Assembly (NCBI GenBank): GCA_035280265.1 | Contig: DATEGE010000143.1 | Span: 2,307-66,306, forward strand | Reading direction: 5' to 3' | Source: Gemmatimonadales bacterium | Lineage (GTDB): Bacteria > Gemmatimonadota > Gemmatimonadetes > Gemmatimonadales > GWC2-71-9 | Length of the DNA stretch: 64,000 nt | Shown here: positions 1 to 64,000 of the stretch, one piece after another | Numbering within the stretch: the first letter of the stretch is position 1 | Layout: every line of letters starts with the position of its first letter | The notes under the pieces: model-generated | The model's input: only the letters and a program-made list of their open reading frames with translations | Told to the model about the DNA's origin: nothing | Database searches by the model: none | Program-made: the position numbers and the translations under genes

Positions 1-935
1 AACATGCCGGTCGGCGCCTGCACGAGGCAGGCGCCACACCCGATGCAGCGTTCCCGTTGCACGCGCACGGTGACGGCGCGTCGCGGATACACCCCCACGT
101 CGCTCGGCGCGGGCCAGTCCTGCGGTCGGTCGAGCGCGGCCTTCGTGGCCCGGTACCCTTCCTCGACCACCTCACGCAAGTGGTCGAACGAAAACGCCGA
201 GATGTGCTCGACCCGCGGGTGGATGTAGAAGACGGGTGGCTTCGTCCACTCGCGGAGCCGCAGCTCGAGCAGCGACTGCATCGCGATTTCGGCGGCGCGT
301 GCGAATATCGCGGCAAAGCCTTCCTCCTGTGTGTCCGCGCGAAACGCGTTCGACGCCGAGACGTCCACCGCGAGGATCAGCTCAGTGCCGAGAATGCGCG
401 CCGTGCCGACGGGGAGATTGTCCAGCGTGGCGCCGTCGGCGTAAAACCGGCCGCGAATCTCGCGCGGCGGCAGGTATCCCGGGAGCGCGCAGGACGCGAA
501 CACCGCGTCGCGCACCGGTAGGTCGTCGAGTCCCTCCAGGCCCCAGAGGACCTGCATCCCGGAGTTGATGTCGACGGTGTTGACGATCAACGGGGTGCGC
601 AGCTCCTGAAACGTCACGTCACCCACGAGGCGCTGGATCAGGAGGTCGAGCGGTTCGCGGCGAAACAGGGCGGGGGAGCGCATCCGCTTGAACGCCATGT
701 CGGCGTGCGCCACCGCGAAGACGTCCTTGCGGCGCAGCGCGATGGCCACGTCGCGCAGCTCGGCGATGCTCCGGCCCGCGGACCACGCGGCCCCCACCAG
801 CGCGCCCACGCTCGACCCGACGACCTGGGCCGGGACGAGGCCGCGCTCGGTGAGCGCCTGGAGCACGCCGATATGGGCGAGGCCCTTCATGCCGCCGCCG
901 CCCAGCACCAGCGTGAATCGCGTTTGGTCGTTCAA
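1..935 (-). CDS. patatin-like phospholipase, 3' end runs off the window; CxxCxxC ferredoxin-like motif at the window edge
   Basis: Own translation of the minus strand: TTG(935) LNDQTRFTLVLGGGGMKGLAHIGVLQAL...VVGSSVGALVG...FYADGATLDNLP. This gives the GGGxKG, GxSxG and DG(A) patatin motifs. The last visible residues are ...RERCIGCGACLVQAP. It is absent from the ORF track because it is truncated by the window edge. An alternative in-frame ATG lies at 1007. Confidence 0.8.
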   Translation of the reverse strand, partial: MNDQTRFTLVLGGGGMKGLAHIGVLQALTERGLVPAQVVGSSVGALVGAAWSAGRSIAELRDVAIALRRKDVFAVAHADMAFKRMRSPALFRREPLDLLIQRLVGDVTFQELRTPLIVNTVDINSGMQVLWGLEGLDDLPVRDAVFASCALPGYLPPREIRGRFYADGATLDNLPVGTARILGTELILAVDVSASNAFRADTQEEGFAAIFARAAEIAMQSLLELRLREWTKPPVFYIHPRVEHISAFSFDHLREVVEEGYRATKAALDRPQDWPAPSDVGVYPRRAVTVRVQRERCIGCGACLVQAPTGM

Positions 936-1005
936 GTGGTTCGCCGCTTGCCCGCGAGGTGAGCGTCCGAGTAACGTAGTCGTGGTCCCCAGCCCAGCGC
1001 TACTC

Positions 1006-1929
1006 ATGCGGCATCGAGTCGTAACCAATCGTTGGACAACGGCGGGTCTCGCTCTCATCGCACTGCTCGGGCTCGCGGCGCTCGCCGCGCCCTGGCTCGC
1101 GCCGGGCGATCCCTACCGCGGTGATCTCGCCGACGCGCTGGTCTCGCCGTCGGCCGCCAATCCGCTGGGCACCGACGCGCAGGGACGCGACGTGCTCTCG
1201 CGAGTGCTGTTCGGGGCCCGGTTGTCGCTCGCCGTCGGCGTCGTGAGTCAGGTGATCGCGCTCGCCGCCGGTCTCGGGCTCGGCCTCGTCGCCGGATTCC
1301 GCGGCCGCTGGATGGATGCGGTGATCATGCGCATCGCCGACGTAACCCTCGCGTTTCCGTCGTTGCTGCTTCTCATCGCCGTGGCTGCGGCGGTGCGTCC
1401 CTCATTGCCGATCGTCTGTCTCGTGATCGGGCTCGTGGGATGGGCGGGAATGGCCCGGCTGGTGCGGGGGCAGGTGCTCGTGGCCCGAGGGCTCGACTAC
1501 GTGCAGGCGGCGCGCGCGCTGGGCGCGTCCGATCCGCGCCTCGTGATCCGGCACGTGTTACCGAACGTCGTGGGACCGGTGATCGTGGCCGCGACGCTCG
1601 GCGTCGGCGGAGCGATCATGGCCGAAGCGGCGCTCTCGTTCGTCGGCCTGGGCGCGCAGCCGCCCACTCCCTCGTGGGGCGCAATGGTCGCCGAGGGGCG
1701 CGACTTGCTGCGTGTCGCCCCCTGGGTGTCGCTGTTTCCGGGCCTCGCCATCGGTCTGACGGTGCTGGGCGTGAACCTCGTGGGCGACGGCCTGCGCGAC
1801 GCGCTCGATGTGAGGGGGGGTATGATGACCGCGTCCGCCGGGCCGAAGCCCGGGCTCGGCGATCGTGCGTCCGTAAGGACGCACTCTGGTGCCGAGCCGG
1901 CCCGTCAGGGCCGGGGAGGGGACCCGTGA
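1006..1929 (+). CDS. ABC transporter permease, oligopeptide/dipeptide DppC/OppC family
   Basis: Frame of ORF 688..1929, with the start moved to ATG 1006 (MRHRVVTNRWTTAGLALIALLGLAALAAPWLAPGDPY). Typical DppC N-terminus and conserved ...YVQAARALGASDPRLVIRHVLPNV... loop. Confidence 0.85.
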   Translation: MRHRVVTNRWTTAGLALIALLGLAALAAPWLAPGDPYRGDLADALVSPSAANPLGTDAQGRDVLSRVLFGARLSLAVGVVSQVIALAAGLGLGLVAGFRGRWMDAVIMRIADVTLAFPSLLLLIAVAAAVRPSLPIVCLVIGLVGWAGMARLVRGQVLVARGLDYVQAARALGASDPRLVIRHVLPNVVGPVIVAATLGVGGAIMAEAALSFVGLGAQPPTPSWGAMVAEGRDLLRVAPWVSLFPGLAIGLTVLGVNLVGDGLRDALDVRGGMMTASAGPKPGLGDRASVRTHSGAEPARQGRGGDP

Positions 1930-3113
1930 CCGATATCGCGTACCACCCCACCCGCCTCCGCGCGCTGCGCGACCAGTTCCGCGCGCTCCGGGCCGCCGAG
2001 TTCCCCTGGACCGCCGACACCGTCTACCTCAACAATGCCTCCATCGGTCCGATCCCCGAGCGCACACGTCGGGCCCTGGACGAATTCACTGCGAAGCGCA
2101 CCGCGCCGCATCTGCTACCTGACCGCGAGCTGCAGGCCGGCCTGCAGGCGGCCCGCGCCGCCGTGGCGGCATTGCTGAATGCCGAGCCGGCGGAGATCGC
2201 CCTCGCCACCAATACCAGCCACGGCTTGACCCTCGCCGCGCGCGCCCTGCCGCTCACGCGGGGCGACGTCGTGCTCGTCTCCGACCGCGAGTTCCCCGCG
2301 AACGTCTATCCCTGGCTGCTGCTGCGGAAGCAAGGCGTCGAGGTCGAGCTCGCGCCGTGCGTGCCCGAGGGCTGGCCGGACGAGGATTATCTCGTGGAAC
2401 GGCTGCACGACCCGCGCGTGCGGGTGCTGGCAGTGTCGTTCGTGCAGTTCTCGAACGGCTTCCGGGCCGATCTCGCGCGGCTGGGCGCGGCGTGCCGGGC
2501 CAACGGCACGTTCCTCGTGGTGGACGGGATCCAAGGCGTCGGCAACTCGGTGCTCGACCTGCGGGAAACCGCGGTCGACATCCTGGCGTGCGGCGGGCAG
2601 AAGTGGCTGCTGTCACCGTGGGGATCGGGGTTCATGTACGTGCGGCGCGAGCTGATTTCGGCGCTCGAGCCCGCGGTGACCGGTTGGATGGCGTTCGAGG
2701 GCACCGACGATTTCTCGCGGCTCACCGAGTACAACCCCACTTTCCGCCCCGACGCTCGTCGCTTCGAGATGGTGACGCTGCCGTTTCAGGATTTCTATGG
2801 CATGACCGCGTCGGTGGGCATGCTCACCGAGCTGGGCACAGACGACATCGCACAATACACGCGGACGCTGCACGAGCCGATGTTCCGGTGGGCCGACGAG
2901 AACGGCACTCGCGTCGCCTCGCCGCGTGAAGAGGCGCACCGCTCCGCAATCGTGTGTCTCGCGCCGACGCACCCGGCGGAAGCGTACCACGCGCTGAAGC
3001 GGGCGCACGTCGTCTGCTCGCTGCGCGAGGGCGCGATCCGCTTCGCGCCGCACTGCTACAATACGGTCGAAGAGATGGAGCGGGTGCTGGATGTGCTGGA
3101 TCAGCTAGAGTAG
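1926..3113 (+). CDS. class V aminotransferase / cysteine desulfurase-like PLP enzyme
   Basis: GTG 1926 overlaps the permease stop (GTGA). Motifs: VYLNNASIGP, VVDGIQGVG, ACGGQKWLLSPWGSGFMY (PLP-lysine context). Frame of ORF 1440..3113. Confidence 0.8.
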   Translation: MTDIAYHPTRLRALRDQFRALRAAEFPWTADTVYLNNASIGPIPERTRRALDEFTAKRTAPHLLPDRELQAGLQAARAAVAALLNAEPAEIALATNTSHGLTLAARALPLTRGDVVLVSDREFPANVYPWLLLRKQGVEVELAPCVPEGWPDEDYLVERLHDPRVRVLAVSFVQFSNGFRADLARLGAACRANGTFLVVDGIQGVGNSVLDLRETAVDILACGGQKWLLSPWGSGFMYVRRELISALEPAVTGWMAFEGTDDFSRLTEYNPTFRPDARRFEMVTLPFQDFYGMTASVGMLTELGTDDIAQYTRTLHEPMFRWADENGTRVASPREEAHRSAIVCLAPTHPAEAYHALKRAHVVCSLREGAIRFAPHCYNTVEEMERVLDVLDQLE

Positions 3114-3114
3114 G

Positions 3115-3197
3115 GCGTCATACGTTGCACGTCACACGTCCCACGAACGCTCAGCGCCTTCCGTGTGACATGCGACGTGCGATTTGTGACGTGCGTG
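3115..3197. repeat. inverted array of heptamer words (GTSNCAC / GTGNSAC) forming a hairpin between convergent genes
   Basis: 5' arm GCGTCATACGTTGCACGTCACACGTCCCACG, 3' arm CGTGTGACATGCGACGTGCGATTTGTGACGTGCGTG. Perfect 10-bp pairing GCACGTCACA (3127..3136) with TGTGACGTGC (3185..3194). Confidence 0.7.
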
Positions 3198-3209
3198 TAA
3201 GGAGAGGCG

Positions 3210-3863
3210 TCACGCCACGCGGTCCCGATGTCGATCGCCCCACGCCGCCCACCACACGAACAGCCAGCCGAACAGCAGTCCCCCGATCCCCAATGCCGTC
3301 GGCGTGGGCGGCGGCGGGCTGAACAGCGACGCCCCGTACGAGAGGATGAGGAACGCCATCAGCGCCCCGAGGCCATAGCGGCCCACGGCATCGCGCGCCC
3401 GCGTGGCTCTGAGGTAAATCCACAGGCCCGCGCCGAACATCGCCACTTCCACGAGCACCGTTCCCGCGACCGAGGTCCAGAGGCCGAGCCCCACCCGAGG
3501 GCCACCGGGGTAGAGCGGCATATCCGGGACGTGCGTGACGAAGTCGAGCACCCAATGGCTCACCACGAGCGCCGCAACGATCAATGCGGCGCGGGCGGAG
3601 CCGGTGCGCGCGCGGTACAGGAGCGCGAACAAGGCCGCCCACGCGAGCAGTGCCAGCAGACTGTGTGAGATGGGATACGAATCGAACGTCAGGTTGAGGA
3701 ATGGATTGAACCCGCCGGTGATGCGCACGCGCTCCCATCCCATCAAGACGAAGACAGGCCAGAGCAGGTCGGCCAGCGAGGCGGCGGCGAACAGCGTGCC
3801 GAGTGAGGTCTGCGGGGCGGCGCGCTTGGCGGCGAGCGCGACGGCGTAGTGGCCGATGAACAT
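3210..3863 (-). CDS. polytopic membrane protein, DUF457/YdjM-like membrane-bound metal-dependent hydrolase
   Basis: 217-aa ORF MFIGHYAVALAA...ISHSLLALL...VVSHWVLDFVTHVPD with several hydrophobic spans. The start lies 2 nt after the tyrS stop. Confidence 0.5.
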   Translation of the reverse strand: MFIGHYAVALAAKRAAPQTSLGTLFAAASLADLLWPVFVLMGWERVRITGGFNPFLNLTFDSYPISHSLLALLAWAALFALLYRARTGSARAALIVAALVVSHWVLDFVTHVPDMPLYPGGPRVGLGLWTSVAGTVLVEVAMFGAGLWIYLRATRARDAVGRYGLGALMAFLILSYGASLFSPPPPTPTALGIGGLLFGWLFVWWAAWGDRHRDRVA

Positions 3864-3864
3864 G

Positions 3865-5133
3865 TCAGCGCACTGCCGCCACGCGCAGCAGGGCGTAATC
3901 CTTCTTCCCCTTGCGCAGCAGCACGTTCCGGTCGGCGAGCCAGTCGCCCGGCTCGATCCGCTTATCGACCTCCTTCACGCGCTGTTGGTTGAGGTAGATG
4001 CCCCCTTGCTCGATCGAGCGCCGCGCCTCGCTCTTCGACTGCGCCAGGCCCACCCGCACCACCGCGTCGACGAGCGTGAGCGTGTCCCTGCTCGACACCG
4101 CCGTGGTCGGGATTTCGCGGGCGAGCGTGTCGAACACGCCGCCATCGGCGGCGTGCGGATCGAAGTCGCCGAACAGCACCTCTGCGGCGACGCCGGCGGC
4201 GCGCGCGGCATCGCCGTGCACCAGCTGCGTCACGCTCAGCGCCAGCCGCCTCTGCGCCTCGCGCCGGCCGGGATCCTTGTGGTGGGACCGGATCAGCGCC
4301 TTGATCTCGTCCTCGGTCAGGTCGCTGAAAAGCTTGAGCTGTTGCTCCACGTCGCGATCGTCGGTGTTCACCCAGAATTGGTACAGCTGGTATGGGGACG
4401 TGAGCGCGGCGTCGAGCCACACGGCGCCCGACGCGGTCTTCCCAAACTTCGCGCCCGCCGCGGTGGTGAACAGCGGGGCGACGAGCCCGTGCGCCTCGCC
4501 CGCCGCCACCCGGCGGATCAGGTCGATGCCCGCGGTGATGTTGCCCCATTGATCGCTGCCGCCCACCTGGATCGTGCACTCCTGGGTGCGGAACAGGTGC
4601 AGGAAGTCGTAGGCTTGCAGCAACATGTAGCTGAATTCGGTGTACGAGATGCCGCTGTCGAGTCGTGCCTTCACCGACTCCTTCTGCATCATGACGTTCA
4701 CGCTGAAGTGCTTGCCGATGTCGCGCAGGAAGTCGACGAGGCGCTGCTCCACGAGCCAGTCGGCGTTGTTGAGCACGAGGACGCGCGTGTCCTTCGAGTC
4801 GAAGTCGAACAGCCGTCCCAGCTGATCGCGCTGGCGGTGCACATTCTGACGGATCTCGTCCTTCGAGAGCAGGGCGCGCTCGGTCTGCTTGCCGCTGGGG
4901 TCGCCGATCAGCCCCGTGCCACCGCCCATCAGGACGATCGGGCGGTGACCGTGGAGCTGGAACCGTCGCAGCAGCATCAGCGGCATCAGGTTTCCGACCT
5001 GGAAGCTGGGGGCCGTGGGATCGAAGCCGCAGTACACCGTTCGACGCTCGGTGAGATGGCGCTCGATCTGCTGCGTCGCCTGTGAGAGCAAGCCGCGCCA
5101 CTTGAGCTCGGCGAAGAGGGCTGACATGGACAT
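3865..5133 (-). CDS. tyrS: tyrosine--tRNA ligase
   Basis: MSMSALFAELKWRGLLSQAT...VYCGFDPTAPSFQVGNL...AGAKFGKTASG (KMSKS-type loop), with a C-terminal S4-like domain. Start set to ATG 5133 inside ORF 3865..5235. Confidence 0.95.
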   Translation of the reverse strand: MSMSALFAELKWRGLLSQATQQIERHLTERRTVYCGFDPTAPSFQVGNLMPLMLLRRFQLHGHRPIVLMGGGTGLIGDPSGKQTERALLSKDEIRQNVHRQRDQLGRLFDFDSKDTRVLVLNNADWLVEQRLVDFLRDIGKHFSVNVMMQKESVKARLDSGISYTEFSYMLLQAYDFLHLFRTQECTIQVGGSDQWGNITAGIDLIRRVAAGEAHGLVAPLFTTAAGAKFGKTASGAVWLDAALTSPYQLYQFWVNTDDRDVEQQLKLFSDLTEDEIKALIRSHHKDPGRREAQRRLALSVTQLVHGDAARAAGVAAEVLFGDFDPHAADGGVFDTLAREIPTTAVSSRDTLTLVDAVVRVGLAQSKSEARRSIEQGGIYLNQQRVKEVDKRIEPGDWLADRNVLLRKGKKDYALLRVAAVR

Positions 5134-5201
5134 GGCGCGGAATCGTACGGGAACCCACAACCGCTGGCAAGCGCCGCGCGGCCTCACTAGGTTGTAACGC
5201 G

Positions 5202-7388
5202 ATGGCATCCATCCCCGCGCCTCCCCCGTCCGCACCGCCCGTGGCGCTTCCCGGGCTACGCGGCTGGTGGCAGGACCCCACGCACCGCCGCCACACCATC
5301 GCCGTCGCGGTGCTGGCCTGCGCGTACGGCCTGGGGCTGTCGTACGGCGCTTGGACCCGTGTCTGCGCCGGCGAGCACTGCCCCAGCATCTCGCGCCTGT
5401 ACGCCAGCGGGAGCGGCGGCGGCGTGCAGGTGCAGACGTCCAAGGTGTTCGCCGCCGATGGCCGGCTGATCAGCGAGCTGGGCGCCGAGCGCCGCACCGT
5501 GCTGCCGCTCGCCGAGATTCCCCTCGCGGTGCGTCAGGCGTTCATCGCAACCGAGGACAAGCGCTTTTACGACCATCACGGCATCGACTACTGGCGCATC
5601 CTCGGCGCGATCAAGAACGACCTGCTGACGCTGAGCTTCGCGCAGGGCTTCTCGACCATCACGATGCAGTTGGCGCGCAACATCTTCCCGGAGGAGATCA
5701 GTCGTGAAAAGACGCTCACGCGCAAGCTGAAGGAAGCGCGTGTCGCCGCGGAGATCGAGCACAATTTTCCCAAGGACACGATCCTTCAGCTGTACCTGAA
5801 CCAGATCAACCTCGGCGCCGGCGCCCACGGCGTTGAGGCGGCGGCCCAGATCTACTTCGGCAAGCACGCGCAACAGTTGAACGTGGCGGAGGCTGCGACC
5901 CTCGCCGCGCTTCCCAAGCTGCCGGCGTTCTATAACCCGCGCACCCACCCGGAGCGCGCCGTCCGGCGCCGCAACGTGGTGCTCGGGTTGATGCACGAGC
6001 AGGGGTTCGTCACCGCCGAAGAAGCCGAGCTGTGGAAGGCCTACCCGCTCGTCCTCACGGGCAACCGCACGAACTACGGTGACGTCGCGCCGTACTTCGT
6101 CGAGTGGCTGCGGGTACAGCTGGACGCGCGCTTCGGACGCGATCTCTACGAAGGCGGGCTGCGCATCTATACCACGCTCGACCTCGACATGCAGGAGGCG
6201 GCGGAGCGGGCGCTGCAGTCACAGCTCGACGCCATCGAGGCCGGCGTGTACTCGAACGGCAAGTTCCCGGGGCGGACCACCTACCGCGAGTACATCGAGT
6301 CGGGGAAGGGACTGGGGGAGGACCACCCCTTCACCAACTATCTGCAGGGGGCGCTAGTAGCGCTGGACGCGAGCACGGGATACATCCGCGCGATGATCGG
6401 CGGCCGCGACTTCGACGATTCCAAGTACAACCGCGCCACCCAGGCGATGCGCCAGCCCGGGTCCACCTTCAAGCCGTTCGTCTACTCGGCCGCCGTGCGG
6501 GCCGGTCACCCGGTCACCGAGATTCTCGACGACTCGCCCCTCAACCCGCCGGTGATCCAGCTCGATTCGACGCTGTGGCAGCCCAAGGATGACGACGACA
6601 CTACCCTCGGGCTGATCCCGATGCGCGAGGGACTGTACCTGTCGCGCAACCTCGCGACCATCAAGCTCGGCATGGCGCTGGGGGAGCAGACGGTGATCGG
6701 CGAGGCGCGCCGCTACGGCATTACGACGCCCCTGCCGCCCTATCCGTCGATCCACATCGGTGCGCGCAGTGTGCGGCCTATCGAAATCATCGCGGCGTAC
6801 ACGTCGTTCGCCACGCTCGGCACGCGGGCGGAGCCCGTCGGCATCCTGCGCGTGGAAGACCGTCAAGGCAACATCCTGTGGCAACCCGCGATTCGGCGTG
6901 AGCCGGTGATGGATCCGGAGCACACCTGGCTCATGGTGGACATGATGAAGGATGTGATCCGGCACGGCACGGCATTCACCGCGGTGTGGAAGGCGGGCTT
7001 CACCCTCCCTGCGGCCGGGAAGACCGGTACCACCGACGACTACACCGACGCGTGGTTCATCGGCTACACGCCGGAGCTCGTCGCGGGGGCGTGGGTGGGG
7101 TATGACATCCCGCAGCGCATCCTCGATCACAACGCGGGCGGCGGCAGGATCGTCGCGCCCGCGTGGACGGCGTTCATGCGCGACGTATACGACCGCCGGC
7201 CCGCCCCGGCCGACTGGGTCCGCCCCGACTCGCTCATCACGCGGGAGGTCGACTGGTCGAACGGCTACCTCGCCACGCCGTTCTGCCCGCAGGCGGTGCG
7301 GCACTGGGACTGGTTCTATCCGGGCACCGAGCCATCGCAGGCCTGTCCCGTGCACACACCGTTCGGCGGCATCGGAGTGTCGCCGTGA
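5202..7388 (+). CDS. mrcA: class A penicillin-binding protein (transglycosylase/transpeptidase, PBP1A type)
   Basis: GT51 motifs RQAFIATEDKRFYDHHGID and ITMQLARN. Transpeptidase motifs QPGSTFKPFVY (SxxK) and AAGKTGTTDD (KTG). N-terminal TM segment. Confidence 0.93.
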   Translation: MASIPAPPPSAPPVALPGLRGWWQDPTHRRHTIAVAVLACAYGLGLSYGAWTRVCAGEHCPSISRLYASGSGGGVQVQTSKVFAADGRLISELGAERRTVLPLAEIPLAVRQAFIATEDKRFYDHHGIDYWRILGAIKNDLLTLSFAQGFSTITMQLARNIFPEEISREKTLTRKLKEARVAAEIEHNFPKDTILQLYLNQINLGAGAHGVEAAAQIYFGKHAQQLNVAEAATLAALPKLPAFYNPRTHPERAVRRRNVVLGLMHEQGFVTAEEAELWKAYPLVLTGNRTNYGDVAPYFVEWLRVQLDARFGRDLYEGGLRIYTTLDLDMQEAAERALQSQLDAIEAGVYSNGKFPGRTTYREYIESGKGLGEDHPFTNYLQGALVALDASTGYIRAMIGGRDFDDSKYNRATQAMRQPGSTFKPFVYSAAVRAGHPVTEILDDSPLNPPVIQLDSTLWQPKDDDDTTLGLIPMREGLYLSRNLATIKLGMALGEQTVIGEARRYGITTPLPPYPSIHIGARSVRPIEIIAAYTSFATLGTRAEPVGILRVEDRQGNILWQPAIRREPVMDPEHTWLMVDMMKDVIRHGTAFTAVWKAGFTLPAAGKTGTTDDYTDAWFIGYTPELVAGAWVGYDIPQRILDHNAGGGRIVAPAWTAFMRDVYDRRPAPADWVRPDSLITREVDWSNGYLATPFCPQAVRHWDWFYPGTEPSQACPVHTPFGGIGVSP

Positions 7389-7394
7389 GGGACG

Positions 7395-7485
7395 GGGGAC
7401 TAGGGACTAGGGACCGGGGGCTAGGGACTGGGCTAGGACTGGGTTTCCAAGACCCCTAGCCCCCGGTCCCTAGTCCCCAGTCCCC
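7395..7485. repeat. hairpin built from tandem GGGACTAG-like octamers and their complement
   Basis: 20-bp perfect core CTAGGGACCGGGGGCTAGGG (7407..7426) pairs with CCCTAGCCCCCGGTCCCTAG (7454..7473). It fills the spacer between the PBP stop (7388) and ATG 7487. Confidence 0.9.
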
Positions 7486-7486
7486 G

Positions 7487-8683
7487 ATGCTCCGCATCCG
7501 CGCCCGCTCCGTACACCCCGTCACGGCGCCGCCCATCGAGGACGGCGCCGTTCTCATTGACGAGCGCGGGGTCATCGCCGCGCTGGGCTCCAATGGGAAC
7601 GTTCCCAGGCCCACGGACGCGCGGGCGCTCGATTTTCCCGACGCGGTCCTGATGCCCGGTCTCGTCAACACGCACACGCACCTCGAGCTCACTCATCTCG
7701 CCGGCAAGGACGACGAGCGCGACTTCGCCAAGTGGATTCGGACGCTGCGCGCCCTCAAGGACGCGACGACGCCCGACGAGTTCGCGCACGCGGCAGAGCA
7801 GGGAGTGCGAGATGCGTGGGCCGCCGGAGTCACGTGCGTCGCGGACACGGGAAGCACCGGAGCCCCCATCGAGGCGCTCGCCCGGCTCGGCGGCCGAGGC
7901 ATCTATTACCAAGAGGTGTTCGGCCCCGACCCCGCGAAATGCGGCGCCAGTATGGGTGAGCTCGAGCAGGCCGTGCGTCGGCTCAGACCATACTCATGCG
8001 CACGCGTGCGCTTCGGTCTATCGCCGCACGCGCCGTACACCGTGAGCGAGCCGCTGTACCGCGCCGTGGCCGACTACGCCGGGCGAGAGGCGTTGCCGGT
8101 CGCGGTGCATCTCGCGGAGTCACGCGAGGAAACCCAGCTCGTGCACGACGGTACGGGGCCGTTCGCCGACGCGCTGCGCGCCCGGGGCATCTCAGTGGCG
8201 GCGCACAACTGCTCACCGGTCCAGTATCTCTTGCGACTTTGCGACGTGGAACGTGCGACGCCGTTGCTTTGCATCCACTGCGTGCAGGTGGACCGGAACG
8301 ACGTCGAGCTACTGAAGCGGGCCGGCGTGAGCGTAGCCCACTGTCCCCGCTCGAACCACGTGCACCAGCACGGCGCGGCCCCCCTGGCGGCCTTTCGGGC
8401 GGCTGGGCTCGCGGTCGGCCTGGGCACCGATTCAATGGTGAGCGTCGGCGATATCAGTCTATGGGCGGAGGCCACAGCGGCGGGGCTCGTGGGAGAGGAC
8501 GCGTTGCGAATGCTGACGCTCGAAGGCGCGCGAGCGTTGGGATTGGAGGGCGAGATCGGCTCTCTGGAGGTCGGGAAACAGGCGGACCTGGCGGTGTTTG
8601 ATCGCTTTCCGTCCGACCGTCCGGCCGTCCGACCGTCCGACGCTCTTCTCACTGTCGTCGCCGGCCGGGTGGTTCACGGCTAG
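7487..8683 (+). CDS. amidohydrolase superfamily protein (nucleobase/aminofutalosine/MTA deaminase-like)
   Basis: Metal-ligand pattern VNTHTHLELT (HxH), AVHLAES, IHCVQV, GLGTDS. 398 aa. Confidence 0.8.
   Translation: MLRIRARSVHPVTAPPIEDGAVLIDERGVIAALGSNGNVPRPTDARALDFPDAVLMPGLVNTHTHLELTHLAGKDDERDFAKWIRTLRALKDATTPDEFAHAAEQGVRDAWAAGVTCVADTGSTGAPIEALARLGGRGIYYQEVFGPDPAKCGASMGELEQAVRRLRPYSCARVRFGLSPHAPYTVSEPLYRAVADYAGREALPVAVHLAESREETQLVHDGTGPFADALRARGISVAAHNCSPVQYLLRLCDVERATPLLCIHCVQVDRNDVELLKRAGVSVAHCPRSNHVHQHGAAPLAAFRAAGLAVGLGTDSMVSVGDISLWAEATAAGLVGEDALRMLTLEGARALGLEGEIGSLEVGKQADLAVFDRFPSDRPAVRPSDALLTVVAGRVVHG
8611..8642. repeat. four tandem GTCCGACN octamers inside the amidohydrolase CDS
   Basis: GTCCGACC GTCCGGCC GTCCGACC GTCCGACG, translated in frame as ...FPSDRPAVRPSDALL. 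Confidence 0.9.
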
Positions 8684-8694
8684 ATTCTGGCCCC

Positions 8695-9153
8695 ATGAAG
8701 ACCCAGCGGCACGCCGCCATCTTGAAGATCGTTCGTTCCGCGACGGTGGCGAGTCAGGAGCGGCTGCGCGAGCTTCTGACAGCCGAGGGCTTCGACGTGA
8801 CGCAGGCGACGCTGTCGCGCGACATCCGCGAGTTGGGGCTCGCCAAGGTCGCGGCGCCGGACGGCGCGTCGCATTACGCGCCGCCTCTCGAGACCGGCAC
8901 CGCCATCCGCCCCCACCTCGAGCAGCTCCTGCCCACGCTGCTCGTTTCAGTCGAGGGCGTGGGACCACTGCTCGTGATGAAGACCCCCGCGGGGAGCGCG
9001 CAGGCGCTGGGGCTCGCGCTCGATGCGGCTGGCTGGAACGAAATCATCGGTACCATCGCGGGCGACGACGCCGTGCTCGTCATCACCAGGAGCGAGCGCG
9101 CCCGCCGCGCCGTGCATACTCGCCTGAAGGAGCTCGCCGGACTTCCGGCCTGA
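8695..9153 (+). CDS. argR: arginine repressor
   Basis: MKTQRHAAILKIVRSATVASQERLRELLTAEGFDVTQATLSRDIRELGLAKV (winged helix), plus C-terminal oligomerisation domain ...IGTIAGDDAVLVI. Confidence 0.93.
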   Translation: MKTQRHAAILKIVRSATVASQERLRELLTAEGFDVTQATLSRDIRELGLAKVAAPDGASHYAPPLETGTAIRPHLEQLLPTLLVSVEGVGPLLVMKTPAGSAQALGLALDAAGWNEIIGTIAGDDAVLVITRSERARRAVHTRLKELAGLPA

Positions 9154-9169
9154 CACCAAGGAGATCTCC

Positions 9170-9874
9170 ATGATGAATCGCCCGCTCGTGTTGCTCGCCG
9201 TGTGTTGCCTGGGTGGGGTGCCCGCAGCGGCGCCTGGCCAGAGCACGCACAACGCCCTGACCCCCACGGAGAAGGCCGCCGGCTGGCGCCTCTTGTTCGA
9301 CGGCAAGACCACCTCGGGGTGGCGCGGCTGGAAGAAGGACTCGATGCCCGCGGGCTGGCAGGTCGTCGACGGCGAGCTGACCCGCGTGGCCGCGGCCGGC
9401 GATATCATGACGCGGGACAAGTACCGCGACTTCGAGCTCTCGCTGCAGTGGAACATCGCCCCGGGCGGCAACAGCGGAATCTTCTACCGGGCGAGCGAAG
9501 ACGACGACGCGATCTACTGGAGCGCTCCGGAAATGCAGGTGCTGGACGACGCCAGACATCCCGACGGGCAGTCGCGGCTCACGTCTGCGGGCGCGGACTA
9601 CGACATCTATCCCTCCCCAGCGGGCGTCGTGAAGCCGGCGGGTGAATGGAACCAGGTCCGGCTGGTGGTCAAGGGCAACCACGTGGAGCACTGGCTCAAC
9701 GGCGTGAAGGTGGTCGAATACGAATTGGGGAGCCCCGACTGGGAGGCGCGCGTCAAGGCGAGCAAGTTCGCGCCGCACGTCCATTACGGGCGCAATCGCG
9801 AGGGGTACGTCGGCCTGCAGGATCACGGCGACCGCGTGGCGTACCGCGACATCAAGATCCGGGTGCTGCCGTGA
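9170..9874 (+). CDS. exported DUF1080 (3-keto-disaccharide hydrolase family) protein
   Basis: Signal peptide MMNRPLVLLAVCCLGGVPAAAPGQ. WRLLFDGKTTSGWRGW ... GLQDHGDRVAYRDIKIRVL. AAGGAG SD at 9158..9163. Confidence 0.8.
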   Translation: MMNRPLVLLAVCCLGGVPAAAPGQSTHNALTPTEKAAGWRLLFDGKTTSGWRGWKKDSMPAGWQVVDGELTRVAAAGDIMTRDKYRDFELSLQWNIAPGGNSGIFYRASEDDDAIYWSAPEMQVLDDARHPDGQSRLTSAGADYDIYPSPAGVVKPAGEWNQVRLVVKGNHVEHWLNGVKVVEYELGSPDWEARVKASKFAPHVHYGRNREGYVGLQDHGDRVAYRDIKIRVLP

Positions 9875-11112
9875 GCGTCCGCGCCAAACTGTCGACGATG
9901 ATGTTCTTGCAGTTCTTCATCTGGGGCGCCTGGTACACCACCATCGCGGTGTACATGACCCACCACGGGATGGAGAAGCTGACGCACTGGCCCTATACGG
10001 TGAACCCGATCTCGGCCATCGTGGCGCCGTTTTTCCTGGGGCTCGTGGCCGACCGCTACTTTCCGACCGAGAAGGTGCTGGGCGTGCTTCATATACTGGG
10101 CGGCGTGGTGATGTTCATCGTGCCCCAGGCCACCGGCGCGCCGACCGCGTTCATTCTGCTGCTGCTGCTCTACAACCTCTGCTACATGCCGACCCTTGGT
10201 CTCGCCAACAGCCTGGCGTTCCATCACATCCAGTCGCAGGAGCAGCAGTTTCCGCTGATCCGCGTGTTCGGCACCATCGGTTGGATCGTGGCCGGGCTCT
10301 TCATTAGTTGGGTGCTCGGTCCCCTCGTGGGGACCGTCGCGGAGCAGACCCCGCTTCCCATTTACAGCACCGCCGTCGCGAGCGTGGTGCTGGGACTGTT
10401 CGCCTTCACGCTGCCGCACACGCCGCCGCCGGGCGCCGGGCAGCGCGTCTCACTGCGCAGCATCATCGGACTCGACGCGCTGGCGCAGCTCGGTGACCGC
10501 GCCTTCTATGTGTTCATTATCGCGTCGCTGCTGATCTGCATCCCGCTCGCCGCGTATTACAACTTCACGCAGATCTTCCTGGGTGACGCGGGAGTCACGA
10601 AGATCGCCGCGACGCAGGCGTGGGGCCAGATCTCCGAGACGGGATTCATGCTCCTCATGCCACTGTTTTTCGCGCGGCTGGGCGTGAAAAAAATGCTGCT
10701 CGTGGGCATGGGCGCGTGGGTGCTGCGCTACGCCCTCTTTGCCCTCGCGGCGCCGGCCGCGATCTTCCCGCTCATCTTCATCGGGATCCTGCTGCACGGC
10801 GTCTGCTACGACTTCTTCTTCGTGACGGGCCAGATCTACGTGGACAAGAAGTCGACCCCGGCCGTGCGCGGCCAGGCGCAGGGATTCCTCGTGCTCGTCA
10901 CCTACGGCGTTGGCATGCTGATCGGCGCGCAGGTGGCCGGGAACGTCTACAACCGGCTGCTCGGCGGCGCCACCGGCCTGACGCTGGCGCGTTGGCCCAG
11001 CTTCTGGGTGCTGCCGGCCGGTTTCGCCGCGCTGGTCCTGGTCTTTTTCGCCGCGCTGTTCCGCCCTGCGGCGGGGCCTGTGCGCGAGCCCAGCCCGGGC
11101 TCGGCGAGGTGA
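9871..11112 (+). CDS. MFS transporter, nucleoside:H+ symporter (NupG/XapB-like) family
   Basis: GTG 9871 overlaps the upstream stop (GTGA). FLQFFIWGAWYTT...YMPTLGLANS...FPLIRVFGTIGWIVAG closely parallels E. coli NupG as I recall it. Confidence 0.8.
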   Translation: MSVRAKLSTMMFLQFFIWGAWYTTIAVYMTHHGMEKLTHWPYTVNPISAIVAPFFLGLVADRYFPTEKVLGVLHILGGVVMFIVPQATGAPTAFILLLLLYNLCYMPTLGLANSLAFHHIQSQEQQFPLIRVFGTIGWIVAGLFISWVLGPLVGTVAEQTPLPIYSTAVASVVLGLFAFTLPHTPPPGAGQRVSLRSIIGLDALAQLGDRAFYVFIIASLLICIPLAAYYNFTQIFLGDAGVTKIAATQAWGQISETGFMLLMPLFFARLGVKKMLLVGMGAWVLRYALFALAAPAAIFPLIFIGILLHGVCYDFFFVTGQIYVDKKSTPAVRGQAQGFLVLVTYGVGMLIGAQVAGNVYNRLLGGATGLTLARWPSFWVLPAGFAALVLVFFAALFRPAAGPVREPSPGSAR

Positions 11113-11117
11113 TTCGG

Positions 11118-12455
11118 ATGCCTCGCAAGCGCATCACGAGACGCAAGTTCGTCAGCGAGCTGGGCGCGGGCGTCGCGTTCACGATCGTTCCGCGCCACGT
11201 GCTGGGTCGCGGGGTTCGGGCGCCGAGCGATAAGCTCAACGTGGCGTGCGTGGGCGTCGGGGGCATGGGGCGGAACGACGTGAAGGGGATGGAAGGCGAG
11301 AACATCTACGCGCTGTGCGACGTCGACTGGAAGGCGGCGGAGGACGCCTTTCAGACATACCCCAAGGCCAAACGATACAAAGACTACCGCGAGATGCTCG
11401 ATCGGGACTCGAAGAGCATCGATGCCATCACGGTCTCAACGCCCGATCACTCGCATGCGGCGGCCGGACTGCTGGCGATGAGGGCGGGCAAGCACACCTA
11501 CATCCAGAAGCCGCTGGCGCGGACCATGGGTGAGGTGCGTGCGCTGGCCGACTATGCGCGCGCCCATCCCAAGCTGATGACGCAGATGGGCAACCAGGGA
11601 CACGCTCGCGAAGGCACGCGCCAGCTCCGCGAGTGGGTGGAAGCGGGCGCCATCGGGACCGTGCGCGAGGTGCACTTCTGGACCAACCGCCCGATCTGGC
11701 CTCAGGCGATCGAGCGCCCGCTCGAGGAGTACTACGTCCCCGCCACGCTCGACTGGAACCTGTGGCTCGGCACCGCGGCCGAGCGGCCGTATCATCCGGC
11801 GTACGTGCCGTTCAAGTGGCGCGGCTTTTGGGACTTCGGCACCGGCGCGCTGGGCGACATGGCGTGTCATATCATGGATGCCGCATACTGGACACTCGAC
11901 CTTGGATTCGCGACCCGCATCGAGCCCGAGTCCACGCCGCTGTTCAAGGAGACGGCGCCTGCCGGGTCGCGCATCACGTACACGTTTGCCGCGAAAGGAA
12001 GCCGTCCTGAACTGAGGGTGGTGTGGCGCGATGGCAGCCTCTATCCGCCACGGCCGCCCGAGGTGACGGACGACGCGCCCTGGCCCCAGGACCGCGGCGG
12101 CGGCCAGCTGTGGATCGGCAGCGGCGGCAAACTCACCGCCGGAACGTACGGGGACGACCCAAAACTACTCGACCCCGCGAAGCAGGCGGAGATCACCGCG
12201 CACCCCCCGGCGCAGAAGTACGCACGCTCGCCGGGCGTGTATGCCGAGTGGATCGCCGCGTGTAAAAGTGGAGCGCCCGCCGGCTCGACGTTCGACGGGC
12301 ACGCCGGAGGGCTCACGTCCATGGTGCTGCTGGGTTGCCTGGCGGTGCGGCTGGGACGCACGCTCGAAATCGACCCGGCCGCGGGGCAGGTGACGAACCT
12401 CCGCGTTCCCGAAGAGTACATCCGGCCGACGTACCGATCCGGGTGGTCGCTGTAG
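11118..12455 (+). CDS. Tat-exported Gfo/Idh/MocA family oxidoreductase
   Basis: MPRKRITRRKFVSELGAGVAFTIVP (twin-arginine signal), then NVACVGVGGMGRNDV...ALCDVD Rossmann motif. Frame of ORF 10620..12455. Confidence 0.85.
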   Translation: MPRKRITRRKFVSELGAGVAFTIVPRHVLGRGVRAPSDKLNVACVGVGGMGRNDVKGMEGENIYALCDVDWKAAEDAFQTYPKAKRYKDYREMLDRDSKSIDAITVSTPDHSHAAAGLLAMRAGKHTYIQKPLARTMGEVRALADYARAHPKLMTQMGNQGHAREGTRQLREWVEAGAIGTVREVHFWTNRPIWPQAIERPLEEYYVPATLDWNLWLGTAAERPYHPAYVPFKWRGFWDFGTGALGDMACHIMDAAYWTLDLGFATRIEPESTPLFKETAPAGSRITYTFAAKGSRPELRVVWRDGSLYPPRPPEVTDDAPWPQDRGGGQLWIGSGGKLTAGTYGDDPKLLDPAKQAEITAHPPAQKYARSPGVYAEWIAACKSGAPAGSTFDGHAGGLTSMVLLGCLAVRLGRTLEIDPAAGQVTNLRVPEEYIRPTYRSGWSL

Positions 12456-12461
12456 CGCGCG

Positions 12462-13160
12462 ATGCAGGGACTGGCCGCGACGCTGACCGATCACCCGCTC
12501 ATCGCGCTGGTCACGCTGTTCGGGGCGGGTCTCGTGACGAGCCTCACGCCGTGCATCTACCCGATGATCCCCATCACTGCCGGCATTCTGTCGGGAACGA
12601 GTGCAGGCACGCCGTCGCGCGGGCGCACCGCGCGACTTACACTCACGTATGCCGTGGGCCTCGCGCTGTTTTACGCGATCCTGGGCCTCGTGGCCGGTCT
12701 GTCGGGCACGTTGTTCGGCACCGTGAGCGCGAACCCATGGGCCCGCTTCGCGATCGGGAACCTGCTGCTGCTCTTCGGCCTTGCCATGCTGGACGTGATC
12801 CCCGTGACGGCGCCGCAGCGCTTGATGCAATGGGCCTCGGGGTTGGGTGGCGGCTCGTACCCAGCGGTGTTTCTCCTCGGAGCGACGTCCGGGATCGTCG
12901 CGGCGCCGTGCGGGGCACCGGCGTTCGCGGCGGTGCTCACGTGGGTCGCGGCGACGCGGAGCGGATTGCTCGGCTTCGTGTACTTATTCGTGTTCTCCTT
13001 GGGGATGACGGCGCTGCTCGTGGTGGTCGGCCTGTTCTCGGGCAGTCTGGCCGCGCTGCCACGAGCCGGTCAGTGGATGGTGTGGGTCAAGAAACTCGCT
13101 GGCGTGGTGCTGCTCGGCATGGCGGAGTACTATTTCATACAGATGGGAAAGGTGCTGTGA
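12462..13160 (+). CDS. ccdA: cytochrome c biogenesis/thiol-disulfide transporter CcdA (DsbD core family)
   Basis: 232-aa polytopic protein with the two conserved Cys contexts LTPCIYPMIP and AAPCGAPAF. Confidence 0.85.
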   Translation: MQGLAATLTDHPLIALVTLFGAGLVTSLTPCIYPMIPITAGILSGTSAGTPSRGRTARLTLTYAVGLALFYAILGLVAGLSGTLFGTVSANPWARFAIGNLLLLFGLAMLDVIPVTAPQRLMQWASGLGGGSYPAVFLLGATSGIVAAPCGAPAFAAVLTWVAATRSGLLGFVYLFVFSLGMTALLVVVGLFSGSLAALPRAGQWMVWVKKLAGVVLLGMAEYYFIQMGKVL

Positions 13161-13648
13161 TGCGATACGGATGGGTCGCGGCCGCGTTGCTGTGGCCGGC
13201 CGTCGTCAGCGGCCAGGACGTCGGCCTGTCGCTGGGGACCCAGGCACCCGTGGTGAGCGTGCAAGATCTCGACGGCAAGACCGTCGACCTGGGGCGATAC
13301 ATCGGCAAGGGCCCGGTGTTGCTTGAGTTCTGGGCCACGTGGTGCCCGGTGTGCGCCGCACTCGAGCCGGCGCTCAAAGACGCGCACGCCCGATACGGCG
13401 CGGCGGTGCCGTTCGTGGCCATCGGCGTGGCCGTGAACGAGACGCCGGCGTCGATCCGGCGCCACCTCGCAAGCCACCCCTTACCGTTCCCGGTGCTGTA
13501 CGACGCGAGCGGCGCGGCAGTGCGGGCGTTCGAGGCGCCCACGACGTCGTACATCGTTGTGCTGGATGGAGCGGGGAAGGTCAGCTACACCGGCACCGGG
13601 TCCGACCAGGACGTCGCGGCGGCGCTGCGGCGCGTGGCGAGCCGGTAG
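13160..13648 (+). CDS. exported TlpA/ResA-like thioredoxin-fold thiol:disulfide oxidoreductase
   Basis: ATG 13160 overlaps the ccdA stop. MRYGWVAAALLWPAVVSGQ signal. FWATWCPVCAAL (WCxxC). Confidence 0.85.
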   Translation: MRYGWVAAALLWPAVVSGQDVGLSLGTQAPVVSVQDLDGKTVDLGRYIGKGPVLLEFWATWCPVCAALEPALKDAHARYGAAVPFVAIGVAVNETPASIRRHLASHPLPFPVLYDASGAAVRAFEAPTTSYIVVLDGAGKVSYTGTGSDQDVAAALRRVASR

Positions 13649-13675
13649 TGCTGAGGAAGGTCCGCACGTTGTAAT

Positions 13676-13832
13676 GTGCAGCGTGGGGGTGGGGCTAGGG
13701 CGCCTACACTCGGGGGCACACCGAAACCCGCACCCCGAACGGGAGACTGGCCAAGCCGGTTTCGCGTCCCGACTTCTGAGTTCGGGGCGCCCTCGCGTGT
13801 AAAGCGCCCGGCGCCCCACCCCCACGCTGCAC
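13676..13832. repeat. 157-nt multi-stem long hairpin in a convergent intergenic region
   Basis: Outer perfect 20-bp stem GTGCAGCGTGGGGGTGGGGC (13676..13695) with GCCCCACCCCCACGCTGCAC (13813..13832). Inner stems GGGCGC/GCGCCC and CCCCGAAC (13733..13740) with GTTCGGGG (13780..13787). Confidence 0.85.
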
Positions 13833-13873
13833 GAAGTCTTGTGGGACTATTCCCCTGCTGTGTCGGCCGCTAG

Positions 13874-14461
13874 TTACTCGGCCGGCTTCGGCGCGACGCG
13901 GTCGATCGCCGCCGCCAGGTCCTTGTACGACTGTGGGTCGATCTCCCGGAACGGCGTCATCCGGTACGCGATCTTGCCGTCCGGCCCCACCACAAACAGC
14001 GTCCGATTGTCGACGCCGTACTTGGCGCTACGGGCGCCGTAGGTCGTGCCGACGACGCCACCAGAATCGCTCGCGAACAGGATCGGCAATTCGTCATCGC
14101 GCGCCCATGCCGCGAGCGTGTCAGCGGCATCCACGCTGACGCCGATCGGCACCACCCCACGGCCATCGTGAAACAGCTGTGCGTACTGATCACGGTACGC
14201 ATGCATTTGGATCGTTCACCCTTTGGTGCGCGCCTTGTAGAAGAAGGCGAGCACCACCGTCTTCCCCTTGAAATCGCTTAGGTGGATCGGCGCCTTGAGG
14301 GTGCCGTAGCGCGTCGCGCCCGGCAGCGTGAAGTCGGGCGCCACCGCGCCGACCTGGAGCGGCTCGGGCTCCTTGGGGGTGGGCGCCTGCTGTGCCTGCA
14401 GGGTCGGCGCGACGAACGCGGCCACCAGCGGCAGCGCACGAGCGACGGTTGAGCAGCTCAT
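13874..14461 (-). CDS. exported BCP/PrxQ-type peroxiredoxin; candidate selenoprotein with in-frame TGA at 14216..14218 in place of the peroxidatic Cys
   Basis: Track ORFs 14216..14581 and 13874..14206 are in one frame, separated by TGA. Joined sequence ...KTVVLAFFYKARTKG[TGA]TIQMHAYRDQYAQL... matches the BCP active site FYPKAxTPGCTxQ. GGGAGG SD precedes ATG 14461. Signal peptide MSCSTVARALPLVAAFVAPTLQA. Confidence 0.6.
14180..14201 (-). promoter_or_regulatory. SECIS-like stem-loop downstream of the in-frame UGA
   Basis: mRNA U-GCGUAC-[CGUGAUCA]-GUACGC-A. A 7-bp stem and 8-nt loop containing GU. The loop begins about 21 nt after the UGA. Confidence 0.45.
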
Positions 14462-14472
14462 AGACCTCCCTT

Positions 14473-16077
14473 TCAGTCCTTGAGCGAATGGTAATTCACA
14501 TCCAGCACACGCAGCCGCTCGAGATGCGTGCTGAGCCGGGCGGTGAAGTCCGCAAAGTCCCGGCCCGCTTTCGGCGTCCACAGGACTTCAGCGAGCGCGC
14601 ACGCCCGCGGGAACGCCATGTACTCCACCCGCTTCGGATCTGGAATGTACTCCGTCCACACTTGTCCCTGCGACCCCAGCACGTGACGCGCTTCGGCGTC
14701 CGTGAGCGCTGCCGGGACCGGCTCATAGGAGTACACCGTATCGAGCGGCAGGTAGCCGCCGATCGCGAGGGGCTCGCTGGTCGTGTCGACGGACTGGTAG
14801 TGGTCGAAGTACGTATGTGACCCGGGCGCCATCACCACGTCGTGCCCGGCGCGCGCCGCGGCGATGCCACCGTCGGTCCCCCGCCACGACATGACGACCG
14901 CGTTGGGCGCAAGCCCGCCCTCGAGGATCTCATCCCAGCCCACCAGCCGGCGGCCGTGCGCCGTGAGGAACTCGTCCATGCGGCGCGTGAAGTAGCTCTG
15001 CAGCTCGTCCTCGTTCTTCAAGCCGAGCTCGCGGATGCGCGACTGCGCCAGCGCGCTCGCTTTCCATTGTTTCTTCGGCGCCTCGTCGCCCCCGATGTGG
15101 ATCCAGGGTCCGGGAAACAGCGCCATCACGGCGGTGAGCACGCTCTGATAGAACTTGATGGTGGGCTCGCCGGGGTTGAGGATGTTCTCGTCCACGCCCC
15201 AAGCGGTCCACACCGGCAACGTGTCCCCCGTGTTGCCGAGCTCGGGGTAGGACGCGATCGCCGCCTGCGAATGGCCCGGCATCTCGATCTCGGGCACGAT
15301 CGTAATGAAGCGTGGCTGCGCGTAGGCCACGATCTCGCGCACGTCGTCCTGAGTGTAGAACCCCCCGTGCGGCTGGCCGTCGAACCGCCACTTGGTCGAG
15401 TCGTCTTCGTCCGGCCGGCCGATGATGGTCTGCCGGCGCCACGCGCCGATCTGCGTGAAGCGTGGGTACTGCGGGATCTCGATGCGCCAGCCCTGATCTT
15501 CCGTCAGGTGCCAATGAAACCGGTTGAACTTATGGAGCGCCAGGAGGTCCAGGTACTTCTTCACGAACTCCTTGGGCATGAAATGGCGCCCCACGTCGAG
15601 GTGCATGCCACGCCAGCTGAACCGCGGGTAATCCTCGATGGACACGGCCGGGACGGTCCACGCCACGGCCGCGACCTTCGCTTGCCGGTAAATCGCGGGT
15701 GGCAGGAGCTGACGCAGCGTCTGGATCGCGTAGAACGCCCCGGCGGGCCGGCGCGCGCGGATTGTCACGCGCGCCGGGCTGACGTCGAGCCGATAGCCTT
15801 CGTCGCCCAGCATCGCGAGCGTCGAATCGAGGCGAATCGAGATCGTCCGAGCGCCACCTCCGGCTGGCGCGGTCGACGCCACGGTCAGGCGGAATCCGGT
15901 GGCGGGGTAGAGATAGTCGGCGAGCGTCCCGCCGAGCGGGCGACTCGCGGCGTCTGTCGTGATGACCGTCGAGGTGGTCAGCGTGAAGCTCCCCGAGCCT
16001 GGCGTCAAATGCACGGGCCGGGGAACGATTGCGAAACCGGAATCGAGCGCGAACGCGACCACGAGCGCGGCCAGCAT
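14473..16077 (-). CDS. beta-N-acetylhexosaminidase (GH20)
   Basis: IEDYPRFSWRGMHLDVGRHF, FNRFHWHLTEDQGWR, IEMPGHSQAA, IHIGGDEAPK. ATG 16077 overlaps the upstream stop (ATGA). Confidence 0.9.
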   Translation of the reverse strand: MLAALVVAFALDSGFAIVPRPVHLTPGSGSFTLTTSTVITTDAASRPLGGTLADYLYPATGFRLTVASTAPAGGGARTISIRLDSTLAMLGDEGYRLDVSPARVTIRARRPAGAFYAIQTLRQLLPPAIYRQAKVAAVAWTVPAVSIEDYPRFSWRGMHLDVGRHFMPKEFVKKYLDLLALHKFNRFHWHLTEDQGWRIEIPQYPRFTQIGAWRRQTIIGRPDEDDSTKWRFDGQPHGGFYTQDDVREIVAYAQPRFITIVPEIEMPGHSQAAIASYPELGNTGDTLPVWTAWGVDENILNPGEPTIKFYQSVLTAVMALFPGPWIHIGGDEAPKKQWKASALAQSRIRELGLKNEDELQSYFTRRMDEFLTAHGRRLVGWDEILEGGLAPNAVVMSWRGTDGGIAAARAGHDVVMAPGSHTYFDHYQSVDTTSEPLAIGGYLPLDTVYSYEPVPAALTDAEARHVLGSQGQVWTEYIPDPKRVEYMAFPRACALAEVLWTPKAGRDFADFTARLSTHLERLRVLDVNYHSLKD

Positions 16078-18353
16078 CAGGCGCCCACCCGGACCCGGGG
16101 GCGTGGACCCGCCGGCAGCTGCTCGAGCAGGTAGCGGGTCAGGAGCGAGAACACGTGCAGCGTGGTACCGCTGCCCTCGCAAATGCAATGGCTGCGATTG
16201 GGATACTCCATGAAGTCGACGGGCTTGCCGAGCGCGATGAGCCGGGTGAGCAGCCGCTCGGTCCCCTGATAATGGACGTTGTCGTCCCCGGAGCCGTGCA
16301 CCAGGAGCAGGCGACCGCGCAGCCCCTCCGCATGGTTGATGGCCGACGCGGCGTCATATCCCGCCGCATTCTCCTGCGGTAAGCCCATGTAACGCTCCTG
16401 GTAGATCGTGTCGTACAGCCGCTCGTCGGGCACCGGGGCCACGCTCATTCCGACCCGATAGACGTCAGGGTAGCGGAACATCGCTTGGAGCGTGCTCGAG
16501 CCACCGCCACTCCATCCCCAGATGGCGACCCGCGTCGAGTCGAGGTAGGGACGCGACCGCGTCAGTGCTCGCACGGCATCCGCCTGCTCGCGACTCGACA
16601 GCACGCCGATCGCGCCGTATACCACTTTGCGCCAAGCCCGGCCGCGTGGTGCCGGCGTGCCGCGGTTATCCACGCTCGCCACGATGTACCCCTGGTCCGC
16701 GAGCATTCGATACCACAGTCCCATGCCGCCCAGCCACCGGTCGACCACCGTCTGCCCGGCGGGCTCGCCGTACACGTACATCAGCAGTGGGTAGGTCTTC
16801 GTGGAATCGAAGTCGCGTGGCCGGATCATCCAGCCGTCGAGAGTCGCGCTATCCGGGAGCGGCACGCGAAAGAACTCCGTGTGGCGCGCGGTGAGCGGGG
16901 CGACAGCGGCGCGCAACCGGTCGTTGGACACGACGGTGCGAACGGTGACGTGGGACGGCAGTCGTACGAGCTCCGTTACGGGTGGCGCGTCGAATGTCGA
17001 GTAGGTGTGCCACGCCCAGCGGGCGTCCGGCGAGATGTCGTAACCGTGCGTGCCCGGTCGATCGGCGGGCGACAGACGCTCCGGCTTCCCGCTGCCATCG
17101 AGACGCGAGCGGTACAGATAGCGCTGGGTCGCGTTGTCGGGGGACGCCTCGTACAGCAGCCAGCCGCCGGGCTCGTCCACGGCGGCCACCTGGATCACGT
17201 CGAACGGGCCCGGGGTCACGAGGCGGATGGTCTTGCCGTCGCGGGTGACGCGGTAGACGTGACGCCAGCCGTCCCGCTCGCTGATCCAGGTGAACTCCTT
17301 CCCAGCGGCGAGCCAGCGCACGTCGTCGACGACATCGAGCCACGCGCTGTCCTGCTCCACGAGCACGGTACGAACCGCACCTGTGGCGGCGTTGGCGAGC
17401 ATCACGCGGTAGCGATTCTGCGCGCGGTTGACACGTTGCAGCATCAGCTCCTGAGGACCCGCCCATTCCAGCCGAGGCAGATAGTTCTGGCGCGGATCGT
17501 CGGGCACCTGCAGCCACGTCGTGGGACCACCGTCCGCGCTCACGACGCCGGCCGTCACCGCAGAGTTCGTGGTTCCAGCCTTCGGGTACTGAACCGGTGT
17601 GACGAACGGGTACAACGAGTCGGTGTCGTTCGTCAGGAGGAACGTGCCCACACCGGTCATGTCGAAGCGCCAGTAGGCGATGCGGGATCCGTCCGGCGAC
17701 CAGCGGAAGCCATCGCGCAAATCGAACTCCTCTTCATAGACCCAGTCGGTCATGCCGTTCACGTGCAGCGAGTCGGCGTCAGCCGTGAGACGCATGATGC
17801 GACCGTCGGCCAGGCGTTCGACGTACAGGTCTCCCTGCCGCACGTACGCGACGCGGTCGCCCGTGGGCGAGAACTTGGCGTACATGAGGGACGATGGCGG
17901 CGCCTCGCCCCCCAGCTTCCGCAGCGCGCCGCTGCCCAGGTCGAGCACCCAGTAGTCCCCACGCGTGTTCTGGCGCCACACCCGCCGCGTGTTCGTGAAC
18001 ACGAGCAGTTTCGTCCCGTCGCTCGACCAGGCGTAGTCGTCGATGTCGAGCGGCGTTGCGCCGCCGGTCGGGACGAGCTGTCGCGCCGCGACGGCAACGC
18101 GGCGCGAGCCGGTCGCCGTCTCGTAGCGCACGATGTCTGCGCCGCCGGCCGCCGGCTCGACGGTGGTGTAGGCCGCGCCATCGGAGGTCCAGCGCGCTGG
18201 ACCGAAGTGCTGCGGCGCGAAGTCACGGGACGCGAAGACGCGCCGCAGCATGTCGCTGATCGGGGCGGGCAGCTGCCCCGCGAGGGGCGACGCCGCGAGC
18301 AGGCTCGCCGTGACGACGACCGGCATGACGTGACGCAGCGAGTGCGCAGTCAT
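16077..18353 (-). CDS. dipeptidyl-peptidase IV / prolyl oligopeptidase family S9B
   Basis: Signal MTAHSLRHVMPVVVTASLLAASPLAGQ, DPP-IV beta-propeller region, and catalytic IWGWSGGGSSTL ... GSGDDNVH. ATG 18353 overlaps the upstream stop (ATGA). Confidence 0.9.
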   Translation of the reverse strand: MTAHSLRHVMPVVVTASLLAASPLAGQLPAPISDMLRRVFASRDFAPQHFGPARWTSDGAAYTTVEPAAGGADIVRYETATGSRRVAVAARQLVPTGGATPLDIDDYAWSSDGTKLLVFTNTRRVWRQNTRGDYWVLDLGSGALRKLGGEAPPSSLMYAKFSPTGDRVAYVRQGDLYVERLADGRIMRLTADADSLHVNGMTDWVYEEEFDLRDGFRWSPDGSRIAYWRFDMTGVGTFLLTNDTDSLYPFVTPVQYPKAGTTNSAVTAGVVSADGGPTTWLQVPDDPRQNYLPRLEWAGPQELMLQRVNRAQNRYRVMLANAATGAVRTVLVEQDSAWLDVVDDVRWLAAGKEFTWISERDGWRHVYRVTRDGKTIRLVTPGPFDVIQVAAVDEPGGWLLYEASPDNATQRYLYRSRLDGSGKPERLSPADRPGTHGYDISPDARWAWHTYSTFDAPPVTELVRLPSHVTVRTVVSNDRLRAAVAPLTARHTEFFRVPLPDSATLDGWMIRPRDFDSTKTYPLLMYVYGEPAGQTVVDRWLGGMGLWYRMLADQGYIVASVDNRGTPAPRGRAWRKVVYGAIGVLSSREQADAVRALTRSRPYLDSTRVAIWGWSGGGSSTLQAMFRYPDVYRVGMSVAPVPDERLYDTIYQERYMGLPQENAAGYDAASAINHAEGLRGRLLLVHGSGDDNVHYQGTERLLTRLIALGKPVDFMEYPNRSHCICEGSGTTLHVFSLLTRYLLEQLPAGPRPRVRVGA

Positions 18354-19093
18354 TGCTCGGAGAGCTCGCGAATCCAGATGTCTCGGTAGCGAACGGGGTT
18401 GCCGTGGTCCTGCAGAAAGAGGGGCAGTTTGTCGCCGTGCGGCTCGTAATGGGCGCGCCGGCCGTGGACCGTCCACCCGGTGATGACCGTGGCGTTCTGT
18501 ACCAGCACGCCGTTGTGGAACACGGTCACGCGGGCCGAGTCTCGCACGGCGCCGTCGGCCCTGAAGCGGGGACGGCGAAACACGATGTCGTACGTCTGCC
18601 ATTGCCCCGGTGGCCGGCTCGCGTTGACGAGCGGTGGGGTCTGTCCGTAGACCGCCGCGGCTTGGCCGTCGGCGTACGTGTCGTTGTGGTACGAATCGAG
18701 CACCTGGATCTCGTAGTGGCTCATCAAGAACACGCCGCTATTCCCGCGCTCTTGGCTATCGCCCTGGGGCGGGAACGGCGTCGCCCACTCGATATGCAGC
18801 TGCTGATCACCGAACCCCCGCTGCGTCGTGATCGCACCGCTCCCGGGCACGACCTCCATGTACCCGTCCTGCACCTTCCACTTCGCTGCGCCGCCGGACT
18901 CCGCTTGCCACGCCGCAAGGTCCTTCCCGTCGAACAACACGATCGCGTCGGACGGCGGCGACACCGGCGGGCGCTCTGACCCGGGATCGACGACGGCGGG
19001 ACGAGGTCGGTCGAGCGAATGGACGGGCCATTGTTGGGCGAGCATGGGTGCGGGCAGGAGGAGCGTGAGCAAGACTGCCCTCAGGGCTTCCAA
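18350..19093 (-). CDS. exported DUF1080 (3-keto-disaccharide hydrolase family) protein
   Basis: ...LRAVLLTLLLPAPMLAQQ signal, LFDGKDLAAWQ, FLQDHGNPVRYRDIWIREL. Start uncertain: TTG 19093 chosen because it gives a signal peptide. Confidence 0.7.
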   Translation of the reverse strand: MEALRAVLLTLLLPAPMLAQQWPVHSLDRPRPAVVDPGSERPPVSPPSDAIVLFDGKDLAAWQAESGGAAKWKVQDGYMEVVPGSGAITTQRGFGDQQLHIEWATPFPPQGDSQERGNSGVFLMSHYEIQVLDSYHNDTYADGQAAAVYGQTPPLVNASRPPGQWQTYDIVFRRPRFRADGAVRDSARVTVFHNGVLVQNATVITGWTVHGRRAHYEPHGDKLPLFLQDHGNPVRYRDIWIRELSEQ

Positions 19094-20322
19094 GTTCCCT
19101 TCGCAACCGCTGGCACGAATTGCTCCAGCCCCGCCGGGGGAAACTCCACCGTCTTTCCTTGCTCGGCGCTCAGGTATGCCGTCATCAGCAGCTTCACGAC
19201 GTCCAATCCGTCGTCGAACGTCAGCTGCGGCTTCTCGCCCTTCAGGAACACGCGGACGAAATGCCGATCCTCGGCTTCGTAGCCGTAAACGGACGCTTCC
19301 CCCGTGACGACCGGCATCAGCCCCATCTCCGCGTTCTGTTTCTCCACCAGGTCCTCGCCCGACTTGCCCTTCACCTCGCGGCTGAAGAACAGCTTGAGGC
19401 CGGACTCGAGCGAGTTCCACGCCATCGAGTATTCCGGGCCGAGCAGCTCCGCCGACAGGCGCAATCCGGCTCCCACGAAGCTCCAGGACGTCGTGGCTTC
19501 GCCGAGCACCGTGGCACCTTGGTCGGTCTCGAACTCGACCATGACGCTTGCGAAGTCTTCCGACGGCCGCTTGGCGTAATCCACTTCTTTCCCCATGGTC
19601 TTCTGGAGCAGGGCGGGGTAGCGACCCTGCGACCACTTCAGGCTCGCGATGTGCCCGGTGACGCGTACCGGTCGCACCGTGGTTCGCGCCGCCTCCGGCT
19701 GCGTGAGGAGGTGCCGCACCACCAGGGCTGAATGGCACATCATGTCGTTGAGCACGCCCCCGCCTTGCAGCTCGCCACGCCAGAACCACGGCATGTGCGG
19801 GCCGCTATGTTCCTCCGCGGCGCGCGCCAGGTACGGGCGTCCGGTGAGGGCCGCACCGCGCCCCCAGATGATGGCCCGCCCCTGCTCCACGGCGGGGGCG
19901 AACAGCTGGTTTTCGAGATAACCGTGCGCGATGCCAGCTTGCGTCACCAGCTCCATCACGCGCTGCGCTTCCTTGACGTTCCGCGCCAGCGGTTTCTCGC
20001 ACGCGATGCCCGTGAGCGCGCCCTTGCCGCGCCGCACGGTGTCCGTGATCTCTTCGACGTTCTCGATGCGCGCGAAGTTCGGCCCGCACAGCCACACGGC
20101 GTCGATCGCGGGGTTCGCCACCATCTCGGCGATCGAGGCGAATGCCGTCGCCTGACCGACGTCGAGCCGGCGCGCGAGGGCCGCCATCTCCTGGGCGCGC
20201 TGGGCGTTGGGACTCCATACGCCGAGCACGTCGGCGTCGCGCACGGCCCGAAAGGCCTGCAGGTGGAAGCGCGCGTTGAAGCCGCTTCCGACGAACCCGA
20301 CGCCGAGTCGCTTGTCGGTCAT
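19081..20322 (-). CDS. Gfo/Idh/MocA family oxidoreductase (no signal peptide seen)
   Basis: MTDKRLGVGFVGSGFNARFHLQAF... Rossmann N-terminus. ATG 20322 overlaps the upstream stop (ATGA). Confidence 0.85.
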   Translation of the reverse strand: MTDKRLGVGFVGSGFNARFHLQAFRAVRDADVLGVWSPNAQRAQEMAALARRLDVGQATAFASIAEMVANPAIDAVWLCGPNFARIENVEEITDTVRRGKGALTGIACEKPLARNVKEAQRVMELVTQAGIAHGYLENQLFAPAVEQGRAIIWGRGAALTGRPYLARAAEEHSGPHMPWFWRGELQGGGVLNDMMCHSALVVRHLLTQPEAARTTVRPVRVTGHIASLKWSQGRYPALLQKTMGKEVDYAKRPSEDFASVMVEFETDQGATVLGEATTSWSFVGAGLRLSAELLGPEYSMAWNSLESGLKLFFSREVKGKSGEDLVEKQNAEMGLMPVVTGEASVYGYEAEDRHFVRVFLKGEKPQLTFDDGLDVVKLLMTAYLSAEQGKTVEFPPAGLEQFVPAVAKGTWKP

Positions 20323-20921
20323 GATCCGTAGCTCACGCCGAGCTTCGCGAGCGCTTCCGGGGGACAGCCCTTCCATTCCGCGACGAACGTGTTGCCGATG
20401 TAGCGGAGGTCCTGCACGCCCATCCGGCTGGAGAAAAACCCGGACGCGGTCAGATCGCGGAAACTGTTGAAGAAGGCGACGCCCGCCGCGTGCTCGGGCT
20501 TGGCGCGCTTCGGCCAGGCGATGTCGTCCAGCACGGCGGTTCGCTCGGCTTCGCTCGCGGTGAGGAACGTCTTGCCGTAGCGGTCGTCGCATTCATGATC
20601 GAGCCATGCCAGGCCGCCACGGATCGGAGTCTCCAAATCGCGATCGTCACCCAGCATGAAGTCCATGAACTCGGGCACGCCGGCGTCGGTGGCGCTCCCC
20701 GAGCGCTCGTCCTTCGGAATGATGAGGTCCACGAGCAGGCGGACGGTGTCCCACTCGTGCGCCGTGAAGTGCTTCGGCTCGTACCGCGCGCTCCGCGCCA
20801 GCGCTTCGCGTGCCTGCGCCGCCGCTTCGCGAACGGCCTCGGGTGCCAGGCTCAGCGCCGCAGCCGTGGGGACGGCGGCCAGGGCGCGAAGCGCGTCCCG
20901 ACGGCTCACACCGTCCGTCAC
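20319..20921 (-). CDS. Tat-signal small subunit, gluconate 2-dehydrogenase subunit 3 family
   Basis: GTG 20921 overlaps the GMC stop (GTGA). VTDGVSRRDALRALAAVPTAAALSLAP twin-arginine signal. About 200 aa and partnered with the GMC flavoprotein. Confidence 0.75.
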   Translation of the reverse strand: MTDGVSRRDALRALAAVPTAAALSLAPEAVREAAAQAREALARSARYEPKHFTAHEWDTVRLLVDLIIPKDERSGSATDAGVPEFMDFMLGDDRDLETPIRGGLAWLDHECDDRYGKTFLTASEAERTAVLDDIAWPKRAKPEHAAGVAFFNSFRDLTASGFFSSRMGVQDLRYIGNTFVAEWKGCPPEALAKLGVSYGS

Positions 20922-22627
20922 AGGGCCCCCTTCTTCATCTGATCCGCGATGTACTCGCTGGTCCGCATCGACAGCGCGAGAATCGTCCACGTCGGATTTT
21001 TGTCCGCCTGCGACACGAACGGCCCGCCGTCCGTCACGAAGAGATTCTTGCAGTCGTGCGCCTGGCACCAGCGATTGGTCACCGACGTCTTGGGGTCGTC
21101 CCCCATGCGGGTGCCGCCGAGCTCGTGGATGATCACGCCGCCCGCCGCGATGCCGTACCCGCGCTCCGGGCCGGGCATCGGGGAAAACACTTCGCCCCCC
21201 ATCTCGGCGATCAACGCCCGGAACGTCTCTTGCATGTGCTTCACTTGCTGGTACTCGTGATCCGACCACTTCCAGTGGAACCGCAGCGCGGGGATGCCCC
21301 AGCGGTCCACCGTATTGGGGTCGATCTCACAGTAGGTGTCGTCGTTCGGGATCATCTCACCCCGGCCCGAGAAGCCGATGGTGGCGCCGTAGTACTTGCG
21401 GTAGTCGTCCTTGAGCTGCTTGCCGTAGCCGCCGCCCGAGGGGTAGCGATGAATGCCGCTGCCGAACCCGTACGACGGGACGTGGGTGCCGCCCCACACC
21501 TCGATGTGATAGCCGCGCGGGAAGTCGAGCTTTTGGTTCTCCAGCCACCACGGCATGTACAGGTGCATCCCGCCCACGCCGTCGTGATTATGGGGCACCG
21601 GGTCCGTCATCTTCGGGATGAACCCGTTCACGTCAGTGCCGGTCGTGTCGGTGATGTACCTCCCGACGGTCCCGCTGGCGTTGGCGAGGCCGTTCGGAAA
21701 CTGCGGGGATCGCGAGTTCAACAGCAGGCGCGAGGACTCGAGCGCGCTCGCCGCGAGCACCACGACCTTCGCCTGTACGTGGCGATCGGCCCCCGTCGTC
21801 TTGTCGATGTAGGCGACCCCAGTCGCCCGGCCCGCCTTGTTCAGCGTCACCTCGCGGGCCATCGCATTGGTCACGAGCGTCAGCTTCCCGGCGGCCAGCG
21901 CCGGCGCGATCAGCACGTTGGTCGATGTGAAGTTCGCGTTCACCCGGCAGCCGCGGTTGCACTGCCCGCAGTAGTGACAGGCCGCCCGGCCGTTCAGCGG
22001 CCGGGTGAGGATCGAGAGCCGGGCGGGGATGCACGTGACGTGCAGCCGGTCGGCCGCCTGCTTCACCAGCAGCTCGTGACAACGTGGGCGCGGCGGTGGC
22101 AAAAAGATCCCGTTCGGCTCGTTGGGGAGGCGTTCGTTGGAGCCGAACACGCCGATCAGACGGTCGACCTTGTCGTAGTAGGGCGCGACGTCCTCGTAGG
22201 AAATCGGCCAATCGTCCCCTAGCCCGTCGCGGCTCTTGCGCTTGAAGTCGTACGGCCCGAACCGCAGGGAAATGCGGCCCCAGTGGTTGGTCCGGCCGCC
22301 CACCATGCGGGCGCGCCACCAGCTGAATTCTGTCCCCGGTGCACGGGTGTAGGGCTCGCCCGGGATCTCCCATCCGCCGATGCACGCATCGAACTCGCCG
22401 AACGGACGGTCCACGGTCGACGCGCCACGCCGCGGCGACTCGTACGGCCACGTGAGCATCGCCGAGTCCTTCGCGTTGTCCCAGGGTTGGCCGGCCTCGA
22501 GCACCACGACGTCGGCGCCGGCTTGCGTGAGTGCATACGCGGCCATCCCGCCGCCCGCGCCCGAGCCCACGATGCAGACATCGTAGACTCGGGACTGGCT
22601 CGGGGCTCGGGAGTTGGGAATCGCCAT
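20918..22627 (-). CDS. GMC family FAD-dependent oxidoreductase
   Basis: YDVCIVGSGAGGGMAAYALTQAGADVVVLEAG (FAD GxGxxG), and C-terminal ...HELGGTRMGDDPKTSVTNRWCQAHDCKNLFVTDGGPF. Confidence 0.9.
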   Translation of the reverse strand: MAIPNSRAPSQSRVYDVCIVGSGAGGGMAAYALTQAGADVVVLEAGQPWDNAKDSAMLTWPYESPRRGASTVDRPFGEFDACIGGWEIPGEPYTRAPGTEFSWWRARMVGGRTNHWGRISLRFGPYDFKRKSRDGLGDDWPISYEDVAPYYDKVDRLIGVFGSNERLPNEPNGIFLPPPRPRCHELLVKQAADRLHVTCIPARLSILTRPLNGRAACHYCGQCNRGCRVNANFTSTNVLIAPALAAGKLTLVTNAMAREVTLNKAGRATGVAYIDKTTGADRHVQAKVVVLAASALESSRLLLNSRSPQFPNGLANASGTVGRYITDTTGTDVNGFIPKMTDPVPHNHDGVGGMHLYMPWWLENQKLDFPRGYHIEVWGGTHVPSYGFGSGIHRYPSGGGYGKQLKDDYRKYYGATIGFSGRGEMIPNDDTYCEIDPNTVDRWGIPALRFHWKWSDHEYQQVKHMQETFRALIAEMGGEVFSPMPGPERGYGIAAGGVIIHELGGTRMGDDPKTSVTNRWCQAHDCKNLFVTDGGPFVSQADKNPTWTILALSMRTSEYIADQMKKGAL

Positions 22628-22642
22628 GGTCGGTAACGTCGC

Positions 22643-23562
<920 letters not shown>

Positions 23563-23563
<1 letters not shown>

Positions 23564-24411
23564 CAGAACTCCAGCTGCTTCAGGTACTCGCAGCTCGCTC
23601 GGATCGACGCGAACGGGTCTGCCGGCTGGTCGTGCTCCACGAAGAAGTGCTTGATCCCCGCCTGCTCCTGTTTGCCGAAGATGCGCTTCCAGTCGATCTT
23701 GCCGGCCCCGACGTCGGCCATTTTGTGCTCGGGTGGGCCCATCGAGTCCTTGACGTGCACCATCGGGAACCGGCCCGGCCAGCGAGCGAAGTACGTCAGG
23801 GGATCCTGCCCCCCTTTGGTGATCCAGTACAGGTCCATCTCCATTTGCACCAACTTGGGGTCCGTTTCGGTGAGCAGCACGTCGTACGGCAACTTGCCTT
23901 CCACCGGCGCGAACTCGAAGTCGTGGTTGTGATAGGCGAATTGCAGCCCTGCCGCGCGCGCCTGCTCTGCCGCGCGGTTGAAGTCGGCGCCGAATCGCTT
24001 GTAGGCGTCGAGCCCGGTCCGGCGCTCCACCGGGATCCACGGGAACACGATGTAGCGGTGACCGATCACGTGCGCCGCGTCGAGCGCCGCTTTCCAGGCG
24101 TCCGGCTCGATCGCGCCGACGTGGGTCGAGGGAGCGGTGAGGCCATGCCGGTCGAGCATGGCGCGAATGTCGGCTGGCGACTTGCCGAAGTAGCCCGCGA
24201 ACTCGACCTCGGTGTAGCCAGTCGCGGCGACGCGGGCGATCGTGCCCTCGACGTCCTTCTTCATCTCGTCGCGCACCGTGTAGAGCTGCAGGCCGACGCG
24301 GGTGAGCTTGCGGGTGGGGATTAGGGATTTGGGACTTGGGGCTAGGCAAGGCAAGGCGTACGTCAGCGCCGCCGCACCGAGTGTCTTCGTGAAGTCGCGT
24401 CGACTGGTCAT
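23563..24411 (-). CDS. Tat-exported xylose isomerase-like TIM-barrel protein (sugar phosphate isomerase/epimerase family)
   Basis: MTSRRDFTKTLGAAALTYALPCLA twin-arginine signal. The 282-aa body contains ...YHNHDFEF...FFVEHDQP. Confidence 0.85.
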
Positions 24412-24461
24412 CGTGGTTCTCCCGGGTCCGTGGTTCCTAACCCCTAGCCCCTAAATCTCCC
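24316..24461. repeat. inverted GGGAYTWGG-type word arrays flanking the start and signal region of the TIM-barrel gene
   Basis: Arm 24316..24346 is GGGGATTAGGGATTTGGGACTTGGGGCTAGG. Arm 24436..24461 is CCTAACCCCTAGCCCCTAAATCTCCC. 9-bp perfect core GGGGCTAGG / CCTAGCCCC. Same word family as 7395..7485. Confidence 0.7.
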
Positions 24462-24663
24462 TCCGCTTCATCGTTTCCACTGCATCCGCCGCGGCGCGCG
24501 CCGTGAGCGCCATATACGTGATCGACGGATTCTGGCACGCCGACGACGCCATGCGCGCGCCGTCGGTCAGGAACAGGTTTTTCACGTCGTGGCACTGGTT
24601 GTGAGCGTTCAGGGCGGCGGCGACCGAGTGGAGGAGTTCGCGGCGGTTCATGAGCGTCCCCAA
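24451..24663 (-). pseudogene. C-terminal remnant of a GMC oxidoreductase
   Basis: 70-aa ORF ...NAHNQCHDVKNLFLTDGARMASSACQNPSITYMALTARAA parallels the C-terminus of the intact GMC gene (...NRWCQAHDCKNLFVTDGGPFVSQADKNPTWTILALSMRT). No FAD-binding N-terminal part exists upstream; a stop lies just 5'. Confidence 0.7.
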
Positions 24664-24756
24664 GATCAGTCCGATTCGGGCGGTTCGCTAGGGAACCTCG
24701 GTGCGAATCGCGCACCGCGTCTTCCTTGTGGGGAGATTCCCTGGCGCGCGCAGCGG

Positions 24757-24784
24757 TTGACAGGTCGCCCAACCTCTGTATGTT
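24757..24784 (+). promoter_or_regulatory. sigma70-type promoter of argG-argH
   Basis: TTGACA (24757..24762), 16-nt spacer, TATGTT (24779..24784), about 36 nt upstream of the argG ATG. Confidence 0.6.
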
Positions 24785-24804
24785 TATGCACTACTGTGCA
24801 TAAA
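24783..24804. promoter_or_regulatory. perfect palindrome, candidate ArgR operator (ARG box) overlapping the -10 element
   Basis: TTTATGCAC-TACT-GTGCATAAA: 9-bp perfect arms immediately upstream of argG. argR is present in this window. Confidence 0.55.
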
Positions 24805-24819
24805 CCTGCGAGGGACGAA

Positions 24820-26052
24820 ATGGGGCCGTTGGTGGTTCTCGCGTATTCGGGCGGACTCGACACGTCGGCGATCGTACCGTGGCTGCGCGAGCGGTACGGC
24901 GCCCGGGTCCTGTGCTTCGCCGCCGACGTGGGGCAGGGCGCGGGCGAGCTGAACGGCCTCGTCGAGAAAGCGAAGCGCTCCGGCGCCGTCGACTGCGTGA
25001 TCGAGGACTTGCGCGAGGAATTCGTGCGGGATTTCGTGTTCCCCACGCTCCGCGCCGGCGCCGTATACGCACGCACCTACCTGCTCGGCACCGCCATGGC
25101 CAGGCCCGTCATGGCCGCGCACCACGTCGCGCTCGCCCAACAGGCCGGCGCCCAGGCGGTCGCCCATGGCTGTACCGGTAAGGGCAACGATCAGGTCCGC
25201 TTCGAGCTCACCTACGCCGCGTTAGCCCCCGACCTGCAGGTCATCGCGCCGTGGCGGGAGTGGCAGTTCGAGGGCCGCGAGGATCTCATCGAATACGTGA
25301 AGACGAAGGGCGTTCCCGTGCAGGCGACCGTCGAGAAGCCGTACTCCACCGACCGCAATCTCTGGCATTGCTCCCACGAGGGCGGCATCCTCGAGGATCC
25401 GGCGCGCGAGCCCCCGGAACACATCTTCGTCATGACCAAGGATCCCCTCGAAGCCCCCGACTTGCCCGCGGTAGTCGAGATCGAGTTCGCCGAGGGAACC
25501 CCGGTCGCGGTAGACCGCATGCCGCTCGGCCCGGTGGAGCTGCTCGAGCGGTTGAACGAGATCGCGGGGGAGCACGGGGTGGGCCGCGCCGACGTGGTCG
25601 AGGATCGCCTGGTGGGCATGAAGTCGCGGGGCGTGTACGAGACGCCGGGCGGCACGGTGCTGCACGCGGCGCATCGCGAGCTGGAGCAGCTGGTGCTCGA
25701 TCGGCGCACCCTCCGGCTCAAGGACGAGCTGGCACTACAGTACGCCGACCTCGTGTATGACGGGCGCTGGTGGACGCCTGAGCGGCAAGCCCTCGATGCG
25801 GCGGTGGCGAGCACGCAAAAGCACGTGAGCGGGGTCGTGCGGCTCAAGCTGTTCAAGGGCGGCCTCACCGTCGCGGGACGCCAGAGCCCCCACGCACTGT
25901 ACCAGCCTTCCTACGCGACGTTCGGCAAGGACAACGTCTACAATCAGCAGGACGCGGAAGGCTTCATTCATCTGTACGGACTGTCGATCAAGATCGGGGC
26001 GGGACTCGAGGCGGCGCGGCGGCAACCGGAAGTCGGCGCGGCGGCGGACTGA
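24820..26052 (+). CDS. argG: argininosuccinate synthase
   Basis: MGPLVVLAYSGGLDTSAIVPWL (N-type ATP pyrophosphatase SGGLDTS), ...AHGCTGKGNDQVRFE... Start at ATG 24820 inside ORF 24589..26052. Confidence 0.95.
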   Translation: MGPLVVLAYSGGLDTSAIVPWLRERYGARVLCFAADVGQGAGELNGLVEKAKRSGAVDCVIEDLREEFVRDFVFPTLRAGAVYARTYLLGTAMARPVMAAHHVALAQQAGAQAVAHGCTGKGNDQVRFELTYAALAPDLQVIAPWREWQFEGREDLIEYVKTKGVPVQATVEKPYSTDRNLWHCSHEGGILEDPAREPPEHIFVMTKDPLEAPDLPAVVEIEFAEGTPVAVDRMPLGPVELLERLNEIAGEHGVGRADVVEDRLVGMKSRGVYETPGGTVLHAAHRELEQLVLDRRTLRLKDELALQYADLVYDGRWWTPERQALDAAVASTQKHVSGVVRLKLFKGGLTVAGRQSPHALYQPSYATFGKDNVYNQQDAEGFIHLYGLSIKIGAGLEAARRQPEVGAAAD

Positions 26053-27500
26053 TGCCGCGGTCCGGCGACACACCTTCCCCTCCGCCGACTCCGGCCGCCC
26101 CAGCCCCAGCCCCCGCCCCTCATCAAATGTGGGGCGGTCGGTTCTCGATCGGGCCGAGCGAGGCGCTTGATGCCTTGAATCGCAGCCTGCCCGTGGACCA
26201 TCGCCTCTGGCCGCAAGACGTCACCGCGAGTAAGGCCTGGGTGCACGCACTGGGGCGGGTCCCGGTGCTCACCCCTGCCGAGGAGGCTCAGCTGCTCGAC
26301 GGGCTCGACCGCGTCGCCGAGCGGCTTGCCGACGGCGCCGCCGTGGGCGCTCCTGACGAGGACGTCCATACGCTGGTGGAACGATTGCTGTATGAAGAAG
26401 TGGGCGCGGTAGCCGGCAAGCTGCACACCGGCCGGTCTCGCAACGATCAGGTGGTGACCGATCTGCGGTTGTGGACGCTCGACGCGATCGAACAACTGGA
26501 TTCGGACTTGTGCCTCTTGGGTCGAGCTCTTACAACGCGCGCGCACGAGGGCATCGACCTCCTCCTTCCAGGATACACGCACGGCCAGCGTGCCCAGCCG
26601 GTGCGCTGGGGCTACGTGCTGCTGGCGCACGCTTGGCCGCTCGTGCGCGATCGCCAACGTCTTGCGGACGCGCGGCGCCGGGTGGCGGAGCTGCCGCTGG
26701 GGTCCGGGGCGCTCGCAGGATCGGGGTTTGCCGTCGACCGAGTGCTGCTGAAAGAAGCCCTCGGACTTCGCTCGGTGTCTGCGAATGCCCTGGACGCCAC
26801 CGGCGATCGCGACTTCGTGGCCGAAGTACTGTTCGCCCTCGCCCTGGTGGGAACACACGTCTCGCGCTTCGCAGCCGAGCTGGTGTCGTACGCGAGCGCG
26901 GAGTTCGGCTTCGTACGGCTGGCGGACGACTTCAGCACCGGCTCGAGCCTCCTGCCCCAGAAGCGCAACCCCGACGTGTTGGAGCTGGCGCGGGCGAAAT
27001 CGGGGCGGCTGTTCGGCGACTTGATCGCGCTGCTCACCACGTTGAAGGGCCTTCCAGCCGGCTACAGCAAGGATTTGCAGGAGGACAAGGCGCTGCTGTT
27101 CGACGCGTTCGATACCCTCGGTCTGGTATTGCCCGCCGTCACCGGCGCCGTGACGACGCTGAGAGCGGACGCTGAGCGCATGCGGGGAGCGCTCGACGCC
27201 TCGCTCCGCGCCACCGATCTGGCCGACCGGTTGGTCGAAGCCGGAGTCCCGTTCCGGGAGAGTCACGGCCTTGTCGGCCGGTTGGTGCGTGAGGCCGAGC
27301 GTTCCGGCGTACCGATCGATCGGGTGCCCAGTGCCGTGGCAGGGGCGATCCACCCGGCGCTGGTAGGTGCCCTGTCGCAGCTTGGCACTTGGGAGGAATC
27401 GGTGGAGAGCCGGGCGACCCCGGGCGGGGCCTCGCGCCAGTCGGTGCTCGATCAGATGGAGGCGCTGAAGACTGCATTCGCCGAGGGGGGAGGGACTTAA
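26052..27500 (+). CDS. argH: argininosuccinate lyase
   Basis: MWGGRFS..., ...GSSLLPQKRNPDVLEL (fumarate-lyase signature). ATG 26052 overlaps the argG stop. Alternative start at MWGGRF (26127). Confidence 0.93.
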   Translation: MPRSGDTPSPPPTPAAPAPAPAPHQMWGGRFSIGPSEALDALNRSLPVDHRLWPQDVTASKAWVHALGRVPVLTPAEEAQLLDGLDRVAERLADGAAVGAPDEDVHTLVERLLYEEVGAVAGKLHTGRSRNDQVVTDLRLWTLDAIEQLDSDLCLLGRALTTRAHEGIDLLLPGYTHGQRAQPVRWGYVLLAHAWPLVRDRQRLADARRRVAELPLGSGALAGSGFAVDRVLLKEALGLRSVSANALDATGDRDFVAEVLFALALVGTHVSRFAAELVSYASAEFGFVRLADDFSTGSSLLPQKRNPDVLELARAKSGRLFGDLIALLTTLKGLPAGYSKDLQEDKALLFDAFDTLGLVLPAVTGAVTTLRADAERMRGALDASLRATDLADRLVEAGVPFRESHGLVGRLVREAERSGVPIDRVPSAVAGAIHPALVGALSQLGTWEESVESRATPGGASRQSVLDQMEALKTAFAEGGGT

Positions 27501-27540
27501 CCCAAGCTCTTGCCGCGCCTTAGCCGGTTGTGTAGCATAC

Positions 27541-27660
27541 GTGGCCGTCCTCCGGGAGGTGCGTGGAGGTCGGTGAAGGCTAGTGGAGGTTGGTGGGAAG
27601 CACCCTCACCGTCCTGCACAGTCCTCCACCATCCTCCACCGACCTCCGGATGGCGGCCAC
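27541..27660. repeat. imperfect ~60-nt-arm inverted repeat of GGTGGAGG / CCTCCACC decamer words upstream of the HNH gene
   Basis: GTGGCCGTCCTCCGGGAGGTGCGTGGAGGTCGGTGAAGGCTAGTGGAGGTTGGTGGG ... GTCCTCCACCATCCTCCACCGACCTCCGGATGGCGGCCAC. Confidence 0.75.
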
Positions 27661-27681
27661 GTTTGCCACCGGAGAGTCCCT

Positions 27682-28230
27682 GTGCGCTGCTTGGCGCTCA
27701 ATGCCTCGTTCGAGCCGCTGACCATGGTGCCCGTACGGCGGGCGCTGCGGCTCGTGATCGACCGCAAGGCGGAGATCGTCGAAGCAGACGGTTCCGTCGT
27801 GCACAGCGAGCGGCTGGCCATTCCCCGGCCGGCCGTGATCCGACTCGTCAAGTTCGTGCACGTCCCCCGCCGCTTCCGCCGTCAAGTTACCAACACCTTC
27901 CTGTTCGCCCGCGACAACTACCGGTGCCAGTTCTGCGGGCGGAGTCAGCCGGAGCTGCGGCATCGCGAGTGCCTCACCCGGGATCACCTGGTCCCGCTGT
28001 CGCGCGGGGGGACCAACGCCTGGACCAACGTGCTCACGGCGTGCTCGAGCTGCAACACGCGCAAGGGGAACCTCCTCCCCGAAGAGGCGGGCATGCATCC
28101 GCTGCGGCCTCCCTTCGAGCCGCACTTCGTGCACCTCGCATGGGCGGTGCGTCGCCTCACGTCGATCCAGTCCAAGTACATTCGGCTGTTTTACGGCGGC
28201 GAGGTGCTGGCGACGTTGGAAGCGTTGTGA
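27682..28230 (+). CDS. HNH endonuclease family protein
   Basis: GTG 27682 VRCLALNASFEPL... ; ...YRCQFCGR...LTRDHLVPLSRGGTNAWTNVLTACSSCNTRKGN (HNH with Zn-finger cysteines). Confidence 0.85.
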   Translation: MRCLALNASFEPLTMVPVRRALRLVIDRKAEIVEADGSVVHSERLAIPRPAVIRLVKFVHVPRRFRRQVTNTFLFARDNYRCQFCGRSQPELRHRECLTRDHLVPLSRGGTNAWTNVLTACSSCNTRKGNLLPEEAGMHPLRPPFEPHFVHLAWAVRRLTSIQSKYIRLFYGGEVLATLEAL

Positions 28231-28246
28231 GCCGGCGGGTCGCGGC

Positions 28247-28864
28247 CTAGTTCGCCGCCGGTACGGTGAACGACGCCGACCGGGCTTCCAGCGCGAGGCG
28301 TGGGAGGCCGGCGATGCGTACGAGTAATCGCTGGGCGCCGCGCGCCAGCGCGCCCCCCACGTCGCCGCCGCCCGAGACGGCGGGACTGACGTCTCCCTTG
28401 AGCCAGCGGGTCAACTCCTCGAGATCCGTATCGTTCAGCGTCGTCACCTCCAGGAGGCACAGGAAGTAGAAGTTCCCCGGGCCCTGGACCTTGCGCGTGA
28501 CACGGTAGGGAATCTCCAGAGCGCGCTCGAGGTCTTCGGCAGTGCCGTACCGTGCCACCGTGCCGCCGGTGCGCAGCAGTACGAAGTCATCGGCCAGCGG
28601 GTCGTGACGCGCCACTGCGTCCCACGAGGCGTCGTTGAGGTGTTGGTCGAACCATCCCGAGCGCGCGCGCCATAGCTCCAGGCGGTAGTGCAGACGGAGC
28701 GGAAACCCCGACCGCATGAGGCCGACGAACTTGCCATCGGTCAGGAGACCGGTGGTCTGGACGCGGGCGACGCCGTTTTGGACGAGTACGGTCAATGCGG
28801 GCGTTTGCGCGGTGGCGGGGGAGGCCGCGCCCAGCAAGGTGAGGAACGCGACGCCCGCCCTCAC
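28247..28864 (-). CDS. exported DUF4390-like protein
   Basis: Signal MRAGVAFLTLLGAASPATAQ. ...FPLRLHYRLELWRARSGWFDQHL... resembles DUF4390 proteins, which sit next to NtrY/NtrX-type two-component genes. Assignment from memory only. Confidence 0.45.
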   Translation of the reverse strand: MRAGVAFLTLLGAASPATAQTPALTVLVQNGVARVQTTGLLTDGKFVGLMRSGFPLRLHYRLELWRARSGWFDQHLNDASWDAVARHDPLADDFVLLRTGGTVARYGTAEDLERALEIPYRVTRKVQGPGNFYFLCLLEVTTLNDTDLEELTRWLKGDVSPAVSGGGDVGGALARGAQRLLVRIAGLPRLALEARSASFTVPAAN

Positions 28865-28865
28865 C

Positions 28866-30752
28866 TCAGAAGCGGTGGTCGAGTCGCAGCGTGAATCGCA
28901 GTGGCTCGCCCGCGGTCACCGCCTTCGAGAAGTACATCCCGAACCCGCCCCAATCGACGCCCAGGCCGAGGTCCGCGAGCCAGCTCCCTAGGGTGGGGAG
29001 CCGGTCCGCGGGGAGCCGCCCGGGGCCGTTGCCCACGATCCACGCCTGTCCCGCGTCGGCCAGGACGACCAGGTCGGGTCCCTGCAGCGTGAGCAGCGAC
29101 TTCGCCGCTTCGTCTTCTGGTGCCGCGGCGCCATACGACCAGTGCAGCGAGATGTGGCCGCGATACTCGGCCTGCGCGAGGATCACCCGGTCGCAGGCCG
29201 CGACCGAGGTGCCCGCGAACGCGGGGTCGATGATGTCGCCGTTGCAGGCGCTGGGGCGGAACCCGTACCCCGCGAGCGGATCGGGTCCTCCGATCGACCA
29301 GCGCCGCTGCAGTGGCAGGGGATCGCCGCCGATCCGTCCGGCGGCGAGGAGCCGGAGGTTCACGCGGCCCGAAGGGCTCACCCGAGTGTAGCGACGGAAA
29401 TCGAGGAACAGCTCGCTGAACTGATAGGATCCATCGGTCGGGATCGGGCCCCGCACGGCCGTCGGAACACCGGTCTGGGGTTTCACGTCCTTCGAGCGGG
29501 AGTTCTCGAAGCGCCCGCGCAGGAGCCACCCCGCCGTCGGGTCACGCGCATCGTTGCGCGTGTCGAAGGTCACCGCAGCACCGAGCGTCGTGTAGTGGCC
29601 GTCGTCGATGGGCGGGTTGGGGCGCCACGCTTGGTCGTTGCGGAAGACGGTCCAGGGGTCGCGCGCCGTGACGCTCGTCTGCCAGTCGTGAGTCAGGGAC
29701 ACATCCAGTCGCAGCGCCCGTTCCGGCCGCACAAAGACTCGGCCCGCGAGTCCCTTGCTCAGGTAGTAATCGCGGTAATCTCGCTGGAACAGGAAGGCGG
29801 ACCATCCCACCTCGCCGCTGCGCAAGCCCCAGTCCTCGACCGGGGTGACGTCGTCGAAGGCGCGGAACTCCACGCCGTATGCCGGGATGTCGCCGGCGCG
29901 CAGCTCGGTGCGGAGCAAGTAGCCAAGGTCGCTGCGTTTGTCGGTGAGATTCCCGGCGGTACGAAACACGCCGAGGGCGTCGATGCGCAGGCGCACGTTG
30001 GTGTGCACCTTCCAGTCGAACGCCGGACCGAACACGATGGGGAGCCCTTCGACACGGTTGAACGTGCCCCCGGTGGCGAGCGTGAGCGACGAGCGCGTGT
30101 CCGCCGTACCCCAGGACTTCTCGATCCCGAGGCTCTTGAACCAGCGGCGCAGATCGGGCGGCGCCAGCGCGATGTCCTCACCCTTGGTGCGGTAGGCGAG
30201 CGGCTCGGGGTAGAGGTGCACCTCGCCCCCGACGCTCGCCGCGGGGCTCCGCGCCGCCGTGCCACCGATCACGATCAGATCGCCCGTGATCACCGCGGTG
30301 GAGTCGAGCAGCGCGTCGCCGTTGATGACGAGCAGTGTGCCTTCGATCCGCCCGGCGACGGTGATGGCCCCGTTGCGCACGGCAACGTCGCCATGCCACG
30401 TGTTACCGCGCGGCAGCCGGGAGCGACCCACCAGTCGCGTCGTGGTCGGCGCGTTATACCGGCGCACCGCGTCCTCTGCCACGGCGTGGGGCAGTTCAGG
30501 CGGCCGCACCACCACGCCGCCGCTCTCCGGCTGGATCACGATGGCCGTGTCCTGGGCGGCGGCACGACCGGGAGCGAGGGCGGCGAGGGCAGCGAGGGCG
30601 GCGAGGGCGACGACCAGCACGAGCGCGCGCATAGCGGGCATCCTGATGAGGGCTGCGCGGCGGGCGTGCACGGCCTGTGCCGCTTCCGGCGCGGCGGCGC
30701 CCGGCGCCAGCGCGGCCTCCGGCGTACGAGCGCGACGCACTGAACGTGTCAT
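28866..30752 (-). CDS. outer-membrane protein: bactofilin-like beta-helix segment fused to an Omp85/surface-antigen (D15) barrel
   Basis: GDVAVRNGAITVAGRIEGTLLVINGDALLDSTAVITGDLIVIGGT (bactofilin-type repeats). FNRVEGLPIV, FDTRNDARDPTAGW and terminal ...LRLDHRF (OMP signature). Signal MRALVLVVALAALAALAALA. Start options 30752 (ATGA-coupled), 30641 or 30632. Confidence 0.65.
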   Translation of the reverse strand: MTRSVRRARTPEAALAPGAAAPEAAQAVHARRAALIRMPAMRALVLVVALAALAALAALAPGRAAAQDTAIVIQPESGGVVVRPPELPHAVAEDAVRRYNAPTTTRLVGRSRLPRGNTWHGDVAVRNGAITVAGRIEGTLLVINGDALLDSTAVITGDLIVIGGTAARSPAASVGGEVHLYPEPLAYRTKGEDIALAPPDLRRWFKSLGIEKSWGTADTRSSLTLATGGTFNRVEGLPIVFGPAFDWKVHTNVRLRIDALGVFRTAGNLTDKRSDLGYLLRTELRAGDIPAYGVEFRAFDDVTPVEDWGLRSGEVGWSAFLFQRDYRDYYLSKGLAGRVFVRPERALRLDVSLTHDWQTSVTARDPWTVFRNDQAWRPNPPIDDGHYTTLGAAVTFDTRNDARDPTAGWLLRGRFENSRSKDVKPQTGVPTAVRGPIPTDGSYQFSELFLDFRRYTRVSPSGRVNLRLLAAGRIGGDPLPLQRRWSIGGPDPLAGYGFRPSACNGDIIDPAFAGTSVAACDRVILAQAEYRGHISLHWSYGAAAPEDEAAKSLLTLQGPDLVVLADAGQAWIVGNGPGRLPADRLPTLGSWLADLGLGVDWGGFGMYFSKAVTAGEPLRFTLRLDHRF

Positions 30753-32122
30753 CCCGCTACGTTGCGCGGCGGCTCGAGCCCCAGCCGACGCATGCGGCGA
30801 TACAGGTTGGCACGATCCGTCGCCAGCTTGCGAGCGGCGTCGGCGACGTTGCCGCGCGCGGCGGAGAGCGCGCGTGCGATGAGCGTGCGCTCGAACCCGT
30901 CGAGCGCGTCGGTGAGTGCCACGTCGCTCCAGCCCTCGGCCGGAACCGGGGGCGCACCGTCCGTCGGCACCACGCGAGCGACGTCGTCCGCGCTCAGTAC
31001 GTCTCCCGCTGCCAGGATTGCGAGCCGCTCGATGATGTTAGCGAGCTCGCGCACGTTGCCCGGCCACGGATAGGAAGCGAGCAGCTGCACGGCGCCGGCG
31101 TCGAACCGCACCGCACGGCCCAGACGCGCAGCCTGGCGGGCGGCGAAGTGCTGCACCAGCGCCGGCACGTCGTCGGGGCGCTCACGCAATGGCGCGATGT
31201 GAACTGGGAGCACGTTGAGCCGGAACAGCAGATCGTCCCGGAACTGTCCGTGTTGCGAGGCTCTCGCCAGGTCCTTGTTGGTCGCCGCGATCACCCGGAC
31301 GTCCACGGTCAGGGGCTTCTCGCCTCCCAGACGCTCGATCACCCCCGTCTCGAGCACGCGCAGGAGCTTGGCCTGCGCCTCGGCGCCGAGGTCACCCACC
31401 TCGTCGAGGAACAATGTCCCGCCGTCCGCGAGCTCGAAGCGTCCCACCCGCCGCTCCGCGGCGCCGGTGAACGCTCCGCGCTCGTGCCCGAACATTTCCG
31501 ATTCCACCAGGTCCTTGGGGATCGCGGCGCTGTTCACGCACACGAACGGCTTGGCGGCGCGCGCGCTCAGTCGGTGGATCGCCGACGCCACGAGCTCCTT
31601 GCCGGTCCCCGACTCGCCCGTGATCAACACGCGTGCCTCGGTGGGCGCGATGCGCGCGATCAGCGCGCGCAATTCCTCCATCGCCTTGCTCACCCCGACC
31701 AGCGGATCGGCGTGCCCCAGCGCCTCGTGCAAGCGGCGATTCTCCGCCAGCGTGCGCGACAGCTCGAGCGCCGCCCGCAGCGTCGTCAACACGCCCTCGG
31801 GCGTGAGCGGCTTTTCGAGGAACTGGAATGCCCCGAGTTTGGTCGCCCGCACGGCATCCCCCAGCGTCGCCTTGCCGCTCATCATCACCACTGGAAGGTC
31901 GGGGGCGAGCCGCTTGAGCTGCTCGAGTGTGGCGAGGCCGTCCGGTCCCCCCGGCATCATGAGGTCGAGCAGCACTGCGTCCGGGGGATCCCGCTCGACC
32001 GCCGCGAGGGCCGCCGTGCCATTCGGGGCTTCCATCGTCTCGAACCCCTCGGACTCCAGTAGCGCGCCCACCATCTTGCGGATGTTCGTCTCGTCGTCGG
32101 CGAGGAGGATGCGCGGGCTCAT
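30749..32122 (-). CDS. sigma-54-dependent response regulator (NtrC family: REC + AAA+ + Fis-type HTH)
   Basis: MSPRILLADDE...DLMMPG (REC), ITGESGTGKE (Walker A), ERGAFTGA (GAFTGA), LFLDEVG (Walker B), C-terminal HTH ...NVADAARKLATDRANLYRRM. Confidence 0.92.
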   Translation of the reverse strand: MSPRILLADDETNIRKMVGALLESEGFETMEAPNGTAALAAVERDPPDAVLLDLMMPGGPDGLATLEQLKRLAPDLPVVMMSGKATLGDAVRATKLGAFQFLEKPLTPEGVLTTLRAALELSRTLAENRRLHEALGHADPLVGVSKAMEELRALIARIAPTEARVLITGESGTGKELVASAIHRLSARAAKPFVCVNSAAIPKDLVESEMFGHERGAFTGAAERRVGRFELADGGTLFLDEVGDLGAEAQAKLLRVLETGVIERLGGEKPLTVDVRVIAATNKDLARASQHGQFRDDLLFRLNVLPVHIAPLRERPDDVPALVQHFAARQAARLGRAVRFDAGAVQLLASYPWPGNVRELANIIERLAILAAGDVLSADDVARVVPTDGAPPVPAEGWSDVALTDALDGFERTLIARALSAARGNVADAARKLATDRANLYRRMRRLGLEPPRNVAG

Positions 32123-33312
32123 GCGGCGGACAGTACGATGGAGAACATGGCGCCGCCTCCCGGCGTCTCGCCCACGGTGATCGTGCCGCTGTGGGCCTCG
32201 ATCGTCTGGCGTACCAGGGCGAGCCCCAATCCCGTGCCGTCCTGCTTGGTGGTGAAATACGGCTCGAACACACGCTGCCGCAGCTCGTCGGGAATCCCCG
32301 GGCCGTGGTCCGCGATCGTCACGACAAGGCCGCCGCCGTCCCGTCGCACCTCGACGTCGATCGTCCCCCGACCGCGCATCGCTTCGGACCCGTTGCGGAG
32401 CAGGTTCGCGAACGCCCGGCGCAGCGGCTCGTAGTATCCAAGCAGCCGACACGACTCGCCGTTCGCGCGCACCGATACCTCTACGTCGGCCGGCACGGCC
32501 GTCTTGCCGAGCTCCATCAGGAGGTCCACGAGGTCCACTTCGCTCTTCGGGCCCTCAGGGAGGCGGCCGAAGTCGGAGAATTCCTTCGCGAGTTGCTCGA
32601 GCCGCTGGGTCTCGGCCGACAGAACCTCAACCGCCACGGCGGTCCGATTGTCCGACTGGCCGACTGTCCGACCGAGTTGATCCACGGCGATGCGCATCGC
32701 CGTTAACGGGTTCTTGATCTCGTGCGCCACCCGACGCGCCACCTCGCGGAACGCCCGCAGCCGCTCCGCCTCGAGCTCGCGCTCGCGCGCGGCGTCGAGC
32801 GCCGTGGCGAGCTCGCGCAGCGCCTGGCGCAGCGCCTCGAACTCCGGCGCTCCGCGTGTGGGCGGCCCGGCAGGAAGCGGCATGCGGCGACGGATCAGTC
32901 GCGTCCACCCGACCAGCTCGTCGATCGGCCGGGACAGCTGGCGTGACAAGTGTCCCGCCATCCGCACCGCCGCGATCACTACGACGCCGCCGAACACGAT
33001 GACCACCGCCGCAAACCCGCCGGCATAGTAGCGCAAGTACGTCTCGGCGCGTCGTGCCAGCGTGACGGAGTTGGAGAGGTGGGTAAGGTGCTCGCGCAGC
33101 GCCGCCCGCTCGCGGGGCGTGAGCTGCGTGGTGTCCATCCGCTCGACCATCTGGCGCGCCGACGCCGCCGTCTCCTCCAGCGCGACTCGCGCTCCCGCCG
33201 AGGGCGCCACCGTGCGGACCGCCAACGCCCACCCCACTACCGCGAGCGCCGTCGGCACCGCGGTCAGCGCGACCAAGATCACGAAGATCCGTTGCCGGAA
33301 CGGAAGCGGCAT
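32119..33312 (-). CDS. membrane sensor histidine kinase (2 TM, HAMP, HisKA, HATPase)
   Basis: H-box VAHEIKNPLTAM, N-box LLRNGSEAM, G-boxes DHGPGIP and GTGLGL. ATGA overlap with the response regulator. Confidence 0.92.
   Translation of the reverse strand: MPLPFRQRIFVILVALTAVPTALAVVGWALAVRTVAPSAGARVALEETAASARQMVERMDTTQLTPRERAALREHLTHLSNSVTLARRAETYLRYYAGGFAAVVIVFGGVVVIAAVRMAGHLSRQLSRPIDELVGWTRLIRRRMPLPAGPPTRGAPEFEALRQALRELATALDAARERELEAERLRAFREVARRVAHEIKNPLTAMRIAVDQLGRTVGQSDNRTAVAVEVLSAETQRLEQLAKEFSDFGRLPEGPKSEVDLVDLLMELGKTAVPADVEVSVRANGESCRLLGYYEPLRRAFANLLRNGSEAMRGRGTIDVEVRRDGGGLVVTIADHGPGIPDELRQRVFEPYFTTKQDGTGLGLALVRQTIEAHSGTITVGETPGGGAMFSIVLSAA
32642..32673. repeat. four tandem GTCCGAYN octamers inside the histidine kinase CDS
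   Basis: GTCCGATT GTCCGACT GGCCGACT GTCCGACC. On the coding (minus) strand it encodes ...DQLGRTVGQSDNRTAVAV..., in the loop after the H-box helix. Confidence 0.9.
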
Positions 33313-33391
33313 ATTTGTGTGACCAATCTAGGATACCGACCCTGGTGTGACAATTCGACACGGGTTCCACCTTCCGCGCTCAGGGGGCGAG

Positions 33392-33811
33392 ATGAAGTCC
33401 CACACGCACTACCTCTGGTTCAACACGAAACAGCGCCAGGAAATCATCGACGTGACCGATCAAGTCGCGGCGCAAGTGACCGCGAGCGGGATCGTGGACG
33501 GCCTCGCCCTGGTGAGCGCCATGCACATCACCGCCTCGGTGTTCGTGAACGATCACGAATCGGGATTGTGGTCGGACATTCTCAAATGGCTGGAGACGAC
33601 CGTGGCGCCGTGGGATCCGAAACGCTACCGGCACAACGAGACGGGGGAAGACAACGCCGCGGCGCACCTGCGGAGCCTGACCATCGGGCACGAGGTGATC
33701 GTGCCCGTCACGAAGGGGGCGCTGGACTTAGGGCCCTGGCAGCGCGTCTTCTACGGAGAGTGGGACGGGCAGCGCAAGAAGCGCGTGATCATCAAGGTGC
33801 TGGGGGAGTGA
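33392..33811 (+). CDS. yjbQ: YjbQ/UPF0047 family protein (secondary thiamine-phosphate synthase enzyme family)
   Basis: MKSHTHYLWFNTKQRQEIIDVTDQV...VSAMHITASVFVNDHE...NAAAHLRS. GGGGG SD before ATG 33392. Confidence 0.8.
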   Translation: MKSHTHYLWFNTKQRQEIIDVTDQVAAQVTASGIVDGLALVSAMHITASVFVNDHESGLWSDILKWLETTVAPWDPKRYRHNETGEDNAAAHLRSLTIGHEVIVPVTKGALDLGPWQRVFYGEWDGQRKKRVIIKVLGE

Positions 33812-35467
33812 ATGGGCGAGCGGCGGCCTATCCCTTTCCGCGCAAGTTGTTTATTTTCAAAGACTCTGAACGCTGTGAGGGACGTGGCGGACGTGGTAAC
33901 GGGTCATCTGGCGGCGCTCTTCGCCCACGCGGCCGAAGAGCATCCTGACCGGGAGTTCCTGGTCTTCGGGTCGCGCCGGATGACCTATGCGCAGGTCGAA
34001 CGGGAAGCGGTGGCTCTTGCCGAGGCGCTGGGCGGACTCGGCGTCCAGCCGGGCGACCGGCTGGCGGTGGACCTGCCGAACTGGCCTGAGTGGGTTGTCG
34101 CGCTGCTCGCCGCGGCGTACCGCGGCGCGACGCTCGTCCCGCTCGATCCTTCCCTCACACTCCACGAGCTCAAGTACCAGCTGCGTCACGCGGCAGCGCG
34201 TGCCGTGATCGTCGCCGAAGCGCATCAGGGCGCGGACTTCGTGGAGTGGTACGACGAAGTGCTGCCGGAGCTGCCCGACCTGCGCGCGCTGATCGTGGTG
34301 GGCACCAGCGATCGCTGGTTCGACGACCGCGTGTACCGCTATGGCGACCTAGTATCGAAACGTCCAGCGACAGCGAGAGCGATCGTGCCGGGCGATCCCG
34401 CCCCCCAGCCGCTCGTCATTCTGTACACATCGGGGACGATGGGGAAGCCGAAAGGCGTGACGCTGTCGCACGGCAACATCACGTTCGCGGCGCGGGCGTC
34501 CGGCGAGGCGCTGCGGCACACGGGAAAGGATCGCGTTCTAGGCGCAGTGCCGGTGTTCACGATCTTCGGCGTGCACGTCGTCGCCGTCACGATCACCGCC
34601 GGCGCGACGCTGGTATTACAAGAGCGCTTTGACGCGGGCGAGGCGCTGCAGCTCATCGGGCGCGAGCGGGTGACGGTGGTGCACGGCGTTCCCACCATGT
34701 TCGAGCTGCTCATGCGCCATCCCGCTTTCGTGGCGTCTGCGCCGACCACCTGCCGCTCGGGGCTGGTCGCGGGGAGCCCGGTCTCCCCCGATTTGGCTCG
34801 GCGCATCCGGACGTGGTGTGACGTGCAGATCGCCTACGGCCTTACGGAAACAGGGCCGACGGTCACCGTGACCCGGTTCGACGATTCCGTCGAGCGGCGG
34901 ACGCACACGGTTGGCCGGCCCGTCGCCGGGGTCGCGGTGCGGGTCGTGGACCTGAAGAGCGGCGTCCTGCACGGCCCCGAGGCGGTGGGCGAGCTGGCGG
35001 TGAAGGGACCGAACGTCATGCTCGCCTATTACCGCATGCCCGGCGAGACGGCACGGTCGCTTACCACCGACGGGTTCTTCCTGACGGGCGACCTCGCCCT
35101 CGTGGACGAGGACGGGTACGTCAAGATCCTCGGGCGCCGCGCCGAGGTGATCATCCGCGGCGGCTACAAGATCTCTCCACGCGAGCTGGAGGACCTCCTC
35201 CGGACGCACCCTGCCGTCGGCGACGCGTGTGTGATCGGCATCCCTCATGAAACGCTGGGGGAGCTGATTTGCGCCTGCGTTGTGCCGACGGAGGGATCCA
35301 TCGTGACAGGCGACGAGCTCAAGGACTTCTGCCGCGACGCCGTTGCCGACCACAAACTGCCCGACCTGGTGCGCTTCTTCGACACCCTGCCGCTGACCGG
35401 GAGCGGCAAGGTGAAACGACGGGAGCTGACACAGGTCGTTGGCCTGGAATTGAGCGCAACCACATGA
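33812..35467 (+). CDS. AMP-dependent synthetase/ligase (acyl-CoA synthetase family)
   Basis: [18 protein letters not shown] (AMP-binding motif I), YGLTETG, FLTGDLA, ...GKVKRREL. Confidence 0.88.
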
Positions 35468-37272
35468 CACCGCAGCCCCAAGCGCATTTACCTCGACCGG
35501 TGCACCACGAGCCTCCCGCCCACGCGCCCAACGCGGCGCTGCTGATCGATTTCGACAACGTGACCATGGCGATTCGCTCCGATCTTCAGACGGAGCTGAA
35601 GCGCCTGCTCCAGTCGGAGATCATCCGCGGCAAGGTGGCCGTACAGCGCGCGTACGCAGATTGGCGGCGCTACCAACAGTACGTCGTACCCCTCGCGGAG
35701 TCGTCGATCGATCTGATCTTCGCGCCGGCGTACGGCTCCAACAAGAAGAACGCCACCGACATCCGGCTCGCGATCGACGCCCTCGAGCTGGTGTTCACGC
35801 GACCCGAGATCGGAACGTTCATCTTGCTGTCGGGCGATTCCGACTTCTCGGCGCTGGTGTTGAAGTTGAAGGAGTACGGCAAATACGTGATCGGCGTCGG
35901 GATCCGCGAATCCTCGAGCGACTTGCTCATTCAGAACTGCGACGAGTACTACTCCTACAACGAGCTCGCTGGATTCACCAAGGAGAGCGACGTCACCTAC
36001 GAGCGGCACGATCCGTGGGAGTTGGTGGTCGAAGCGGTCAAGCAGATGACGGCCCATAACGACGTGATGCGCTCCGATCGCCTGAAGCAAGTGATGCAGG
36101 AGATCGATCCCACGTTCAACGAGAAGGACGTCGGGTTCTCGCGCTTCTCGAAGTTCGTGGTAGAAGCGGCCCACAAGGGTCTCATCAATCTCACCAAGCT
36201 CGACAACGGGCAATACGAGATCGGCCTCGGCCCCGGTGTGCCGGGCGCCGCGGCACAGCCGGCGGCGGTGGCCGCTGCGGCCCAGGAGCGCCCGCGCGAG
36301 CACGCGCGCGGTGAGGGCCGTGAGGGCCGTGAGGGTCGTGGGAGCCGTGGCCGTAGAGCAGGGTTCTCGCTGGACGGGGCGTTCGGCCTCATCAAGCAAG
36401 CGATCGGACGCCTGGGCGGGGATGCTCGCCCGGTGAGCGCTCAAGAGCTCGGCGAGGCCATGGCCGAGATAAAGGGCGAGGATCAACCGGTCGAGCCGGC
36501 CCAGGTGCAGAAGCTGTTGCGGCAGGCGCACGACCGCGAGCTGATCGATCTCTCGAAAGAAGACGATGGCGCGTACACCGTGAAGCTGCGAGACGAGACT
36601 CCCGCCCCCGCCCCCGCCGCTCCCGTGGCGAGCGACGCGGACGAAGCGCTCGATCCGCCGATGCCGGAGTCGTCGGCGCCGCCCTCCATGCGGCCCGCGA
36701 ACGCCCCGACGGGCGGCATGCCGTCGCGCTCCGCCCGGTTCCGCCGGGGCTCTCGCGGACCGCGCGTGCCGCCTCCTGGCGTGCCCAAGATCGGGGTCGT
36801 CGAGGTCGACCCGAACTTCAAACCTCGTATCGAGCTGCTCCCACCCAAGCCACCGTCCGTCCCGGCGCCATTCGGGGGCGAAGCTGGGAGCTCCCAGACG
36901 GCTACGGAGGACGACGAGCGCCGGGAGCGCAGTGGGTCACGTGGTGGCCGTGGTCGCGGTGGGGGCAGGGGCCGGAGTCGTGGCGACCGGGAGCACGCCG
37001 ACGTGAGCGATCGTCCTGAGCGGGGAGAACGCGGCGGCCGCGGGCGCCGCGGTGGTCGTGGACGCGGTGGCAGGGGCCGCGGTGCAACTGAGCGCAGCGA
37101 CCCGCGCGAACCGTTCGAGCCCCGCCCCCGGGCTGCCGCCGCCGAGCCGTCGCCCCCCCCGCCGCTCCCGCCCCCGCCCGCACCAAAGCCGCGGGAGAGG
37201 GAGCCGGATCTCGAGAACGACGGTGAGTCATTCTGGTCCAAGGTGAAGCGCGGACTCACCGGCGGGGCGTGA
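35464..37272 (+). CDS. NYN (LabA-like) nuclease-fold domain + two OST-HTH/LOTUS-like domains + Pro-rich and RGG-rich tail
   Basis: ATG 35464 (ATGA overlap). ALLIDFDNV...[10 protein letters not shown]...[27 protein letters not shown] (NYN). ...[22 protein letters not shown] (OST-HTH). C-terminal [18 protein letters not shown]...[17 protein letters not shown]. Confidence 0.75.
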
Positions 37273-37853
37273 GCAAGGCGGCGCTCCCCGCGTCGTTCTA
37301 CGCGCGACCCACTCCTGAGGTCGCGCGTAGGCTTTTGGGACACATCCTGGTCAGTCGGGTCGGCGGCCGCTGGACCGCTGGACGGATCGTCGAGACGGAG
37401 GCCTATCTCGGGACGCCGGACCCCGCGTCCCACGGTTATGGCGGCCGACGCACCCGTCGCAACGCCAGTCTGTTCGCCACCCCCGGCACGGCGTACGTCT
37501 ACTTCACCTACGGAATGCATTGGTGTCTCAACGCCGTGACCGAGCGCGCCGGCGTTCCGACGGCAGTGCTGATACGCGCCCTCGAGCCGCTCGAAGGGTT
37601 CGCGATCATGCGCCGCCGCCGCGGCGCCGTCCCCGATCGAGAGCTGTGCTCCGGCCCCGCAAAGCTATGCCAGGCGCTCGGCGTGACGGGGCGGGAAGAC
37701 GGGATCCCACTCACGAGTGGCCGGTTGCGAGTGCTCAGGCCCGATTTGCGACAGCGTTATGCCATCACTACGACACCACGGGTCGGCATCACTCGCGCGG
37801 CCGACTGGCCGCTGCGCTTCGTGATCAAGGATTCCCCATGGGTCTCCCGCTAA
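37269..37853 (+). CDS. mpg: DNA-3-methyladenine glycosylase (Mpg/AAG family)
   Basis: FYARPTPEVARRLLG...IVETEAYLG..DPASHGY.GRRTRRNASLF..PGTAYVYFTYGMHWCLN. GTGA overlap with the upstream gene. Confidence 0.9.
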   Translation: MSKAALPASFYARPTPEVARRLLGHILVSRVGGRWTAGRIVETEAYLGTPDPASHGYGGRRTRRNASLFATPGTAYVYFTYGMHWCLNAVTERAGVPTAVLIRALEPLEGFAIMRRRRGAVPDRELCSGPAKLCQALGVTGREDGIPLTSGRLRVLRPDLRQRYAITTTPRVGITRAADWPLRFVIKDSPWVSR

Positions 37854-38977
37854 GATTGCTGTTCGTGCTCCAACAAGCGCCCGCTCCCCCCGCCCCGACT
37901 CCCTTTCTGATTGTCGACGGTCACATCGATACTCCACAGCGCATGCTCGATATGAGGACTGACATATCGGCGCGCCTCCCGGACGGTCACGTGGACGTGC
38001 CGCGGATGCGTGCGGGGGGACTCACCGCGGCGTTCTTCTCGATCTGGGTGGATGCGCGGTACGGACGCCGCACCGCCTTCCGCCGGGCGCTCGATCTCAT
38101 CGCGGCGGTTCGGGCGCTCGCCGACACGAATCCTGAGGTCGAGCTCGCGACCACAGCGGACGGGGTTCGGGCGGCGGCGGCGCGCGGCCACATCGCGGCG
38201 CTCATGGGAGTCGAGGGGGGGCACGCGATCGAGAACTCATTGGCGAAGCTCGACTCGTTGTACCGACTCGGCGTCCGCTACATGACGCTCACCTGGAACA
38301 ACGGCAACGACTGGGCCGGCTCGTCCACGGATGTGCGGCGCAACGGCGGTCTCACCGCGTTCGGCCGCCGCGTGGTGCGGCGCATGAACGAGCTCGGAAT
38401 GCTGGTGGACGTCTCGCACGTGTCGGACGCGACGGTGCGCGATGTGCTGGCGACCACCACCCGACCGGTGATCGCATCGCACTCGTCTTGCCGGGCGCTT
38501 TCCCACCACCCCCGCAACTTGACCGATGACCAGCTGCGCGCCATCGCGCAGAACGGAGGCGTCGTCGGGATCAACTTTTATCCGGTATTCCTGGACGACC
38601 ACTTCCGTGCCCAGTACGAAGAGCTGCGACGCCGTCTCGGGCCTGAAATCGACTCGATTCGGGCCCGCTACCGCGGGCGGCCCGGCGAGTCCGCCTTCGA
38701 AGTCGACAAGTTCGTGGGCGCCAGCGCGGCGGAGCTCGATGTCCCCACCATCGACCGCCTGGTGGACCACATCGAGCACGCTGTCCAGGTGATGGGAATC
38801 GACCACGTGGGGCTGGGGAGCGACTTCGACGGGATCAGCGTGCTCCCGGTGCCCCTGAAGGACGCGTCGTCATTGCCCGAGCTTGTGCGGGCGCTCGCCG
38901 CCCGCGGCTTCTCAGACGCGGACGTGCGCAAGATCCTCGGCGAGAATTTCCTGCGCCTGCTTAGTAGCGGTCCGTGA
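37838..38977 (+). CDS. membrane dipeptidase (peptidase M19, renal dipeptidase family)
   Basis: IVDGHIDTP, GVEGGHAIENS, YMTLTWNNGNDWA, VDVSHVSD, GLGSDFDG. ATG 37838 inside ORF 37520..38977. Confidence 0.88.
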   Translation: MGLPLRLLFVLQQAPAPPAPTPFLIVDGHIDTPQRMLDMRTDISARLPDGHVDVPRMRAGGLTAAFFSIWVDARYGRRTAFRRALDLIAAVRALADTNPEVELATTADGVRAAAARGHIAALMGVEGGHAIENSLAKLDSLYRLGVRYMTLTWNNGNDWAGSSTDVRRNGGLTAFGRRVVRRMNELGMLVDVSHVSDATVRDVLATTTRPVIASHSSCRALSHHPRNLTDDQLRAIAQNGGVVGINFYPVFLDDHFRAQYEELRRRLGPEIDSIRARYRGRPGESAFEVDKFVGASAAELDVPTIDRLVDHIEHAVQVMGIDHVGLGSDFDGISVLPVPLKDASSLPELVRALAARGFSDADVRKILGENFLRLLSSGP

Positions 38978-40208
38978 TCCCTTCCTTGGCGGACCCGAAG
39001 GAGTAGCGGATGCCGCCCTGGAAGGTGTGTGTCGTGCCTTGGATCAGGAAGCGCGCTGCCGCCGATGTCAGGATGTAGTGGCCGTACAGCGCCAGCCGTC
39101 CCTGCTTGATGTCGATCCCGCCCATCAGCCAGAAGAACGCCTTGGTCGCAGCGGCGTCCGCCTCATCCTGGAGCTGGCTGAACTGGGCGCCTACGCAGCT
39201 GACGCAGCTGACCTGGACGTTGAGCGCTTCCATGAGGGCGAAGCCCCCACCCCCGAACGGCTCCACTCGCAGCTGCGCGGGGAAGGCGAGCACGCCGACC
39301 ATGATGCGGCGCAGGTTGTTGAACTGCACGTTGCCGGGGTTGACGGTCCCATCCGGCTCGACGATGGTCACGTGCCGGGGGCTGATGAAGAACGACTGCT
39401 CGTACGACGTGTACAGCGCCGTTTTCTTGCCGGTGATCAGCCAATGACCGCCGAAGCTGGGCTCGAAGGAGTAGCTGTCGAAGTTGGTGCGAAATATGAA
39501 GATACCGGCTTCGCCGCCCCAGTACCACTTGTGTTGCCAGTCGCTCGAGCGCTGCTCGAAGCTCGGGCCGCCCCGGGGCCGGACCACCGGCACATGACCA
39601 CCCGCGGCCACGATCGAGTCGCGCTTGGCCTTGGGAATCTCCGGCTGCTCGACTTCCTTGGGTCCCCCTCCGCCGCCGATGAAGAACGAGAGGCCAGCGG
39701 ATCCCGTGACGTGGCCCACCCACAGATGGGTTAGGCAGCAGTCCTTAGGCGTGTAATAGGCGCGGGCTTCCAGCCGTAGAGCCATGTGGTTCCCAATGAA
39801 GAAGCGCTCGCCGATTCCTCCATGGACGGCATGGTTGTAGAAGTTGTAGGGGGCGTTTACGCCCATGTCGGCATGGGTGTACCCCGCCAGCACGTACAAC
39901 ACGCTTCCGCTACCGCCCCCGTTGATCACAAGGCTGGCGCTCCCGAGTCGGACCTGAGTGTGGTCCACGCCTGGAAGGGGGTTCTTCAACAGGGGGTAGG
40001 AGACGTTTCCGTCGATTTCGAGCCCAATGTAGTCGTTGAGGAAAAACCCGATCCGGCCGCCCCCGCCAAACTGGTTCTTGAGCTCAAAAGCGCGGTCGTA
40101 CCGCGTGAACGTGCCATAGCCGCCGAACTCGATCTGGTGGGCATGTTGCGCGCTCAGCGACGCGGCCACGCCAGCCAGGAGCACGCCGATCACCGTCACT
40201 ACCCGCAT
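38961..40208 (-). CDS. outer-membrane beta-barrel protein (porin/OmpA-barrel-like), function unknown
   Basis: Signal MRVVTVIGVLLAGVAASLSAQ, alternating-hydrophobic strands (FGGYGTFTRYD, GRIGFFLNDYIGLEIDGNVSY) and an aromatic C-terminus. Confidence 0.6.
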   Translation of the reverse strand: MRVVTVIGVLLAGVAASLSAQHAHQIEFGGYGTFTRYDRAFELKNQFGGGGRIGFFLNDYIGLEIDGNVSYPLLKNPLPGVDHTQVRLGSASLVINGGGSGSVLYVLAGYTHADMGVNAPYNFYNHAVHGGIGERFFIGNHMALRLEARAYYTPKDCCLTHLWVGHVTGSAGLSFFIGGGGGPKEVEQPEIPKAKRDSIVAAGGHVPVVRPRGGPSFEQRSSDWQHKWYWGGEAGIFIFRTNFDSYSFEPSFGGHWLITGKKTALYTSYEQSFFISPRHVTIVEPDGTVNPGNVQFNNLRRIMVGVLAFPAQLRVEPFGGGGFALMEALNVQVSCVSCVGAQFSQLQDEADAAATKAFFWLMGGIDIKQGRLALYGHYILTSAAARFLIQGTTHTFQGGIRYSFGSAKEGITDRY

Positions 40209-40350
40209 GGGACGACTCCCAGGATCGCGTTCAGAGGGGAAAAAACGCCACCCAAAATAGGGAGTTTGTCTGGAAAACGCGATACCCCTTCGCTTTAAGC
40301 CTCTGACTCTTGAAATTACTTGAAGGTATCCCGAATAGATACCGAAAATC

Positions 40351-41550
40351 TCACACCAGACCCAACGTCTTTCCCACCCGCTGGAAGGCGGACAGGGCGA
40401 AGTCGAGGTCCCCACGGCTATGGGCAGCCGAGAGCTGGCAACGGATACGGGCGTGCCCCTGTGGCACTACGGGGTAGCCGAACCCGGTCACGAAGACTCC
40501 CTCGTTGAGCAGCAGCTCGCTCATGCGGATCGCTTTCGCGGTATCGCCCAGGATCACGGGCACGATGGGAGTGTCGCCGGGAAGGGGCTTGAAGCCGAGG
40601 GCCACGAGCCGCTCGCGGAAGTAGCGGGCGTGCTCGTGTAGCCGGGTGACGAGTTCTGGGTGGCGCTCCACGTGGCGCACCGCCGCCAACGCGCTGGCGG
40701 CGACGGTGGGGGGGAGGGCGTTCGAGAACAACTGGGGCCGTGACCGCTGGGTCAGGTAGTCCGCAAGGGCCGCGGGGCCGGCGGTGAAGCCGCCCGCCGC
40801 GCCGCCCAGCGCCTTGCCTAATGTCGAAGTGATGATGTCGACGTCTCCCAGCATGCCGTAGTGTTCCGCGGTGCCGCGACCCGAGCGGCCCAGCACACCG
40901 GTGGCGTGCGAATCGTCCACCGCCACCGTCGCCCCGTATTTCCGTGCCAGCGCTACGATGTCGGGGAGCTTCGCGATTTCTCCCTCCATCGAGAACACGC
41001 CATCGGTGAAGATGAGCGTGAGACGGGGATGCATGGCTGTCGCGCCCCGCAGCTTGTCTTCGAGATCGGCCATGTCCGCGTGGCGGTAGACCACCGTCTG
41101 ACATTTCGTGATCGCCTTCGCGAGACGAACGGAGTCGATGATCGAGGCGTGGTTCAGCTGGTCCGAGATGACGATGTCCTGCTCGCCCAGCAGGGTCGGG
41201 CAGAGCCCCTCGTTGGCATTCCAGCAACTGACGTATGTGAGTGACGACTCACACCCGACAAATCGCGCCAACGCCTCTTCCAGCTCCCGGTGGATTGTGA
41301 ACGTGCCGCAGATGAACCGGACAGAGCCGGTGCCGGCGCCGAACCGGTCGAGCGCCTGCTTCCCCGCGGCCACCACCTCCGGCTCGTTGCACAGGCCGAG
41401 GTAGTTGTTCGACGAGAGAATCACGACCTCGCCGCGTCCCTCCATCCTGGTTCTCGGGGCCTGCGGCTGTTCGAGGTAGTTGAGTTGCTTGTAGACGCCG
41501 TCCCGTCGGAACTGCGCGAGCTCAGCGTCGAGCCGGGCGGCAAAGCTCAT
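40351..41550 (-). CDS. kbl: glycine C-acetyltransferase (2-amino-3-ketobutyrate CoA ligase)
   Basis: SSNNYLGL, GTGSVRFICGT, DDSHATGVLG, STLGKALGG (PLP lysine). ATGA overlap with tdh. Confidence 0.92.
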   Translation of the reverse strand: MSFAARLDAELAQFRRDGVYKQLNYLEQPQAPRTRMEGRGEVVILSSNNYLGLCNEPEVVAAGKQALDRFGAGTGSVRFICGTFTIHRELEEALARFVGCESSLTYVSCWNANEGLCPTLLGEQDIVISDQLNHASIIDSVRLAKAITKCQTVVYRHADMADLEDKLRGATAMHPRLTLIFTDGVFSMEGEIAKLPDIVALARKYGATVAVDDSHATGVLGRSGRGTAEHYGMLGDVDIITSTLGKALGGAAGGFTAGPAALADYLTQRSRPQLFSNALPPTVAASALAAVRHVERHPELVTRLHEHARYFRERLVALGFKPLPGDTPIVPVILGDTAKAIRMSELLLNEGVFVTGFGYPVVPQGHARIRCQLSAAHSRGDLDFALSAFQRVGKTLGLV

Positions 41551-42575
41551 GGGATCTCCAGGATGATCTTGCCCGCGTCGCCCGCGCGGATGGCCGCGAG
41601 GGCCTCGTCGATCTTGCCGAGGGGGAACTGATGCGTGATCACCGGCGTGGGATCGAGCAGGCCGGCCGTCAGGTAGCGCCGCATCTGATGCCACGTTTCG
41701 TACATCCTGCGGCCGATCACGCCGTACACGGTGATTCCCTTGAAAATGATCTCATTCGCGAAGTCGATCGGGACCTGACCCTTGGGCAGGCCGAGCAATT
41801 GGACGCGCCCCCCCATGCGAACCGCGGCGAACGCCTGGTGCAGCGCGGACGGCACCCCGGACATCTCGCATACCACATCCGCGCCTTCGCCGGCGGTTTC
41901 GTCGAGCACCGCGCGCACGACGTCTTCTTGGCCGGCATTGACGACCCGGTGCGCGCCCATGCGCTGCGCCAGTGCCAGCCGCTTGGCGTTCACGTCCGAG
42001 GCGATCACCCGGGCGGCACCGGCGGCGCGCGCGATCCCCACGGCGAAGCAGCCGATCGGGCCGCACCCCACGACCAGCACGGTGCTGCCGGGCACGTCCG
42101 CCGTCAACACGGTGTGAAACGCGTTGCCCATCGGGTCCATGACCGCGCCGACGGTCGTGGGAATACCGTTGAGCGGCAAGACGTTCGTCGCCGGCATCGT
42201 GATGTACTCGGCGAACGCGCCGTTCAGATCCACCCCGATGATTCGGGTGTTCTTGCAGATATGCCCGTTGCCGGTGCGGCACTGGAGACAGTGCCCGCAC
42301 ACGATGTGGCCTTCCGCGGTCACCAGCTGTCCCGTCTTGAGCCCGGAAACGGCATCGCCCACGGCCACGATCTCGCCGGCGAATTCGTGGCCCACGATCA
42401 CGGGGGGGTGGAGGCGCCCCTGTGCCCACGGATCCCAATCGGCGATGTGCAGGTCGGTGCCGCACACGCCGGCGTGGCGCACGGCGATGAGGACTTCACC
42501 GGGCCCGGGCGCCGGCTTCGGCATGGTCGCGACCTTCAAGCCGGGGGCGCGCGTCTCTTTGACAATGGCTTGCAT
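41547..42575 (-). CDS. tdh: L-threonine 3-dehydrogenase
   Basis: Zn-ADH fold: AGVCGTDLHI, GHEFAGEIV, CGHCLQCRTGNGHIC, VVGCGPIG. Operon with kbl. Confidence 0.9.
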   Translation of the reverse strand: MQAIVKETRAPGLKVATMPKPAPGPGEVLIAVRHAGVCGTDLHIADWDPWAQGRLHPPVIVGHEFAGEIVAVGDAVSGLKTGQLVTAEGHIVCGHCLQCRTGNGHICKNTRIIGVDLNGAFAEYITMPATNVLPLNGIPTTVGAVMDPMGNAFHTVLTADVPGSTVLVVGCGPIGCFAVGIARAAGAARVIASDVNAKRLALAQRMGAHRVVNAGQEDVVRAVLDETAGEGADVVCEMSGVPSALHQAFAAVRMGGRVQLLGLPKGQVPIDFANEIIFKGITVYGVIGRRMYETWHQMRRYLTAGLLDPTPVITHQFPLGKIDEALAAIRAGDAGKIILEIP

Positions 42576-42582
42576 GTAGTTC

Positions 42583-42610
42583 CGGGATGCGGGATGCGCG
42601 ATGCGGGACG
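42583..42610. repeat. four tandem CGGGATG heptamers in the SDR-tdh spacer
   Basis: CGGGATG CGGGATG CGCGATG CGGGACG. No inverted partner seen nearby. Confidence 0.85.
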
Positions 42611-42612
42611 TG

Positions 42613-43404
42613 CTAGAAGATGGATCGCGTGAACCCGCCGTCCACCTGCAACGCGGCGCCGGTAATATAGCTGGCGCGCTCCGACGCCAGAAACGTGACG
42701 GCGGCCGCCAGCTCGTCGGTCCGCCCCATCCGTCCGAGCGGGATGCCCCCGACCATTTCCCGCATCACCTCCTGCGACGCGCGCTGCTCCCGCTTGGCCC
42801 GCGTCTCGGTCAGCTCCGCGATGCGCTCCGTCGCAATGAACCCTGGGCACACGACATTGACGGTGATGCCCTCGGCCGCGACTTCGTCGGCCAGCGCCTT
42901 GGCGAACCCCAGGACGCCGGCGCGCGCCGTCGTGGAGAGAATCAACCCGGGGAGCGGCTGCTTGGCCGCGACCGACGCCAGGCAGATGATCCGGCCCCAC
43001 TGGAGCTTGCGCATGAGCGGCACCGCCGCGCGGGCGAGATGGATCGTGGACAACAGGTTCAGCTCCACCGCGCGGTGGAACGCCTCGGCGGTCTGATGGC
43101 TGAACGGGGCGGCCGGCGGGCCGCTGGCGTTGCAGAACAGCACGTCCAACCGCCCCAGCTCGTGGTGCACGCGTTCGACGAGGCCTTCCGCCTGGGCGGG
43201 AACTCCTACGTCGGCGACGAAGGGCGACACACGCTCACCAGTCTCGGACGCAAGCTCCCGGGCAGTGTGCTCGACCGACTCGTTGTGCCGGCCGTTCACG
43301 GCAACGCGAGCGCCCTCCTGCGCCAGTGCCTTCGCCACCGCGCGACCCAATCCTTTGGTGCTTCCGCAGACCAGTGCGACGCGGCCCGCGAGACCGAGAT
43401 CCAT
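42613..43404 (-). CDS. short-chain dehydrogenase/reductase (SDR) family oxidoreductase
   Basis: [19 protein letters not shown] (TGxxxGxG-type), NASG, and an S...Y/K catalytic region. Confidence 0.85.
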
Positions 43405-43475
43405 GGGGGCTCCGAATCTACGCCCCGGCCTGCGGATGGGTTAGGTCGAGGCTGCCACTTCAATTGCGCATTCGA

Positions 43476-46427
43476 TCAGTCCGCCAGAACGCTCGCCCGC
43501 TCCACGCGCACCGCGCAGCACTTCAGCTCGGCCATCTTCGCATAAGGATCGAGCACGGGATTCGTGAGCAGGTTCGCCGCCGCTTCCCTGAAGTGGAACG
43601 GCACGAACACTTGCCCGCGAGCGACGCGCTCGGAAATGCGACAGGAGCTGACCATCGAGTTGCGGCGCGACGTGAGCCGCACGGCGTCGCCATCCTGCAC
43701 GCCCAGGGCGCGAGCATCATCGGGATGGATCTCGACGATCGGTGTGGGCTCCCGCTGATCCAAGCCGGCGGCGCGCCGGGTCATCGTCCCGGTGTGCCAG
43801 TGGTACAATTGGCGGCCCGTGTTCATGACGAACGGGTACTGCTCGTCCGGGAGCTCGACCGGCGGCGCGTACTCCACCGCCACGAACGCCCCACGTCCGT
43901 CCGCCGTGGGGAACGGGTCATCGAACAGGAAGGCACGTCCAGGGGAGTCCGCGGTCGGCACCGGGTACTGCAGCCCCGCGCCCTCCAGCCTCTCGTACGT
44001 GACCCCGTGCCAGGAGGGCGTCACAGCGGTGATCTCCCGCATCACGTCCCGCGCCGCCGTGAACGGTGTCTGCAAGCCGAGGCGCGTGGACAGCTCGATG
44101 AGGATCTCCAGGTCGCCGCGCGCCTCGCCCGGCGGTGCGACGGCGGCGTGGGAGAGCTGGATGCGGCGCTCCGTGTTGACGAACGTACCCGACTTCTCCG
44201 CGAAGCTCGCGCCCGGGAGCACGACGTCGGCATAGCGGGCGGTTTCGGTGAGGAACAGGTCCTGCACCGCAAGGAACTCGAGCTCCTGGAACCAGTGCTC
44301 CGCGTGCGCGATGTCGGGGTCCGAGATGATGGGGTTTTCACCCATGATGTACATCCCGCGGACGCCACTCTCCTCCTTCACGATCTCGGTCACCATCAGC
44401 CCCGCCTTCAGGGAGAGCGACTCGGCCGGCACGCCCCACGCCTGGGCGTACTCCGCCCGGATGTGCGGGTCTGTGACGGACCGATAGTCGGTGTACACGA
44501 AGGGAATCGCGCCCACGTCCGACGCCCCCTGGACGTTGTTCTGGCCACGCACCGGCATCATGGCGGCGCCCCAGCGGCCGATCATGCCGCAGGCGAGCAT
44601 GAGATTCAGGAGGGAGGTGACGAGATCGGTGCCGTTCGCGTGCTGCGTCAGCCCCATGGCCCAGAGCGTGCTCGTATTCGGCCCGCGCGCGTAGATCTCC
44701 GCCGCCTCGCGGATCCGCTCGGCGGGCACGCCGGTGATCTTGGCGGCCACGTCGGGCGTCATGGCCCGGACCGACTCTCGCACGGCGTCGAAGTCGCGCA
44801 TACGGTCGGCGATAAAGCGGCGATGCTCGAGCCCCTGGTCGATGATGTGGTGCAGCATCGCGTTGAACAGCGCGACGTCGGTGCCGGGCTGCATCTGCAG
44901 GTGAACGTCCGCCCGGGCGGCGAGCTCAGTCTTGCGCGGATCGGCCACGATCAGGGTGGCGCCCCGCGCGTGGGCGCGCTTGATCGCCGCCCCGAACACG
45001 GGGTGGGATTCAGTGGTGTTGGCGCCCGCGATGAAGATGACGTCCGCCGCGTGCTCCACCTCGCGCATCGAGCCCGACGCCGCGGACGTATTGAGCGCCC
45101 GTTGCATCGCCGCCACCGACGTGGAGTGGCACAGTCGGGTGCAGTGGTCGATGTTGTTGGTGCCGAGGGCCGCGCGGAACATCCGCATCATGAGGTAGTT
45201 CTCCTCGTTGGAGCATTTCGCCGAGGAGAAGCAGGCCAGCGAGTCGGGTCCCCGCTCGCGCTTGAGGCGCAGCAGCTCCTGCGCCGTGAGCTCCATCGCC
45301 TCTTCCCACGTGGCCTCGCGGAACGGCTCGTACCACGAAGGTGGCGTGGCCACGCGATCGCGAATGTCCAGGTCCAGCCGCTCGAGCAGCGGCAGGTCTC
45401 GCACCGCTTTCCCCACCGAGCGTGGCGGAGCGGCCGGCTTCGGCTTCTGGCCCTCGCCCTCGATCGTCTGCCACGGCCCACCGCGGCGGTTCTGCCCCGT
45501 TCGGCCGCGCCACACCCAACGGCCCCGCTCCTTCTCCCACCCCTTGCGGATGAGCGGCTTGGTGAGGCGATCGTGATGCTGCGGAAAGTCGTACCCGAAC
45601 CGGCCTTTGACGCACGTGGAACCCTGGTTCGGCGTGTCGAGCTCGATGTCGGGAGAGGTGACGCGCACGACACTGTTGTTCGCGACGTGCAGATCGACCT
45701 GGCACCCGACGCCGCAATAGGGGCACACCGAACGCACGGTTTTCGTCGGGTGGCGGATCTGCTCGGGCGCGAACCGCTGCCGTGGCATCACCTCGAAGAT
45801 CGCGCCAGTCGGACACACACGCACGCACTCGCCGCACCAGGTGCATCCCGCCTTGTCGGCGTCGCCGTCCGCCCCGACTATGATCTCGGCGTGCTCGCCG
45901 CGCTGCGCGACGTCGAGCACGCCGACCACCTGGATGTCTTCGCACGCCCGTACGCAACGGGTGCACAGGATGCAGGTGCTCATGTCGTGCCGGATCATCG
46001 AGTCGCCCGGACGCTCGTCGCCGTGGCGGAGCGGCAGATCGCGCTGCTCGAGCGGCGCCGGCACCACTTCGTAGCGGACCACGTACCGCTCGAACTCGTT
46101 GCGGGGCTGGGCTCGACCGCCGTTCAGCAGATGATCGCCCGGGTAGCGCTCGAGCAGCAGCCGCAGCACCCCTTTGCGATTCTCGACCGCCGAGCGCGAC
46201 TCGGTGTGCACCACCATCCCGTCCGCCACCTTGGTGGCGCACGCCGGAAGCAGCTTGGCCTGTCCCTCGACCGACACCAGGCAGATTCGGCAGTTGCCGA
46301 CGATCGGCAGCTTGGGATACCAGCACAGAGTCGGGATGTCGGTGATTCCCGCCGCCCGGGCGGCGTCGAGGATCGTTTGGTTGGGGTCGGCGGTGACGGT
46401 GCGGCCGTTGACGGTGAGAGTCACCAT
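43476..46427 (-). CDS. YrhE/FdhA-like molybdopterin oxidoreductase (formate dehydrogenase alpha-like, with N-terminal 2Fe-2S and 4Fe-4S domains)
   Basis: MVTLTVNGRTV...CRICLV (2Fe-2S), CILCTRCVRAC and CTWCGECVRVCP (4Fe-4S), CPYCGVGC (Mo-bisPGD 4Fe-4S), TRLCHSTSV (Cys Mo-ligand position). Confidence 0.88.
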   Translation of the reverse strand: MVTLTVNGRTVTADPNQTILDAARAAGITDIPTLCWYPKLPIVGNCRICLVSVEGQAKLLPACATKVADGMVVHTESRSAVENRKGVLRLLLERYPGDHLLNGGRAQPRNEFERYVVRYEVVPAPLEQRDLPLRHGDERPGDSMIRHDMSTCILCTRCVRACEDIQVVGVLDVAQRGEHAEIIVGADGDADKAGCTWCGECVRVCPTGAIFEVMPRQRFAPEQIRHPTKTVRSVCPYCGVGCQVDLHVANNSVVRVTSPDIELDTPNQGSTCVKGRFGYDFPQHHDRLTKPLIRKGWEKERGRWVWRGRTGQNRRGGPWQTIEGEGQKPKPAAPPRSVGKAVRDLPLLERLDLDIRDRVATPPSWYEPFREATWEEAMELTAQELLRLKRERGPDSLACFSSAKCSNEENYLMMRMFRAALGTNNIDHCTRLCHSTSVAAMQRALNTSAASGSMREVEHAADVIFIAGANTTESHPVFGAAIKRAHARGATLIVADPRKTELAARADVHLQMQPGTDVALFNAMLHHIIDQGLEHRRFIADRMRDFDAVRESVRAMTPDVAAKITGVPAERIREAAEIYARGPNTSTLWAMGLTQHANGTDLVTSLLNLMLACGMIGRWGAAMMPVRGQNNVQGASDVGAIPFVYTDYRSVTDPHIRAEYAQAWGVPAESLSLKAGLMVTEIVKEESGVRGMYIMGENPIISDPDIAHAEHWFQELEFLAVQDLFLTETARYADVVLPGASFAEKSGTFVNTERRIQLSHAAVAPPGEARGDLEILIELSTRLGLQTPFTAARDVMREITAVTPSWHGVTYERLEGAGLQYPVPTADSPGRAFLFDDPFPTADGRGAFVAVEYAPPVELPDEQYPFVMNTGRQLYHWHTGTMTRRAAGLDQREPTPIVEIHPDDARALGVQDGDAVRLTSRRNSMVSSCRISERVARGQVFVPFHFREAAANLLTNPVLDPYAKMAELKCCAVRVERASVLAD

Positions 46428-46520
46428 GATTGGTGAAGGTATGAGCGACGAGGAGGGACGGCAACGGCCGGGTCAGCTAACTGCCTGATCCGGCAGTGAG
46501 ATACGCCGGGGGGGGAACGC

Positions 46521-46544
46521 AAAAGGCCGGCTCAGGGCCGGCCC
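46521..46544 (-). terminator. rho-independent terminator after the small ORF
   Basis: Minus-strand RNA G-GGCCGGC-CCUGA-GCCGGCC-UUUU, starting about 10 nt after the stop at 46554. Confidence 0.7.
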
Positions 46545-46553
46545 GCATTTCAG

Positions 46554-46721
46554 TCAGTCGACGTGCTCGGGGAGGTGGCGGTGGGTGTGGTCCCCGTTGC
46601 CCTCGGCCTCATCCGTGAACCAGCAGTACGCCCAGATCTTCGCGGGACGCAGCATTTGCCGGCCCACGCGCATGATGATTCCGATCGGCTCGTCCTCAAG
46701 AACTAGGGGAAGGCTGGTCAT
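46554..46721 (-). CDS. small hypothetical protein (55 aa)
   Basis: MTSLPLVLEDEPIGIIMRVGRQMLRPAKIWAYCWFTDEAEGNGDHTHRHLPEHVD. AAGGGG SD-like sequence about 9 nt upstream of ATG 46721 and its own terminator. No family recognised. Confidence 0.4.
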   Translation of the reverse strand: MTSLPLVLEDEPIGIIMRVGRQMLRPAKIWAYCWFTDEAEGNGDHTHRHLPEHVD

Positions 46722-46734
46722 TCGGAAAGACCCC

Positions 46735-46847
46735 TTGTTGTCCGTTGTCCCGTCGTCCGTTATCCGCTTGCCCCATGGCAACCCTTCTGCCGCGGAGGCC
46801 TACATGCTTACGTATTGACGGACAACGGATTACGGATGACGATCGGC
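46735..46847. repeat. inverted arrays of heptamer words (TYGTCCG / CGGAYNA)
   Basis: TTGTTGTCCGTTGTCCCGTCGTCCGTTATCCG (46735..46766) and GACGGACAACGGATTACGGATGACGATCGG (46817..46847). Imperfect complementarity. Confidence 0.65.
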
Positions 46848-46867
46848 GTGGGGGGAGCGGCGAGTGG

Positions 46868-47719
46868 TCAGTCCGACACGTTCACGGCCGTGTCGTGCTG
46901 ACGCTCCGGCTTGGTGGCGGTGAACCCGGCGCTGGCTTTGGAGCGCCGTCGACGGGTGATCTCCCAGCCGTCGTAGTGCGCCTGCAGCGCCTCGGGAGCG
47001 AGCGGGATCACCTCGTTGGCGGAGGGACTCGGTAGCACGACGTGCACGCCGCCGGGCCGGGTGCGCGCCTTTAGCTGCACAAGTAGCGAGTGGCGATCTC
47101 GCGCCCGGGACGACGCGAGGGCGGCGGGGTCGATCACGACCACGCTGGGCGCGACGTCGGGGAACCAGCCACCGAACGTGACCACGAGCGCCTGGAATCG
47201 TCCCGCGAGCTGCTCCGTGACTGCCCGGCTCTCAGCTCCCTCCACCACGGCGAGGTCGTGATCGAGGAAGAAGACCTCCGCCTCGTGCGCCGCGATGAAC
47301 AGGGCGGCGGGGAGCGCGGCGGCGCCCACCACTACGGCGAGGTCGCCCGGCTCGAGGCGCCGTACCCCCGTCACGAGGGCGCCGTCCGCGTCGAGGCCCC
47401 AATGCGTGGGCGCCCGCTGCGCCGCTCGCAGCGTGCGGTGCTTCTGACGCCAGCGCGGAAACGACGGGAGCCGCAGCCGTTTGGCGATCAGACGATCGAC
47501 GTGCTCGAGCAGCAGCACTTCGGTGAGCAGATACTGTCCCGCCGCACTCGTCTCGAGCTCGCGCACCGCCTCGTCGCCGATCTCCAGCAGCTCCTCGCGG
47601 CCCAGCGTGTTCTTGTACTCCTCGATGCGCTGCAGCAGGAATTCCTGGTACTCCTGCTTGAGCGAGCGGGGCGGCCGCCGCGTGGTCCGCGAGCGCTGTT
47701 CCCCGGAGAGGCTCAGCAT
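46868..47719 (-). CDS. hypothetical protein with degenerate methyltransferase-like Rossmann segment
   Basis: 283-aa ORF. The ATG overlaps the CDF gene stop region. ...GDLAVVVGAAALPAALFIAAHEAEVFFLDHD... resembles SAM-MTase motif I without a clear GxGxG. Confidence 0.45.
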   Translation of the reverse strand: MLSLSGEQRSRTTRRPPRSLKQEYQEFLLQRIEEYKNTLGREELLEIGDEAVRELETSAAGQYLLTEVLLLEHVDRLIAKRLRLPSFPRWRQKHRTLRAAQRAPTHWGLDADGALVTGVRRLEPGDLAVVVGAAALPAALFIAAHEAEVFFLDHDLAVVEGAESRAVTEQLAGRFQALVVTFGGWFPDVAPSVVVIDPAALASSRARDRHSLLVQLKARTRPGGVHVVLPSPSANEVIPLAPEALQAHYDGWEITRRRRSKASAGFTATKPERQHDTAVNVSD

Positions 47720-48579
47720 GGCTCGACGTGTACCGTGACTTCGTGAAGTTGGAGGGTGTGCTTCAGGCGCTCCTCCACCTCGTCGGCGATCGCGTGCGCC
47801 GATTCCACGTCAGCGTGGCGGTCCACGGCGATCGTGACTTCGGCGTAGCGCAAGTCGGACGGCCCACGGGAGCGGATACCGTAGGCGCTTTTCACGCCGG
47901 GCACGGCCTGGGCGGTTTCCTGAATGTCGCGGGTGGGGAGGGCACGCTGGTCGACGAGCACTGGCACGGTGCGGGCGAGGATGCGGTAGGCGACCAGCAC
48001 GATGGCGAACGCCACAACGATCGCGATCGCCGAGTCGACCCACCACCATCCCTGCCGCGTGAGCAACACGCCCGCCAGCACGCCGACGGTGATCACGACG
48101 TCGGCGCGCGTATGCGCCGCGTCGGCGACGAGCAGCTCGCTACCGAGCTCGAGGCCGCGCCGGTGCTCGTACCAGGTGATGAAGACGTTCAGCCCGAGCG
48201 TGACGACCAGGATCGCGAGCTGGAGGTCGCTGATATCGATCCGATGCGTGCCACTCACGAGATGGTTGACCGCTCCCCGAATCAGCTCGAAACACGTGAT
48301 TGACAGAAACCCGACGATCGCCAGCGCGCCCAGCGTCTCGAACTTCCCGTGACCGTACGGGTGCTCTTCGTCCGGCTCCTTCGCCGCGACGCCCACCACG
48401 ATGAGCGCCAGCACGTTGCTCAGCGCGTCCGCACAGGAATCCACCGCGCTCCCGACGATTGCGAGCGAGTCCGAAGCTATCCCCACCGCCAGCTTGGCCC
48501 CCACCACCGCCAGATTCGCGACGAGCAGGGCGACGAACACACGCCGAATGCGTGTGGGGTCGGGCGCGGATGTCGGCAT
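47713..48579 (-). CDS. cation diffusion facilitator family transporter
   Basis: Six TM segments, SDSLAIVGSAVDSCADAL (TM2 metal site), HTRADV, and a C-terminal cytoplasmic domain. Confidence 0.88.
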   Translation of the reverse strand: MPTSAPDPTRIRRVFVALLVANLAVVGAKLAVGIASDSLAIVGSAVDSCADALSNVLALIVVGVAAKEPDEEHPYGHGKFETLGALAIVGFLSITCFELIRGAVNHLVSGTHRIDISDLQLAILVVTLGLNVFITWYEHRRGLELGSELLVADAAHTRADVVITVGVLAGVLLTRQGWWWVDSAIAIVVAFAIVLVAYRILARTVPVLVDQRALPTRDIQETAQAVPGVKSAYGIRSRGPSDLRYAEVTIAVDRHADVESAHAIADEVEERLKHTLQLHEVTVHVEPC

Positions 48580-48612
48580 GAGCAGGACTGCAAGGTTGTA
48601 ACGGGTTGCGCT

Positions 48613-49788
48613 TTAGTCAACGGTCCGTAGCAGCACTCCCTTCAGGTAAATGGTCTCGGGCACGTTGATGAGCTCCGGGTGATCGTGGGCCGCGCCCGTC
48701 ACGGCGAGCAGCTGGAGGCGGCGGCCGGCATCGCGGGCCGCGGCGGTCAGCATGTCGAGAAAGACGGCTCGGCTTACGTGGTAGGAGCAGGAGCTCGTGA
48801 ACAGCAGACCCCCAGGGCCGAGGATGCGCATGGCGCGGAGATTGATCTCTTTGTAGCCCGCGAGTGCGCGCGGCAACGCTACCTTCGATTTCGCGAATGC
48901 CGGCGGATCGAGCACGATGGTCTCGAAGGTCTCGTCGCGTCGCTCCAGTTCGCGCAATAGATCGAACGCGTTCGCCTCGCGCCAGGTGATGTTGGTGAGA
49001 CCGTTCAGCCCCGCGTTGTCGCGGCCCCGCGCCAGCGCATCGCCGCTCGAGTCCACAGCCACGACCTCGGCGGCGCGACGCGCCAGGTGCAGCGCGAACG
49101 ACCCATGGTAGGTGAACAGGTCCAAGGCGCGTCCCGGACCGGCGTGCGCGGCCACGAGCACGCGATTCTCCCGCTGGTCGAGGAAGGCGCCCGTCTTCTG
49201 GCCGGTATGCGGAGCGGCGTGGTAGCGGACGCCTGCTTCTTCGACGAGCACGGTTTCAGGCACCGTGCCGCGCGCGGCGACGATCTCGAGCGCCAGTCCT
49301 TCATGCCGGCGCACCGCCGAGTCGTTGCGCAGCAGGATGCTCTCCGGGGCAAGCGCGTCGGCGATGCCGTCGAGCACGTCCCGAGATACCGCGTCCAGGC
49401 CCGCGGAGAGCAGCTGCGCCACGACGTAGGGCCCGTACCGGTCCACGACGAGCGACGGCAGCCCGTCTCCCTCCGCGTGGACGACGCGGTACGCCGTCGC
49501 CGCCACCCCCGCGCGGCGCGCCGCCGCCGCGGCGATCCGCTGCACCCACCAGCGCGCGTCGATCGGCTCACGCCCCCGCGTGAGCAGACGTAGTCGAATC
49601 TCGGATTTAGGGGAGTACAGCGCCTGGCCCAGATGCCGCCCCCGTCGGTCGGTGGTGGTGACGATGCCGGGCGCGTCGCGTGGCTCGTCGTAGACGTCGG
49701 TGCGATAGATCCAGGGATGCCCCGCCTGCCACCGCGCGGCCCCCTTCGCGGACACGACGACGGGTCGGAGGGCAGCCGTCGTCGTCAC
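48613..49788 (-). CDS. class I SAM-dependent rRNA (cytosine-C5) methyltransferase, RlmI-like (PUA + MTase)
   Basis: GTG 49788 (GTGA overlap with aroH). ...AARWQAGHPWIYRTDV..., FLDQRENR, LDLFTYHGSFAL, VLDPPAF. Confidence 0.8.
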   Translation of the reverse strand: MTTTAALRPVVVSAKGAARWQAGHPWIYRTDVYDEPRDAPGIVTTTDRRGRHLGQALYSPKSEIRLRLLTRGREPIDARWWVQRIAAAAARRAGVAATAYRVVHAEGDGLPSLVVDRYGPYVVAQLLSAGLDAVSRDVLDGIADALAPESILLRNDSAVRRHEGLALEIVAARGTVPETVLVEEAGVRYHAAPHTGQKTGAFLDQRENRVLVAAHAGPGRALDLFTYHGSFALHLARRAAEVVAVDSSGDALARGRDNAGLNGLTNITWREANAFDLLRELERRDETFETIVLDPPAFAKSKVALPRALAGYKEINLRAMRILGPGGLLFTSSCSYHVSRAVFLDMLTAAARDAGRRLQLLAVTGAAHDHPELINVPETIYLKGVLLRTVD

Positions 49789-50186
49789 GGTCCGACTGTC
49801 CGACCGTCCGACCGTGTGTCTCGATCCGGGCGCAGCTTGGCCGCGTCCCGCAGGTACATATGTTTCAGCTCGCGCTGCGGCTTGGGTGTATAGAAGTGCA
49901 GCAGCACGCGGATGCAGCGGGGCAGTCCATCGGGGACGGCGACCTCGGCGGCGCCGAGCAGCGGCACGTCGCGCCAGCCGAGCAGGCGCGCGGCGCGCGC
50001 GGGATACTCGGCGGTCAGGTCGGGCGACGATGTGAAGATCGCGCTCTCGACGTCTTCGGGGCGAAAGCCATTGGCCTCCTGCAGCGCGCGCAACAGCTCC
50101 GCCGTGGCGTCGAGAATCGCCTCGCCAGTGTTGGTCGCCGCGGTCGTGGCGCCCCGCAGTCCACGCAAGGTCTTGCTCATGGGCAT
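49785..50186 (-). CDS. aroH: chorismate mutase, AroH class
   Basis: LRGLRGATTAATNTGEAILDATAELL...FTSSPDLTAEYPA...CIRVLLHF...YLRDAAKLRPD parallels B. subtilis AroH as I recall it. Confidence 0.85.
   Translation of the reverse strand: MPMSKTLRGLRGATTAATNTGEAILDATAELLRALQEANGFRPEDVESAIFTSSPDLTAEYPARAARLLGWRDVPLLGAAEVAVPDGLPRCIRVLLHFYTPKPQRELKHMYLRDAAKLRPDRDTRSDGRTVGP
49790..49813. repeat. three tandem GTCCGACN octamers forming the 3' end of aroH
   Basis: GTCCGACT GTCCGACC GTCCGACC. On the coding strand it encodes the tail ...DTRSDGRTVGP-stop. Confidence 0.9.
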
Positions 50187-50802
50187 CGCCTCTCAGGTGC
50201 GCTTGATGGTGATCACGGATGCCGCACTCCTCAAGGGGCGGGATTTGGTAGACGCCTGCCGTCGGGCGGTGGCCGCCGGCGCCACGATGGTTCAGGTCCG
50301 GGACAAAGCGGCGCCGGCGCGCGAGCTGCTGGCGCTCGCGCGCGCGCTCGTGGGCGCCCTGCGCGTTCCCGTGATCGTCAACGATCGCGTCGACATTGCG
50401 CTCGCCGCCGGCGCGGCCGGTGCTCACCTCGGCCACGACGACCCACCGCTCGACCGGCTCCGGTCCCACGTGCCGCCGGGCTTCGTGCTGGGGCTGTCGG
50501 TCGGGACCCCGGCCGAGGCGGAGCGCGGCGGCCTGTGGCAGGCGGACTACTGGAGCGTGGGTCCCTGCTTCGCCACAGCCCATAAGCCGGACGCGGGCGC
50601 GCCGCTCGGCGCCGCGGGTTTCGCGCGCATCGCCCGGCTCGCGCCACCCGGGACACCCGTCATCGGGATCGGCGGCATCAGCCCCGAGAACGCGGGCGAG
50701 ATCATTCGCGCCGGCGCCGCCGGCGTCGCTGTGATCGGCGCGGTGTGGGAGGTCAGCGACCCGGCGGCCGCGACGCGCGCGCTGCGCGCCGCAATTGCTT
50801 GA
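50179..50802 (+). CDS. thiE: thiamine-phosphate synthase
   Basis: LMVITD..., VQVRDK, VIVNDRVDIA, GLSVGT, IGIGGI. Start uncertain: ATG 50179 overlaps the divergent aroH start. Alternatives are GTG 50197 and ATG 50206. Confidence 0.85.
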   Translation: MGIASQVRLMVITDAALLKGRDLVDACRRAVAAGATMVQVRDKAAPARELLALARALVGALRVPVIVNDRVDIALAAGAAGAHLGHDDPPLDRLRSHVPPGFVLGLSVGTPAEAERGGLWQADYWSVGPCFATAHKPDAGAPLGAAGFARIARLAPPGTPVIGIGGISPENAGEIIRAGAAGVAVIGAVWEVSDPAAATRALRAAIA

Positions 50803-51814
50803 CCCGCGTGATCGCCGCCTCGTGCTCGGCGAAGGTCGCGGAAAAAATGTGCTTGCCGTCCGGCTGTGCCACGAAGTAGAGAAACGGCACGTCCGCCGGG
50901 TACAGCGCCGCCGCCAGGCTCGCGCGCCCCGGCTGACTGATGGGGCCGGGGGGGAGCCCCGCGTGCAGGTAGGTGTTGTAAGCAGACCGCACGGCGAGGT
51001 TCCTTTCCCACACGCGCTTCAGCCGCCGGCCGTATGCATAACTGACGGTCGGGTCCGCCTCGAGTCGCATCCCCCGCTTCAGCCGGTTGCGATACACCGC
51101 CGCGATGAACGGCCGGTCGGGGTCATAGCGGACCTCGGCCTCGACGATCGACGCGAGCGTGACCAGTTGATGCCGGGACAGCCCCAGGGTGTCGAGCCGC
51201 CCCTGCCACTCGGGGCCCCACTGTTGCGTGAACTGGTGCGTCATCACCCGCACGAGCTCGCGCACCCCGATGTGCAGCGGCAGCAGGTAGGTGGTAGGAA
51301 ACAGGTAGCCTTCTGCGTTCGGCGTGCCGTTCGGCACGCTCAGCCCGGCGAGCAGCTCGGGGTCTTCCGCCGCGGCGACGAACGAATCGCGCGGAATGCC
51401 CAAGTGCGCCTCGGCGAGCTCCGCTACTTCGACGAGTCGCAGCCCCTCGCGCACGGTGAAGCGTTGCTCGACGCCGCGACCACGCTCGAGGGCGGCGACG
51501 ACGTCGGACCACGACTCGTCCTGGCGCAGCAGATAGACGCCGCTCTTCAACGAGCCCCCGAGCCCGCGCAACGTGGCGTACAAGCGGAACATGCCAGGAT
51601 GTCCGATCACGTGGTTCGCCGTGAGGGAATCGACGGCGGCATCGAGCGACGCGCCTGGCGGGATAGTCACGGTGACCCGGGGACCATCGGAAGCGCCGCA
51701 AGCTGCCGTCGCGCAGACTAGCAGAACTCGGAACGTGGAACGCGCAACGCGGAACTGAGCATGCAAGGTCGCCGGCCTGTTCCGCGTTCCGCGTTCCGAC
51801 TTCCGCGTTTTCAT
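50753..51814 (-). CDS. mltG: endolytic murein transglycosylase MltG (YceG family)
   Basis: N-terminal basic tail plus hydrophobic anchor, ...LASIVEAEV..., YNTYLHAGLPPGPISQPG. ATGA overlap with the ruvX stop. Confidence 0.88.
   Translation of the reverse strand: MKTRKSERGTRNRPATLHAQFRVARSTFRVLLVCATAACGASDGPRVTVTIPPGASLDAAVDSLTANHVIGHPGMFRLYATLRGLGGSLKSGVYLLRQDESWSDVVAALERGRGVEQRFTVREGLRLVEVAELAEAHLGIPRDSFVAAAEDPELLAGLSVPNGTPNAEGYLFPTTYLLPLHIGVRELVRVMTHQFTQQWGPEWQGRLDTLGLSRHQLVTLASIVEAEVRYDPDRPFIAAVYRNRLKRGMRLEADPTVSYAYGRRLKRVWERNLAVRSAYNTYLHAGLPPGPISQPGRASLAAALYPADVPFLYFVAQPDGKHIFSATFAEHEAAITRVKQLRRAARASRPPGR
51728..51807. repeat. hairpin of GGAACGC / GTTCCGC heptamer arrays inside the 5' end of mltG
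   Basis: TCGGAACGTGGAACGCGCAACGCGGAAC (51728..51755), 23-nt loop, GTTCCGCGTTCCGCGTTCCGACTTCCGCG (51779..51807). 22 of 28 positions are complementary. Confidence 0.85.
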
Positions 51815-52257
51815 TGCGCGGAGCCTCGTCTCGCGTCGAGATAGTGCTGCAGCATCACCGTCGCCGCGAGGGAGTCCACATCCTCCTTGCGACCCCGAGT
51901 GGTCCCACCCATTTCGCGGACCGCTCGCAGGGCGCGGGCGCTCGTAAGACGCTCGTCCCAGAGCTCGACCGGCTTCCCGGAGGTGCGCGCGATCTCGCCG
52001 GCAAGGGCGCGCGCGGCGCGCGCGGCTTCACCTTCCGTGCCTGCCGCATCGAGGGGCAGGCCGACCACCACGCCGGTCACGCCGTGCTGCTCGAGCAGAG
52101 TGAGAAGCTGGCGCATGGGGAATCGCTTGCCGGCGCGGCGGGTGAGGGTGACGAGGGGCTGGGCGATGAGTTGGGATTCGTCCGACAGCGCGACGCCAAT
52201 GCGCTGTTGGCCCCAATCGACGCCAACCAACCGTCCTCGGGTCGGCCCGTCCGTCAC
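51811..52257 (-). CDS. ruvX: Holliday junction resolvase-like nuclease RuvX (YqgF)
   Basis: [17 protein letters not shown]..., VVGLPL..AGTEGE, ...DERLTS. Confidence 0.9.
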
Positions 52258-53513
52258 CCTTGGGCCATCGTCTGGAAGAACTCGACGTTCGTCTTCGTCC
52301 GCTTGAGGCGCTCGAGCAGGAACTCGATGGCCTCGACGGGTGGCATGTCCGCGAGGAAGTTGCGCAGCAGGTAGACCTTGTTGAGCTCTTCCTTACCGAG
52401 CAGGAGCTCTTCCTTGCGAGTGCTGGTGCGCTGCACGTCGATGGCGGGGAAGGTGCGCCGCTCCGCGATGCGGCGGTCGAGGATCACTTCGGAGTTGCCG
52501 GTCCCCTTGAACTCTTCGAAGATGACCTCGTCCATGCGGGAGCCGGTGTCGATGAGCGCGGTGGCCAGGATCGTGAGCGACCCGCCGCCCTCGATGTTGC
52601 GCGCCGCGCCGAAGAACCGCTTGGGCTTCTGCAACGCGTTCGCGTCCACACCGCCCGAGAGGATCTTCCCCGAGTGCGGCACCACGACATTGTGCGCCCG
52701 CCCGAGGCGTGTGATCGAGTCGAGCAGGATCACCACGTCCTTGCCGTGCTCCACCAGGCGCTTCGCCTTCTCGATCACCATGTCCGCGACCTGGACGTGC
52801 CGGTCGGCCGGCTCGTCGAACGTCGAGGAGATCACCTCGACGTTGGTCCCCTTGACGTTCTCCTCCATGTCGGTCACTTCTTCGGGCCGCTCGTCGATGA
52901 GCAGCACGATGAGGTAGATCTCGGGATGGTTTTCGATGATGGAATTGGCGAGCTTCTGCATGAGGATCGTCTTCCCAGCCTTGGGCGGCGACACGATGAG
53001 CCCGCGTTGTCCCATCCCGATCGGGCTCAAGATGTCCATCACGCGCATCGAGAGGTCGCCGTCCTTACGCTCCAGCTTGATGCGTCGCTCGGGGTAGCGG
53101 GGACGGAGGTTGTCGAACGCGACGCGGTGCTTCGCCTTCTCGGGCTCGTCGCCGTTCACGACCTCGACCTTCAGGAGGGCGAGGTAGCGCTCGCCCTCTT
53201 TGGGAGGCCGCACCTGGCCCATGATGGTATCGCCGGTGCGCAGGTCGAACCGCTTGATCTGGCTGGGTGAGACGTAGATGTCGTCGGGTCCGTACAGGTA
53301 GTTCCAGTCGGGACTGCGAAGGAAGCCGTAGCCCTCGGGCAGGATCTCGAGGACGCCCTCGCCGCGCAGCACCGTATCCGAGTCGAGGAGCGATTGCTCG
53401 ATGCGAAAGATGAGATCCTGCTTGCGGAGCCCTGAGTAGTTGGTGATGTTCAGGGTTTCGGCCATCGCGTGCAGTTCCGCGACGGATTTCCTCTTCAGTT
53501 CAGCGATATCCAC
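52254..53513 (-). CDS. rho: transcription termination factor Rho
   Basis: [21 protein letters not shown] (Rho N-terminal), GYGFLR, PPKAGKT (Walker A), [20 protein letters not shown]. Confidence 0.97.
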
Positions 53514-53652
53514 GTGTGTCTTGCCTCGTAGCTCTACGGCGGGCGAAACCCCGGGGTGGGGGAGTGAGCGCGTTGAAAATGGAATCTGGGAAGTCGAAGG
53601 AGTGCGAGAGAGCTATAGTAGGGGTGTCAGGACCCGGCGTCAAGGGCGCGCC

Positions 53653-54759
53653 ATGGCGCTGAGCGACTACTTGGTGGCGTGGCGCACGGCGCAGCTCCCT
53701 GACCGGGAAGTCATTGACGCGCTTGTAGATCCGGCGCACGCCGGCCCATCCCCACAGCTCGCCGCTGAGCTCGCGCACTGGCCCGGCGGTTACTACTGGT
53801 CGGACGAGCCGGGCGGGCGCCATCTCGTGCTGACCCGGCCGGAAGGCCGGCCCCGGGAGCGCTGGGCCCTCCACGTCCTCCTCTTCCTCGCCACCCTCTT
53901 CACCACGACCTTCGTGGGGGCGGTGTTCGCGGGCCGGATACCGCTCGATCCCAACCCGATCGCCCTTATCACCGGCACGTATCCGGTCCCGGCGGGCTTC
54001 GTGGGCGCCTGGGCTTCGGGGTTCCGCTTTTCCCTGCCGCTGCTCGCCATCTTGCTGTGCCACGAGTTCGGGCATTACCTCACGGCACGCCGTTATCAGC
54101 TCGACGTCTCGCCGCCCTATTTCATTCCCGTCCCGTTCGTGCCCTGGTCGATCGGCACGATGGGCGCGTTCATCCGGCTCCGCACGATCTTGTCGGACCG
54201 CCGCCAGCTGCTGGACGTAGGCATCGCGGGACCGATCGGCGGATTGCTCGTTGCACTCCCCGTGCTGTGGTTCGGATTGCGCTTGAGCCACCCCGCAACG
54301 GGCGGCGAGGTCGGGCTGTTCCTGACGATGGGGGCTGACCCCAACTACCCCCTCGGTGACTCGCTGCTGACGCTGGGACTGCGCCGGCTGATTCACGGCG
54401 CCACCCCCGGCATCGTGCTCGACCCGATGGGCTTTGCCGGATGGCTCGGGATCATCGTCACGATGTACAACCTGCTGCCGATCTCTCAGCTCGACGGCGG
54501 ACACATCCTGTACGCGGCGCTGCCCCGCTGGCATCGACGCATCGCGCTCGCGTTCTGGGTGCTGATCGTGCTGCTCGGCGCGGTGTGGAAGGGGTGGTTG
54601 CTGTGGGGGTTCTTGGTGTTGCTGTTATCGCGCGGCCGCCTCGGGCATCCCGCGGTGCTCGACGCGCAGCGGCCGCTGCCCCCGTCCCGTCGAGTACTTG
54701 CCTGGGCAGCGCTGGTGCTTTTCGTCGTGACGTTTGCGCCGGTACCGTTCCGACTGTAA
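53653..54759 (+). CDS. site-2 protease family (peptidase M50) membrane metalloprotease
   Basis: LCHEFGHYL (HExxH) and NLLPISQLDGGHILY (NxxPxxxLDG). Polytopic. ATG 53653 inside ORF 53440..54759. Confidence 0.85.
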   Translation: MALSDYLVAWRTAQLPDREVIDALVDPAHAGPSPQLAAELAHWPGGYYWSDEPGGRHLVLTRPEGRPRERWALHVLLFLATLFTTTFVGAVFAGRIPLDPNPIALITGTYPVPAGFVGAWASGFRFSLPLLAILLCHEFGHYLTARRYQLDVSPPYFIPVPFVPWSIGTMGAFIRLRTILSDRRQLLDVGIAGPIGGLLVALPVLWFGLRLSHPATGGEVGLFLTMGADPNYPLGDSLLTLGLRRLIHGATPGIVLDPMGFAGWLGIIVTMYNLLPISQLDGGHILYAALPRWHRRIALAFWVLIVLLGAVWKGWLLWGFLVLLLSRGRLGHPAVLDAQRPLPPSRRVLAWAALVLFVVTFAPVPFRL

Positions 54760-54764
54760 GGCAG

Positions 54765-54846
54765 GTTGGTGGAGGATGGTGGAGGTCAGCACGTCGGCGG
54801 AGCAGCCTCCACCATCCTCCACCAACTTCCACCAACCTCCACAACC
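54765..54846. repeat. perfect 21-bp hairpin of GGTGGAGG / CCTCCACC decamer words plus two extra word copies
   Basis: GTTGGTGGAGGATGGTGGAGG (54765..54785), 20-nt loop, CCTCCACCATCCTCCACCAAC (54806..54826), then CTTCCACCAA CCTCCACAAC. Confidence 0.9.
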
Positions 54847-54905
54847 TGCAGTATTGCGTAAGTCCGCGCTTCTTATATCTTTGCCAAAACCAGCCCTAGG
54901 CCCGC

Positions 54906-55190
54906 ATGCCCGGACAACCGGCCAGGTACAACGCACCCGATTCGAACGAAGCGGTCGTCCACGACCTCCCCCCCATACGATTCGACGGACAACTCATCCC
55001 CATTCGCCTCCAGGTGCGCCGGTCCGAGGACGCTATCTGGCGGGGCCGGGTCCTGTTCGGCGCGCCGGACACCGAGGCCGAGCGCGCTACGGCCGAGATC
55101 TTCTGTGCCACCTCCGAGCCGGACCTGTGGCAGGCGGTTCGGGATCTGCGGGACCATCACCTGCGCGATCTGTATCGCTCGCTGCTCTAG
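54906..55190 (+). CDS. hypothetical protein (94 aa)
   Basis: ORF abutting the next gene (TAG then ATG). No family recognised. Confidence 0.45.
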   Translation: MPGQPARYNAPDSNEAVVHDLPPIRFDGQLIPIRLQVRRSEDAIWRGRVLFGAPDTEAERATAEIFCATSEPDLWQAVRDLRDHHLRDLYRSLL

Positions 55191-55382
55191 ATGGGGGACG
55201 CTGCGGACCGGCTCAGCAAGCTTCGGCACGACCTGTCGAATCCGTTGGCCGCTATTCTCGCCGAAACTCAGCTGCTGCTGCTCAGCGCCGAGAAGTACGA
55301 CGCCGAGACGGTGGGGGGCCTGAAGCAGATCGAAGCGCTCTCCCGCAAGATGCGCGGCATCCTCGAAGCCTTGGACAGATGA
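55191..55382 (+). CDS. free-standing HisKA/DHp-like domain protein (63 aa, no ATPase domain)
   Basis: MGDAADRLSKLRHDLSNPLAAILAETQLLLLSAEKYDAETVGGLKQIEALSRKMRGILEAL. H-box-like RHDLSNPLAAI followed by a second helix. A terminator hairpin directly follows. Confidence 0.55.
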   Translation: MGDAADRLSKLRHDLSNPLAAILAETQLLLLSAEKYDAETVGGLKQIEALSRKMRGILEALDR

Positions 55383-55383
55383 A

Positions 55384-55404
55384 CCGGTGAGTCGCCCTCA
55401 CCGG
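55384..55404 (+). terminator. stem-loop after the small DHp gene (no clear U tract)
   Basis: CCGGTGAG-TCGCC-CTCACCGG: 8-bp perfect stem starting 2 nt after the stop codon. Confidence 0.5.
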
Positions 55405-55521
55405 CCGCGGTTCTCACCTCCCGCGCGGTGGTGGTACCATCCCGGTCGGGCGCTGCGCGCGAGCCCTCCGTGGTGGCGCTGGCCGCGCCGGCGCCCCTCA
55501 TTCCCGCGTTGACGAGCCGCC

Positions 55522-56289
55522 GTGGCGACCTTCCAGCTGCGGCCGTTGTCCACCGGTGAGATCCTCGATGGCGCCCTGGCGCTGTTGCGCCGCTACTTCG
55601 CGCTGCTCTTCGGCGTCGCCGTGGTGTGCGAGGGTTTGCCCACCGCCGTCGACGTGTACGTCGATCTGTCGGGTGGCAGCTCCTCGCACGCGGGGTTGGC
55701 GCTCCTCGATCGGCTACTGAGCGCGGTGGGGACGCTGCTCGTGGTCGGGGCAACCGTTCGCGCCGTCTCGCGGGCTTACCTGGGGGGCGTACCGGAGCTG
55801 GGCGACTCGATCCGCTACGCCGGCGAGAAGCTGGGAGCCGTGTTTGGCGCCTCACTCGTGAGCAGTCTCGTGGTGCTGCTCGCGTCCCTGGCCCTCGTGA
55901 TTCCCGGAATCGTGGTGTTCTGCGGCTACTCGGTGACTGCTCAGGTGGCGGCGCTCGAGACGCCCCCGTCCTCGAGCGACGCACTGCGTCGTTCCTGGGA
56001 GCTCACCAAAGGGTTCAAGGGCAAGGCGTTCGTCTTATGGGTCGTCTCCTTCGGTCTCATCCTGCTGGTGGTCGCCGCCATCGGCTTTCTCGGTGGGGTG
56101 GTCTCGGGCGCGGTGGGCGGGTTCGAGCCGGTCGTCACAGTGCTCCTCGCCTTCATTGGCCTGCTCCTGTATCCGCTGTTGTCCTGCGTGTTCACCCTTT
56201 TTTACTACGACCTGCGCGTTCGCAAGGAAGGCTTCGACCTCGAGGTGCTGAGCCAGCAGCTGGGCATCGCCGCGCGCCTTCAGCCGTGA
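55522..56289 (+). CDS. polytopic membrane protein, paralog A of 58149..59030 (family unknown to me)
   Basis: RPLSTGEILDGALALLRRYF..., SWELTKGFKGKAF, ...FTLFYYDLRVRKEGFDLEVLSQQLGI. Several TM spans. Confidence 0.7.
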   Translation: MATFQLRPLSTGEILDGALALLRRYFALLFGVAVVCEGLPTAVDVYVDLSGGSSSHAGLALLDRLLSAVGTLLVVGATVRAVSRAYLGGVPELGDSIRYAGEKLGAVFGASLVSSLVVLLASLALVIPGIVVFCGYSVTAQVAALETPPSSSDALRRSWELTKGFKGKAFVLWVVSFGLILLVVAAIGFLGGVVSGAVGGFEPVVTVLLAFIGLLLYPLLSCVFTLFYYDLRVRKEGFDLEVLSQQLGIAARLQP

Positions 56290-58106
56290 GCGGCGGCGGG
56301 CCCCTTCCAGTACGCCCAGCCGCTGGCGCCGTAGATGAGCAGGAATACCGCTGACAAGGCGCTGGTGAGGTACTTGTAGGCCGCGGGCGCGTCGCTCGCC
56401 GACAGCAATCCCTCGATAGTGCCAGCAATCGCGAGCAACGTCACCACGGCGCCGACCATGCGCGCCGCGATCCGGCCCTCGACCACGAGCGCGTCACGAC
56501 GCGTGCGGTCGCCCGGCAGGAGCAATGCGCCCGCCAGACGGAACCCCGCCCCGCCGGCGATGAATATCGCGGTCAGCTCGAGAATGCCGTGGCCCGCCAC
56601 GAACGTGGCGAGATAGCCGCCTGCGTGGTAGTTGACGAACACGCCGAATCCGGCACCGAGCATCAAGCCGTTGGAGACGAGCACCATCACCGTCACCACG
56701 CCGCCCAGAAAGCCGCCCACGAACGCCCAGAAACCGATCCGGATGTTGTTGCTGATGATCGCGGAGGCGATGACCGGCAGCTCGTCCTTCGGTGATTCGG
56801 CGTATCCCACGCCCTGGGCCTCGTTCGCCGCCGCTTCCCGTGCCCGGCTCACCATGATGGGCGGCACGAGCTCGTCCTGCAGGTCGGAGTGAGCGCGGAT
56901 CAGGCCATACCCGATGGCCGCCGGGGCGGCAAACAGCACGAACGCGGCGGTCACATAGGCCCACGACTGGACCACGGCCGCGGGGAAGTCCCGCACCAAG
57001 TATCGGAACAGCGGCGCGGGCCGGCGCCCGCGTGCGCGGTACAGGGCGTTGTGCCCGGCGCTCACAACGCGCTCGAGATACTCCACGACCCGCGGATCGA
57101 CACCGTAGGTCCGCGCCCGCGCCAGGTCCGCCGCGACCTCGCGATAGCGGGCCGCGAACGCCGGGATCTGCTGCGACGCAAGGCGGCTCACGCCGGAGCG
57201 CTCGACCTGCGTGGCGAGGGTGTGGAACGCCTCCCACGCCTCGCGCTTGCGAGCGACGAACCGCTCTGCGGTGACCGTCGTGCGCCCCGCCACATCGGGG
57301 CGGGCGCGCGTGGCGAACCGGCTGCGCCGCTTGCGTTGCTCCTCGGCGTGCAGCTCGGCGAGGTAGGCGTCGGCGTCCGCGCTGCGGCGCGGGACGCGGT
57401 CTTGAAACCGCCGGGCCAGTTCCGAAGCCAGTCGCGTTTGCACGGCGGGGTCCAGATCGGCGGCGCGGCTGAGGTACTGATCCAATAGACGGAATTCGTC
57501 GTCCGCCAGCTCCGGCGGGCCCGTTTCGACCGCGTCGTCGGTCGCGGTTGCTGCGGGGGCGGGCGCCAACCCCCAATCGATTGGGCGGTCGCGCACGACG
57601 ATCGTCCCGGCCACGAGGTCGCCGAAGCGCTGATTGCGCCGGTGGAGAAAGACCATGGTGAGTCCGGGAAGGAACGGCAACAGCGGGAAGTAGCAGTCGA
57701 GCAACCGAAACAGACCGCGCACGACGGCGGCGGTCGGCGTGATGGCGTGTCCCGTCTCCATCACGACACGAATCCCGAGCAGCTGCTTGCCCAGGGTGCG
57801 GCCGCCGTTGAGGGCCTCGAGCAGCACGAAATACCCGAGAAAGGCGAACGCGAAGACGAAGATGACGACGGCGGCCAGCCACCCCCCCAGGGTTCCCCCC
57901 ATGTCTGTGAAACCGATCAGGGTCAGCAGCCAGACCAGAAACAGTAGTCCCGCGCTCGCCACCAGTGTGTCCACGAGCGCCGCGGCGGCGCGCGAGCCAA
58001 GGCCCGCGAGCTCGAGATGAACCGCAACGTGCTCCGGGGTCTCGATCCCGAGCTGCTGGCGCAGCGTCGCTACGGGCGACGGCGGCTCTCGCGCGGGCGC
58101 GTTCAC
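56280..58106 (-). CDS. fusion membrane protein: N-terminal RDD domain + C-terminal SpoIIM/DUF95-like domain
   Basis: RAAAALVDTLV...RTLGKQLLGIRVV...RFGDLVAGTIVVRD (RDD). C-terminal ...IISNNIRIGFWAFVGGFLGGV...GHGILELTAIFIAGGAG (SpoIIM-like). Confidence 0.7.
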   Translation of the reverse strand: MNAPAREPPSPVATLRQQLGIETPEHVAVHLELAGLGSRAAAALVDTLVASAGLLFLVWLLTLIGFTDMGGTLGGWLAAVVIFVFAFAFLGYFVLLEALNGGRTLGKQLLGIRVVMETGHAITPTAAVVRGLFRLLDCYFPLLPFLPGLTMVFLHRRNQRFGDLVAGTIVVRDRPIDWGLAPAPAATATDDAVETGPPELADDEFRLLDQYLSRAADLDPAVQTRLASELARRFQDRVPRRSADADAYLAELHAEEQRKRRSRFATRARPDVAGRTTVTAERFVARKREAWEAFHTLATQVERSGVSRLASQQIPAFAARYREVAADLARARTYGVDPRVVEYLERVVSAGHNALYRARGRRPAPLFRYLVRDFPAAVVQSWAYVTAAFVLFAAPAAIGYGLIRAHSDLQDELVPPIMVSRAREAAANEAQGVGYAESPKDELPVIASAIISNNIRIGFWAFVGGFLGGVVTVMVLVSNGLMLGAGFGVFVNYHAGGYLATFVAGHGILELTAIFIAGGAGFRLAGALLLPGDRTRRDALVVEGRIAARMVGAVVTLLAIAGTIEGLLSASDAPAAYKYLTSALSAVFLLIYGASGWAYWKGPAAAHG

Positions 58107-58148
58107 CTGAACATCTTATCGCGACCAGTCACGTGGAGCGAGTGGTCC

Positions 58149-59030
58149 ATGACCGACATCCGGCCCCTCAACTTCGGAGAAATCCTCGACGGCGCGTTGG
58201 TGATCTATCGTCGGCATTTCGGCCTGTTTCTGAGGCTCGCGATGGTCGTGCTGGCGGGGCCCGTCCTCCTCCTGGTATACCTGGCCACGCGCTGGCTCCG
58301 CTTTCTGGTGGTGCAGTCCCCGGCCGCATTGGCGCAGACGCCCGACATGGGAGCGGTGCTCCTCATCATCCCCGTGTTCATCCTGTATTACCTGGCAAGC
58401 CTCGTGCTCACGGCCGGCACGGTCCGCATCATCGCGGATTCCTACCTCGGCCGTGCGCCACGGCTCGTGGATGCCCTCTCGCTCGGGCTGTCGAGGCTGT
58501 GGGGACTCGTGGTAGTCGGACTGGGCAAGGGGATCATCGTGTTCCTGGTGATGGTCGGGATCGTCATCGTCATCGCGGTGGCTGGAGTGATGCTACGGGG
58601 CACCGGGGTCGGCGGTGTCCTGCTGCTCGTGGCGGCGGGGCTCGCCGGCCTCTGGCTGGTGGGTCTCATTCTGTGCGGCTACGGCGTCACCACGCCGGTC
58701 TTGGTGCTGGAGGACCTGACGAGCGCGTTCGATGCCTTTGGTCGCTCCTGGGAGCTGACGCGCGGCTTCAGGGGCAAGGTGTTCGGGCTCGCGATCGTGA
58801 GCATTCTCCTGTTCAATGCGCTGCCCATCTGGGTGCTGCAGGCGTTGTCGGCCGCGGCGCGCATCCCCGCTCCAGCGGTATCGATCGGGCTGGCGGCACT
58901 TGCGGCCGTCGTGCCCGTGCTGCTGACGCCGGCTGTGTCAGCGGTCTGGACCCTCATGTACTATGACCTGCGCGTGCGGCGTGAAGCGTTCGACCTCCAG
59001 GTGTTGAGCCGGCAGCTGGGGATCGTCTGA
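58149..59030 (+). CDS. polytopic membrane protein, paralog B of 55522..56289
   Basis: MTDIRPLNFGEILDGALVIYRRHF..., SWELTRGFRGKVF, ...WTLMYYDLRVRREAFDLQVLSRQLGI. Confidence 0.7.
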   Translation: MTDIRPLNFGEILDGALVIYRRHFGLFLRLAMVVLAGPVLLLVYLATRWLRFLVVQSPAALAQTPDMGAVLLIIPVFILYYLASLVLTAGTVRIIADSYLGRAPRLVDALSLGLSRLWGLVVVGLGKGIIVFLVMVGIVIVIAVAGVMLRGTGVGGVLLLVAAGLAGLWLVGLILCGYGVTTPVLVLEDLTSAFDAFGRSWELTRGFRGKVFGLAIVSILLFNALPIWVLQALSAAARIPAPAVSIGLAALAAVVPVLLTPAVSAVWTLMYYDLRVRREAFDLQVLSRQLGIV

Positions 59031-59038
59031 CTGCCCCG

Positions 59039-59677
59039 TTGATGCTCGTGGCGCAGGGCGTCGGGGTGGTCCCCCCTCCCGCGGACTCGCTGCGCCGGGC
59101 CGTGACCGAGGTGTTCGCGCGCCCCGAGTATCGCTGGGCGACCGGCAAGAGCCCGGGGCAGTGGGTCGTCGAGCAGATCCTCCGCTTCCTCGACTGGCTC
59201 GGGCGCGCCGAAACCAGTCACCCGGCGGCGTTCAAAGCGCTGCTGGTTGTGCTGGTCGTCGCACTATTGGTCATGCTCGCGCATATGGCCTACGTGGTGT
59301 GGCGGATCACCCGACCGACCGCGCGGACGCCGGGCGCCACCGCGACACCCGCGCTCCTCGTGGAGGACGCGCAAACGCACCGTGCTCGCGCCGACCAGCT
59401 CGCCCGGACCGGGCGCTACGCGGAGGCCCTGGCGCACCGCTTCGTGGCGCTGCTGCTGGAGCTCGAACGGCGCGAGGCGTTGACGTTCCACCCATCCAAG
59501 ACTCCGGCGGAGTACGTGGGCGAGGCGCGGCTCGACGCAGCGGGCCGGGCGTCCCTCGGCCAGCTCGTGATGCAGCTGTACCGGCACGTGTTCGCCGCCG
59601 CCCCCTGCGACGAGCAGGCCTACCGCGAATTCGCGGCGCAAGCCGACCTCGTGTTCCAACATGTCGCGGCGGCTTGA
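59039..59677 (+). CDS. DUF4129 domain membrane protein
   Basis: One TM (ALLVVLVVALLVMLAHMAYVVW), then ...ADQLARTGRYAEALAHRFVALLLELERREALTFHPSKTPAEY...LYRHVF. Typical DUF4129 layout from memory. Confidence 0.55.
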   Translation: MMLVAQGVGVVPPPADSLRRAVTEVFARPEYRWATGKSPGQWVVEQILRFLDWLGRAETSHPAAFKALLVVLVVALLVMLAHMAYVVWRITRPTARTPGATATPALLVEDAQTHRARADQLARTGRYAEALAHRFVALLLELERREALTFHPSKTPAEYVGEARLDAAGRASLGQLVMQLYRHVFAAAPCDEQAYREFAAQADLVFQHVAAA

Positions 59678-60914
59678 GGTCGCGCTCGTCCTGCTGTTCG
59701 CCATGGCCCTCGCTGCCGTCATTTGGGCCGGGCGGCGCGGCGCAGGCGACAAGACTGACTTCGATTTCCGCGCGTCCACGCTGGTCTCCGGCCCCGAGGG
59801 CAGCCGGGCGCTCTACGACGTGCTCGCCCGCTTGCGCGTGCCCGTCGAGCGGCGGCGCACGCCGCTGTTCGATTTCGCGAGCGACTCGGCGCGCCGGCCG
59901 GCGATGTTGGTGGTCCTCGATCCGCCGCTCGCGCTGACCGGCGCCGAACTGGACCAAGTCGCGCGGTTCGTCCGCGAGGGCGGTGCCGTGGTCGCGGCCA
60001 ACAGCGGTGGCGGGATCACGTCGTGCGTCGGCTGGCGGACGGCGTACCGATTCTTCCTGCGCGGCGACAGTCTCGCGGTCGTGTCCCCTGATCCCGCCCT
60101 CACCCTGCCGGCGGTGACGAACTACCTCAAACCCCCCGACGCCGTGCAGCAGGCTCGCCGCCGGGTGCGTGGGGCGGGTGACGGTGGGAACGACAGCGAG
60201 GAGGATCATTGCGACATCCTCGCTCCCCTGGCGCAAGACACGCTGCTGCGGTTACGGGACGGCCGCCCCGCGGCGTTGCGGATGCGCTACCCGAGGGGGG
60301 GGAGCGTGACGCTGGTTGCGGACGCCGGATACTTCCGCAATCGCACCTGGCGCGACACCGATGTGCCCGAGTTCGTCACACCGCTACTCGTTCCGACGCG
60401 TCGCGGCGCGGTAGTGTGGGACGAATACCACCAGGGGTTCGGCCACGGGCGGTCCCTCGACGGGGCGGTCGCGGCGTGGCTCCGGCAGACACCGATCGGC
60501 TGGGCGGTGCTACAAGTCGTCGCGGTGCTGGTCATCGGCCTCGCCGTGGCGGGAGTGCGCTTCGGGCCGGCGCGCTCCGCCATCGAGCGGCGTCGCCGCT
60601 CCCCCCTGGAGCACCTGGAGGCGCTCGCGGCTGGGCTCGAAGGCGCGGCCGGTGTAGACACCGCCGTCGCGCTCACGGTCTCGAGTCTGCGGCGGCGGTT
60701 GGGTCGCGCCGGCATGTTGGCTCCCGAGGAGCAGCGCGCCTGGCTCACCACGCTGGAGCTGGCGCTGCCGACGGCCGCCGGTCGGAACGCGGTGCGGCGG
60801 CTGCAGCGCATCCTGAGTCAACCCGGCGGATCCGAGCGCGCGCTCGCGGCCGCCCAAGCCGTGGAGGACGTGTGGCTGGAGCTTCGCCCGGCGCAGACGC
60901 CCGTCGCATCCTAG
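59661..60914 (+). CDS. DUF4350 domain protein
   Basis: N-terminal TM, ...GPEGSRALYDVLARL...LVVLDPP..LTGAELDQVARFVREGGAVV..., second TM near residue 280. Overlaps both neighbours. Confidence 0.5.
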   Translation: MSRRLEVALVLLFAMALAAVIWAGRRGAGDKTDFDFRASTLVSGPEGSRALYDVLARLRVPVERRRTPLFDFASDSARRPAMLVVLDPPLALTGAELDQVARFVREGGAVVAANSGGGITSCVGWRTAYRFFLRGDSLAVVSPDPALTLPAVTNYLKPPDAVQQARRRVRGAGDGGNDSEEDHCDILAPLAQDTLLRLRDGRPAALRMRYPRGGSVTLVADAGYFRNRTWRDTDVPEFVTPLLVPTRRGAVVWDEYHQGFGHGRSLDGAVAAWLRQTPIGWAVLQVVAVLVIGLAVAGVRFGPARSAIERRRRSPLEHLEALAAGLEGAAGVDTAVALTVSSLRRRLGRAGMLAPEEQRAWLTTLELALPTAAGRNAVRRLQRILSQPGGSERALAAAQAVEDVWLELRPAQTPVAS

Positions 60915-61828
60915 AGTCGTTGCAACGAGTGATTCTCGGTCAGGAGGCGGCAACGCGCGAGGCGGTGATCTGCCTGCTCGCGCGCGGCCACGTGCTGCTC
61001 GAGGGCGTGCCGGGCACCGCCAAGACGCTGCTCGTGCGCACGCTGGCGCTCGCGCTCGACGTCAAGTTCCAGCGCATTCAATTCACGCCGGACCTGATGC
61101 CCGCGGACATCACCGGGGTGAGCCTGCTGACCGGGTCGCATGAGTTCACCTTCCGCCCCGGACCGATCTTCGCCGACTTGCTCCTGGCGGACGAGATCAA
61201 CCGCGCACCGGCCAAGACGCAGGCGGCGCTGCTCGAGGCGATGCAAGAGCGCACCGTCACGGTGGACGGCCTCGGCCACGCGCTGTCGGCGACCTTCACG
61301 GTGTTCGCCACGCAAAACCCCGTCGAGTTCGAAGGGACGTACCCGCTGCCCGAGGCCGAGCTGGACCGCTTCATGATGAAGGTCCTGGTGGGGTATCCCG
61401 CGGCGACCGACGAGCAGGGCATCCTTGCGCGCACCGTCGCCGGATTCGAGGCCGACCGGCCGGCGACGTACGGCGTCACGCCGGTGACCAACGCCGCCGG
61501 GTTGGAGAGCCTGCGGCGGGCCGTGGACGCCGTGCGCGTCGAGCCGCAGATCACTGCGTACATCACGGCGGTGGTGCGGGGGACGCGCGATGCCGCCTCG
61601 TTGACCCTCGGTGCCAGTCCGCGCGCCGGCGTGGCCCTGCTCAAGGCGGCCCGTGCCGCGGCTGTGGTGGACGAGCGGGACTACGTCATCCCCGACGACG
61701 TGAAGCGGCTGGCGCCTGTCGTGCTGCGCCACCGGGTGAGCGTCGCCCCCGAGCTCGAGCTCGAAGGCGTGACACCCGACGCCGCGCTCAAGGCCATCCT
61801 CGATCGTGTCGAGGTGCCGACGGCGTGA
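60872..61828 (+). CDS. MoxR-family AAA+ ATPase
   Basis: VILGQEAATREAVICLLARGHVLLEGVPGTAKT (Walker A), LLADEINRAPAKTQAALLEAMQE (Walker B/sensor), TFTVFATQNP. Start uncertain: GTG 60872 chosen. Confidence 0.88.
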   Translation: MAGASPGADARRILESLQRVILGQEAATREAVICLLARGHVLLEGVPGTAKTLLVRTLALALDVKFQRIQFTPDLMPADITGVSLLTGSHEFTFRPGPIFADLLLADEINRAPAKTQAALLEAMQERTVTVDGLGHALSATFTVFATQNPVEFEGTYPLPEAELDRFMMKVLVGYPAATDEQGILARTVAGFEADRPATYGVTPVTNAAGLESLRRAVDAVRVEPQITAYITAVVRGTRDAASLTLGASPRAGVALLKAARAAAVVDERDYVIPDDVKRLAPVVLRHRVSVAPELELEGVTPDAALKAILDRVEVPTA

Positions 61829-63219
61829 TCCTGATCCTGATCGGCTGCCTCGTCGCCGCTGCGTTTTGGGCGGTGTGGTTCGCGGTCGGGACGTACGCCG
61901 GCGTGCTGTGGACCCGGCGCGGCCTTCGCATCGCTGTCGTGATCGCCGGGCTCGGCCTGGCGGGATTGTGGGTGCCGCGGGCGCTCGATCTCATGCTGCT
62001 CGCCGACTTGCTGCTGCTCGTCGCCGTGTGGATCGACGCGCGTCGGGCCGCGGTCCCCGGGTCGGCGCAGCTCACGGTGATCCGGGAGGCGCCGCCGGCG
62101 TTCTCCGTGGGCCGATCGGCCGAGGTGACCTACCGGTGGGTGAACACCGGCGGGCGCCGGGCGCGACTGCGGCTGCGCGAGACGCGTCCCGACCTGCTCG
62201 GCGGGACCCAGCCGCCGCGGCGGATCGTGGTCCCCACGCGGGGCGAGGCGCGCGAAACCGTGCCCGTGACCCCGCGGCGACGGGGACGGGAGCGGGCCGG
62301 CGCCTTCGTGGTCGATTCGCACGGCCCCTTCGGCTTGGGCCTGCGGCGCGCCCGGATCGAGCTCCCGTGGGACGCGGCCGTATATCCGCCGCTCGTGTCG
62401 GTGCGGCTGCGGGCGTCGGTCGCGCGGGCGCAGCGGCGTCGCGAGCAGGGGATCACACCGCTACGCCAGATCGGGGAGGGGCGGCTGTTCGAATCGTTGC
62501 GCGAATGGGTGCCGGGGGACGACCCGCGGCACATCGACTGGAAGGCCACGGCGCGCCGCCGCAAGGTGATCACACGCCAGTACGAAGCGGAGCGGCGCCA
62601 GCAGGTGCTGCTGGTCCTCGACACCGGCCGCCTCCTCACCGCTGAGATCGCGGGCGTGTCACGCCTCGACTACGTCGTCCAGGCGGCGCTCGAACTCGCG
62701 TACGCGGCGGCGCAACATGACGACAACGTCGGTGTGATGGCGTTCGCGGACGGCGTGCAGCATTTCGTCCCGCCCCAGCGAGGCCGGCTCGGTGTCAAGC
62801 GTGTGCTCGACGTGCTCGCGGTGGTCGAGCCCACGCTGGTCGAGCCGGACTATCCCGGTGCGTTTCGCTATCTCGCGGCGCGCAATCGCAAACGCGCCCT
62901 CACTGTGTTGTTCACCGACGTGATCGATCGATTCGCGTCGGAGGCCTTGGTCGCGAACATCGCCTCGCTCCGTCCGCGGCATTTGCCGCTCGCCGTCACG
63001 CTCAAGAACCCGGAGCTCGAGCGCGCAGCGGCGCAGCGGCCGGTCGAGGCGCACCAGGCGTTTCGCAAGGCGGCGGCGGAGGAGCTCCTGGGGGCGCGGG
63101 ATCAGGCGCTCGGGCACATGCGGCGGGCGGGGGTGTTGGTGCTGGACGTGCCGCCTGACAAGGCGGCGCAGGCCGTCGTGGCCAAATACCTCGACTTGAA
63201 GCGCCGGGGACGGCTGTAG
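61825..63219 (+). CDS. DUF58 domain protein (MoxR partner, vWA-like)
   Basis: GTGA overlap with moxR. Two N-terminal TMs, ...LREWVPGDDPRHIDWKATARRRKVITRQYEAERRQQVLLVLD... Confidence 0.8.
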   Translation: MILILIGCLVAAAFWAVWFAVGTYAGVLWTRRGLRIAVVIAGLGLAGLWVPRALDLMLLADLLLLVAVWIDARRAAVPGSAQLTVIREAPPAFSVGRSAEVTYRWVNTGGRRARLRLRETRPDLLGGTQPPRRIVVPTRGEARETVPVTPRRRGRERAGAFVVDSHGPFGLGLRRARIELPWDAAVYPPLVSVRLRASVARAQRRREQGITPLRQIGEGRLFESLREWVPGDDPRHIDWKATARRRKVITRQYEAERRQQVLLVLDTGRLLTAEIAGVSRLDYVVQAALELAYAAAQHDDNVGVMAFADGVQHFVPPQRGRLGVKRVLDVLAVVEPTLVEPDYPGAFRYLAARNRKRALTVLFTDVIDRFASEALVANIASLRPRHLPLAVTLKNPELERAAAQRPVEAHQAFRKAAAEELLGARDQALGHMRRAGVLVLDVPPDKAAQAVVAKYLDLKRRGRL

Positions 63220-63287
63220 CCGAGGAAATCAGGGCGTCCGGAGCCGGCCGTTATTAAATTGACCCCACCTTCGCCGGACTCGAGCGC

Positions 63288-64000
63288 ATGCACTGCAGTC
63301 GCGGCCTGGCCGCCCTGGTACTGCCGTTCACGCTTGTAACGGTCACGACCTGCGTTTTTCCCACTGAGCACGACGCCGCTGTGCACGTCAGCATCCGGCC
63401 GCTCCGGATTCTGCTGCGCGGCAGCGACTCGACCGCCAAGGCGACGGCTTGGCAGATCGTCGCTCCAGGCGACTCTCAGAAGCTCCTCAACGTGGCGTTC
63501 GTCTGGACGAGCAGCAATGCCTCCGTCGCCACGGTCAACCAAGCGGGGCATATCGTGGGCGTCAACTCGGGAACCGCGATCATCCGCGCGGCGGCGAGGA
63601 ACTTTGACGCTGGGGCGCTGCCGGGCGTGGACACGCTGCGCGTATCCGCTCCGCTCGAGGTCGACAGTGTGCGCCCCAAGCTCGTGAGGTACGGAGAGCG
63701 GGTGACGATCTACGGCGTCGGCGTGGATTCCATCTTCTCGGCATCGCTGGCCGGCGCGAGCCTGATTCACGTGCCGTTCTCGGACACGGTGTTCCACGTC
63801 GGCACGGCCCGGACCCGGTACTGGGTGCCGCCGCCCGCGACGACCGACTCTCTCTTCTTCCTGGGGTTCTCTGGGGGCCAGGGGGTGTTCGGCTTCGTTC
63901 ACGGCGACACGACGCACGTGATCGAGCGCGACATCTACGAGCCGGACGACACGGTTCCCGCCGCCGTCGACCTCGACGCCGCGCGACCGTTTCCCAATAC
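63288..64000 (+). CDS. lipoprotein with bacterial Ig-like (Big_2-type) and IPT/TIG-like domains, 3' end outside the window
   Basis: Own translation: MHCSRGLAALVLPFTLVTVTTC (lipobox-like), ...VWTSSNASVATVNQAGHIVGVNSGTAIIRAAA (Big_2 hallmark). Not in the ORF track because it is truncated. Confidence 0.6.
   Translation, partial: MHCSRGLAALVLPFTLVTVTTCVFPTEHDAAVHVSIRPLRILLRGSDSTAKATAWQIVAPGDSQKLLNVAFVWTSSNASVATVNQAGHIVGVNSGTAIIRAAARNFDAGALPGVDTLRVSAPLEVDSVRPKLVRYGERVTIYGVGVDSIFSASLAGASLIHVPFSDTVFHVGTARTRYWVPPPATTDSLFFLGFSGGQGVFGFVHGDTTHVIERDIYEPDDTVPAAVDLDAARPFPN

Follow-up and report, generated by a model that had tools for sequence, protein, structure and literature searches.

Word hairpins and unpaired arrays of the window

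In the window, the whole 64,000-nt stretch of Gemmatimonadales DNA that was analyzed, the entire spacer between the stop codon of the PBP1A gene (TGA, 7386-7388) and the ATG of the downstream amidohydrolase gene (7487) is occupied by a hairpin, termed hairpin B (7389-7485), which was the starting observation of this study. Its arms (7395-7426 and 7454-7485) are 32 nt each, 97% complementary and 27 nt apart, and consist of GGGRCTA heptamers; TRF detected period-7 arrays in both of them (AGGGACT, 7.4 copies, 7388-7437; CCCCAGT, 3.6 copies, 7461-7485). An initial annotation of this DNA had reported a perfect 20-bp core at 7407-7426/7454-7473 and a 3' arm ending 1 nt before the ATG. The core was seen both in the sequence and by inverted-repeat analysis, and the position of the arm end was confirmed. 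It had also been stated that no room is left for an SD, which is true but not special to the hairpin, as the 5-14-nt spacers of hairpin-less relatives are also without an SD. As RNA, hairpin B folds with -78.7 kcal/mol (z = -6.85; none of 200 shuffles was as good), and as DNA with -42.8 kcal/mol (z = -7.64).

The same construction was said to recur elsewhere in the window. We read and scored the other listed loci and found the bulk of them clearly paired (3116-3145/3162-3191, 23399-23431/23532-23556, 27565-27589/27607-27647, 51724-51755/51779-51809, and 54765-54785/54806-54847). Pairing is weaker at 46737-46766/46808-46841 and at 24316-24346/24436-24461, the latter with a 90-nt interior, and the array at 42583-42608, listed as unpaired, proved to be so. 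Three more unpaired octamer arrays (8609-8641, 32642-32672, and 49790-49815) had been missed, and the inventory of the window now stands at about eight word hairpins and four unpaired arrays. Six to seven of the nine long inverted repeats of the window are word hairpins, and their RNA stems range from -43 to -90 kcal/mol. TRF assigned a period of 7 to the hairpins or pairs A, B, F, G, and H and to the array at 42583; unit lengths of 8, 10, and 11 nt occur as well. The unpaired arrays are not hidden hairpins, since on self-folding they performed no better than shuffles.

Hairpin A (3113-3200; CGTCACA/CGTTGCA heptamer arms, dG -43) lies between two convergent genes, which encode an aminotransferase (gene end at 3113) and a YdjM-like protein (gene end at 3210). 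Hairpin D (23399-23556; GTCGGACN octamer arms with a structured interior of ~100 nt, dG -90) occupies the spacer from the stop codon of a minus-strand gene (23563-24411) to the ATG (23398) of the next minus-strand gene. The two GGGRYTA heptamer arrays of pair F (24316-24461) flank the start codon at 24411 and the twin-arginine signal peptide of a minus-strand TIM-barrel gene. Hairpin E (27541-27660, dG -86) is located upstream of an HNH endonuclease gene and downstream of a conserved promoter-like TTGCC-N17-TAGCAT; its upper stem is formed by GGTGGAGGNN decamer arrays, and its stem base (cgtggccgtcc/ggcggccacg) is found in relatives as a plain hairpin with a T run. Hairpin G (46735-46847; GTTGTCC/GGAYNAC heptamer arms, dG -48) stands ~20 nt 3' of the stop codon of a minus-strand gene (46868-47719) and is followed by a canonical terminator-like hairpin with a T run (46544-46524). 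Hairpin I (54763-54847; GGTGGAGGNN decamer arms of 2.3 and 4.3 copies, dG -55) is placed directly 3' of the M50 peptidase stop codon (54757-54759) and precedes the promoter-like GTATTGCGTAAG...TATCTTTG belonging to a conserved gene for 94 aa (54906-55190).

Other elements are translated. Hairpin H (51724-51809, minus strand; GGAACGC heptamer arms, dG -50) lies within the mltG coding region, where it is located, in frame, in the n-region of the lipoprotein signal peptide; it begins 8 nt past the mltG ATG (51814-51812), which overlaps the upstream stop codon as ATGA. Array C (8609-8641, plus strand; four copies of CCGTCCGA) encodes a loop of the amidohydrolase ~14 codons ahead of its C-terminal strand. 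The minus-strand array at 32642-32672 (GTCGGACN octamer, 3.9 copies) encodes, within a histidine kinase gene, the loop GRTVGQSDNRT that follows the HisKA H-box helix, and the one at 49790-49815 (minus strand; GTCGGACN octamer, 3.2 copies) makes up the last 10 codons of chorismate mutase, stopping 2 nt short of a GTGA stop/start overlap with an RlmI-like methyltransferase gene. The remaining unpaired array (42583-42608, minus strand; CGGGATG heptamer, 3.7 copies) occupies the 37-nt spacer that separates an alcohol dehydrogenase gene (ATG at 42575) from the stop codon of an SDR gene (42613). This array, the array at 49790, and hairpins B and D all end 0-7 nt ahead of start codons. The suggested association with exported proteins has two cases behind it, and in one of these the hairpin is simply translated as a portion of the signal-peptide n-region.

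Conservation at gene junctions and divergence between strains

We compared ~140 related loci, among them the orthologous spacers of hairpin B. All close relatives are Gemmatimonadales/Gemmatimonadota MAGs, and the genes flanking the hairpins are syntenic housekeeping genes. Hairpins are kept at the same gene junctions in many species with changing words, copy numbers and loops; it is the structure, not the sequence, that persists. At the PBP1A junction, 22 orthologs carry a hairpin built of GGGGYTN, GGTGYYN, or GGTRAGC words, and the junction is empty (5-14-nt spacer) in ~10 close relatives, about one third, which are scattered over the tree. At the M50 junction, a hairpin was found in 33 of 35 distinct orthologous spacers, with five word families represented. 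At the mltG site, a hairpin is retained in 24 of 25 distinct sequences, and all relatives but one have the GCGGANN family there. The arms of this hairpin covary among the orthologs, and six different spacings, from 42 to 153 nt and each a multiple of 3, separate the mltG start from the lipobox Cys codon. The orthologs of site A have the CGTSACA word family in most relatives with varying copy number, those of site G have ATCCGT-type hairpins, and those of array C have four-copy octamer or decamer arrays at the same position with the frame kept.

A comparison of strains, which the initial annotation had proposed, revealed real variation. Among 10 close pairs (98-99.9% identical), the hairpins were ~9-10 times more divergent than the rest of the sequence (10.3% vs. 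1.1%). Between the loci L084 and L085, whose flanks are identical, the unit number differs by two, and one arm shows a periodic substitution that extends over two units. Arms may be unequal, with three vs. seven units in L090, as in hairpin I of the window, and at site E the plain hairpin of the relatives corresponds to the decamer-expanded stem of the window. Strains only 1.3% apart carry different word families at one site. Divergent patches at two sites reach ~50 nt into the non-repeat flanks, which points to recombination or assembly chimeras rather than to in-place change. In one population (99.7-99.9% identity), the hairpins were stable except for two SNPs, and no copy-number variation was found within it across three independent assemblies. 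This stability suggests that slippage, if any, is not very frequent.

Arm matching and word vocabulary

The matching of the two arms was assessed by several measures. The proportion of paired cells was 95.4%, compared to 83% in shuffles (none of 500 as high), and the covariation score was 0.355, compared to 0.138 in shuffles and at most 0.09 in slid controls. In-register complementarity between the arms (0.90) exceeded the periodic identity within an arm (0.82). The fold energies of the sense and antisense strands showed no difference at either the PBP1A site (p = 0.17) or the M50 site (p = 0.43), and G.T and A.C mismatches numbered 44 and 35, respectively (p = 0.37), G:U thus not being favoured. 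The equal strand energies and the lack of a G:U excess argue for a DNA-level rather than a strand-specific RNA signal.

In the window and 80 loci (1.34 Mb), 45 paired arrays were counted, 41 of them with period 7, against a single one in a first-order Markov control. The claim that each locus has a different word was overstated: words do differ, but the vocabulary is small and common to non-homologous sites and genomes. All four octamer arrays of the window use GTCGGACN and both decamer hairpins use GGTGGAGGNN, and GGGRYTA occurs twice, in agreement with the earlier assignment of 24316-24461 to the word family of hairpin B. GGGGCTN and GGTGYCN were found at both the PBP1A and the M50 peptidase junctions, and GGTGGAGG at two loci of the window and in the amidohydrolase coding array of relatives. 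Across 64 kb of the genome and the flanks of two genes in relatives, the words form degenerate families with a restricted, shared vocabulary. Background k-mer abundance was rejected as its source, as outside the arrays GGGGCTA and GGGACTA rank with the rarest 7-mers of like composition (background ratio 0.08 for GGGGCTA). A CsrA-type GGA motif as the common denominator was dismissed because orthologous hairpins use words without GGA, and a G-quadruplex because it fits only the GGGG words. Nor does an always 5' position of the G-rich arm hold as a polarity relative to transcription, since the property is strand-symmetric; about 10 of 14 independent sites have a G-rich 5' arm, which is not significant.

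Known element classes and the origin of the hairpins

Several known classes were considered and rejected. At the gathering score, Rfam gave no match over the whole window, which speaks against a known structured RNA, and a tRNA/tmRNA scan of the window found none. Integron attC sites were discarded because the hairpin ends are without RYYYAAC...GTTRRRY boxes and the neighbours are syntenic housekeeping genes. Hairpins A, G, and I resemble intrinsic terminators in being GC-rich stem-loops just 3' of stop codons, but the stems lack a T run and are 2-4 times longer, and several elements lie between translationally coupled genes or within coding regions. The absence of a U tract, already pointed out in the initial annotation, was borne out by a terminator scan that called no word hairpin, and no T run is visible in the sequence. 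Stems of the "I-shaped" type without a U tract count among the intrinsic terminators in high-GC bacteria; the relatives use ordinary terminators of a hairpin and a T run, and the genome encodes Rho.

REP, BIME, and REPIN elements are abundant and extragenic, and they form stable RNA stem-loops able to stabilize upstream mRNA. Like them, the word hairpins are palindromic, are found at the ends of genes, in many cases where neighbours converge or are co-transcribed, and lack target-site duplication. However, the REPs of a genome have a common 20-40-nt consensus and a linked RAYT gene, whereas here there is no common consensus, the arms are internally tandem-repetitive, and some elements reside within coding regions (hairpin H, translated in frame, and the arrays at 8609, 32642, and 49790). 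The earlier statement that no single REP/MITE consensus exists was upheld: where two hairpins have a word in common, as E and I or B and F do, their loops, arm lengths, and variable positions are still not the same, and other hairpins use unrelated words. No RAYT or Y1 transposase gene was found among the genes of the window. A MITE origin was rejected because orthologous sites with and without the element, compared at B, H, and I, had no duplicated flank. We found no literature linking Gemmatimonas to REP-type repeats.

The closest known systems are the STRR hairpins of cyanobacteria and the TAACTGA heptamer arrays. Knowledge of the cyanobacterial STRR tandem-heptamer hairpins dates back to about 1990, and to our knowledge they were never explained; the consensus of the 3' arm of hairpin B, CCCCAGT, is identical to the STRR1 unit. 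In heterocyst-forming cyanobacteria, STRRs are dispersed tandem 7-bp units, mostly intergenic, and arrays combined with their complements fold into hairpins that separate co-transcribed genes, hupS-hupL being one example; their function is unknown, with transcript stability or translational coupling having been proposed (PMC2670836). The elements described here likewise have head-to-tail units of ~7 bp in at least three copies, and an array with its inverted complement forms a hairpin between genes. Their host is not a heterocyst-forming cyanobacterium but a member of the Gemmatimonadota whose genome has 68% GC. Besides 7-nt units there are units of 8, 10, and 11 nt, and the words sampled here appear to form degenerate families instead of a few fixed heptamers. 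Turnover at orthologous sites, covariation of arms, in-frame residence in coding regions, and hypervariability among strains further set them apart, and in the accessible STRR papers we found no description of any of these four features. TAACTGA direct-repeat arrays of two to six heptamer units occur in marine Beggiatoaceae, Cyanobacteria, and Bacteroidetes, are missing from the orthologous spacers of close relatives, and have no known function (MacGregor 2015, PMC4679880). That system relies on one specific AT-rich word, which is repeated directly in nearly all cases and inverted in one (PMC4679880), whereas here many GC-rich words are used and most arrays are paired into long hairpins.

We propose, with a probability of roughly one half, that the word hairpins are self-renewing tandem-repeat palindromes, the Gemmatimonadales counterpart of STRR hairpins, and neither the copies of one mobile element nor classical terminators. 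A hairpin at a fixed gene junction is inherited vertically, with arms that are arrays of a 7-11-nt word and its complement. Units are gained and lost separately in each arm, and the arms stay ~90% complementary via changes on both sides. Arrays and hairpins are tolerated where the sequence is unconstrained, i.e., in stop-to-start spacers, gene 3' ends, the signal-peptide n-region, and protein loops and tails, and the coding arrays are always in frame and conserved in place. Our results largely support the earlier suggestion that a generating process, and not a single mobile sequence, is behind the hairpins. Array expansion with palindromic copying is favoured by the inheritance at fixed junctions, the change in place, the expansion of the stem at site E, the lone unpaired arrays, the unit differences, and the absence of a consensus and of target-site duplications.

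Under this proposal, replication slippage would expand and re-homogenize the words, and the arms would be kept matched by intrastrand template switching (quasipalindrome correction), selection for pairing, or both. Deletion across the stem would remove hairpins and leave empty sites, and alleles would spread between strains by recombination. In E. coli models, template switching at quasipalindromes perfects imperfect inverted repeats, and slipped-strand mispairing alters the unit number of short tandem repeats. Both processes together predict co-evolving arms without strand-specific signals and homogenized arrays, and we infer that they act at the word hairpins. They are known as single-locus hotspots, and we know of no description of them as a genome-wide source of long-lived, lineage-specific hairpins. 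Any RNA effects would be secondary: the stems would block 3' exonucleases and serve as RNase III substrates, and those at junctions would hide the downstream start codon unless opened by ribosomes of the upstream gene, with downstream expression then depending on translational coupling. Some observations stand against this proposal. Purely local slippage would not predict a restricted vocabulary common to non-homologous sites and genomes, and in a coding region the slippage of an 8- or 10-nt unit must pass frameshift intermediates. All data are metagenome assemblies, and repeats and hairpins are spots where assemblers err. No enzyme or repair defect accounting for the restriction to this lineage was identified, nor was the structure-specific enzyme considered in the initial annotation found. 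We regard as doubtful a reading in which a lineage-specific DNA-level process actively writes and maintains the elements, either through highly efficient copying of one arm from the other where forks stall or hairpins induce breaks, or through an unrecognized structure- or array-specific enzyme. The palindrome would then be inherited as a structure whose sequence is rewritten from a small shared vocabulary, and it would be a local hot spot of turnover and recombination, even within essential genes such as mltG.

Selection on RNA structure is a possible, though not a probable, explanation. The transcript would need a strong stem at the junctions, as a 3'-end stabilizer, an RNase III site, a terminator without a U tract, or a device drawing stop and start codons together and coupling downstream to upstream translation, and tandem words would be the easiest mutational route to a long stem. 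The retention of hairpins in almost every relative at the M50 and mltG sites despite complete word turnover looks more like selection for function than neutrality, and the compensatory covariation of the arms agrees with it. So do the non-random positions: hairpins B and D begin 0-7 nt past stop codons and end 0-3 nt before start codons, and hairpin I lies between a stop codon and the next promoter. Similar roles were proposed for the STRR hairpins (PMC2670836) and for heptamer arrays 1 nt before start codons (PMC4679880). On the other hand, there is neither a strand-specific signature in energies or G.U pairs nor a U tract, and a canonical terminator follows hairpin G. The PBP1A junction is without a hairpin in about one third of the close relatives, same-word unpaired arrays in protein loops have no RNA structure, and a stem of -50 kcal/mol located 8 nt past the mltG start is hard to see as beneficial. 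Arrays of binding sites, with one unit per protein or domain and an inverted copy modulating access, would account for the restricted vocabulary that background k-mer frequency leaves unexplained and for arrays adjoining start codons, as with the TAACTGA arrays and their proposed translational regulator (PMC4679880). The factor could, for example, be a nucleoid protein or a protein of the cold-shock, S1, or KH type, or it could be RecBCD/AddAB with the words serving as a Chi-like signal. For the latter, GGTGGAGG equals a Haemophilus Chi variant, and the G-rich 5' arms at 10 of the 14 independent sites would be in the active Chi orientation towards a break at the centre. We consider this very unlikely, given the many unrelated words (GGGGCTN, GGTGYCN, GGGAGCR, GTCGGACN, GCGGANN, CGTSACA, TCAATGC), the change of words at a site where the hairpin remains, and the insignificant polarity bias; no candidate protein was identified.

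Mobile palindromes of the REPIN/MITE type, each word family being moved by a RAYT or an IS200/IS605 TnpA and inserting without target duplication at gene ends, are unlikely. They would explain presence/absence polymorphism at orthologous sites, the same word families at non-homologous sites and in different genomes, and the different families at one site in strains 1.3% apart; the lack of target-site duplication is compatible with Y1 transposases (IS200/IS605). However, there is no master sequence, as copies with the same word share neither loops, arm lengths nor variable positions, and no transposase or Y1 domain is encoded among the genes of the window. Site-specific families are kept across many species (CGTSACA at A and GCGGANN at H), unit numbers change in place, site E represents an expansion within a pre-existing stem, replaced patches take in non-repeat flanks, and elements reside in frame within coding regions. 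Mis-joining of related strains at repeats by metagenome assemblers could be the source of both the hypervariability and the word switching, and it would fit the N run that L004 has at hairpin E between two copies of a 55-nt duplication, a duplicated segment at hairpin I in L101, and the divergent patches extending into flanks. Yet independent assemblies of the same population match base for base at hairpins A, B, and I and array C, save for the two SNPs, and the sample sets L093-L098, L101-L104, L105/L106, and L112/L113 each agree internally. With reading frames always preserved and hairpins present in MAGs from many studies, an artefact is hardly credible as the explanation.

That an unrelated phylum of uncultured soil bacteria, for which related assemblies are available by the hundreds, has the STRR architecture turns it into a comparative problem. 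If the cause is mutational, the loci would be natural reporters of slippage and template switching in unculturable bacteria and would supply protein loops and signal peptides with variation. If it is selection, the hairpins would be post-transcriptional devices in wide use at the translationally coupled junctions of a lineage poor in SDs. In practical terms, word hairpins are likely to break contigs and to cause gene starts to be miscalled in Gemmatimonadota MAGs, and they are usable as strain markers.

The core of hairpin B had also been described as rich in CTAG, and indeed 6 of the 28 CTAG tetranucleotides of the window fall in this hairpin. From composition, 188 occurrences would be expected in the window, and 50 from a Markov model. 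The eight hairpins, which make up 1.5% of the window, contain 9 of the 28.

Word hairpins and unpaired arrays in the window

The spacer between the PBP1A stop codon (TGA 7386-7388) and the amidohydrolase start codon (ATG 7487) consists wholly of hairpin B, as claimed in the initial annotation. Its 32-nt arms (7395-7426 and 7454-7485), spaced by 27 nt and 97% complementary, are both period-7 arrays (AGGGACT x7.4 and CCCCAGT x3.6, by TRF). The fold energy was -78.7 kcal/mol for the RNA (z -6.85); for the DNA it was -42.8 kcal/mol (z -7.64), and none of 200 shuffles equaled either value. The seven other named hairpins, A (3113-3200), D (23399-23556), pair F (24316-24461), E (27541-27660), G (46735-46847), H (51724-51809) and I (54763-54847), were as described, with arms of tandem words and their complements and fold energies of -43 to -90 kcal/mol. 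A named array that had been called unpaired (42583-42608) was confirmed as such, and TRF revealed three unpaired octamer arrays that had been missed (8609-8641, 32642-32672 and 49790-49815); the self-folding of the unpaired arrays was no better than that of shuffles. Like B, hairpin D occupies the whole spacer between a stop and a start codon, with its arm ending at 23399 and the next gene starting at 23398, which places five of the 12 window elements exactly at translationally coupled junctions.

Word hairpins account for 6-7 of the nine long inverted repeats of the window. In the window and 80 related loci, 45 arrays with an inverted partner were found, compared to one in a Markov control; word hairpins thus far exceed chance expectation, and they are not confined to the window. 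A scan of the window detected no T run 3' of any hairpin, in agreement with the claimed lack of a U tract, and Rfam and tRNA scans gave no match in the window. The remark that hairpin B is rich in the usually avoided CTAG also held: the window has just 28 copies of this tetranucleotide, compared to 188 predicted by composition and 50 by a Markov model, which marks strong avoidance, and nine of the 28 copies lie in the eight word hairpins, six of them in B. A perfect 20-nt inverted repeat at 13676-13695 and 13813-13832 (GTGCAGCGTGGGGGTGGGGC) is intergenic and not tandem-repetitive; its GC-rich interior of 117 nt has stems of its own and no Rfam match, and the stretch 13648-13883 does not align with the closest relative (L001). 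The TRF arrays at 36311-37179 (periods 3, 6, 9 and 15) are not word hairpins but coding repeats of the plus-strand gene 35269-37272, whose product is NYN/OST-HTH-like and has a long, RG/P-rich tail of low complexity.

The PBP1A protein search yielded 80 loci, all from Gemmatimonadales/Gemmatimonadota MAGs (54-95% amino-acid identity), and gene order is well conserved across the related loci. The flanking genes have ordinary housekeeping functions (tyrS, PBP1A, amidohydrolase, argR, argG, argH, rho, ruvX-like, mltG and M50 peptidase, among others), and a transposase was not detected in this set. Word hairpins are mainly a feature of the clade of close relatives of the window, where their density is ~50 per Mb, compared to 0-4 per Mb in more distant Gemmatimonadaceae; in a second data set they made up 66 of 139 long inverted repeats, compared to one of 16 in unrelated contigs, the densities and the 66/139 counts including orthologous copies of the same sites. 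In the window (9154-24750), L001 and others, argR and argG are separated by ~15 kb of genes, sugar-oxidoreductase and transporter genes among them, whereas the two are adjacent in several relatives (compared: L004, L028-L030, L034 and L035), indicating an insertion or deletion polymorphism.

Orthologous sites and arrays inside genes

At the PBP1A junction, 22 relatives carry a hairpin of 41-164 nt that runs from the stop codon to 1-3 nt before the start codon, with the words GGGGYTN, GGTGYYN, GGTRAGC or a CAAGT type, whereas about ten relatives of the same clade have a spacer of 5-14 nt with neither a hairpin nor an SD. Presence, absence and word type are scattered on the PBP1A tree. The convergent site 3113-3210 holds CGTSACA/CGTTGCA-family hairpins of variable copy number in most relatives, and other hairpins or none in a few. 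For the M50 junction, the peptidase was used to scan metagenomes, which yielded independent replicates. Of 35 distinct spacers, 33 have a hairpin (-20 to -81 kcal/mol) right after the stop codon, in five word families (GGTGGAGGNN; GGGAGCR; GGTGYCN; GGGGCTN; and GGCCGGTGAAA plus GGGGAAG); two are empty, and in one just the 3' arm is left. The adjacent plus-strand gene 54906-55190 encodes an unusually conserved 94-residue protein with no Pfam match and its own promoter-like element; it is 85-98% identical across relatives, compared to just 65-74% for the M50 peptidase. Two relatives (L084:5084-5153 and L085:5070-5132) have an AT-richer TCAATGC/CATTGAG hairpin of up to 8-10 units where the window has none, so the phenomenon is not confined to GC-rich words.

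Hairpin H (51724-51809) lies within mltG. A GCGGANN-family hairpin is present at this site in all relatives except one. Across 25 distinct sequences, mltG starts with the NTG of an NTGA motif that overlaps the upstream stop codon. From there to the lipobox Cys codon, the distance is 42, 111, 114, 120, 150 or 153 nt, each value divisible by 3, and the 42-nt distance belongs to the single relative without a hairpin. The hairpin is therefore translated, and inserts 23-37 residues into the signal-peptide n-region. The rho, ruvX-like and mltG genes share one strand; the overlap of the ruvX-like stop and mltG start (window 51812-51815; near position 8385 in L084-L136) is present in all relatives, with ATG, GTG and TTG each used as a start codon.

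An amidohydrolase loop is encoded by the array 8609-8641. Four copies of an octamer or decamer are found at this position in nearly all relatives, and the region is conserved in length. The loop peptide (e.g., PSTALHRPPPPSTA) is a plain three-frame reading of the decamer, and the repeat is therefore a DNA feature rather than a protein feature. The array 32642-32672 encodes the loop following the H-box helix of a histidine kinase, which is variable among relatives; its word also occurs there in L045. The array 49790-49815 encodes the final ten residues of chorismate mutase and stops 2 nt short of a GTGA overlap.

Turnover of the hairpins and matching of the arms

Evidence that the hairpins probably evolve in place comes from sequence comparison at several sites. 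At site E (27541-27660), relatives have a plain GC hairpin with a T run, just 3' of a conserved promoter-like TTGCC-N17-TAGCAT; the window retains the base of this stem, and the upper stem is made of GGTGGAGG decamer arrays. Unit numbers are often unequal between arms (3 and 7 in L090; 2.3 and 4.3 in the window). In L084 and L085, the TCAATGC hairpin has identical flanks and differs in that two units are inserted and, in one arm, every second unit carries a substitution. The region 27500-27700 and its counterparts in L061, L064, L057, L060, L049 and L051 share, in this order, TTGCC-N17-TAGCAT, the immediately adjoining GC hairpin and T run, GGGAGAG and an HNH endonuclease gene (27682-28230). 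This conserved element resembles a 5' leader, an attenuator or a small RNA; in the window, most of the T run is gone.

The arms remain matched. In an alignment of 18 hairpins at the mltG site, 95.4% of cells were paired, compared to 83% in shuffles (0/500), with two-sided changes in six pairs; the covariation score was 0.355, compared to 0.138 for shuffles and at most 0.09 for slid controls. Mean in-register complementarity was 0.90, with some ascertainment bias from choosing the best register, compared to 0.82 for periodic identity within arms and 0.75 for the best shifted register.

Across ten assembly pairs of 98-99.9% identity, divergence was 10.3% in hairpins and 1.1% elsewhere; the comparison of strains proposed in the initial annotation therefore revealed genuine variation. 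At the mltG site and again at the M50 site, L084 and L085, 1.3% apart, carry different word families. Two of the divergent patches reach ~50 nt into non-repeat flanks, a pattern that points to recombination between alleles or, with lower probability, to chimeric assembly. In the window's own population (four independent contigs, 99.7-99.9% identity), hairpins A, B and I and array C (8609-8641) were unchanged except for two SNPs in the 5' arm of B. Turnover is thus fast on the scale of ~1% divergence, and below the switching rates of contingency loci. Word hairpins seem to cause gaps or duplications in MAG assemblies: at the site of hairpin E, L004:19260-19350 has an N run between copies of a duplicated 55 nt, and at that of hairpin I, L101:11400-11530 has a duplicated 85-nt segment. 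Another kind of unstable repeat is seen near position 16700 of L088 and L089 (99.6% identical genomes), where a 48-nt indel lies beside a coding (GGGGGGGCN) 9-mer array.

Origin of the word hairpins and related repeats

The best-supported explanation is that a word hairpin is a self-renewing tandem-repeat palindrome. Slippage would expand and homogenize the words, and the arms would be kept complementary by arm-to-arm templated copying (quasipalindrome correction), by selection for pairing, or by both. Hairpins could be lost through deletion and alleles carried between strains through recombination, with purifying selection restricting the elements to unconstrained sequence and in-frame lengths. 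Given the stem strengths, the hairpins may also act on RNA: they could shield it from exonucleases, be cut by RNase III, or hide the start codon until upstream ribosomes open the stem.

Selection for an RNA structure is an unlikely alternative overall. It would account for the near-universal retention at two sites, but loss is frequent at the PBP1A site, some elements lie in coding sequence, and no RNA-strand signature was detected when sense and antisense folding were compared at the PBP1A (p = 0.17) and M50 (p = 0.43) sites or in sense-strand mismatches (44 G.T and 35 A.C, p = 0.37). Such symmetric pairing is as expected under DNA-level maintenance or strict Watson-Crick selection. The G-rich arm comes first in 55 of 55 orthologs at the two best-sampled sites, compared to only ~10 to 4 among independent sites; as a sign of gene direction this was discarded, the property being invariant under reverse complementation. 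Less probable still are mobile REPIN/MITE-like families, to which the presence/absence differences and a shared vocabulary would point: the word families are site-specific, changes occur in place, there is no master sequence, and no transposase was found among the flanking genes. Membership in REP/REPIN, MITE, attC, intrinsic terminator or Rfam families failed in each case on the defining features tested, and with it the ordinary REP/MITE family that the initial annotation had weighed against its reading. That the words are protein-binding arrays appears improbable, and that the hairpins are an assembly artefact very improbable.

The initial annotation's interpretation, a generating process rather than one mobile sequence, is partly supported; its claim of a different word at each locus goes too far. 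GGGGCTN and GGTGYCN each occur at both the PBP1A and M50 junctions, GTCGGACN at four loci of the window and, in several relatives, at the amidohydrolase site, and GGTGGAGG in two window hairpins and the amidohydrolase array of other genomes. Background 7-mer frequency was rejected as the source: with arrays masked, few 7-mers of like composition are as rare as GGGGCTA and GGGACTA (ratios 0.08 and 0.18) in the 1.84 Mb of the window and related loci, whereas GGTGGAG is the commonest of the 42 7-mers that share its composition (ratio 2.6). The rarity of GGGGCTA and GGGACTA agrees with the strong avoidance of CTAG.

A literature search combining Gemmatimonas with "repetitive extragenic palindromic" found no paper. 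Word hairpins are a real, non-trivial class of element, of a type already known from elsewhere yet unexplained. The closest known objects are the cyanobacterial STRR repeats, 7-bp tandem units capable of forming hairpins between genes such as hupS/hupL and without an assigned function (PMC2670836). Also near in type are the TAACTGA heptamer arrays of Beggiatoaceae, Cyanobacteria and Bacteroidetes, which in most cases stop 1 nt short of a start codon and are missing from the orthologous spacers of relatives (PMC4679880; PMC4853749).

Follow-up and report, generated by a model that had tools for sequence, protein, structure and literature searches.

Peroxiredoxins that carry selenocysteine (Sec) at the peroxidatic position have been in the literature since the description of PrxU in 2001, and a survey from 2016 reports Sec-peroxiredoxins in 78 organisms. 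These T-x-x-U peroxiredoxins are an established selenoprotein family; a preliminary description of the DNA considered here had likewise stated that Prx-like selenoproteins of this type are known in bacteria. In the Sec-peroxiredoxins, the Pro of the PxxxTxxC/U motif is described as highly conserved. As for the RNA signal that accompanies a bacterial Sec codon, the bSECIS model, as summarized in PMC13188914, gives a loop of 3-9 nt on a stem of 4-16 bp; a G within loop positions 1-2, followed by G or U; a distance of 16-37 nt from the UGA to the loop; and a minimum free energy (MFE) of -7.5 kcal/mol or lower. Finally, the reduction of peroxides in the cell envelope has been described in Caulobacter crescentus, where it runs from ScsB through TlpA to PprX (PMC3322552). 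Aerobes, for their part, are described as seldom having selenoproteins.

The locus discussed in this work lies in the window, i.e., the whole 64-kb stretch of Gemmatimonadales DNA that was analyzed. We assign a probability of roughly 0.86 to the reading that its positions 14461..13874 hold one intact gene, coding for a secreted peroxiredoxin with Sec as the peroxidatic residue, and we infer that the residue inserted at the UGA is Sec. On sequence grounds, the Gemmatimonadales proteins are a new and unannotated clade of the T-x-x-U family, and what is new about them is their predicted export, a changed motif, a conserved reductant module, and their occurrence in an order for which the searched literature reports no use of Sec.

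Gene anatomy and the catalytic column

The list of open reading frames divides the gene into two ORFs on the minus strand, 14216..14581 and 13874..14206, which are in the same frame and have the TGA at 14218..14216 as their sole separator. The preliminary description had regarded them as one gene split by this codon, and the joined frame, 14461..13874, is confirmed; its translation from the ATG at 14461 reads ...KTVVLAFFYKARTKG, then the TGA, then TIQMHAYRDQYAQL... The elements of the gene and its upstream border are the following:

13874..14461, minus strand: complete gene of 195 codons for a predicted exported 1-Sec peroxiredoxin (sequence, translation, Pfam, PDB alignments, orthologues)
14461..14459, minus strand: start codon ATG of the peroxiredoxin (sequence)
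13876..13874, minus strand: stop codon TAA of the peroxiredoxin (sequence)
14216..14218, minus strand: in-frame UGA, predicted to be read as Sec, codon 82 in T79-K-G-U82 (alignment of the peroxidatic Cys column)
14465..14470, minus strand: Shine-Dalgarno-like GGGAGG, 3 nt ahead of the ATG (sequence)
14393..14461, minus strand: putative signal peptide region, residues 1-23, MSCSTVARALPLVAAFVAPTLQA, with the predicted cut before QQ (inspection only)
14475..14473, minus strand: stop codon TGA of the GH20 gene upstream of the peroxiredoxin (sequence, ORF list)

The GGGAGG that had been reported ahead of the ATG at 14461 is found at 14470..14465. The 3-nt gap between the two is short, and was counted against the main reading.

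With Cys written in place of the stop, the joined protein matches the Pfam families AhpC-TSA (PF00578, E=1e-27, 96.9 bits with a cut-off of 26), whose conserved Arg is present as R153, and Redoxin (2e-16). Its best matches among solved structures, as found with phmmer, are 2ywn (3.5e-12) and AhpE (3e-9), and in the alignments with solved peroxiredoxins the column of the stop is that of the peroxidatic Cys ('artkgCTiqm' of the query against 'aftqvCTkem' of 2ywn). The same column holds Cys in 103-104 homologues of the Cys type, so that solved structures and Cys homologues alike place the TGA on the catalytic T-x-x-C Cys, where the preliminary description had put it.

The label "BCP-type" given in the same description stands in part. 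BCP-type structures do align at the active site, but the protein reaches only 59.6 bits with the Bcp model NF006960, below its cut-off of 140 (the Cys-using relative P0015 reaches 53.5 bits), and it has no resolving Cys, since the site that holds this residue in the atypical 2-Cys BCP proteins (catalytic Cys +5) is a Met in the peroxiredoxin (U-T-I-Q-M-H). AhpE is just as near to the protein, which makes the label an approximate one. Likewise, the structures nearest to the AlphaFold model of P0015 (pLDDT 89) are those of Sulfolobus Bcp4 and M. tuberculosis AhpE, the latter with a TM of 0.89 and 32% identity, the former with a TM of 0.84 and the better E-value. None of the 254 family cores, whether of the Sec or of the Cys type, contains an additional Cys, and this composition implies a one-Cys/one-Sec enzyme, in need of an external reductant. 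With the PrxU model NF040737 the score is 64.1 bits, below the cut-off of 270, which places the protein in another branch of the superfamily; the Gemmatimonadales Sec form is probably an independent Cys-to-Sec change.

Regarding the motif, T-x-x-U is present and the Pro of the full P-x-x-x-T-x-x-U is replaced by Tyr, an observation that was also counted against the main reading. Across the family, the Pro column holds Tyr, Phe or Ile in 150/150 TGA forms and Pro in 103/104 Cys forms, while the motif Thr is replaced by Ser in a few forms. The lone form that combines Tyr with a TGC codon is P0015 (loci L086 and L087); it lacks the hairpin described in the next section and, judging from its sequence, may be a revertant.

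The distribution of the TGA among relatives was obtained from several collections. When each GTDB species was scanned through a single genome, 80 loci were obtained, nearly all from Gemmatimonadales or Gemmatimonadota MAGs, and the catalytic column is a TGA in 78 of the 79 that bear the motif, the sole TGC locus being that of a Longimicrobiales genome. For the tally of TGA against Cys, 80 metagenome loci were added to these; the metagenome scan was aimed at DNA of Cys forms and gave mostly TGA forms, with four to five Cys-form DNA controls. The result is 150 unique TGA forms, which span about 60-90% protein identity, and 104 unique Cys forms; this is the comparison of Cys with TGA among orthologues that the preliminary description had called for, and it strongly supports the reading proposed there. 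In the protein search, the matches listed include about 95 full-length Cys-type homologues, with FFP[KR]ARTxGC, together with fragments of 110-112 residues that all begin with MHAYRDQY and are 80-90% identical to the C-terminal piece. By their sequences, these fragments are the split genes of relatives.

Two independent ENA assemblies contain the identical window sequence, with this TGA and the same split, and the TGA is also that of the NCBI MAG record HKW41202.1, which is the C-terminal piece of 110 aa under the name 'redoxin domain-containing protein [Gemmatimonadales bacterium]'. Within the window, TGA terminates 30 of the 43 Pfam-supported genes, including the one that ends 12 nt upstream of the peroxiredoxin; it is therefore an ordinary stop of the host genome, and a reassigned code is excluded. 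A generic scan for other genes with an in-frame TGA, which covered 1.4 Mb, gave just junctions of adjacent genes and more copies of the same peroxiredoxin.

A few other residues are met at the catalytic column. The W in a database protein is the TGA as translated by the gene caller, one L corresponds to a TTA codon in the L084 contig, whose coverage is 1.6, and an R and a second L belong to proteins from read-level catalogues.

The hairpin downstream of the UGA

The preliminary description had noted that the mRNA can fold into a hairpin at 14180..14201, 14 nt past the UGA, and this structure is present as a predicted fold, with the following parts:

14180..14201, minus strand: SECIS-type hairpin, U-GCGUAC-CGUGAUCA-GUACGC-A (fold, RNAalifold, covariation)
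14201..14195 with 14186..14180, minus strand: 7-bp stem of the hairpin (fold)
14194..14187, minus strand: 8-nt loop of the hairpin, CGUGAUCA (fold)
14202..14215, minus strand: 14-nt spacer from the UGA to the hairpin, ACGAUCCAAAUGCA (codon table)

In the single sequence the hairpin is the minimum-energy fold, at -8.6 kcal/mol, and the 76-nt segment around it does no better than its shuffles (z=+0.35). Taken alone it is thus unremarkable, and its significance rests on the comparison with relatives. When RNAalifold is run on the alignment, it returns, unaided, precisely the 7-bp helix; pairing is kept in 525/525 cells, and slid controls collapse. The helix closes with U-A in 41 sequences and with C-G in 34, with no one-sided intermediate, and each of the two pairs is found whether codon +5 encodes His or Asn; parsimony on a rough NJ tree, which is noisy, suggests that the closing pair has switched many times. 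Any deviation within the 22 nt of the hairpin is limited to 9 of 146 unique TGA forms, seven of them in the loop and two with a U..C closing pair.

The same region stands out at the codon level. Codons +6..+11, namely GCG TAC CGT GAT CAG TAC, show zero synonymous change in 78 distinct genes, while the neighboring codons have about 1 bit of synonymous entropy; the CGT within the hairpin occurs in 78/78, and at other Arg codons in at most 5/78. The synonymous constraint reaches beyond the hairpin, into the spacer (ACG in 71/78, CAA in 72/78) and to a CGA codon located 4 codons upstream. In the Cys forms of loci L088 and L115, the peptide A-Y-R-D-Q-Y is written as GCC TAY CGC GAC CAG TAY, and just 2-3 of the 7 pairs form in them; none of the four to five Cys-form DNA controls has the consensus hairpin. 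The co-variation of hairpin and TGA, which the preliminary description had proposed to examine, is accordingly seen as strict co-occurrence, as a compensatory change of the closing pair, and as absence from the Cys forms.

The geometry agrees with all four bSECIS criteria quoted in PMC13188914: the loop has 8 nt and starts with C-G-U (G2-U3), the stem has 7 bp, the distance from the UGA to the loop is 21 nt, and the MFE, -8.6 or -9.4 kcal/mol, is within the limits. The SECIS geometry that had been suggested from the sequence is in this sense upheld and, by the comparisons given above, the hairpin shows the behavior of a SECIS element. A scan for other TGA codons followed by a hairpin of similar loop gave nothing convincing, and searches of the 64-kb window with Rfam and ARAGORN gave no matches.

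Decoding of the UGA and its alternatives

Among the other explanations, the one that survives best is read-through of the UGA by a near-cognate tRNA, for Trp or for Cys, stimulated by the hairpin and independent of any Sec machinery. Neither selA, selB, selD nor tRNA-Sec was found in the 64-kb window or in about 1.4 Mb of Gemmatimonadales flanks, which are a small fraction of any genome, and for this reason the result is not counted as absence. The tblastn search of the window and the loci used approximate E. coli SelA, SelB and SelD queries, ARAGORN on all loci gave two tRNA-Asn genes only, and a Pfam scan of the remaining window gave no Sec machinery. The lone weak tblastn match, considered as a SelB in L062 (chromosome OY970192.1), is release factor 3 (714 bits).

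Among selenoproteins, formate dehydrogenase is the one to which the Sec trait most often owes its maintenance. The window encodes an alpha subunit of this enzyme (TIGR01591, 748 bits) that is of the Cys type (...TRLCHSTSV...), so the protein that usually keeps the trait is not a selenoprotein here. In the searched literature, no relevant paper was found that connects Gemmatimonadota with selenocysteine or sel genes, and in the survey supplements G. aurantiaca T-27 simply appears in the list of genomes analyzed. Given the machinery not seen, the Cys-type formate dehydrogenase and the silent literature, read-through without Sec keeps a small probability. Against it, a Trp at the catalytic site would mean a dead enzyme, yet purifying selection is seen in 150 lineages; moreover, the hairpin fits the SelB-type bSECIS in all four criteria. 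SECIS elements aside, no conserved hairpin that promotes read-through at a catalytic Cys column is known from bacteria.

A peroxiredoxin pseudogene, killed by a nonsense mutation, is highly improbable. It would account for the fact that gene callers split the gene and that NCBI lists its C-terminal 110 aa as a 'redoxin domain-containing protein', but 150 unique relatives share the TGA and the differences among them are those of a functional protein. Indeed, when 152 distinct TGA genes are compared in pairs, they differ on average by 0.149/0.129/0.458 at codon positions 1/2/3 over the 45 codons before the TGA and by 0.216/0.167/0.441 over codons +14..+40 past it, and this excess of the third position over the first and second is the signature of protein-level selection on either side of the stop. 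In addition, the next stop comes 108-122 codons after the TGA in 150 of these 152 sequences, and the remaining two leave the contig first. Codon-position differences and stop distances thus sustain what the preliminary description had argued, i.e., that conservation persists past the TGA. In relatives, the half of the gene beyond the TGA is free of decay, with neither frameshifts nor stops, and the comparison of orthologues refutes the pseudogene. From these comparisons, we conclude that the UGA of the peroxiredoxin gene is decoded.

There is likewise very little to be expected from a split enzyme, in which an exported N-terminal piece of 81 residues would work with a piece of 110 residues started at an internal ATG. 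An in-frame ATG (14206) does lie four codons past the TGA, and it is the one chosen by gene callers. However, the Met in question belongs to the family motif of the Cys forms as well (C-T-I-Q-M), and the three codons that separate TGA from ATG show conservation at the protein level: the residues T, I/V, Q and M, which come right behind the TGA, are conserved and identical in the Cys forms, which argues against initiation at the internal ATG. Furthermore, this ATG has no conserved Shine-Dalgarno sequence ahead of it, as the K/R/S-G codons vary, and the second piece would have neither the signal peptide nor the catalytic residue.

The weakest explanation is a sequencing or assembly error of one base in a true TGC or TGT, whose chance is negligible: one base would suffice, and the low-coverage L084 (1.6) has TTA at the codon, but the same TGA is found in three independent assemblies of the strain and in 150 relatives, and an error could not explain why the TGA goes together with the hairpin and with Tyr/Phe at -7.

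Predicted export, proposed redox partners and comparison with known systems

Returning to the Sec-peroxiredoxin, its N-terminus and those of its relatives display, by eye, a basic n-region, a hydrophobic stretch of 12-15 residues and a site of the A-x-A-Q type. We read it as a Sec-type signal peptide, which predicts export; N-termini resembling signal peptides are seen, again by eye, throughout the family, in orthologues and Cys forms. Two genes follow immediately downstream of it, on the opposite strand:

13160..13648, plus strand: TlpA/ResA-like thioredoxin, predicted to be exported, with WCPVC, convergent with the peroxiredoxin (Pfam; NCBIfam ResA-like, 2.4e-18)
12462..13160, plus strand: CcdA/DsbD-type membrane thiol-disulfide transporter (Pfam DsbD_TM; NCBIfam DsbD core, 7.9e-40)

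The TlpA-like product has a hydrophobic N-terminus of its own, and in the CcdA-type product both transmembrane Cys are present (LTPCIYP and AAPCGAP). The convergent TlpA-like partner recurs in 67 of the 73 genome loci with room for it and the CcdA partner in 63 of 68, and the pair adjoins the Cys forms too. On the other side, GH20 is found immediately upstream in 8/66 loci only, and the earlier view that the peroxiredoxin closes a sugar-oxidation operon has to be abandoned, this context being incidental. Overall, the set of genes points to a periplasmic relay for peroxide reduction.

The mechanism that we propose begins with the ribosome meeting the UGA at codon 82, where the hairpin located 14 nt further on would bind SelB with Sec-tRNA(Sec); Sec would then be inserted, termination would not occur, and 113 further codons would be translated. 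We infer this recoding step from the anatomy of the gene, together with the mechanism established for bacteria. The signal peptide would carry the peroxiredoxin across the inner membrane, and its selenolate would reduce peroxides, becoming a selenenic acid, with export and catalysis both predicted from the features of the protein. Since the mature peroxiredoxin has no Cys, its recycling would require an outside thiol. The likely direct reductant is the neighboring TlpA-like thioredoxin, through its WCPVC, and electrons would flow from cytoplasmic thioredoxin to CcdA, to the TlpA-like protein and, finally, to the selenenic acid of the peroxiredoxin, a path suggested by the conserved gene neighborhood and by the ScsB-TlpA-PprX precedent of Caulobacter.

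On a broader scale, it is possible, although we hold it only tentatively, that the order Gemmatimonadales, mostly found in soil, keeps the Sec trait along with a periplasmic one-Sec peroxidase recycled by a dedicated CcdA-TlpA relay, and that the change from Cys to Sec was coupled with the loss of the Pro. If true, the order would offer a natural Sec/Cys experiment on the choice of selenium in an oxidizing compartment, with a selenoprotein that an abundant group of soil bacteria conserves throughout and sends to the oxidizing cell envelope; the Sec and Cys orthologues, side by side and with the coupled change of Pro to Tyr/Phe, would offer a ready test of the benefit of selenium. The uniform hairpin, in turn, would give a defined, if predicted, SECIS to a phylum without a described one. 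Public records carry the gene either in two fragments or under the name of a truncated 'redoxin' or 'peroxiredoxin', and no full-length entry for it is among the best 120 matches from a collection of 5.8 billion proteins; the same correction of the annotation would fit at least 150 distinct sequences.

Compared with the systems described so far, the Gemmatimonadales form shares with PrxU of Eubacterium acidaminophilum the AhpC/TSA fold, a UGA, here predicted to be read as Sec, at the T-x-x-C column, the downstream hairpin and the existence of Cys homologues, and it differs in the addition of a predicted signal peptide and in the Tyr/Phe that stands for the motif Pro. AhpE has the single redox residue in common with the family and, together with archaeal and bacterial BCP-PrxQ, provides the best matches in sequence and fold, yet these proteins are cytoplasmic and use Cys. 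The hairpin, a candidate SelB site, is like the bSECIS of the model, for which E. coli fdhF is the studied case, in its site (in the coding region, right after the UGA), loop size, stem length, G-U, spacing and stability; in sequence it bears no similarity to the E. coli elements. Lastly, the transporter of the Caulobacter relay is ScsB, whereas that of Gemmatimonadales is of the minimal CcdA type; compared with the PprX system, which is otherwise its nearest counterpart in the envelope, the proposed Gemmatimonadales relay has its three genes adjacent and convergent, and its peroxiredoxin, which lacks a second Cys, would use Sec. The two relays would nevertheless be built from the same parts, i.e., a peroxiredoxin, a TlpA-type thioredoxin and a transporter of the DsbD family, all of them in or at the envelope (PMC3322552).

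Sequence constraint around the catalytic codon

Two codons of the peroxiredoxin gene that precede the in-frame TGA, very probably a selenocysteine codon, were compared with the same columns in orthologue loci, the second of them across loci L003–L167 from genomes and metagenomes:

14228..14230, Arg codon, four codons 5' of the TGA
14237..14239, codon 75, Pro column of the PxxxTxxC motif

Among 78 family members carrying TGA at the catalytic column (TGA forms), 52 encode the Arg with the rare triplet CGA, while at the other Arg codons of these same genes CGA occurs in no more than 4 of the 78. Constraint at the nucleotide level therefore extends 5' of the UGA as well; the window itself carries the minority variant CGC, found in 14 of the 78. 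At the Pro column all 150 TGA forms have Tyr, Phe, or Ile, whereas 103 of the 104 forms with a Cys codon at the catalytic column retain Pro, and the cause of this replacement could be either structural or translational. In addition, some TGA forms (L063, L096, L098, L107, L114, L120, and L140) have Ser for Thr in the T-x-x-U motif (RARSKGU).

Exceptional relatives and their genomic settings

One relative combines features of the two groups:

L086 5240 and L087 3910, protein P0015, a Tyr-type member with TGC (Cys) at the catalytic codon

Its gene has no SECIS hairpin at either locus and is accompanied by the TlpA-like and DsbD_TM genes, as are the TGA forms. P0015 may be a Sec-to-Cys revertant. 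Two other departures, namely a catalytic TTA with an intact hairpin in L084 (331), on a contig with a coverage of 1.6, and a TAA in place of the Tyr codon seven codons 5' of the TGA in L031 (3178), are probably lesions or errors.

On a complete Gemmatimonadales chromosome (L062), the gene directly 5' of the TGA form is prfC (8239..9834, 714 bits), encoding release factor 3, a factor acting in termination; this adjacency is probably a coincidence. A metagenome-assembled genome labelled Acidobacteria gp6 (L069, QHWJ01000199.1) likewise contains a TGA form that is typical of the Gemmatimonadales and lies next to the same genes; mis-binning or gene transfer may account for this.

Intergenic palindrome and other genes in the window

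The convergent peroxiredoxin and TlpA-like genes are separated by a gap that holds the following feature:

13676..13832, imperfect palindrome of ~157 nt

Its 20-nt arms are perfect (GTGCAGCGTGGGGGTGGGGC), its predicted RNA fold reaches −113.7 kcal/mol (z = −7.4), and neither the remainder of the window nor 165 other loci contain a second copy of the arms. Because the gap is ~160 nt shorter in the closest relatives, the palindrome seems to have been inserted; it may be a MITE-like element or else serve as a bidirectional terminator.

Elsewhere the window contains:

24589..27500, argG-argH pair
27583..28230 (+), HNH endonuclease ORF, immediately following argG-argH
43476..46427 (−), formate dehydrogenase alpha subunit, uninterrupted (TIGR01591, 748 bits)

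The formate dehydrogenase carries N-terminal 2Fe-2S/4Fe-4S domains, and its Mo-ligand motif (...TRLCHSTSV...) has Cys, not Sec.

Follow-up and report, generated by a model that had tools for sequence, protein, structure and literature searches.

A conserved MoxR-DUF58 gene module with membrane partners in Gemmatimonadota and a possible role in envelope homeostasis

What might a MoxR-family ATPase do in a gene cluster whose other members are embedded in the membrane? The question is raised by positions 54906-63219 of the window, a 64,000-nt stretch of a Gemmatimonadales MAG. A sequence-only reading had described an overlapping chain of co-directional genes next to an RDD-SpoIIM fusion gene and two related membrane proteins. 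We re-derived these ORFs and their overlaps at the same coordinates, and an independent gene caller (two ENA contigs, identical proteins) gave the same starts and stops, except that it began the DUF4129 gene at ATG 59042 rather than at the TTG 59039 of the ORF list. The genes are as follows.

54906..55190, plus strand: 94-aa ORF, soluble, probably outside the module
55522..56289, plus strand: paralog A, 255 aa, second copy of the head-gene membrane protein
56280..58106, minus strand: RDD-DUF8413-SpoIIM fusion, 608 aa (Pfam)
58149..59030, plus strand: paralog B, 293 aa, polytopic membrane protein at the operon head
59039..59677, plus strand: DUF4129 protein, 211-212 aa (Pfam PF13559)
59661..60914, plus strand: DUF4350 protein, 417 aa (Pfam PF14258)
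60872..61828, plus strand: MoxR-family AAA+ ATPase, 318 aa (AAA_3 and AAA_lid_2)
61825..63219, plus strand: DUF58 protein, 464 aa (PF01882)

The overlaps measure 17 nt (DUF4129/DUF4350), 43 nt (DUF4350/MoxR) and 4 nt (MoxR/DUF58), and this overlap or close packing of the co-directional genes suggests translational coupling. The fusion gene converges on paralog A with a 10-nt overlap (56280..56289) and diverges from paralog B across an intergenic gap of only 42 nt. Pfam searches returned RDD, SpoIIM, DUF4129, DUF4350, AAA_3 and DUF58, the families that had been proposed. Hydropathy analysis revealed hydrophobic segments in all proteins of the region except MoxR and the 94-aa product, in agreement with the earlier view that every described component other than MoxR is membrane-embedded. 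The 94-aa ORF at 54906, which had been included without description, is probably not a module component. Searches of this ORF against Pfam, NCBIfam and PADLOC gave no match; the protein is conserved in many Gemmatimonadales loci (47-90% identity), always on the rho/M50 side and at times 2-3 kb from the fusion gene, and is missing from many deeper-branching loci that retain the module.

The MoxR protein matches AAA_3 (E 2e-60) and AAA_lid_2 (E 2.3e-21) in Pfam, and its translation carries intact Walker A (GVPGTAKT), Walker B (LLLADEINR) and sensor-1 (ATQNP) motifs. Its closest solved structure is 2r44 (E 4e-67); the Nonomuraea and Rhizobium copies share 54% and 46% identity, respectively, with this MoxR. 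Characterised MoxR-vWA pairs (RavA-ViaA, NorQ-NorD, CbbQ-CbbO and CoxD-CoxE) remodel client complexes and provide precedents for remodelling. MoxR-DUF58 pairs were expected to be partnered with vWA proteins; here the DUF58 protein is itself the vWA-fold partner, and it lacks the canonical MIDAS serines. It matches PF01882 (E 7.7e-33) and, marginally, VWA_2 (E 3.8e-6; 27.9 bits, cut-off 27). A membrane hairpin at the N-terminus leads into a large, basic and soluble portion of vWA-like fold. The first of the protein's three hydrophobic stretches (residues 1-28) is not kept in other lineages, so translation may in fact begin about 25 codons further downstream. In place of DxSxS, the MIDAS position has D-T-G-R-L, and in an alignment of four lineages D266 and G268 are invariant and the MIDAS serines absent. 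These serines are the usual means by which vWA adaptors grip their clients, and thus the adaptor model may not carry over unchanged.

Two further proteins sit between the operon head and MoxR. The DUF4129 protein (PF13559, E 1e-6, residues 135-200) has one transmembrane helix at about residues 59-91 by hydropathy, and its C-terminal helical domain is probably cytoplasmic. By hydropathy and domain searches, the DUF4350 protein (PF14258, E 1.5e-12) begins with a signal-anchor at its N-terminus, followed by a GIFT/flavodoxin-like domain that is extracytoplasmic. A second transmembrane helix (276-305) then leads into a helical tail on the cytoplasmic side, about 110 aa long, with a conserved RFGP motif at its start. 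Its relatives form 1379 clusters (50% identity) at E<=1e-3, and residues G47, D221, N227, W281, R300 and G302 are invariant across phyla.

The fusion protein has an RDD membrane domain (E 1e-18, residues 33-167) and a multi-pass SpoIIM/DUF95 domain (E 2.6e-29, residues 388-569), connected by DUF8413, a helical linker of some 200 aa in the cytoplasm; precomputed domains are PF06271, PF28475 and PF01944. In 57/57 Gemmatimonadota loci where RDD and SpoIIM both occur, one open frame spans them, and this fusion was seen in Gemmatimonadota only. Rhizobium, Paracoccus, Nonomuraea and Bernardetia encode RDD and SpoIIM as separate adjacent genes. The fusion runs RDD then SpoIIM, unlike the alphaproteobacterial order (SpoIIM then RDD) and the divergent pair of Actinomycetota, and therefore is not a simple read-through. 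During engulfment in B. subtilis, the SpoIID/SpoIIP machine that remodels peptidoglycan has SpoIIM as its membrane scaffold, which fits an envelope role.

The two paralogs had been singled out for three common sequence blocks. We found RPL(S/N)xGEILDGAL, SWELT(K/R)GF(K/R)GK and (F/M)YYDLRVR(K/R)E(G/A)FDL(E/Q)VLS(Q/R)QLGI in both proteins, which are 34% identical over their full length (E 5e-38), and the blocks are the invariant signature of the whole paralog family (23 and 46 aligned sequences). Paralog B had no match of its own in a Pfam search, and paralog A matched GPDPase_memb and DUF975 below threshold. The head gene of the Nonomuraea operon is homologous to the family (hhalign probability 99.2%) and matches PF10110, PF25231 and PF24400; paralog B is best described as GPDPase_memb/DUF7847/DUF7544-like. 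In 70/71 Gemmatimonadota loci the gene immediately upstream of DUF4129 encodes a family member, and a second copy occurs in 4/71 assessable related loci (L001, L003, L022 and L027), with a fragment in L008. The second copy in L027 is placed elsewhere, between M50 and the 94-aa ORF. Paralog B occupies the ancestral position, only one paralog is ancestral to the operon, and paralog A is a recent, clade-limited duplicate. AF2 models of paralog A (pLDDT 82.6, pTM 0.78) and of the fusion (pLDDT 67) are all-helical. Neither had a significant match in the PDB (best for paralog A, CysZ, TM 0.43-0.49, E 1.3; best for the fusion, E 0.47), and so structure gives no functional clue. Paralog-family genes and SpoIIM/RDD pairs are also found away from any MoxR.

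We surveyed 80 Gemmatimonadota genomes and counted over assessable loci only. The order RDD-SpoIIM (minus strand), then paralog, DUF4129, DUF4350, MoxR and DUF58, is kept in 56/57 to 73/73 of them (DUF4129 and MoxR each 73/73, DUF58 64/65, RDD-SpoIIM 56/57), and the linkage persists where DUF4350 identity falls to 33%. This linkage is far above chance. One locus (L058) has DUF4129-DUF4350-MoxR-DUF58 with no adjoining RDD-SpoIIM or paralog; the module is a four-gene core that can stand alone, and the remaining parts are accessory.

The sequence-only reading had placed this arrangement in actinobacterial and other genomes too, and the linkage indeed extends well beyond this MAG. Nonomuraea gerenzanensis (Actinomycetota) has all seven families in one cluster. 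Among 80 metagenome contigs anchored on the paralog family, most carry the same chain (DUF4129 48/57, DUF4350 46/48, MoxR 31/33, DUF58 23/26, SpoIIM 14/21, RDD 11/17), with SpoIIM and RDD absent downstream in about one third of assessable contigs. Rhizobium and Paracoccus replicons read DUF805-DUF4129-DUF4350-MoxR-DUF58-SpoIIM-RDD. DUF4129 was confirmed by Pfam in the Nonomuraea and Rhizobium operons; the Paracoccus gene, annotated 'hypothetical', is assigned by its position. The alphaproteobacterial DUF805 protein stands in place of the paralog, with no homology detected between it and the paralog family. M. chelonae, M. abscessus and M. tuberculosis carry the Rv3689-Rv3695 equivalents of the module (PMC8191103). 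The module is present in at least three bacterial phyla, represented by Gemmatimonadota, Actinomycetota and Alphaproteobacteria, and combines a cytoplasmic AAA+ ATPase with membrane proteins of six kinds.

The most reasonable inference is an ATP-driven machine that assembles or remodels a membrane complex. MoxR would be a cytoplasmic hexameric AAA+ ATPase, with DUF58, tethered to the membrane by its N-terminal hairpin, as its vWA-fold adaptor. The two may dock on cytoplasmic parts of their membrane partners, for which the DUF4129 domain, the conserved DUF4350 tail and the DUF8413 linker are candidate sites. ATP hydrolysis would then drive assembly, disassembly or a conformational switch of a hetero-oligomeric complex whose GIFT-like DUF4350 domain is displayed on the membrane's outer face, and which also contains the RDD and SpoIIM unit and the small polytopic GPDPase_memb/DUF7847-like protein. 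The process served would most likely be cell-envelope or cell-division homeostasis, and we put this whole reading at slightly short of an even chance. The accessory parts vary, from a DUF805 head in Alphaproteobacteria to the bare core of L058, and this variation counts against it.

Operons of many archaea combine DUF4350, MoxR and vWA genes in the arCOG01314 neighbourhood, which is predicted to encode a secretion or membrane-remodelling complex (Makarova et al., 2015; PMC5898192). The bacterial module could likewise be a novel secretion or surface-assembly system, with DUF4350 and its membrane partners as an export conduit or platform for surface proteins or glycans that MoxR and DUF58 assemble or gate. 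The case for secretion in the archaeal operons drew on an analogy to GldG from the gliding/type IX apparatus (PMC5898192), and a weak match of DUF4350 to the IFT52 GIFT domain (E 4e-4) and the membrane location of most components fit this idea. However, the archaeal partners behind the model, S-layer-like Ig-domain proteins and PF07760, are absent here, where DUF4129, RDD, SpoIIM and the small polytopic protein take part instead. With no conserved cargo-gene candidate adjoining the module in the three phyla, and no component like a known secretin, translocon, ABC or other transporter by sequence or fold, we consider secretion unlikely.

Metal-centre maturation is a frequent task of characterised MoxR-vWA pairs (NorQD, CoxDE and Mg-chelatase relatives). 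By analogy with metalloenzyme maturation by NorQ/NorD and CoxD/CoxE, MoxR and DUF58 might activate, or insert a cofactor into, a cation/proton transporter or metal-dependent membrane enzyme formed by RDD, SpoIIM and/or the paralog. MoxR matches chelatase models weakly, an RDD protein of Halobacillus andaensis is reportedly a Na+(Li+,K+)/H+ antiporter, and a DEYHHG motif and two cysteines outside the membrane are invariant in the DUF4350 proteins of Gemmatimonadota. These His/Cys motifs are lineage-specific, however, being absent from Actinomycetota and Alphaproteobacteria, and every lineage has a degenerate MIDAS metal site in DUF58. The genes next to the module do not consistently include one for a metalloenzyme or transporter, and neither AF2 model significantly matched a transporter. 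Ion or metal homeostasis is accordingly improbable.

MoxR ATPases have been described as chaperone-like, and the module could be a general quality-control device that extracts, holds or refolds damaged membrane proteins under stress or when growth is slow, without serving a particular envelope target. In BCG, Rv3691 was scored as required during slow growth and is induced under it (PMC2685279), Rv3689 has a strong CRP site (PMC4477654), and expression of the mycobacterial cluster shifts as a block (PMC8191103). In M. chelonae, however, glpFK and other neighbours shift too (PMC8191103), so the shift may be regional. Nor would a general chaperone require six dedicated, co-evolving membrane partners whose order is fixed across phyla, and we regard this explanation as quite improbable. 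MoxR modestly matches bpMoxR, the model for MoxR-vWA-beta-propeller ternary systems (E 2.1e-9), which might suggest a MoxR-vWA kind of anti-phage or conflict system. This is very improbable and largely refuted: only MoxR, marginally (E 5e-4), matched PADLOC models among the eight proteins, effector domains are absent, and the stable place beside housekeeping genes (rho, ruvX, mtrAB) in hundreds of genomes is unlike defence islands.

Full-text literature searches returned no functional study of the module, as the sequence-only reading had supposed. The scored requirement for Rv3691 in slow-growing BCG (PMC2685279) also counts in favour of the envelope or division reading. The operon of Nonomuraea and of about 38 metagenome contigs is divergent from an adjoining mtrA-mtrB-lpqB; in Actinomycetota, the mtrAB two-component system controls homeostasis of the cell wall and of division. 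On the H37Rv map, the Mycobacterium module presumably lacks this neighbour. The adjacency does not occur in Gemmatimonadota or alphaproteobacterial loci and, being limited to one phylum, may have been inherited as a chance feature of gene order. A pull-down of the M. tuberculosis divisome protein Rv0954 yielded both the SpoIIM-like Rv3694c and the RDD protein Rv3695, along with PbpA and LamA (PMC8093794); this co-IP is a single list entry. From this shared pull-down and the 57/57 fusions we infer that RDD and SpoIIM work together. A related archaeal neighbourhood has already been described (PMC5898192). The new leads are the mtrA-mtrB-lpqB adjacency in many Actinomycetota and the association of Rv3694c and Rv3695 with a divisome protein, both of which point toward a possible role of this module in envelope or division homeostasis.

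The stretch 54906-63219 was read from an ORF listing and, independently, by calling genes on two ENA contigs with identical proteins, and the two agree. A 100% identical protein at NCBI shows that the window derives from a Gemmatimonadales MAG.

Genes at 54906-63219, each from the ORF listing and the gene call; "Pfam" marks those also supported by a Pfam match
54906-55190, + strand: 94-aa protein of unknown family
55522-56289, + strand: paralog A, 255 aa
56280-58106, - strand: RDD-SpoIIM fusion, 608 aa (Pfam)
58149-59030, + strand: paralog B, 293 aa
59039 (or 59042)-59677, + strand: DUF4129 protein, 211-212 aa (Pfam)
59661-60914, + strand: DUF4350 protein, 417 aa (Pfam)
60872-61828, + strand: MoxR, 318 aa (Pfam)
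61825-63219, + strand: DUF58 protein, 464 aa (Pfam)

The gene overlaps quoted in the sequence-only reading proved exact, and Pfam confirmed each of its domain assignments. The 608-aa protein matches RDD (E 1e-18) and SpoIIM (E 2.6e-29; PF01944, residues 388-569, 102.7 bits against a cut-off of 26.9), and newer precomputed Pfam data assign the linker of about 200 aa to DUF8413 (PF28475). PF13559 is the sole domain of the DUF4129 gene at 59039-59677 (E 1e-6), and the DUF4350 protein matches its family at E 1.5e-12. MoxR carries AAA_3 (PF07726; 202.8 bits, cut-off 27, E 2e-60) and AAA_lid_2 (PF17863; 75.7 bits, cut-off 22.7), and its closest solved relative is the MoxR protein 2r44 (E 4e-67). Translation of 60872-61828 gives intact Walker A (GVPGTAKT), Walker B (LLLADEINR) and sensor-1 (ATQNP) motifs, from which MoxR is predicted to be catalytically competent. 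Directly 3' of it, with a 4-nt overlap, lies the DUF58 gene, whose product matches PF01882 (114 bits, cut-off 23.4, E 7.7e-33) and, marginally, VWA_2. Hydropathy analysis placed hydrophobic segments in all module proteins except MoxR, as had been proposed; the 94-aa ORF, like MoxR, has none. A promoter and terminator scan of 54700-63500 returned nothing above shuffled expectation. The operon is real and tightly packed, and one gene diverges from it.

We compared this arrangement with that of relatives in a DUF4350-anchored scan that took one genome per GTDB species and kept the best 80 of 447 relatives, all Gemmatimonadota. Presence was scored by tblastn of the window proteins, only loci long enough were counted, and DUF4350 identity ranged down to 33%. 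Both DUF4129 and MoxR were found in 73/73 assessable loci and DUF58 in 64/65, adjacent to MoxR in each of the 64; RDD-SpoIIM was present in 56/57, and a paralog-family gene stood directly 5' of DUF4129 in 70 of 71. The one clear exception is a Gemmatimonadota MAG chromosome (CP070716.1, 2.87 Mb; compared locus L058:9600-13500) that has solely DUF4129-DUF4350-MoxR-DUF58, with paralog-family and RDD-SpoIIM genes absent within 10 kb and upstream ORFs without Pfam match. Because this locus retains the four genes alone, they look like the core of the module. These data show a four-gene core with accessory membrane partners.

Searches of replicon databases extended the comparison to other phyla. The DUF4350 protein gave no tblastn match to plasmids. 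The fusion, searched by tblastn against PLSDB, matched separate, adjacent RDD and SpoIIM genes, annotated as 'RDD family protein' and 'stage II sporulation protein M', on 51 Rhizobium replicons and also elsewhere. The annotated genes of both Paracoccus aminovorans and Rhizobium sp. NZLR1 run co-directionally as DUF805, hypothetical, hypothetical, MoxR, DUF58, SpoIIM and RDD, and the Rhizobium 'hypothetical' pair is DUF4129 and, at a sub-threshold score, DUF4350. The Nonomuraea gerenzanensis record (11.85 Mb), which was submitted as a 'plasmid' and has no annotation in PLSDB, encodes in order a GPDPase_memb/DUF7847/DUF7544 protein, DUF4129, DUF4350 (E 1e-29), MoxR, DUF58, SpoIIM on the opposite strand, and RDD. 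The linkage was also tested from the paralog side, in a scan of JGI metagenomes that used an alignment of the paralog family headed by the Nonomuraea protein. Downstream of the paralog anchor, HMM annotation of the 80 resulting contigs (GC 0.59-0.77) recovered DUF4129 in 48/57 assessable contigs, DUF4350 in 46/48, MoxR in 31/33, DUF58 in 23/26, SpoIIM in 14/21 and RDD in 11/17. All seven families therefore occur in one cluster in the window, in Nonomuraea and in metagenome contigs. Some actinobacterial-type contigs also have an MprF-like (lysyl-phosphatidylglycerol-synthase-TM) gene directly 3' of RDD (L117:15280-16371, L096 and L097). The linkage first seen in this one genome clearly holds outside it: the module is conserved in Gemmatimonadota, Actinomycetota and Alphaproteobacteria, and coincidence can be excluded as its explanation.

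The borders of the module were drawn from the same comparisons. The 94-aa protein is soluble and the product of a real gene (47-90% identity across many Gemmatimonadales), and it has no family match. Its gene always lies between rho/M50 and the module, at times 2-3 kb from the latter; because its linkage tracks rho/M50 and not the module, we rejected it as an eighth component. Directly after it, a public gene call places a 63-aa ORF with a weak HisKA match (55191-55382, + strand) in the 330-nt gap before paralog A; this ORF may be spurious. Upstream, 51811-54759 holds ruvX (-), rho (-) and an M50 (RseP-like) peptidase gene (+), and their synteny with the module is common to many Gemmatimonadales. 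The gene 3' of DUF58 (63288-64000, + strand, continuing into compared locus L086:10884-12885) encodes a protein of 538 aa that has a hydrophobic segment near its N-terminus. This protein is without a Pfam match on record, is unrelated to Bat components and is conserved in close relatives only (L001-L003, L021 and L047); next comes the gene of a PEGA-domain Ser/Thr protein kinase.

Full-length alignment of paralogs A and B gives 34% identity (E 5e-38). The three motif blocks that the sequence-only reading had picked out are found in both and, in alignments, constitute the invariant signature of the entire family. Paralog A has sub-threshold Pfam scores to GPDPase_memb and DUF975, and its close homologues carry precomputed matches to PF25231 (DUF7847). 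A full second paralog occurs in four close-relative loci, at a different position in one of them (L027), and a fragment is present in L008. The single copy at the head of the operon in deeper-branching genomes is closer to paralog A than to paralog B, which indicates that A and B arose by recent duplication; the operon copy would then have diverged and acquired an insertion. The Nonomuraea head protein is homologous to the window paralogs (hhalign against the Gemmatimonadota profile, probability 99.2%, E 2.6e-19), and the alignment takes in each of the three motif blocks. At the same position, the alphaproteobacterial loci encode a DUF805 membrane protein (Rhizobium, L081:4239-4685; Paracoccus, L085:1974-2414), which we rejected as a divergent family member (hhalign probability 2.3%). 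As DUF805 takes the same place without being detectably related to the paralog family, one small polytopic subunit seems to have been replaced by another, non-homologous one. An AF2 model of paralog A, built like that of the fusion from alignments of database homologues, is a confident all-helical membrane protein (pLDDT 82.6, pTM 0.78) without significant neighbour in the PDB, the top structural match being CysZ (TM 0.43-0.49, E 1.3). A paralog-family gene also stands alone, outside the module, in Tsukamurella.

RDD and SpoIIM form a single open frame in 57/57 Gemmatimonadota loci that hold both. Since the domain order of the fusion is unlike the gene orders found elsewhere, it points to functional coupling, not to a read-through accident, and this natural fusion argues that RDD and SpoIIM function as a single unit. 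The AF2 model of the fusion is of moderate quality (pLDDT 67) with a helical cytoplasmic linker. Foldseek returned nothing from the PDB at E <= 0.001 for either AF2 model, and PDB searches by sequence and by profile gave no match for DUF58, the paralog family or RDD-SpoIIM. In its C-terminal half the fusion has a clear SpoIIM (PF01944) domain, which likens it to Bacillus subtilis SpoIIM of the SpoIID-SpoIIM-SpoIIP engulfment machinery, but in the window this domain shares a protein with RDD and is associated with MoxR. SpoIIM is a scaffold for peptidoglycan hydrolases. No SpoIID or SpoIIP gene adjoins the module in neighbourhood Pfam annotation and gene calls, and sporulation is not known in Gemmatimonadota. 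The two domains also occur apart from MoxR and DUF58: on a Bernardetia (Bacteroidota) plasmid, an RDD gene and the gene of a 617-aa protein with a SpoIIM domain are divergent (L083:6978-9756), with neither MoxR nor DUF58 within 9 kb, and a Halococcus (haloarchaeal) replicon has a solitary RDD gene. The Bernardetia SpoIIM protein has a C-terminal extension of about 330 aa.

The family set of the window is also that of mycobacterial Rv3689-Rv3695 (the moxR2 region), an equivalence that rests on a published orthologue table covering Rv3689 (membrane protein), Rv3691 (DUF4350), Rv3692 (MoxR), Rv3693 (DUF58), Rv3694c (SpoIIM-like) and Rv3695 (RDD) (PMC8191103). The Nonomuraea cluster, its domains all confirmed, matches this layout and has DUF4129 after the head gene and before DUF4350. 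Actinomycetota encode SpoIIM and RDD separately, 3' of DUF58 and with SpoIIM on the opposite strand, whereas the window has one fused gene, upstream and divergent, and an extra paralog copy.

Archaeal operons of DUF4350 (arCOG01314), MoxR (COG0714) and a vWA protein have been described, in which the DUF4350 domain is GldG/flavodoxin-like and for which a novel secretion or membrane-remodelling complex was predicted (Makarova et al. 2015; PMC5898192). In agreement with that fold assignment, the DUF4350 protein of the window matches the IFT52 GIFT domain in a PDB search (E 4e-4). Like the window, the archaeal sets encode a vWA protein, MoxR and a membrane-anchored DUF4350 whose GldG/flavodoxin-like domain is extracellular, but they also include membrane proteins with S-layer-like Ig domains (arCOG02884 and others). 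In place of these, the bacterial module has DUF4129, RDD, SpoIIM and either DUF805 or a GPDPase_memb-like protein, and Pfam placed no S-layer-like Ig-domain protein (COG4743/PF07760) among the ORFs of 54906-63219. Because the partner sets differ (Ig proteins versus DUF4129, RDD, SpoIIM and the paralog), the bacterial module is a different variant from the archaeal one. That it serves as a secretion system, one of the two functions predicted for the archaeal operons, seems quite improbable to us.

Other MoxR systems resemble the module in part. In the MoxR-DUF58-transglutaminase (TgpA/YebA-type) triad, MoxR and DUF58 stand beside a membrane protein with a C-terminal DUF4129. The window shares this association, but here DUF4129 forms a small separate protein that crosses the membrane once, another protein supplies the extracytoplasmic domain in the form of a GIFT-like DUF4350, and no window ORF has a Pfam match to Transglut_core. 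Similarly, the Bat (Bacteroides aerotolerance) operon, MoxR-DUF58-BatA-BatB-BatC-BatD, shares an AAA_3-type MoxR followed by DUF58, but Pfam found neither BatA/BatB-type vWA membrane proteins nor a TPR protein in the module, and the partner sets are wholly different. Phage defence can be excluded, as the sole PADLOC match is a marginal one to MoxR (mad8, E 5e-4) and the other seven proteins have none. The module is therefore best described as a conserved neighbourhood, known but unstudied, and a variant of the MoxR-DUF58/vWA kind. The RDD-SpoIIM fusion sets its Gemmatimonadota form apart, as the duplicated head gene does the clade to which the window belongs.

Alignments of Gemmatimonadota DUF4350 proteins revealed invariant C122, C184 and D254-E255-x-H257 (the DEYHHG motif) on the extracytoplasmic side. 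The cysteines and the DEYHHG motif are absent from the Nonomuraea, Rhizobium and Paracoccus proteins and are thus lineage-specific, so a Cys-His-Glu catalytic site of a glutamine-amidotransferase-like fold was rejected as a general mechanism. In Gemmatimonadota these residues could form a disulfide and a metal site particular to the lineage. A function of the whole module in ion or metal homeostasis is about as improbable as one in secretion. We also considered the DUF4350 tail as a cryptic DUF4129 (RRRSPLEH versus SKTPAEY) and rejected it (hhalign probability 0.1%). The DUF58 protein of the window has D-T-G-R-L as its first MIDAS element, and the pattern is D-x-G-x-x across four lineages (Gemmatimonadota, Nonomuraea, Rhizobium and Paracoccus); D266 and G268 are invariant in all four, and the serines of a canonical MIDAS (DxSxS ... 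T ... D) are missing from each. Because this MIDAS is degenerate, the usual metal-mediated grip of the vWA adaptor may not apply.

The neighbours of the module differ between phyla. We grouped those ORFs of the metagenome contigs (L089-L167) that had no assignment into clusters, checked them against Pfam, and found that the operon is often divergent beside genes for an OmpR-type regulator, a HAMP/HisKA kinase and an LpqB-type lipoprotein, which correspond to mtrA-mtrB-lpqB; an IF-2B/MtnA-like gene sometimes intervenes. Approximately 38 of the 80 contigs have a strong MtrA match 5' of the paralog gene. In Nonomuraea (NZ_LT559118.1; L082:1-2000 and L168), an MtrA 88% identical to the metagenome query is directly divergent from the head gene. 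This adjacency is confined to Actinomycetota and absent from the Gemmatimonadota and alphaproteobacterial loci examined, where rho, ruvX, an M50 protease or unrelated genes adjoin the module instead. MtrAB-LpqB governs cell-wall and division homeostasis in Actinomycetota, and the adjacency supports an envelope role by association only. It has no mention in the searchable literature, in which the only co-mention of mtrA and MoxR concerns an unrelated Bat-type MoxR in Saccharopolyspora.

The sequence-only reading knew of no assigned function, and full-text searches likewise yielded no functional study of the module. Individual mycobacterial components have surfaced in other work: Rv3694c and Rv3695 co-purify with the divisome protein Rv0954, beside PbpA and LamA (PMC8093794); slow-growing BCG requires and induces Rv3691 (PMC2685279); ChIP of CRP gives a strong peak at Rv3689 (PMC4477654); and one cycloserine-resistant mutant carries an Rv3690 substitution together with a second mutation (bioRxiv 10.1101/114116).

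If the module works like the MoxR-vWA pairs already characterised, MoxR and its membrane-tethered partner DUF58 would remodel or assemble a complex of the partner membrane proteins, with the GIFT domain of DUF4350 exposed on the outside. The ATP-driven membrane-complex machine suggested in the sequence-only reading is supported with refinements, and we give MoxR-DUF58 remodelling of a membrane complex slightly less than an even chance. A specific role in the envelope or in division, to which the scaffold role of SpoIIM, the Rv0954 pull-down and the mtrAB-lpqB adjacency point, is roughly one-third as credible as remodelling in general. Its fullest form, which we regard as unlikely, is a widespread and unrecognised envelope-remodelling machine of non-sporulators, in which MoxR would act via DUF58 to drive a SpoIIM/RDD scaffold and the outward GIFT domain, and so control wall hydrolases or synthases at the division site. 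In Actinomycetota such a machine would act under MtrAB-LpqB or feed it, and sporulation SpoIIM would be a specialised offshoot of an older housekeeping apparatus. General membrane-protein quality control is less probable than any of these readings.

MoxR-vWA pairs are among the commonest prokaryotic AAA+ systems with unknown clients. The variant described here retains a fixed set of six membrane partner families in at least three phyla, and Mycobacterium tuberculosis has it (Rv3689-Rv3695), making it a well-defined and pathogen-relevant set of DUF proteins. The defined partner list, the natural RDD-SpoIIM fusion and the recurrent position beside mtrAB-lpqB in Actinomycetota, all added here, make that set testable by naming proteins to co-purify, mutants to construct and phenotypes to score (septation, wall integrity, and osmotic or beta-lactam stress). 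If the link to the envelope and division is true, it would at once provide a role for the RDD, SpoIIM/DUF95, DUF4129, DUF4350, DUF58 and DUF7847-like families, and would hint at the origin of the SpoIIM of sporulation.
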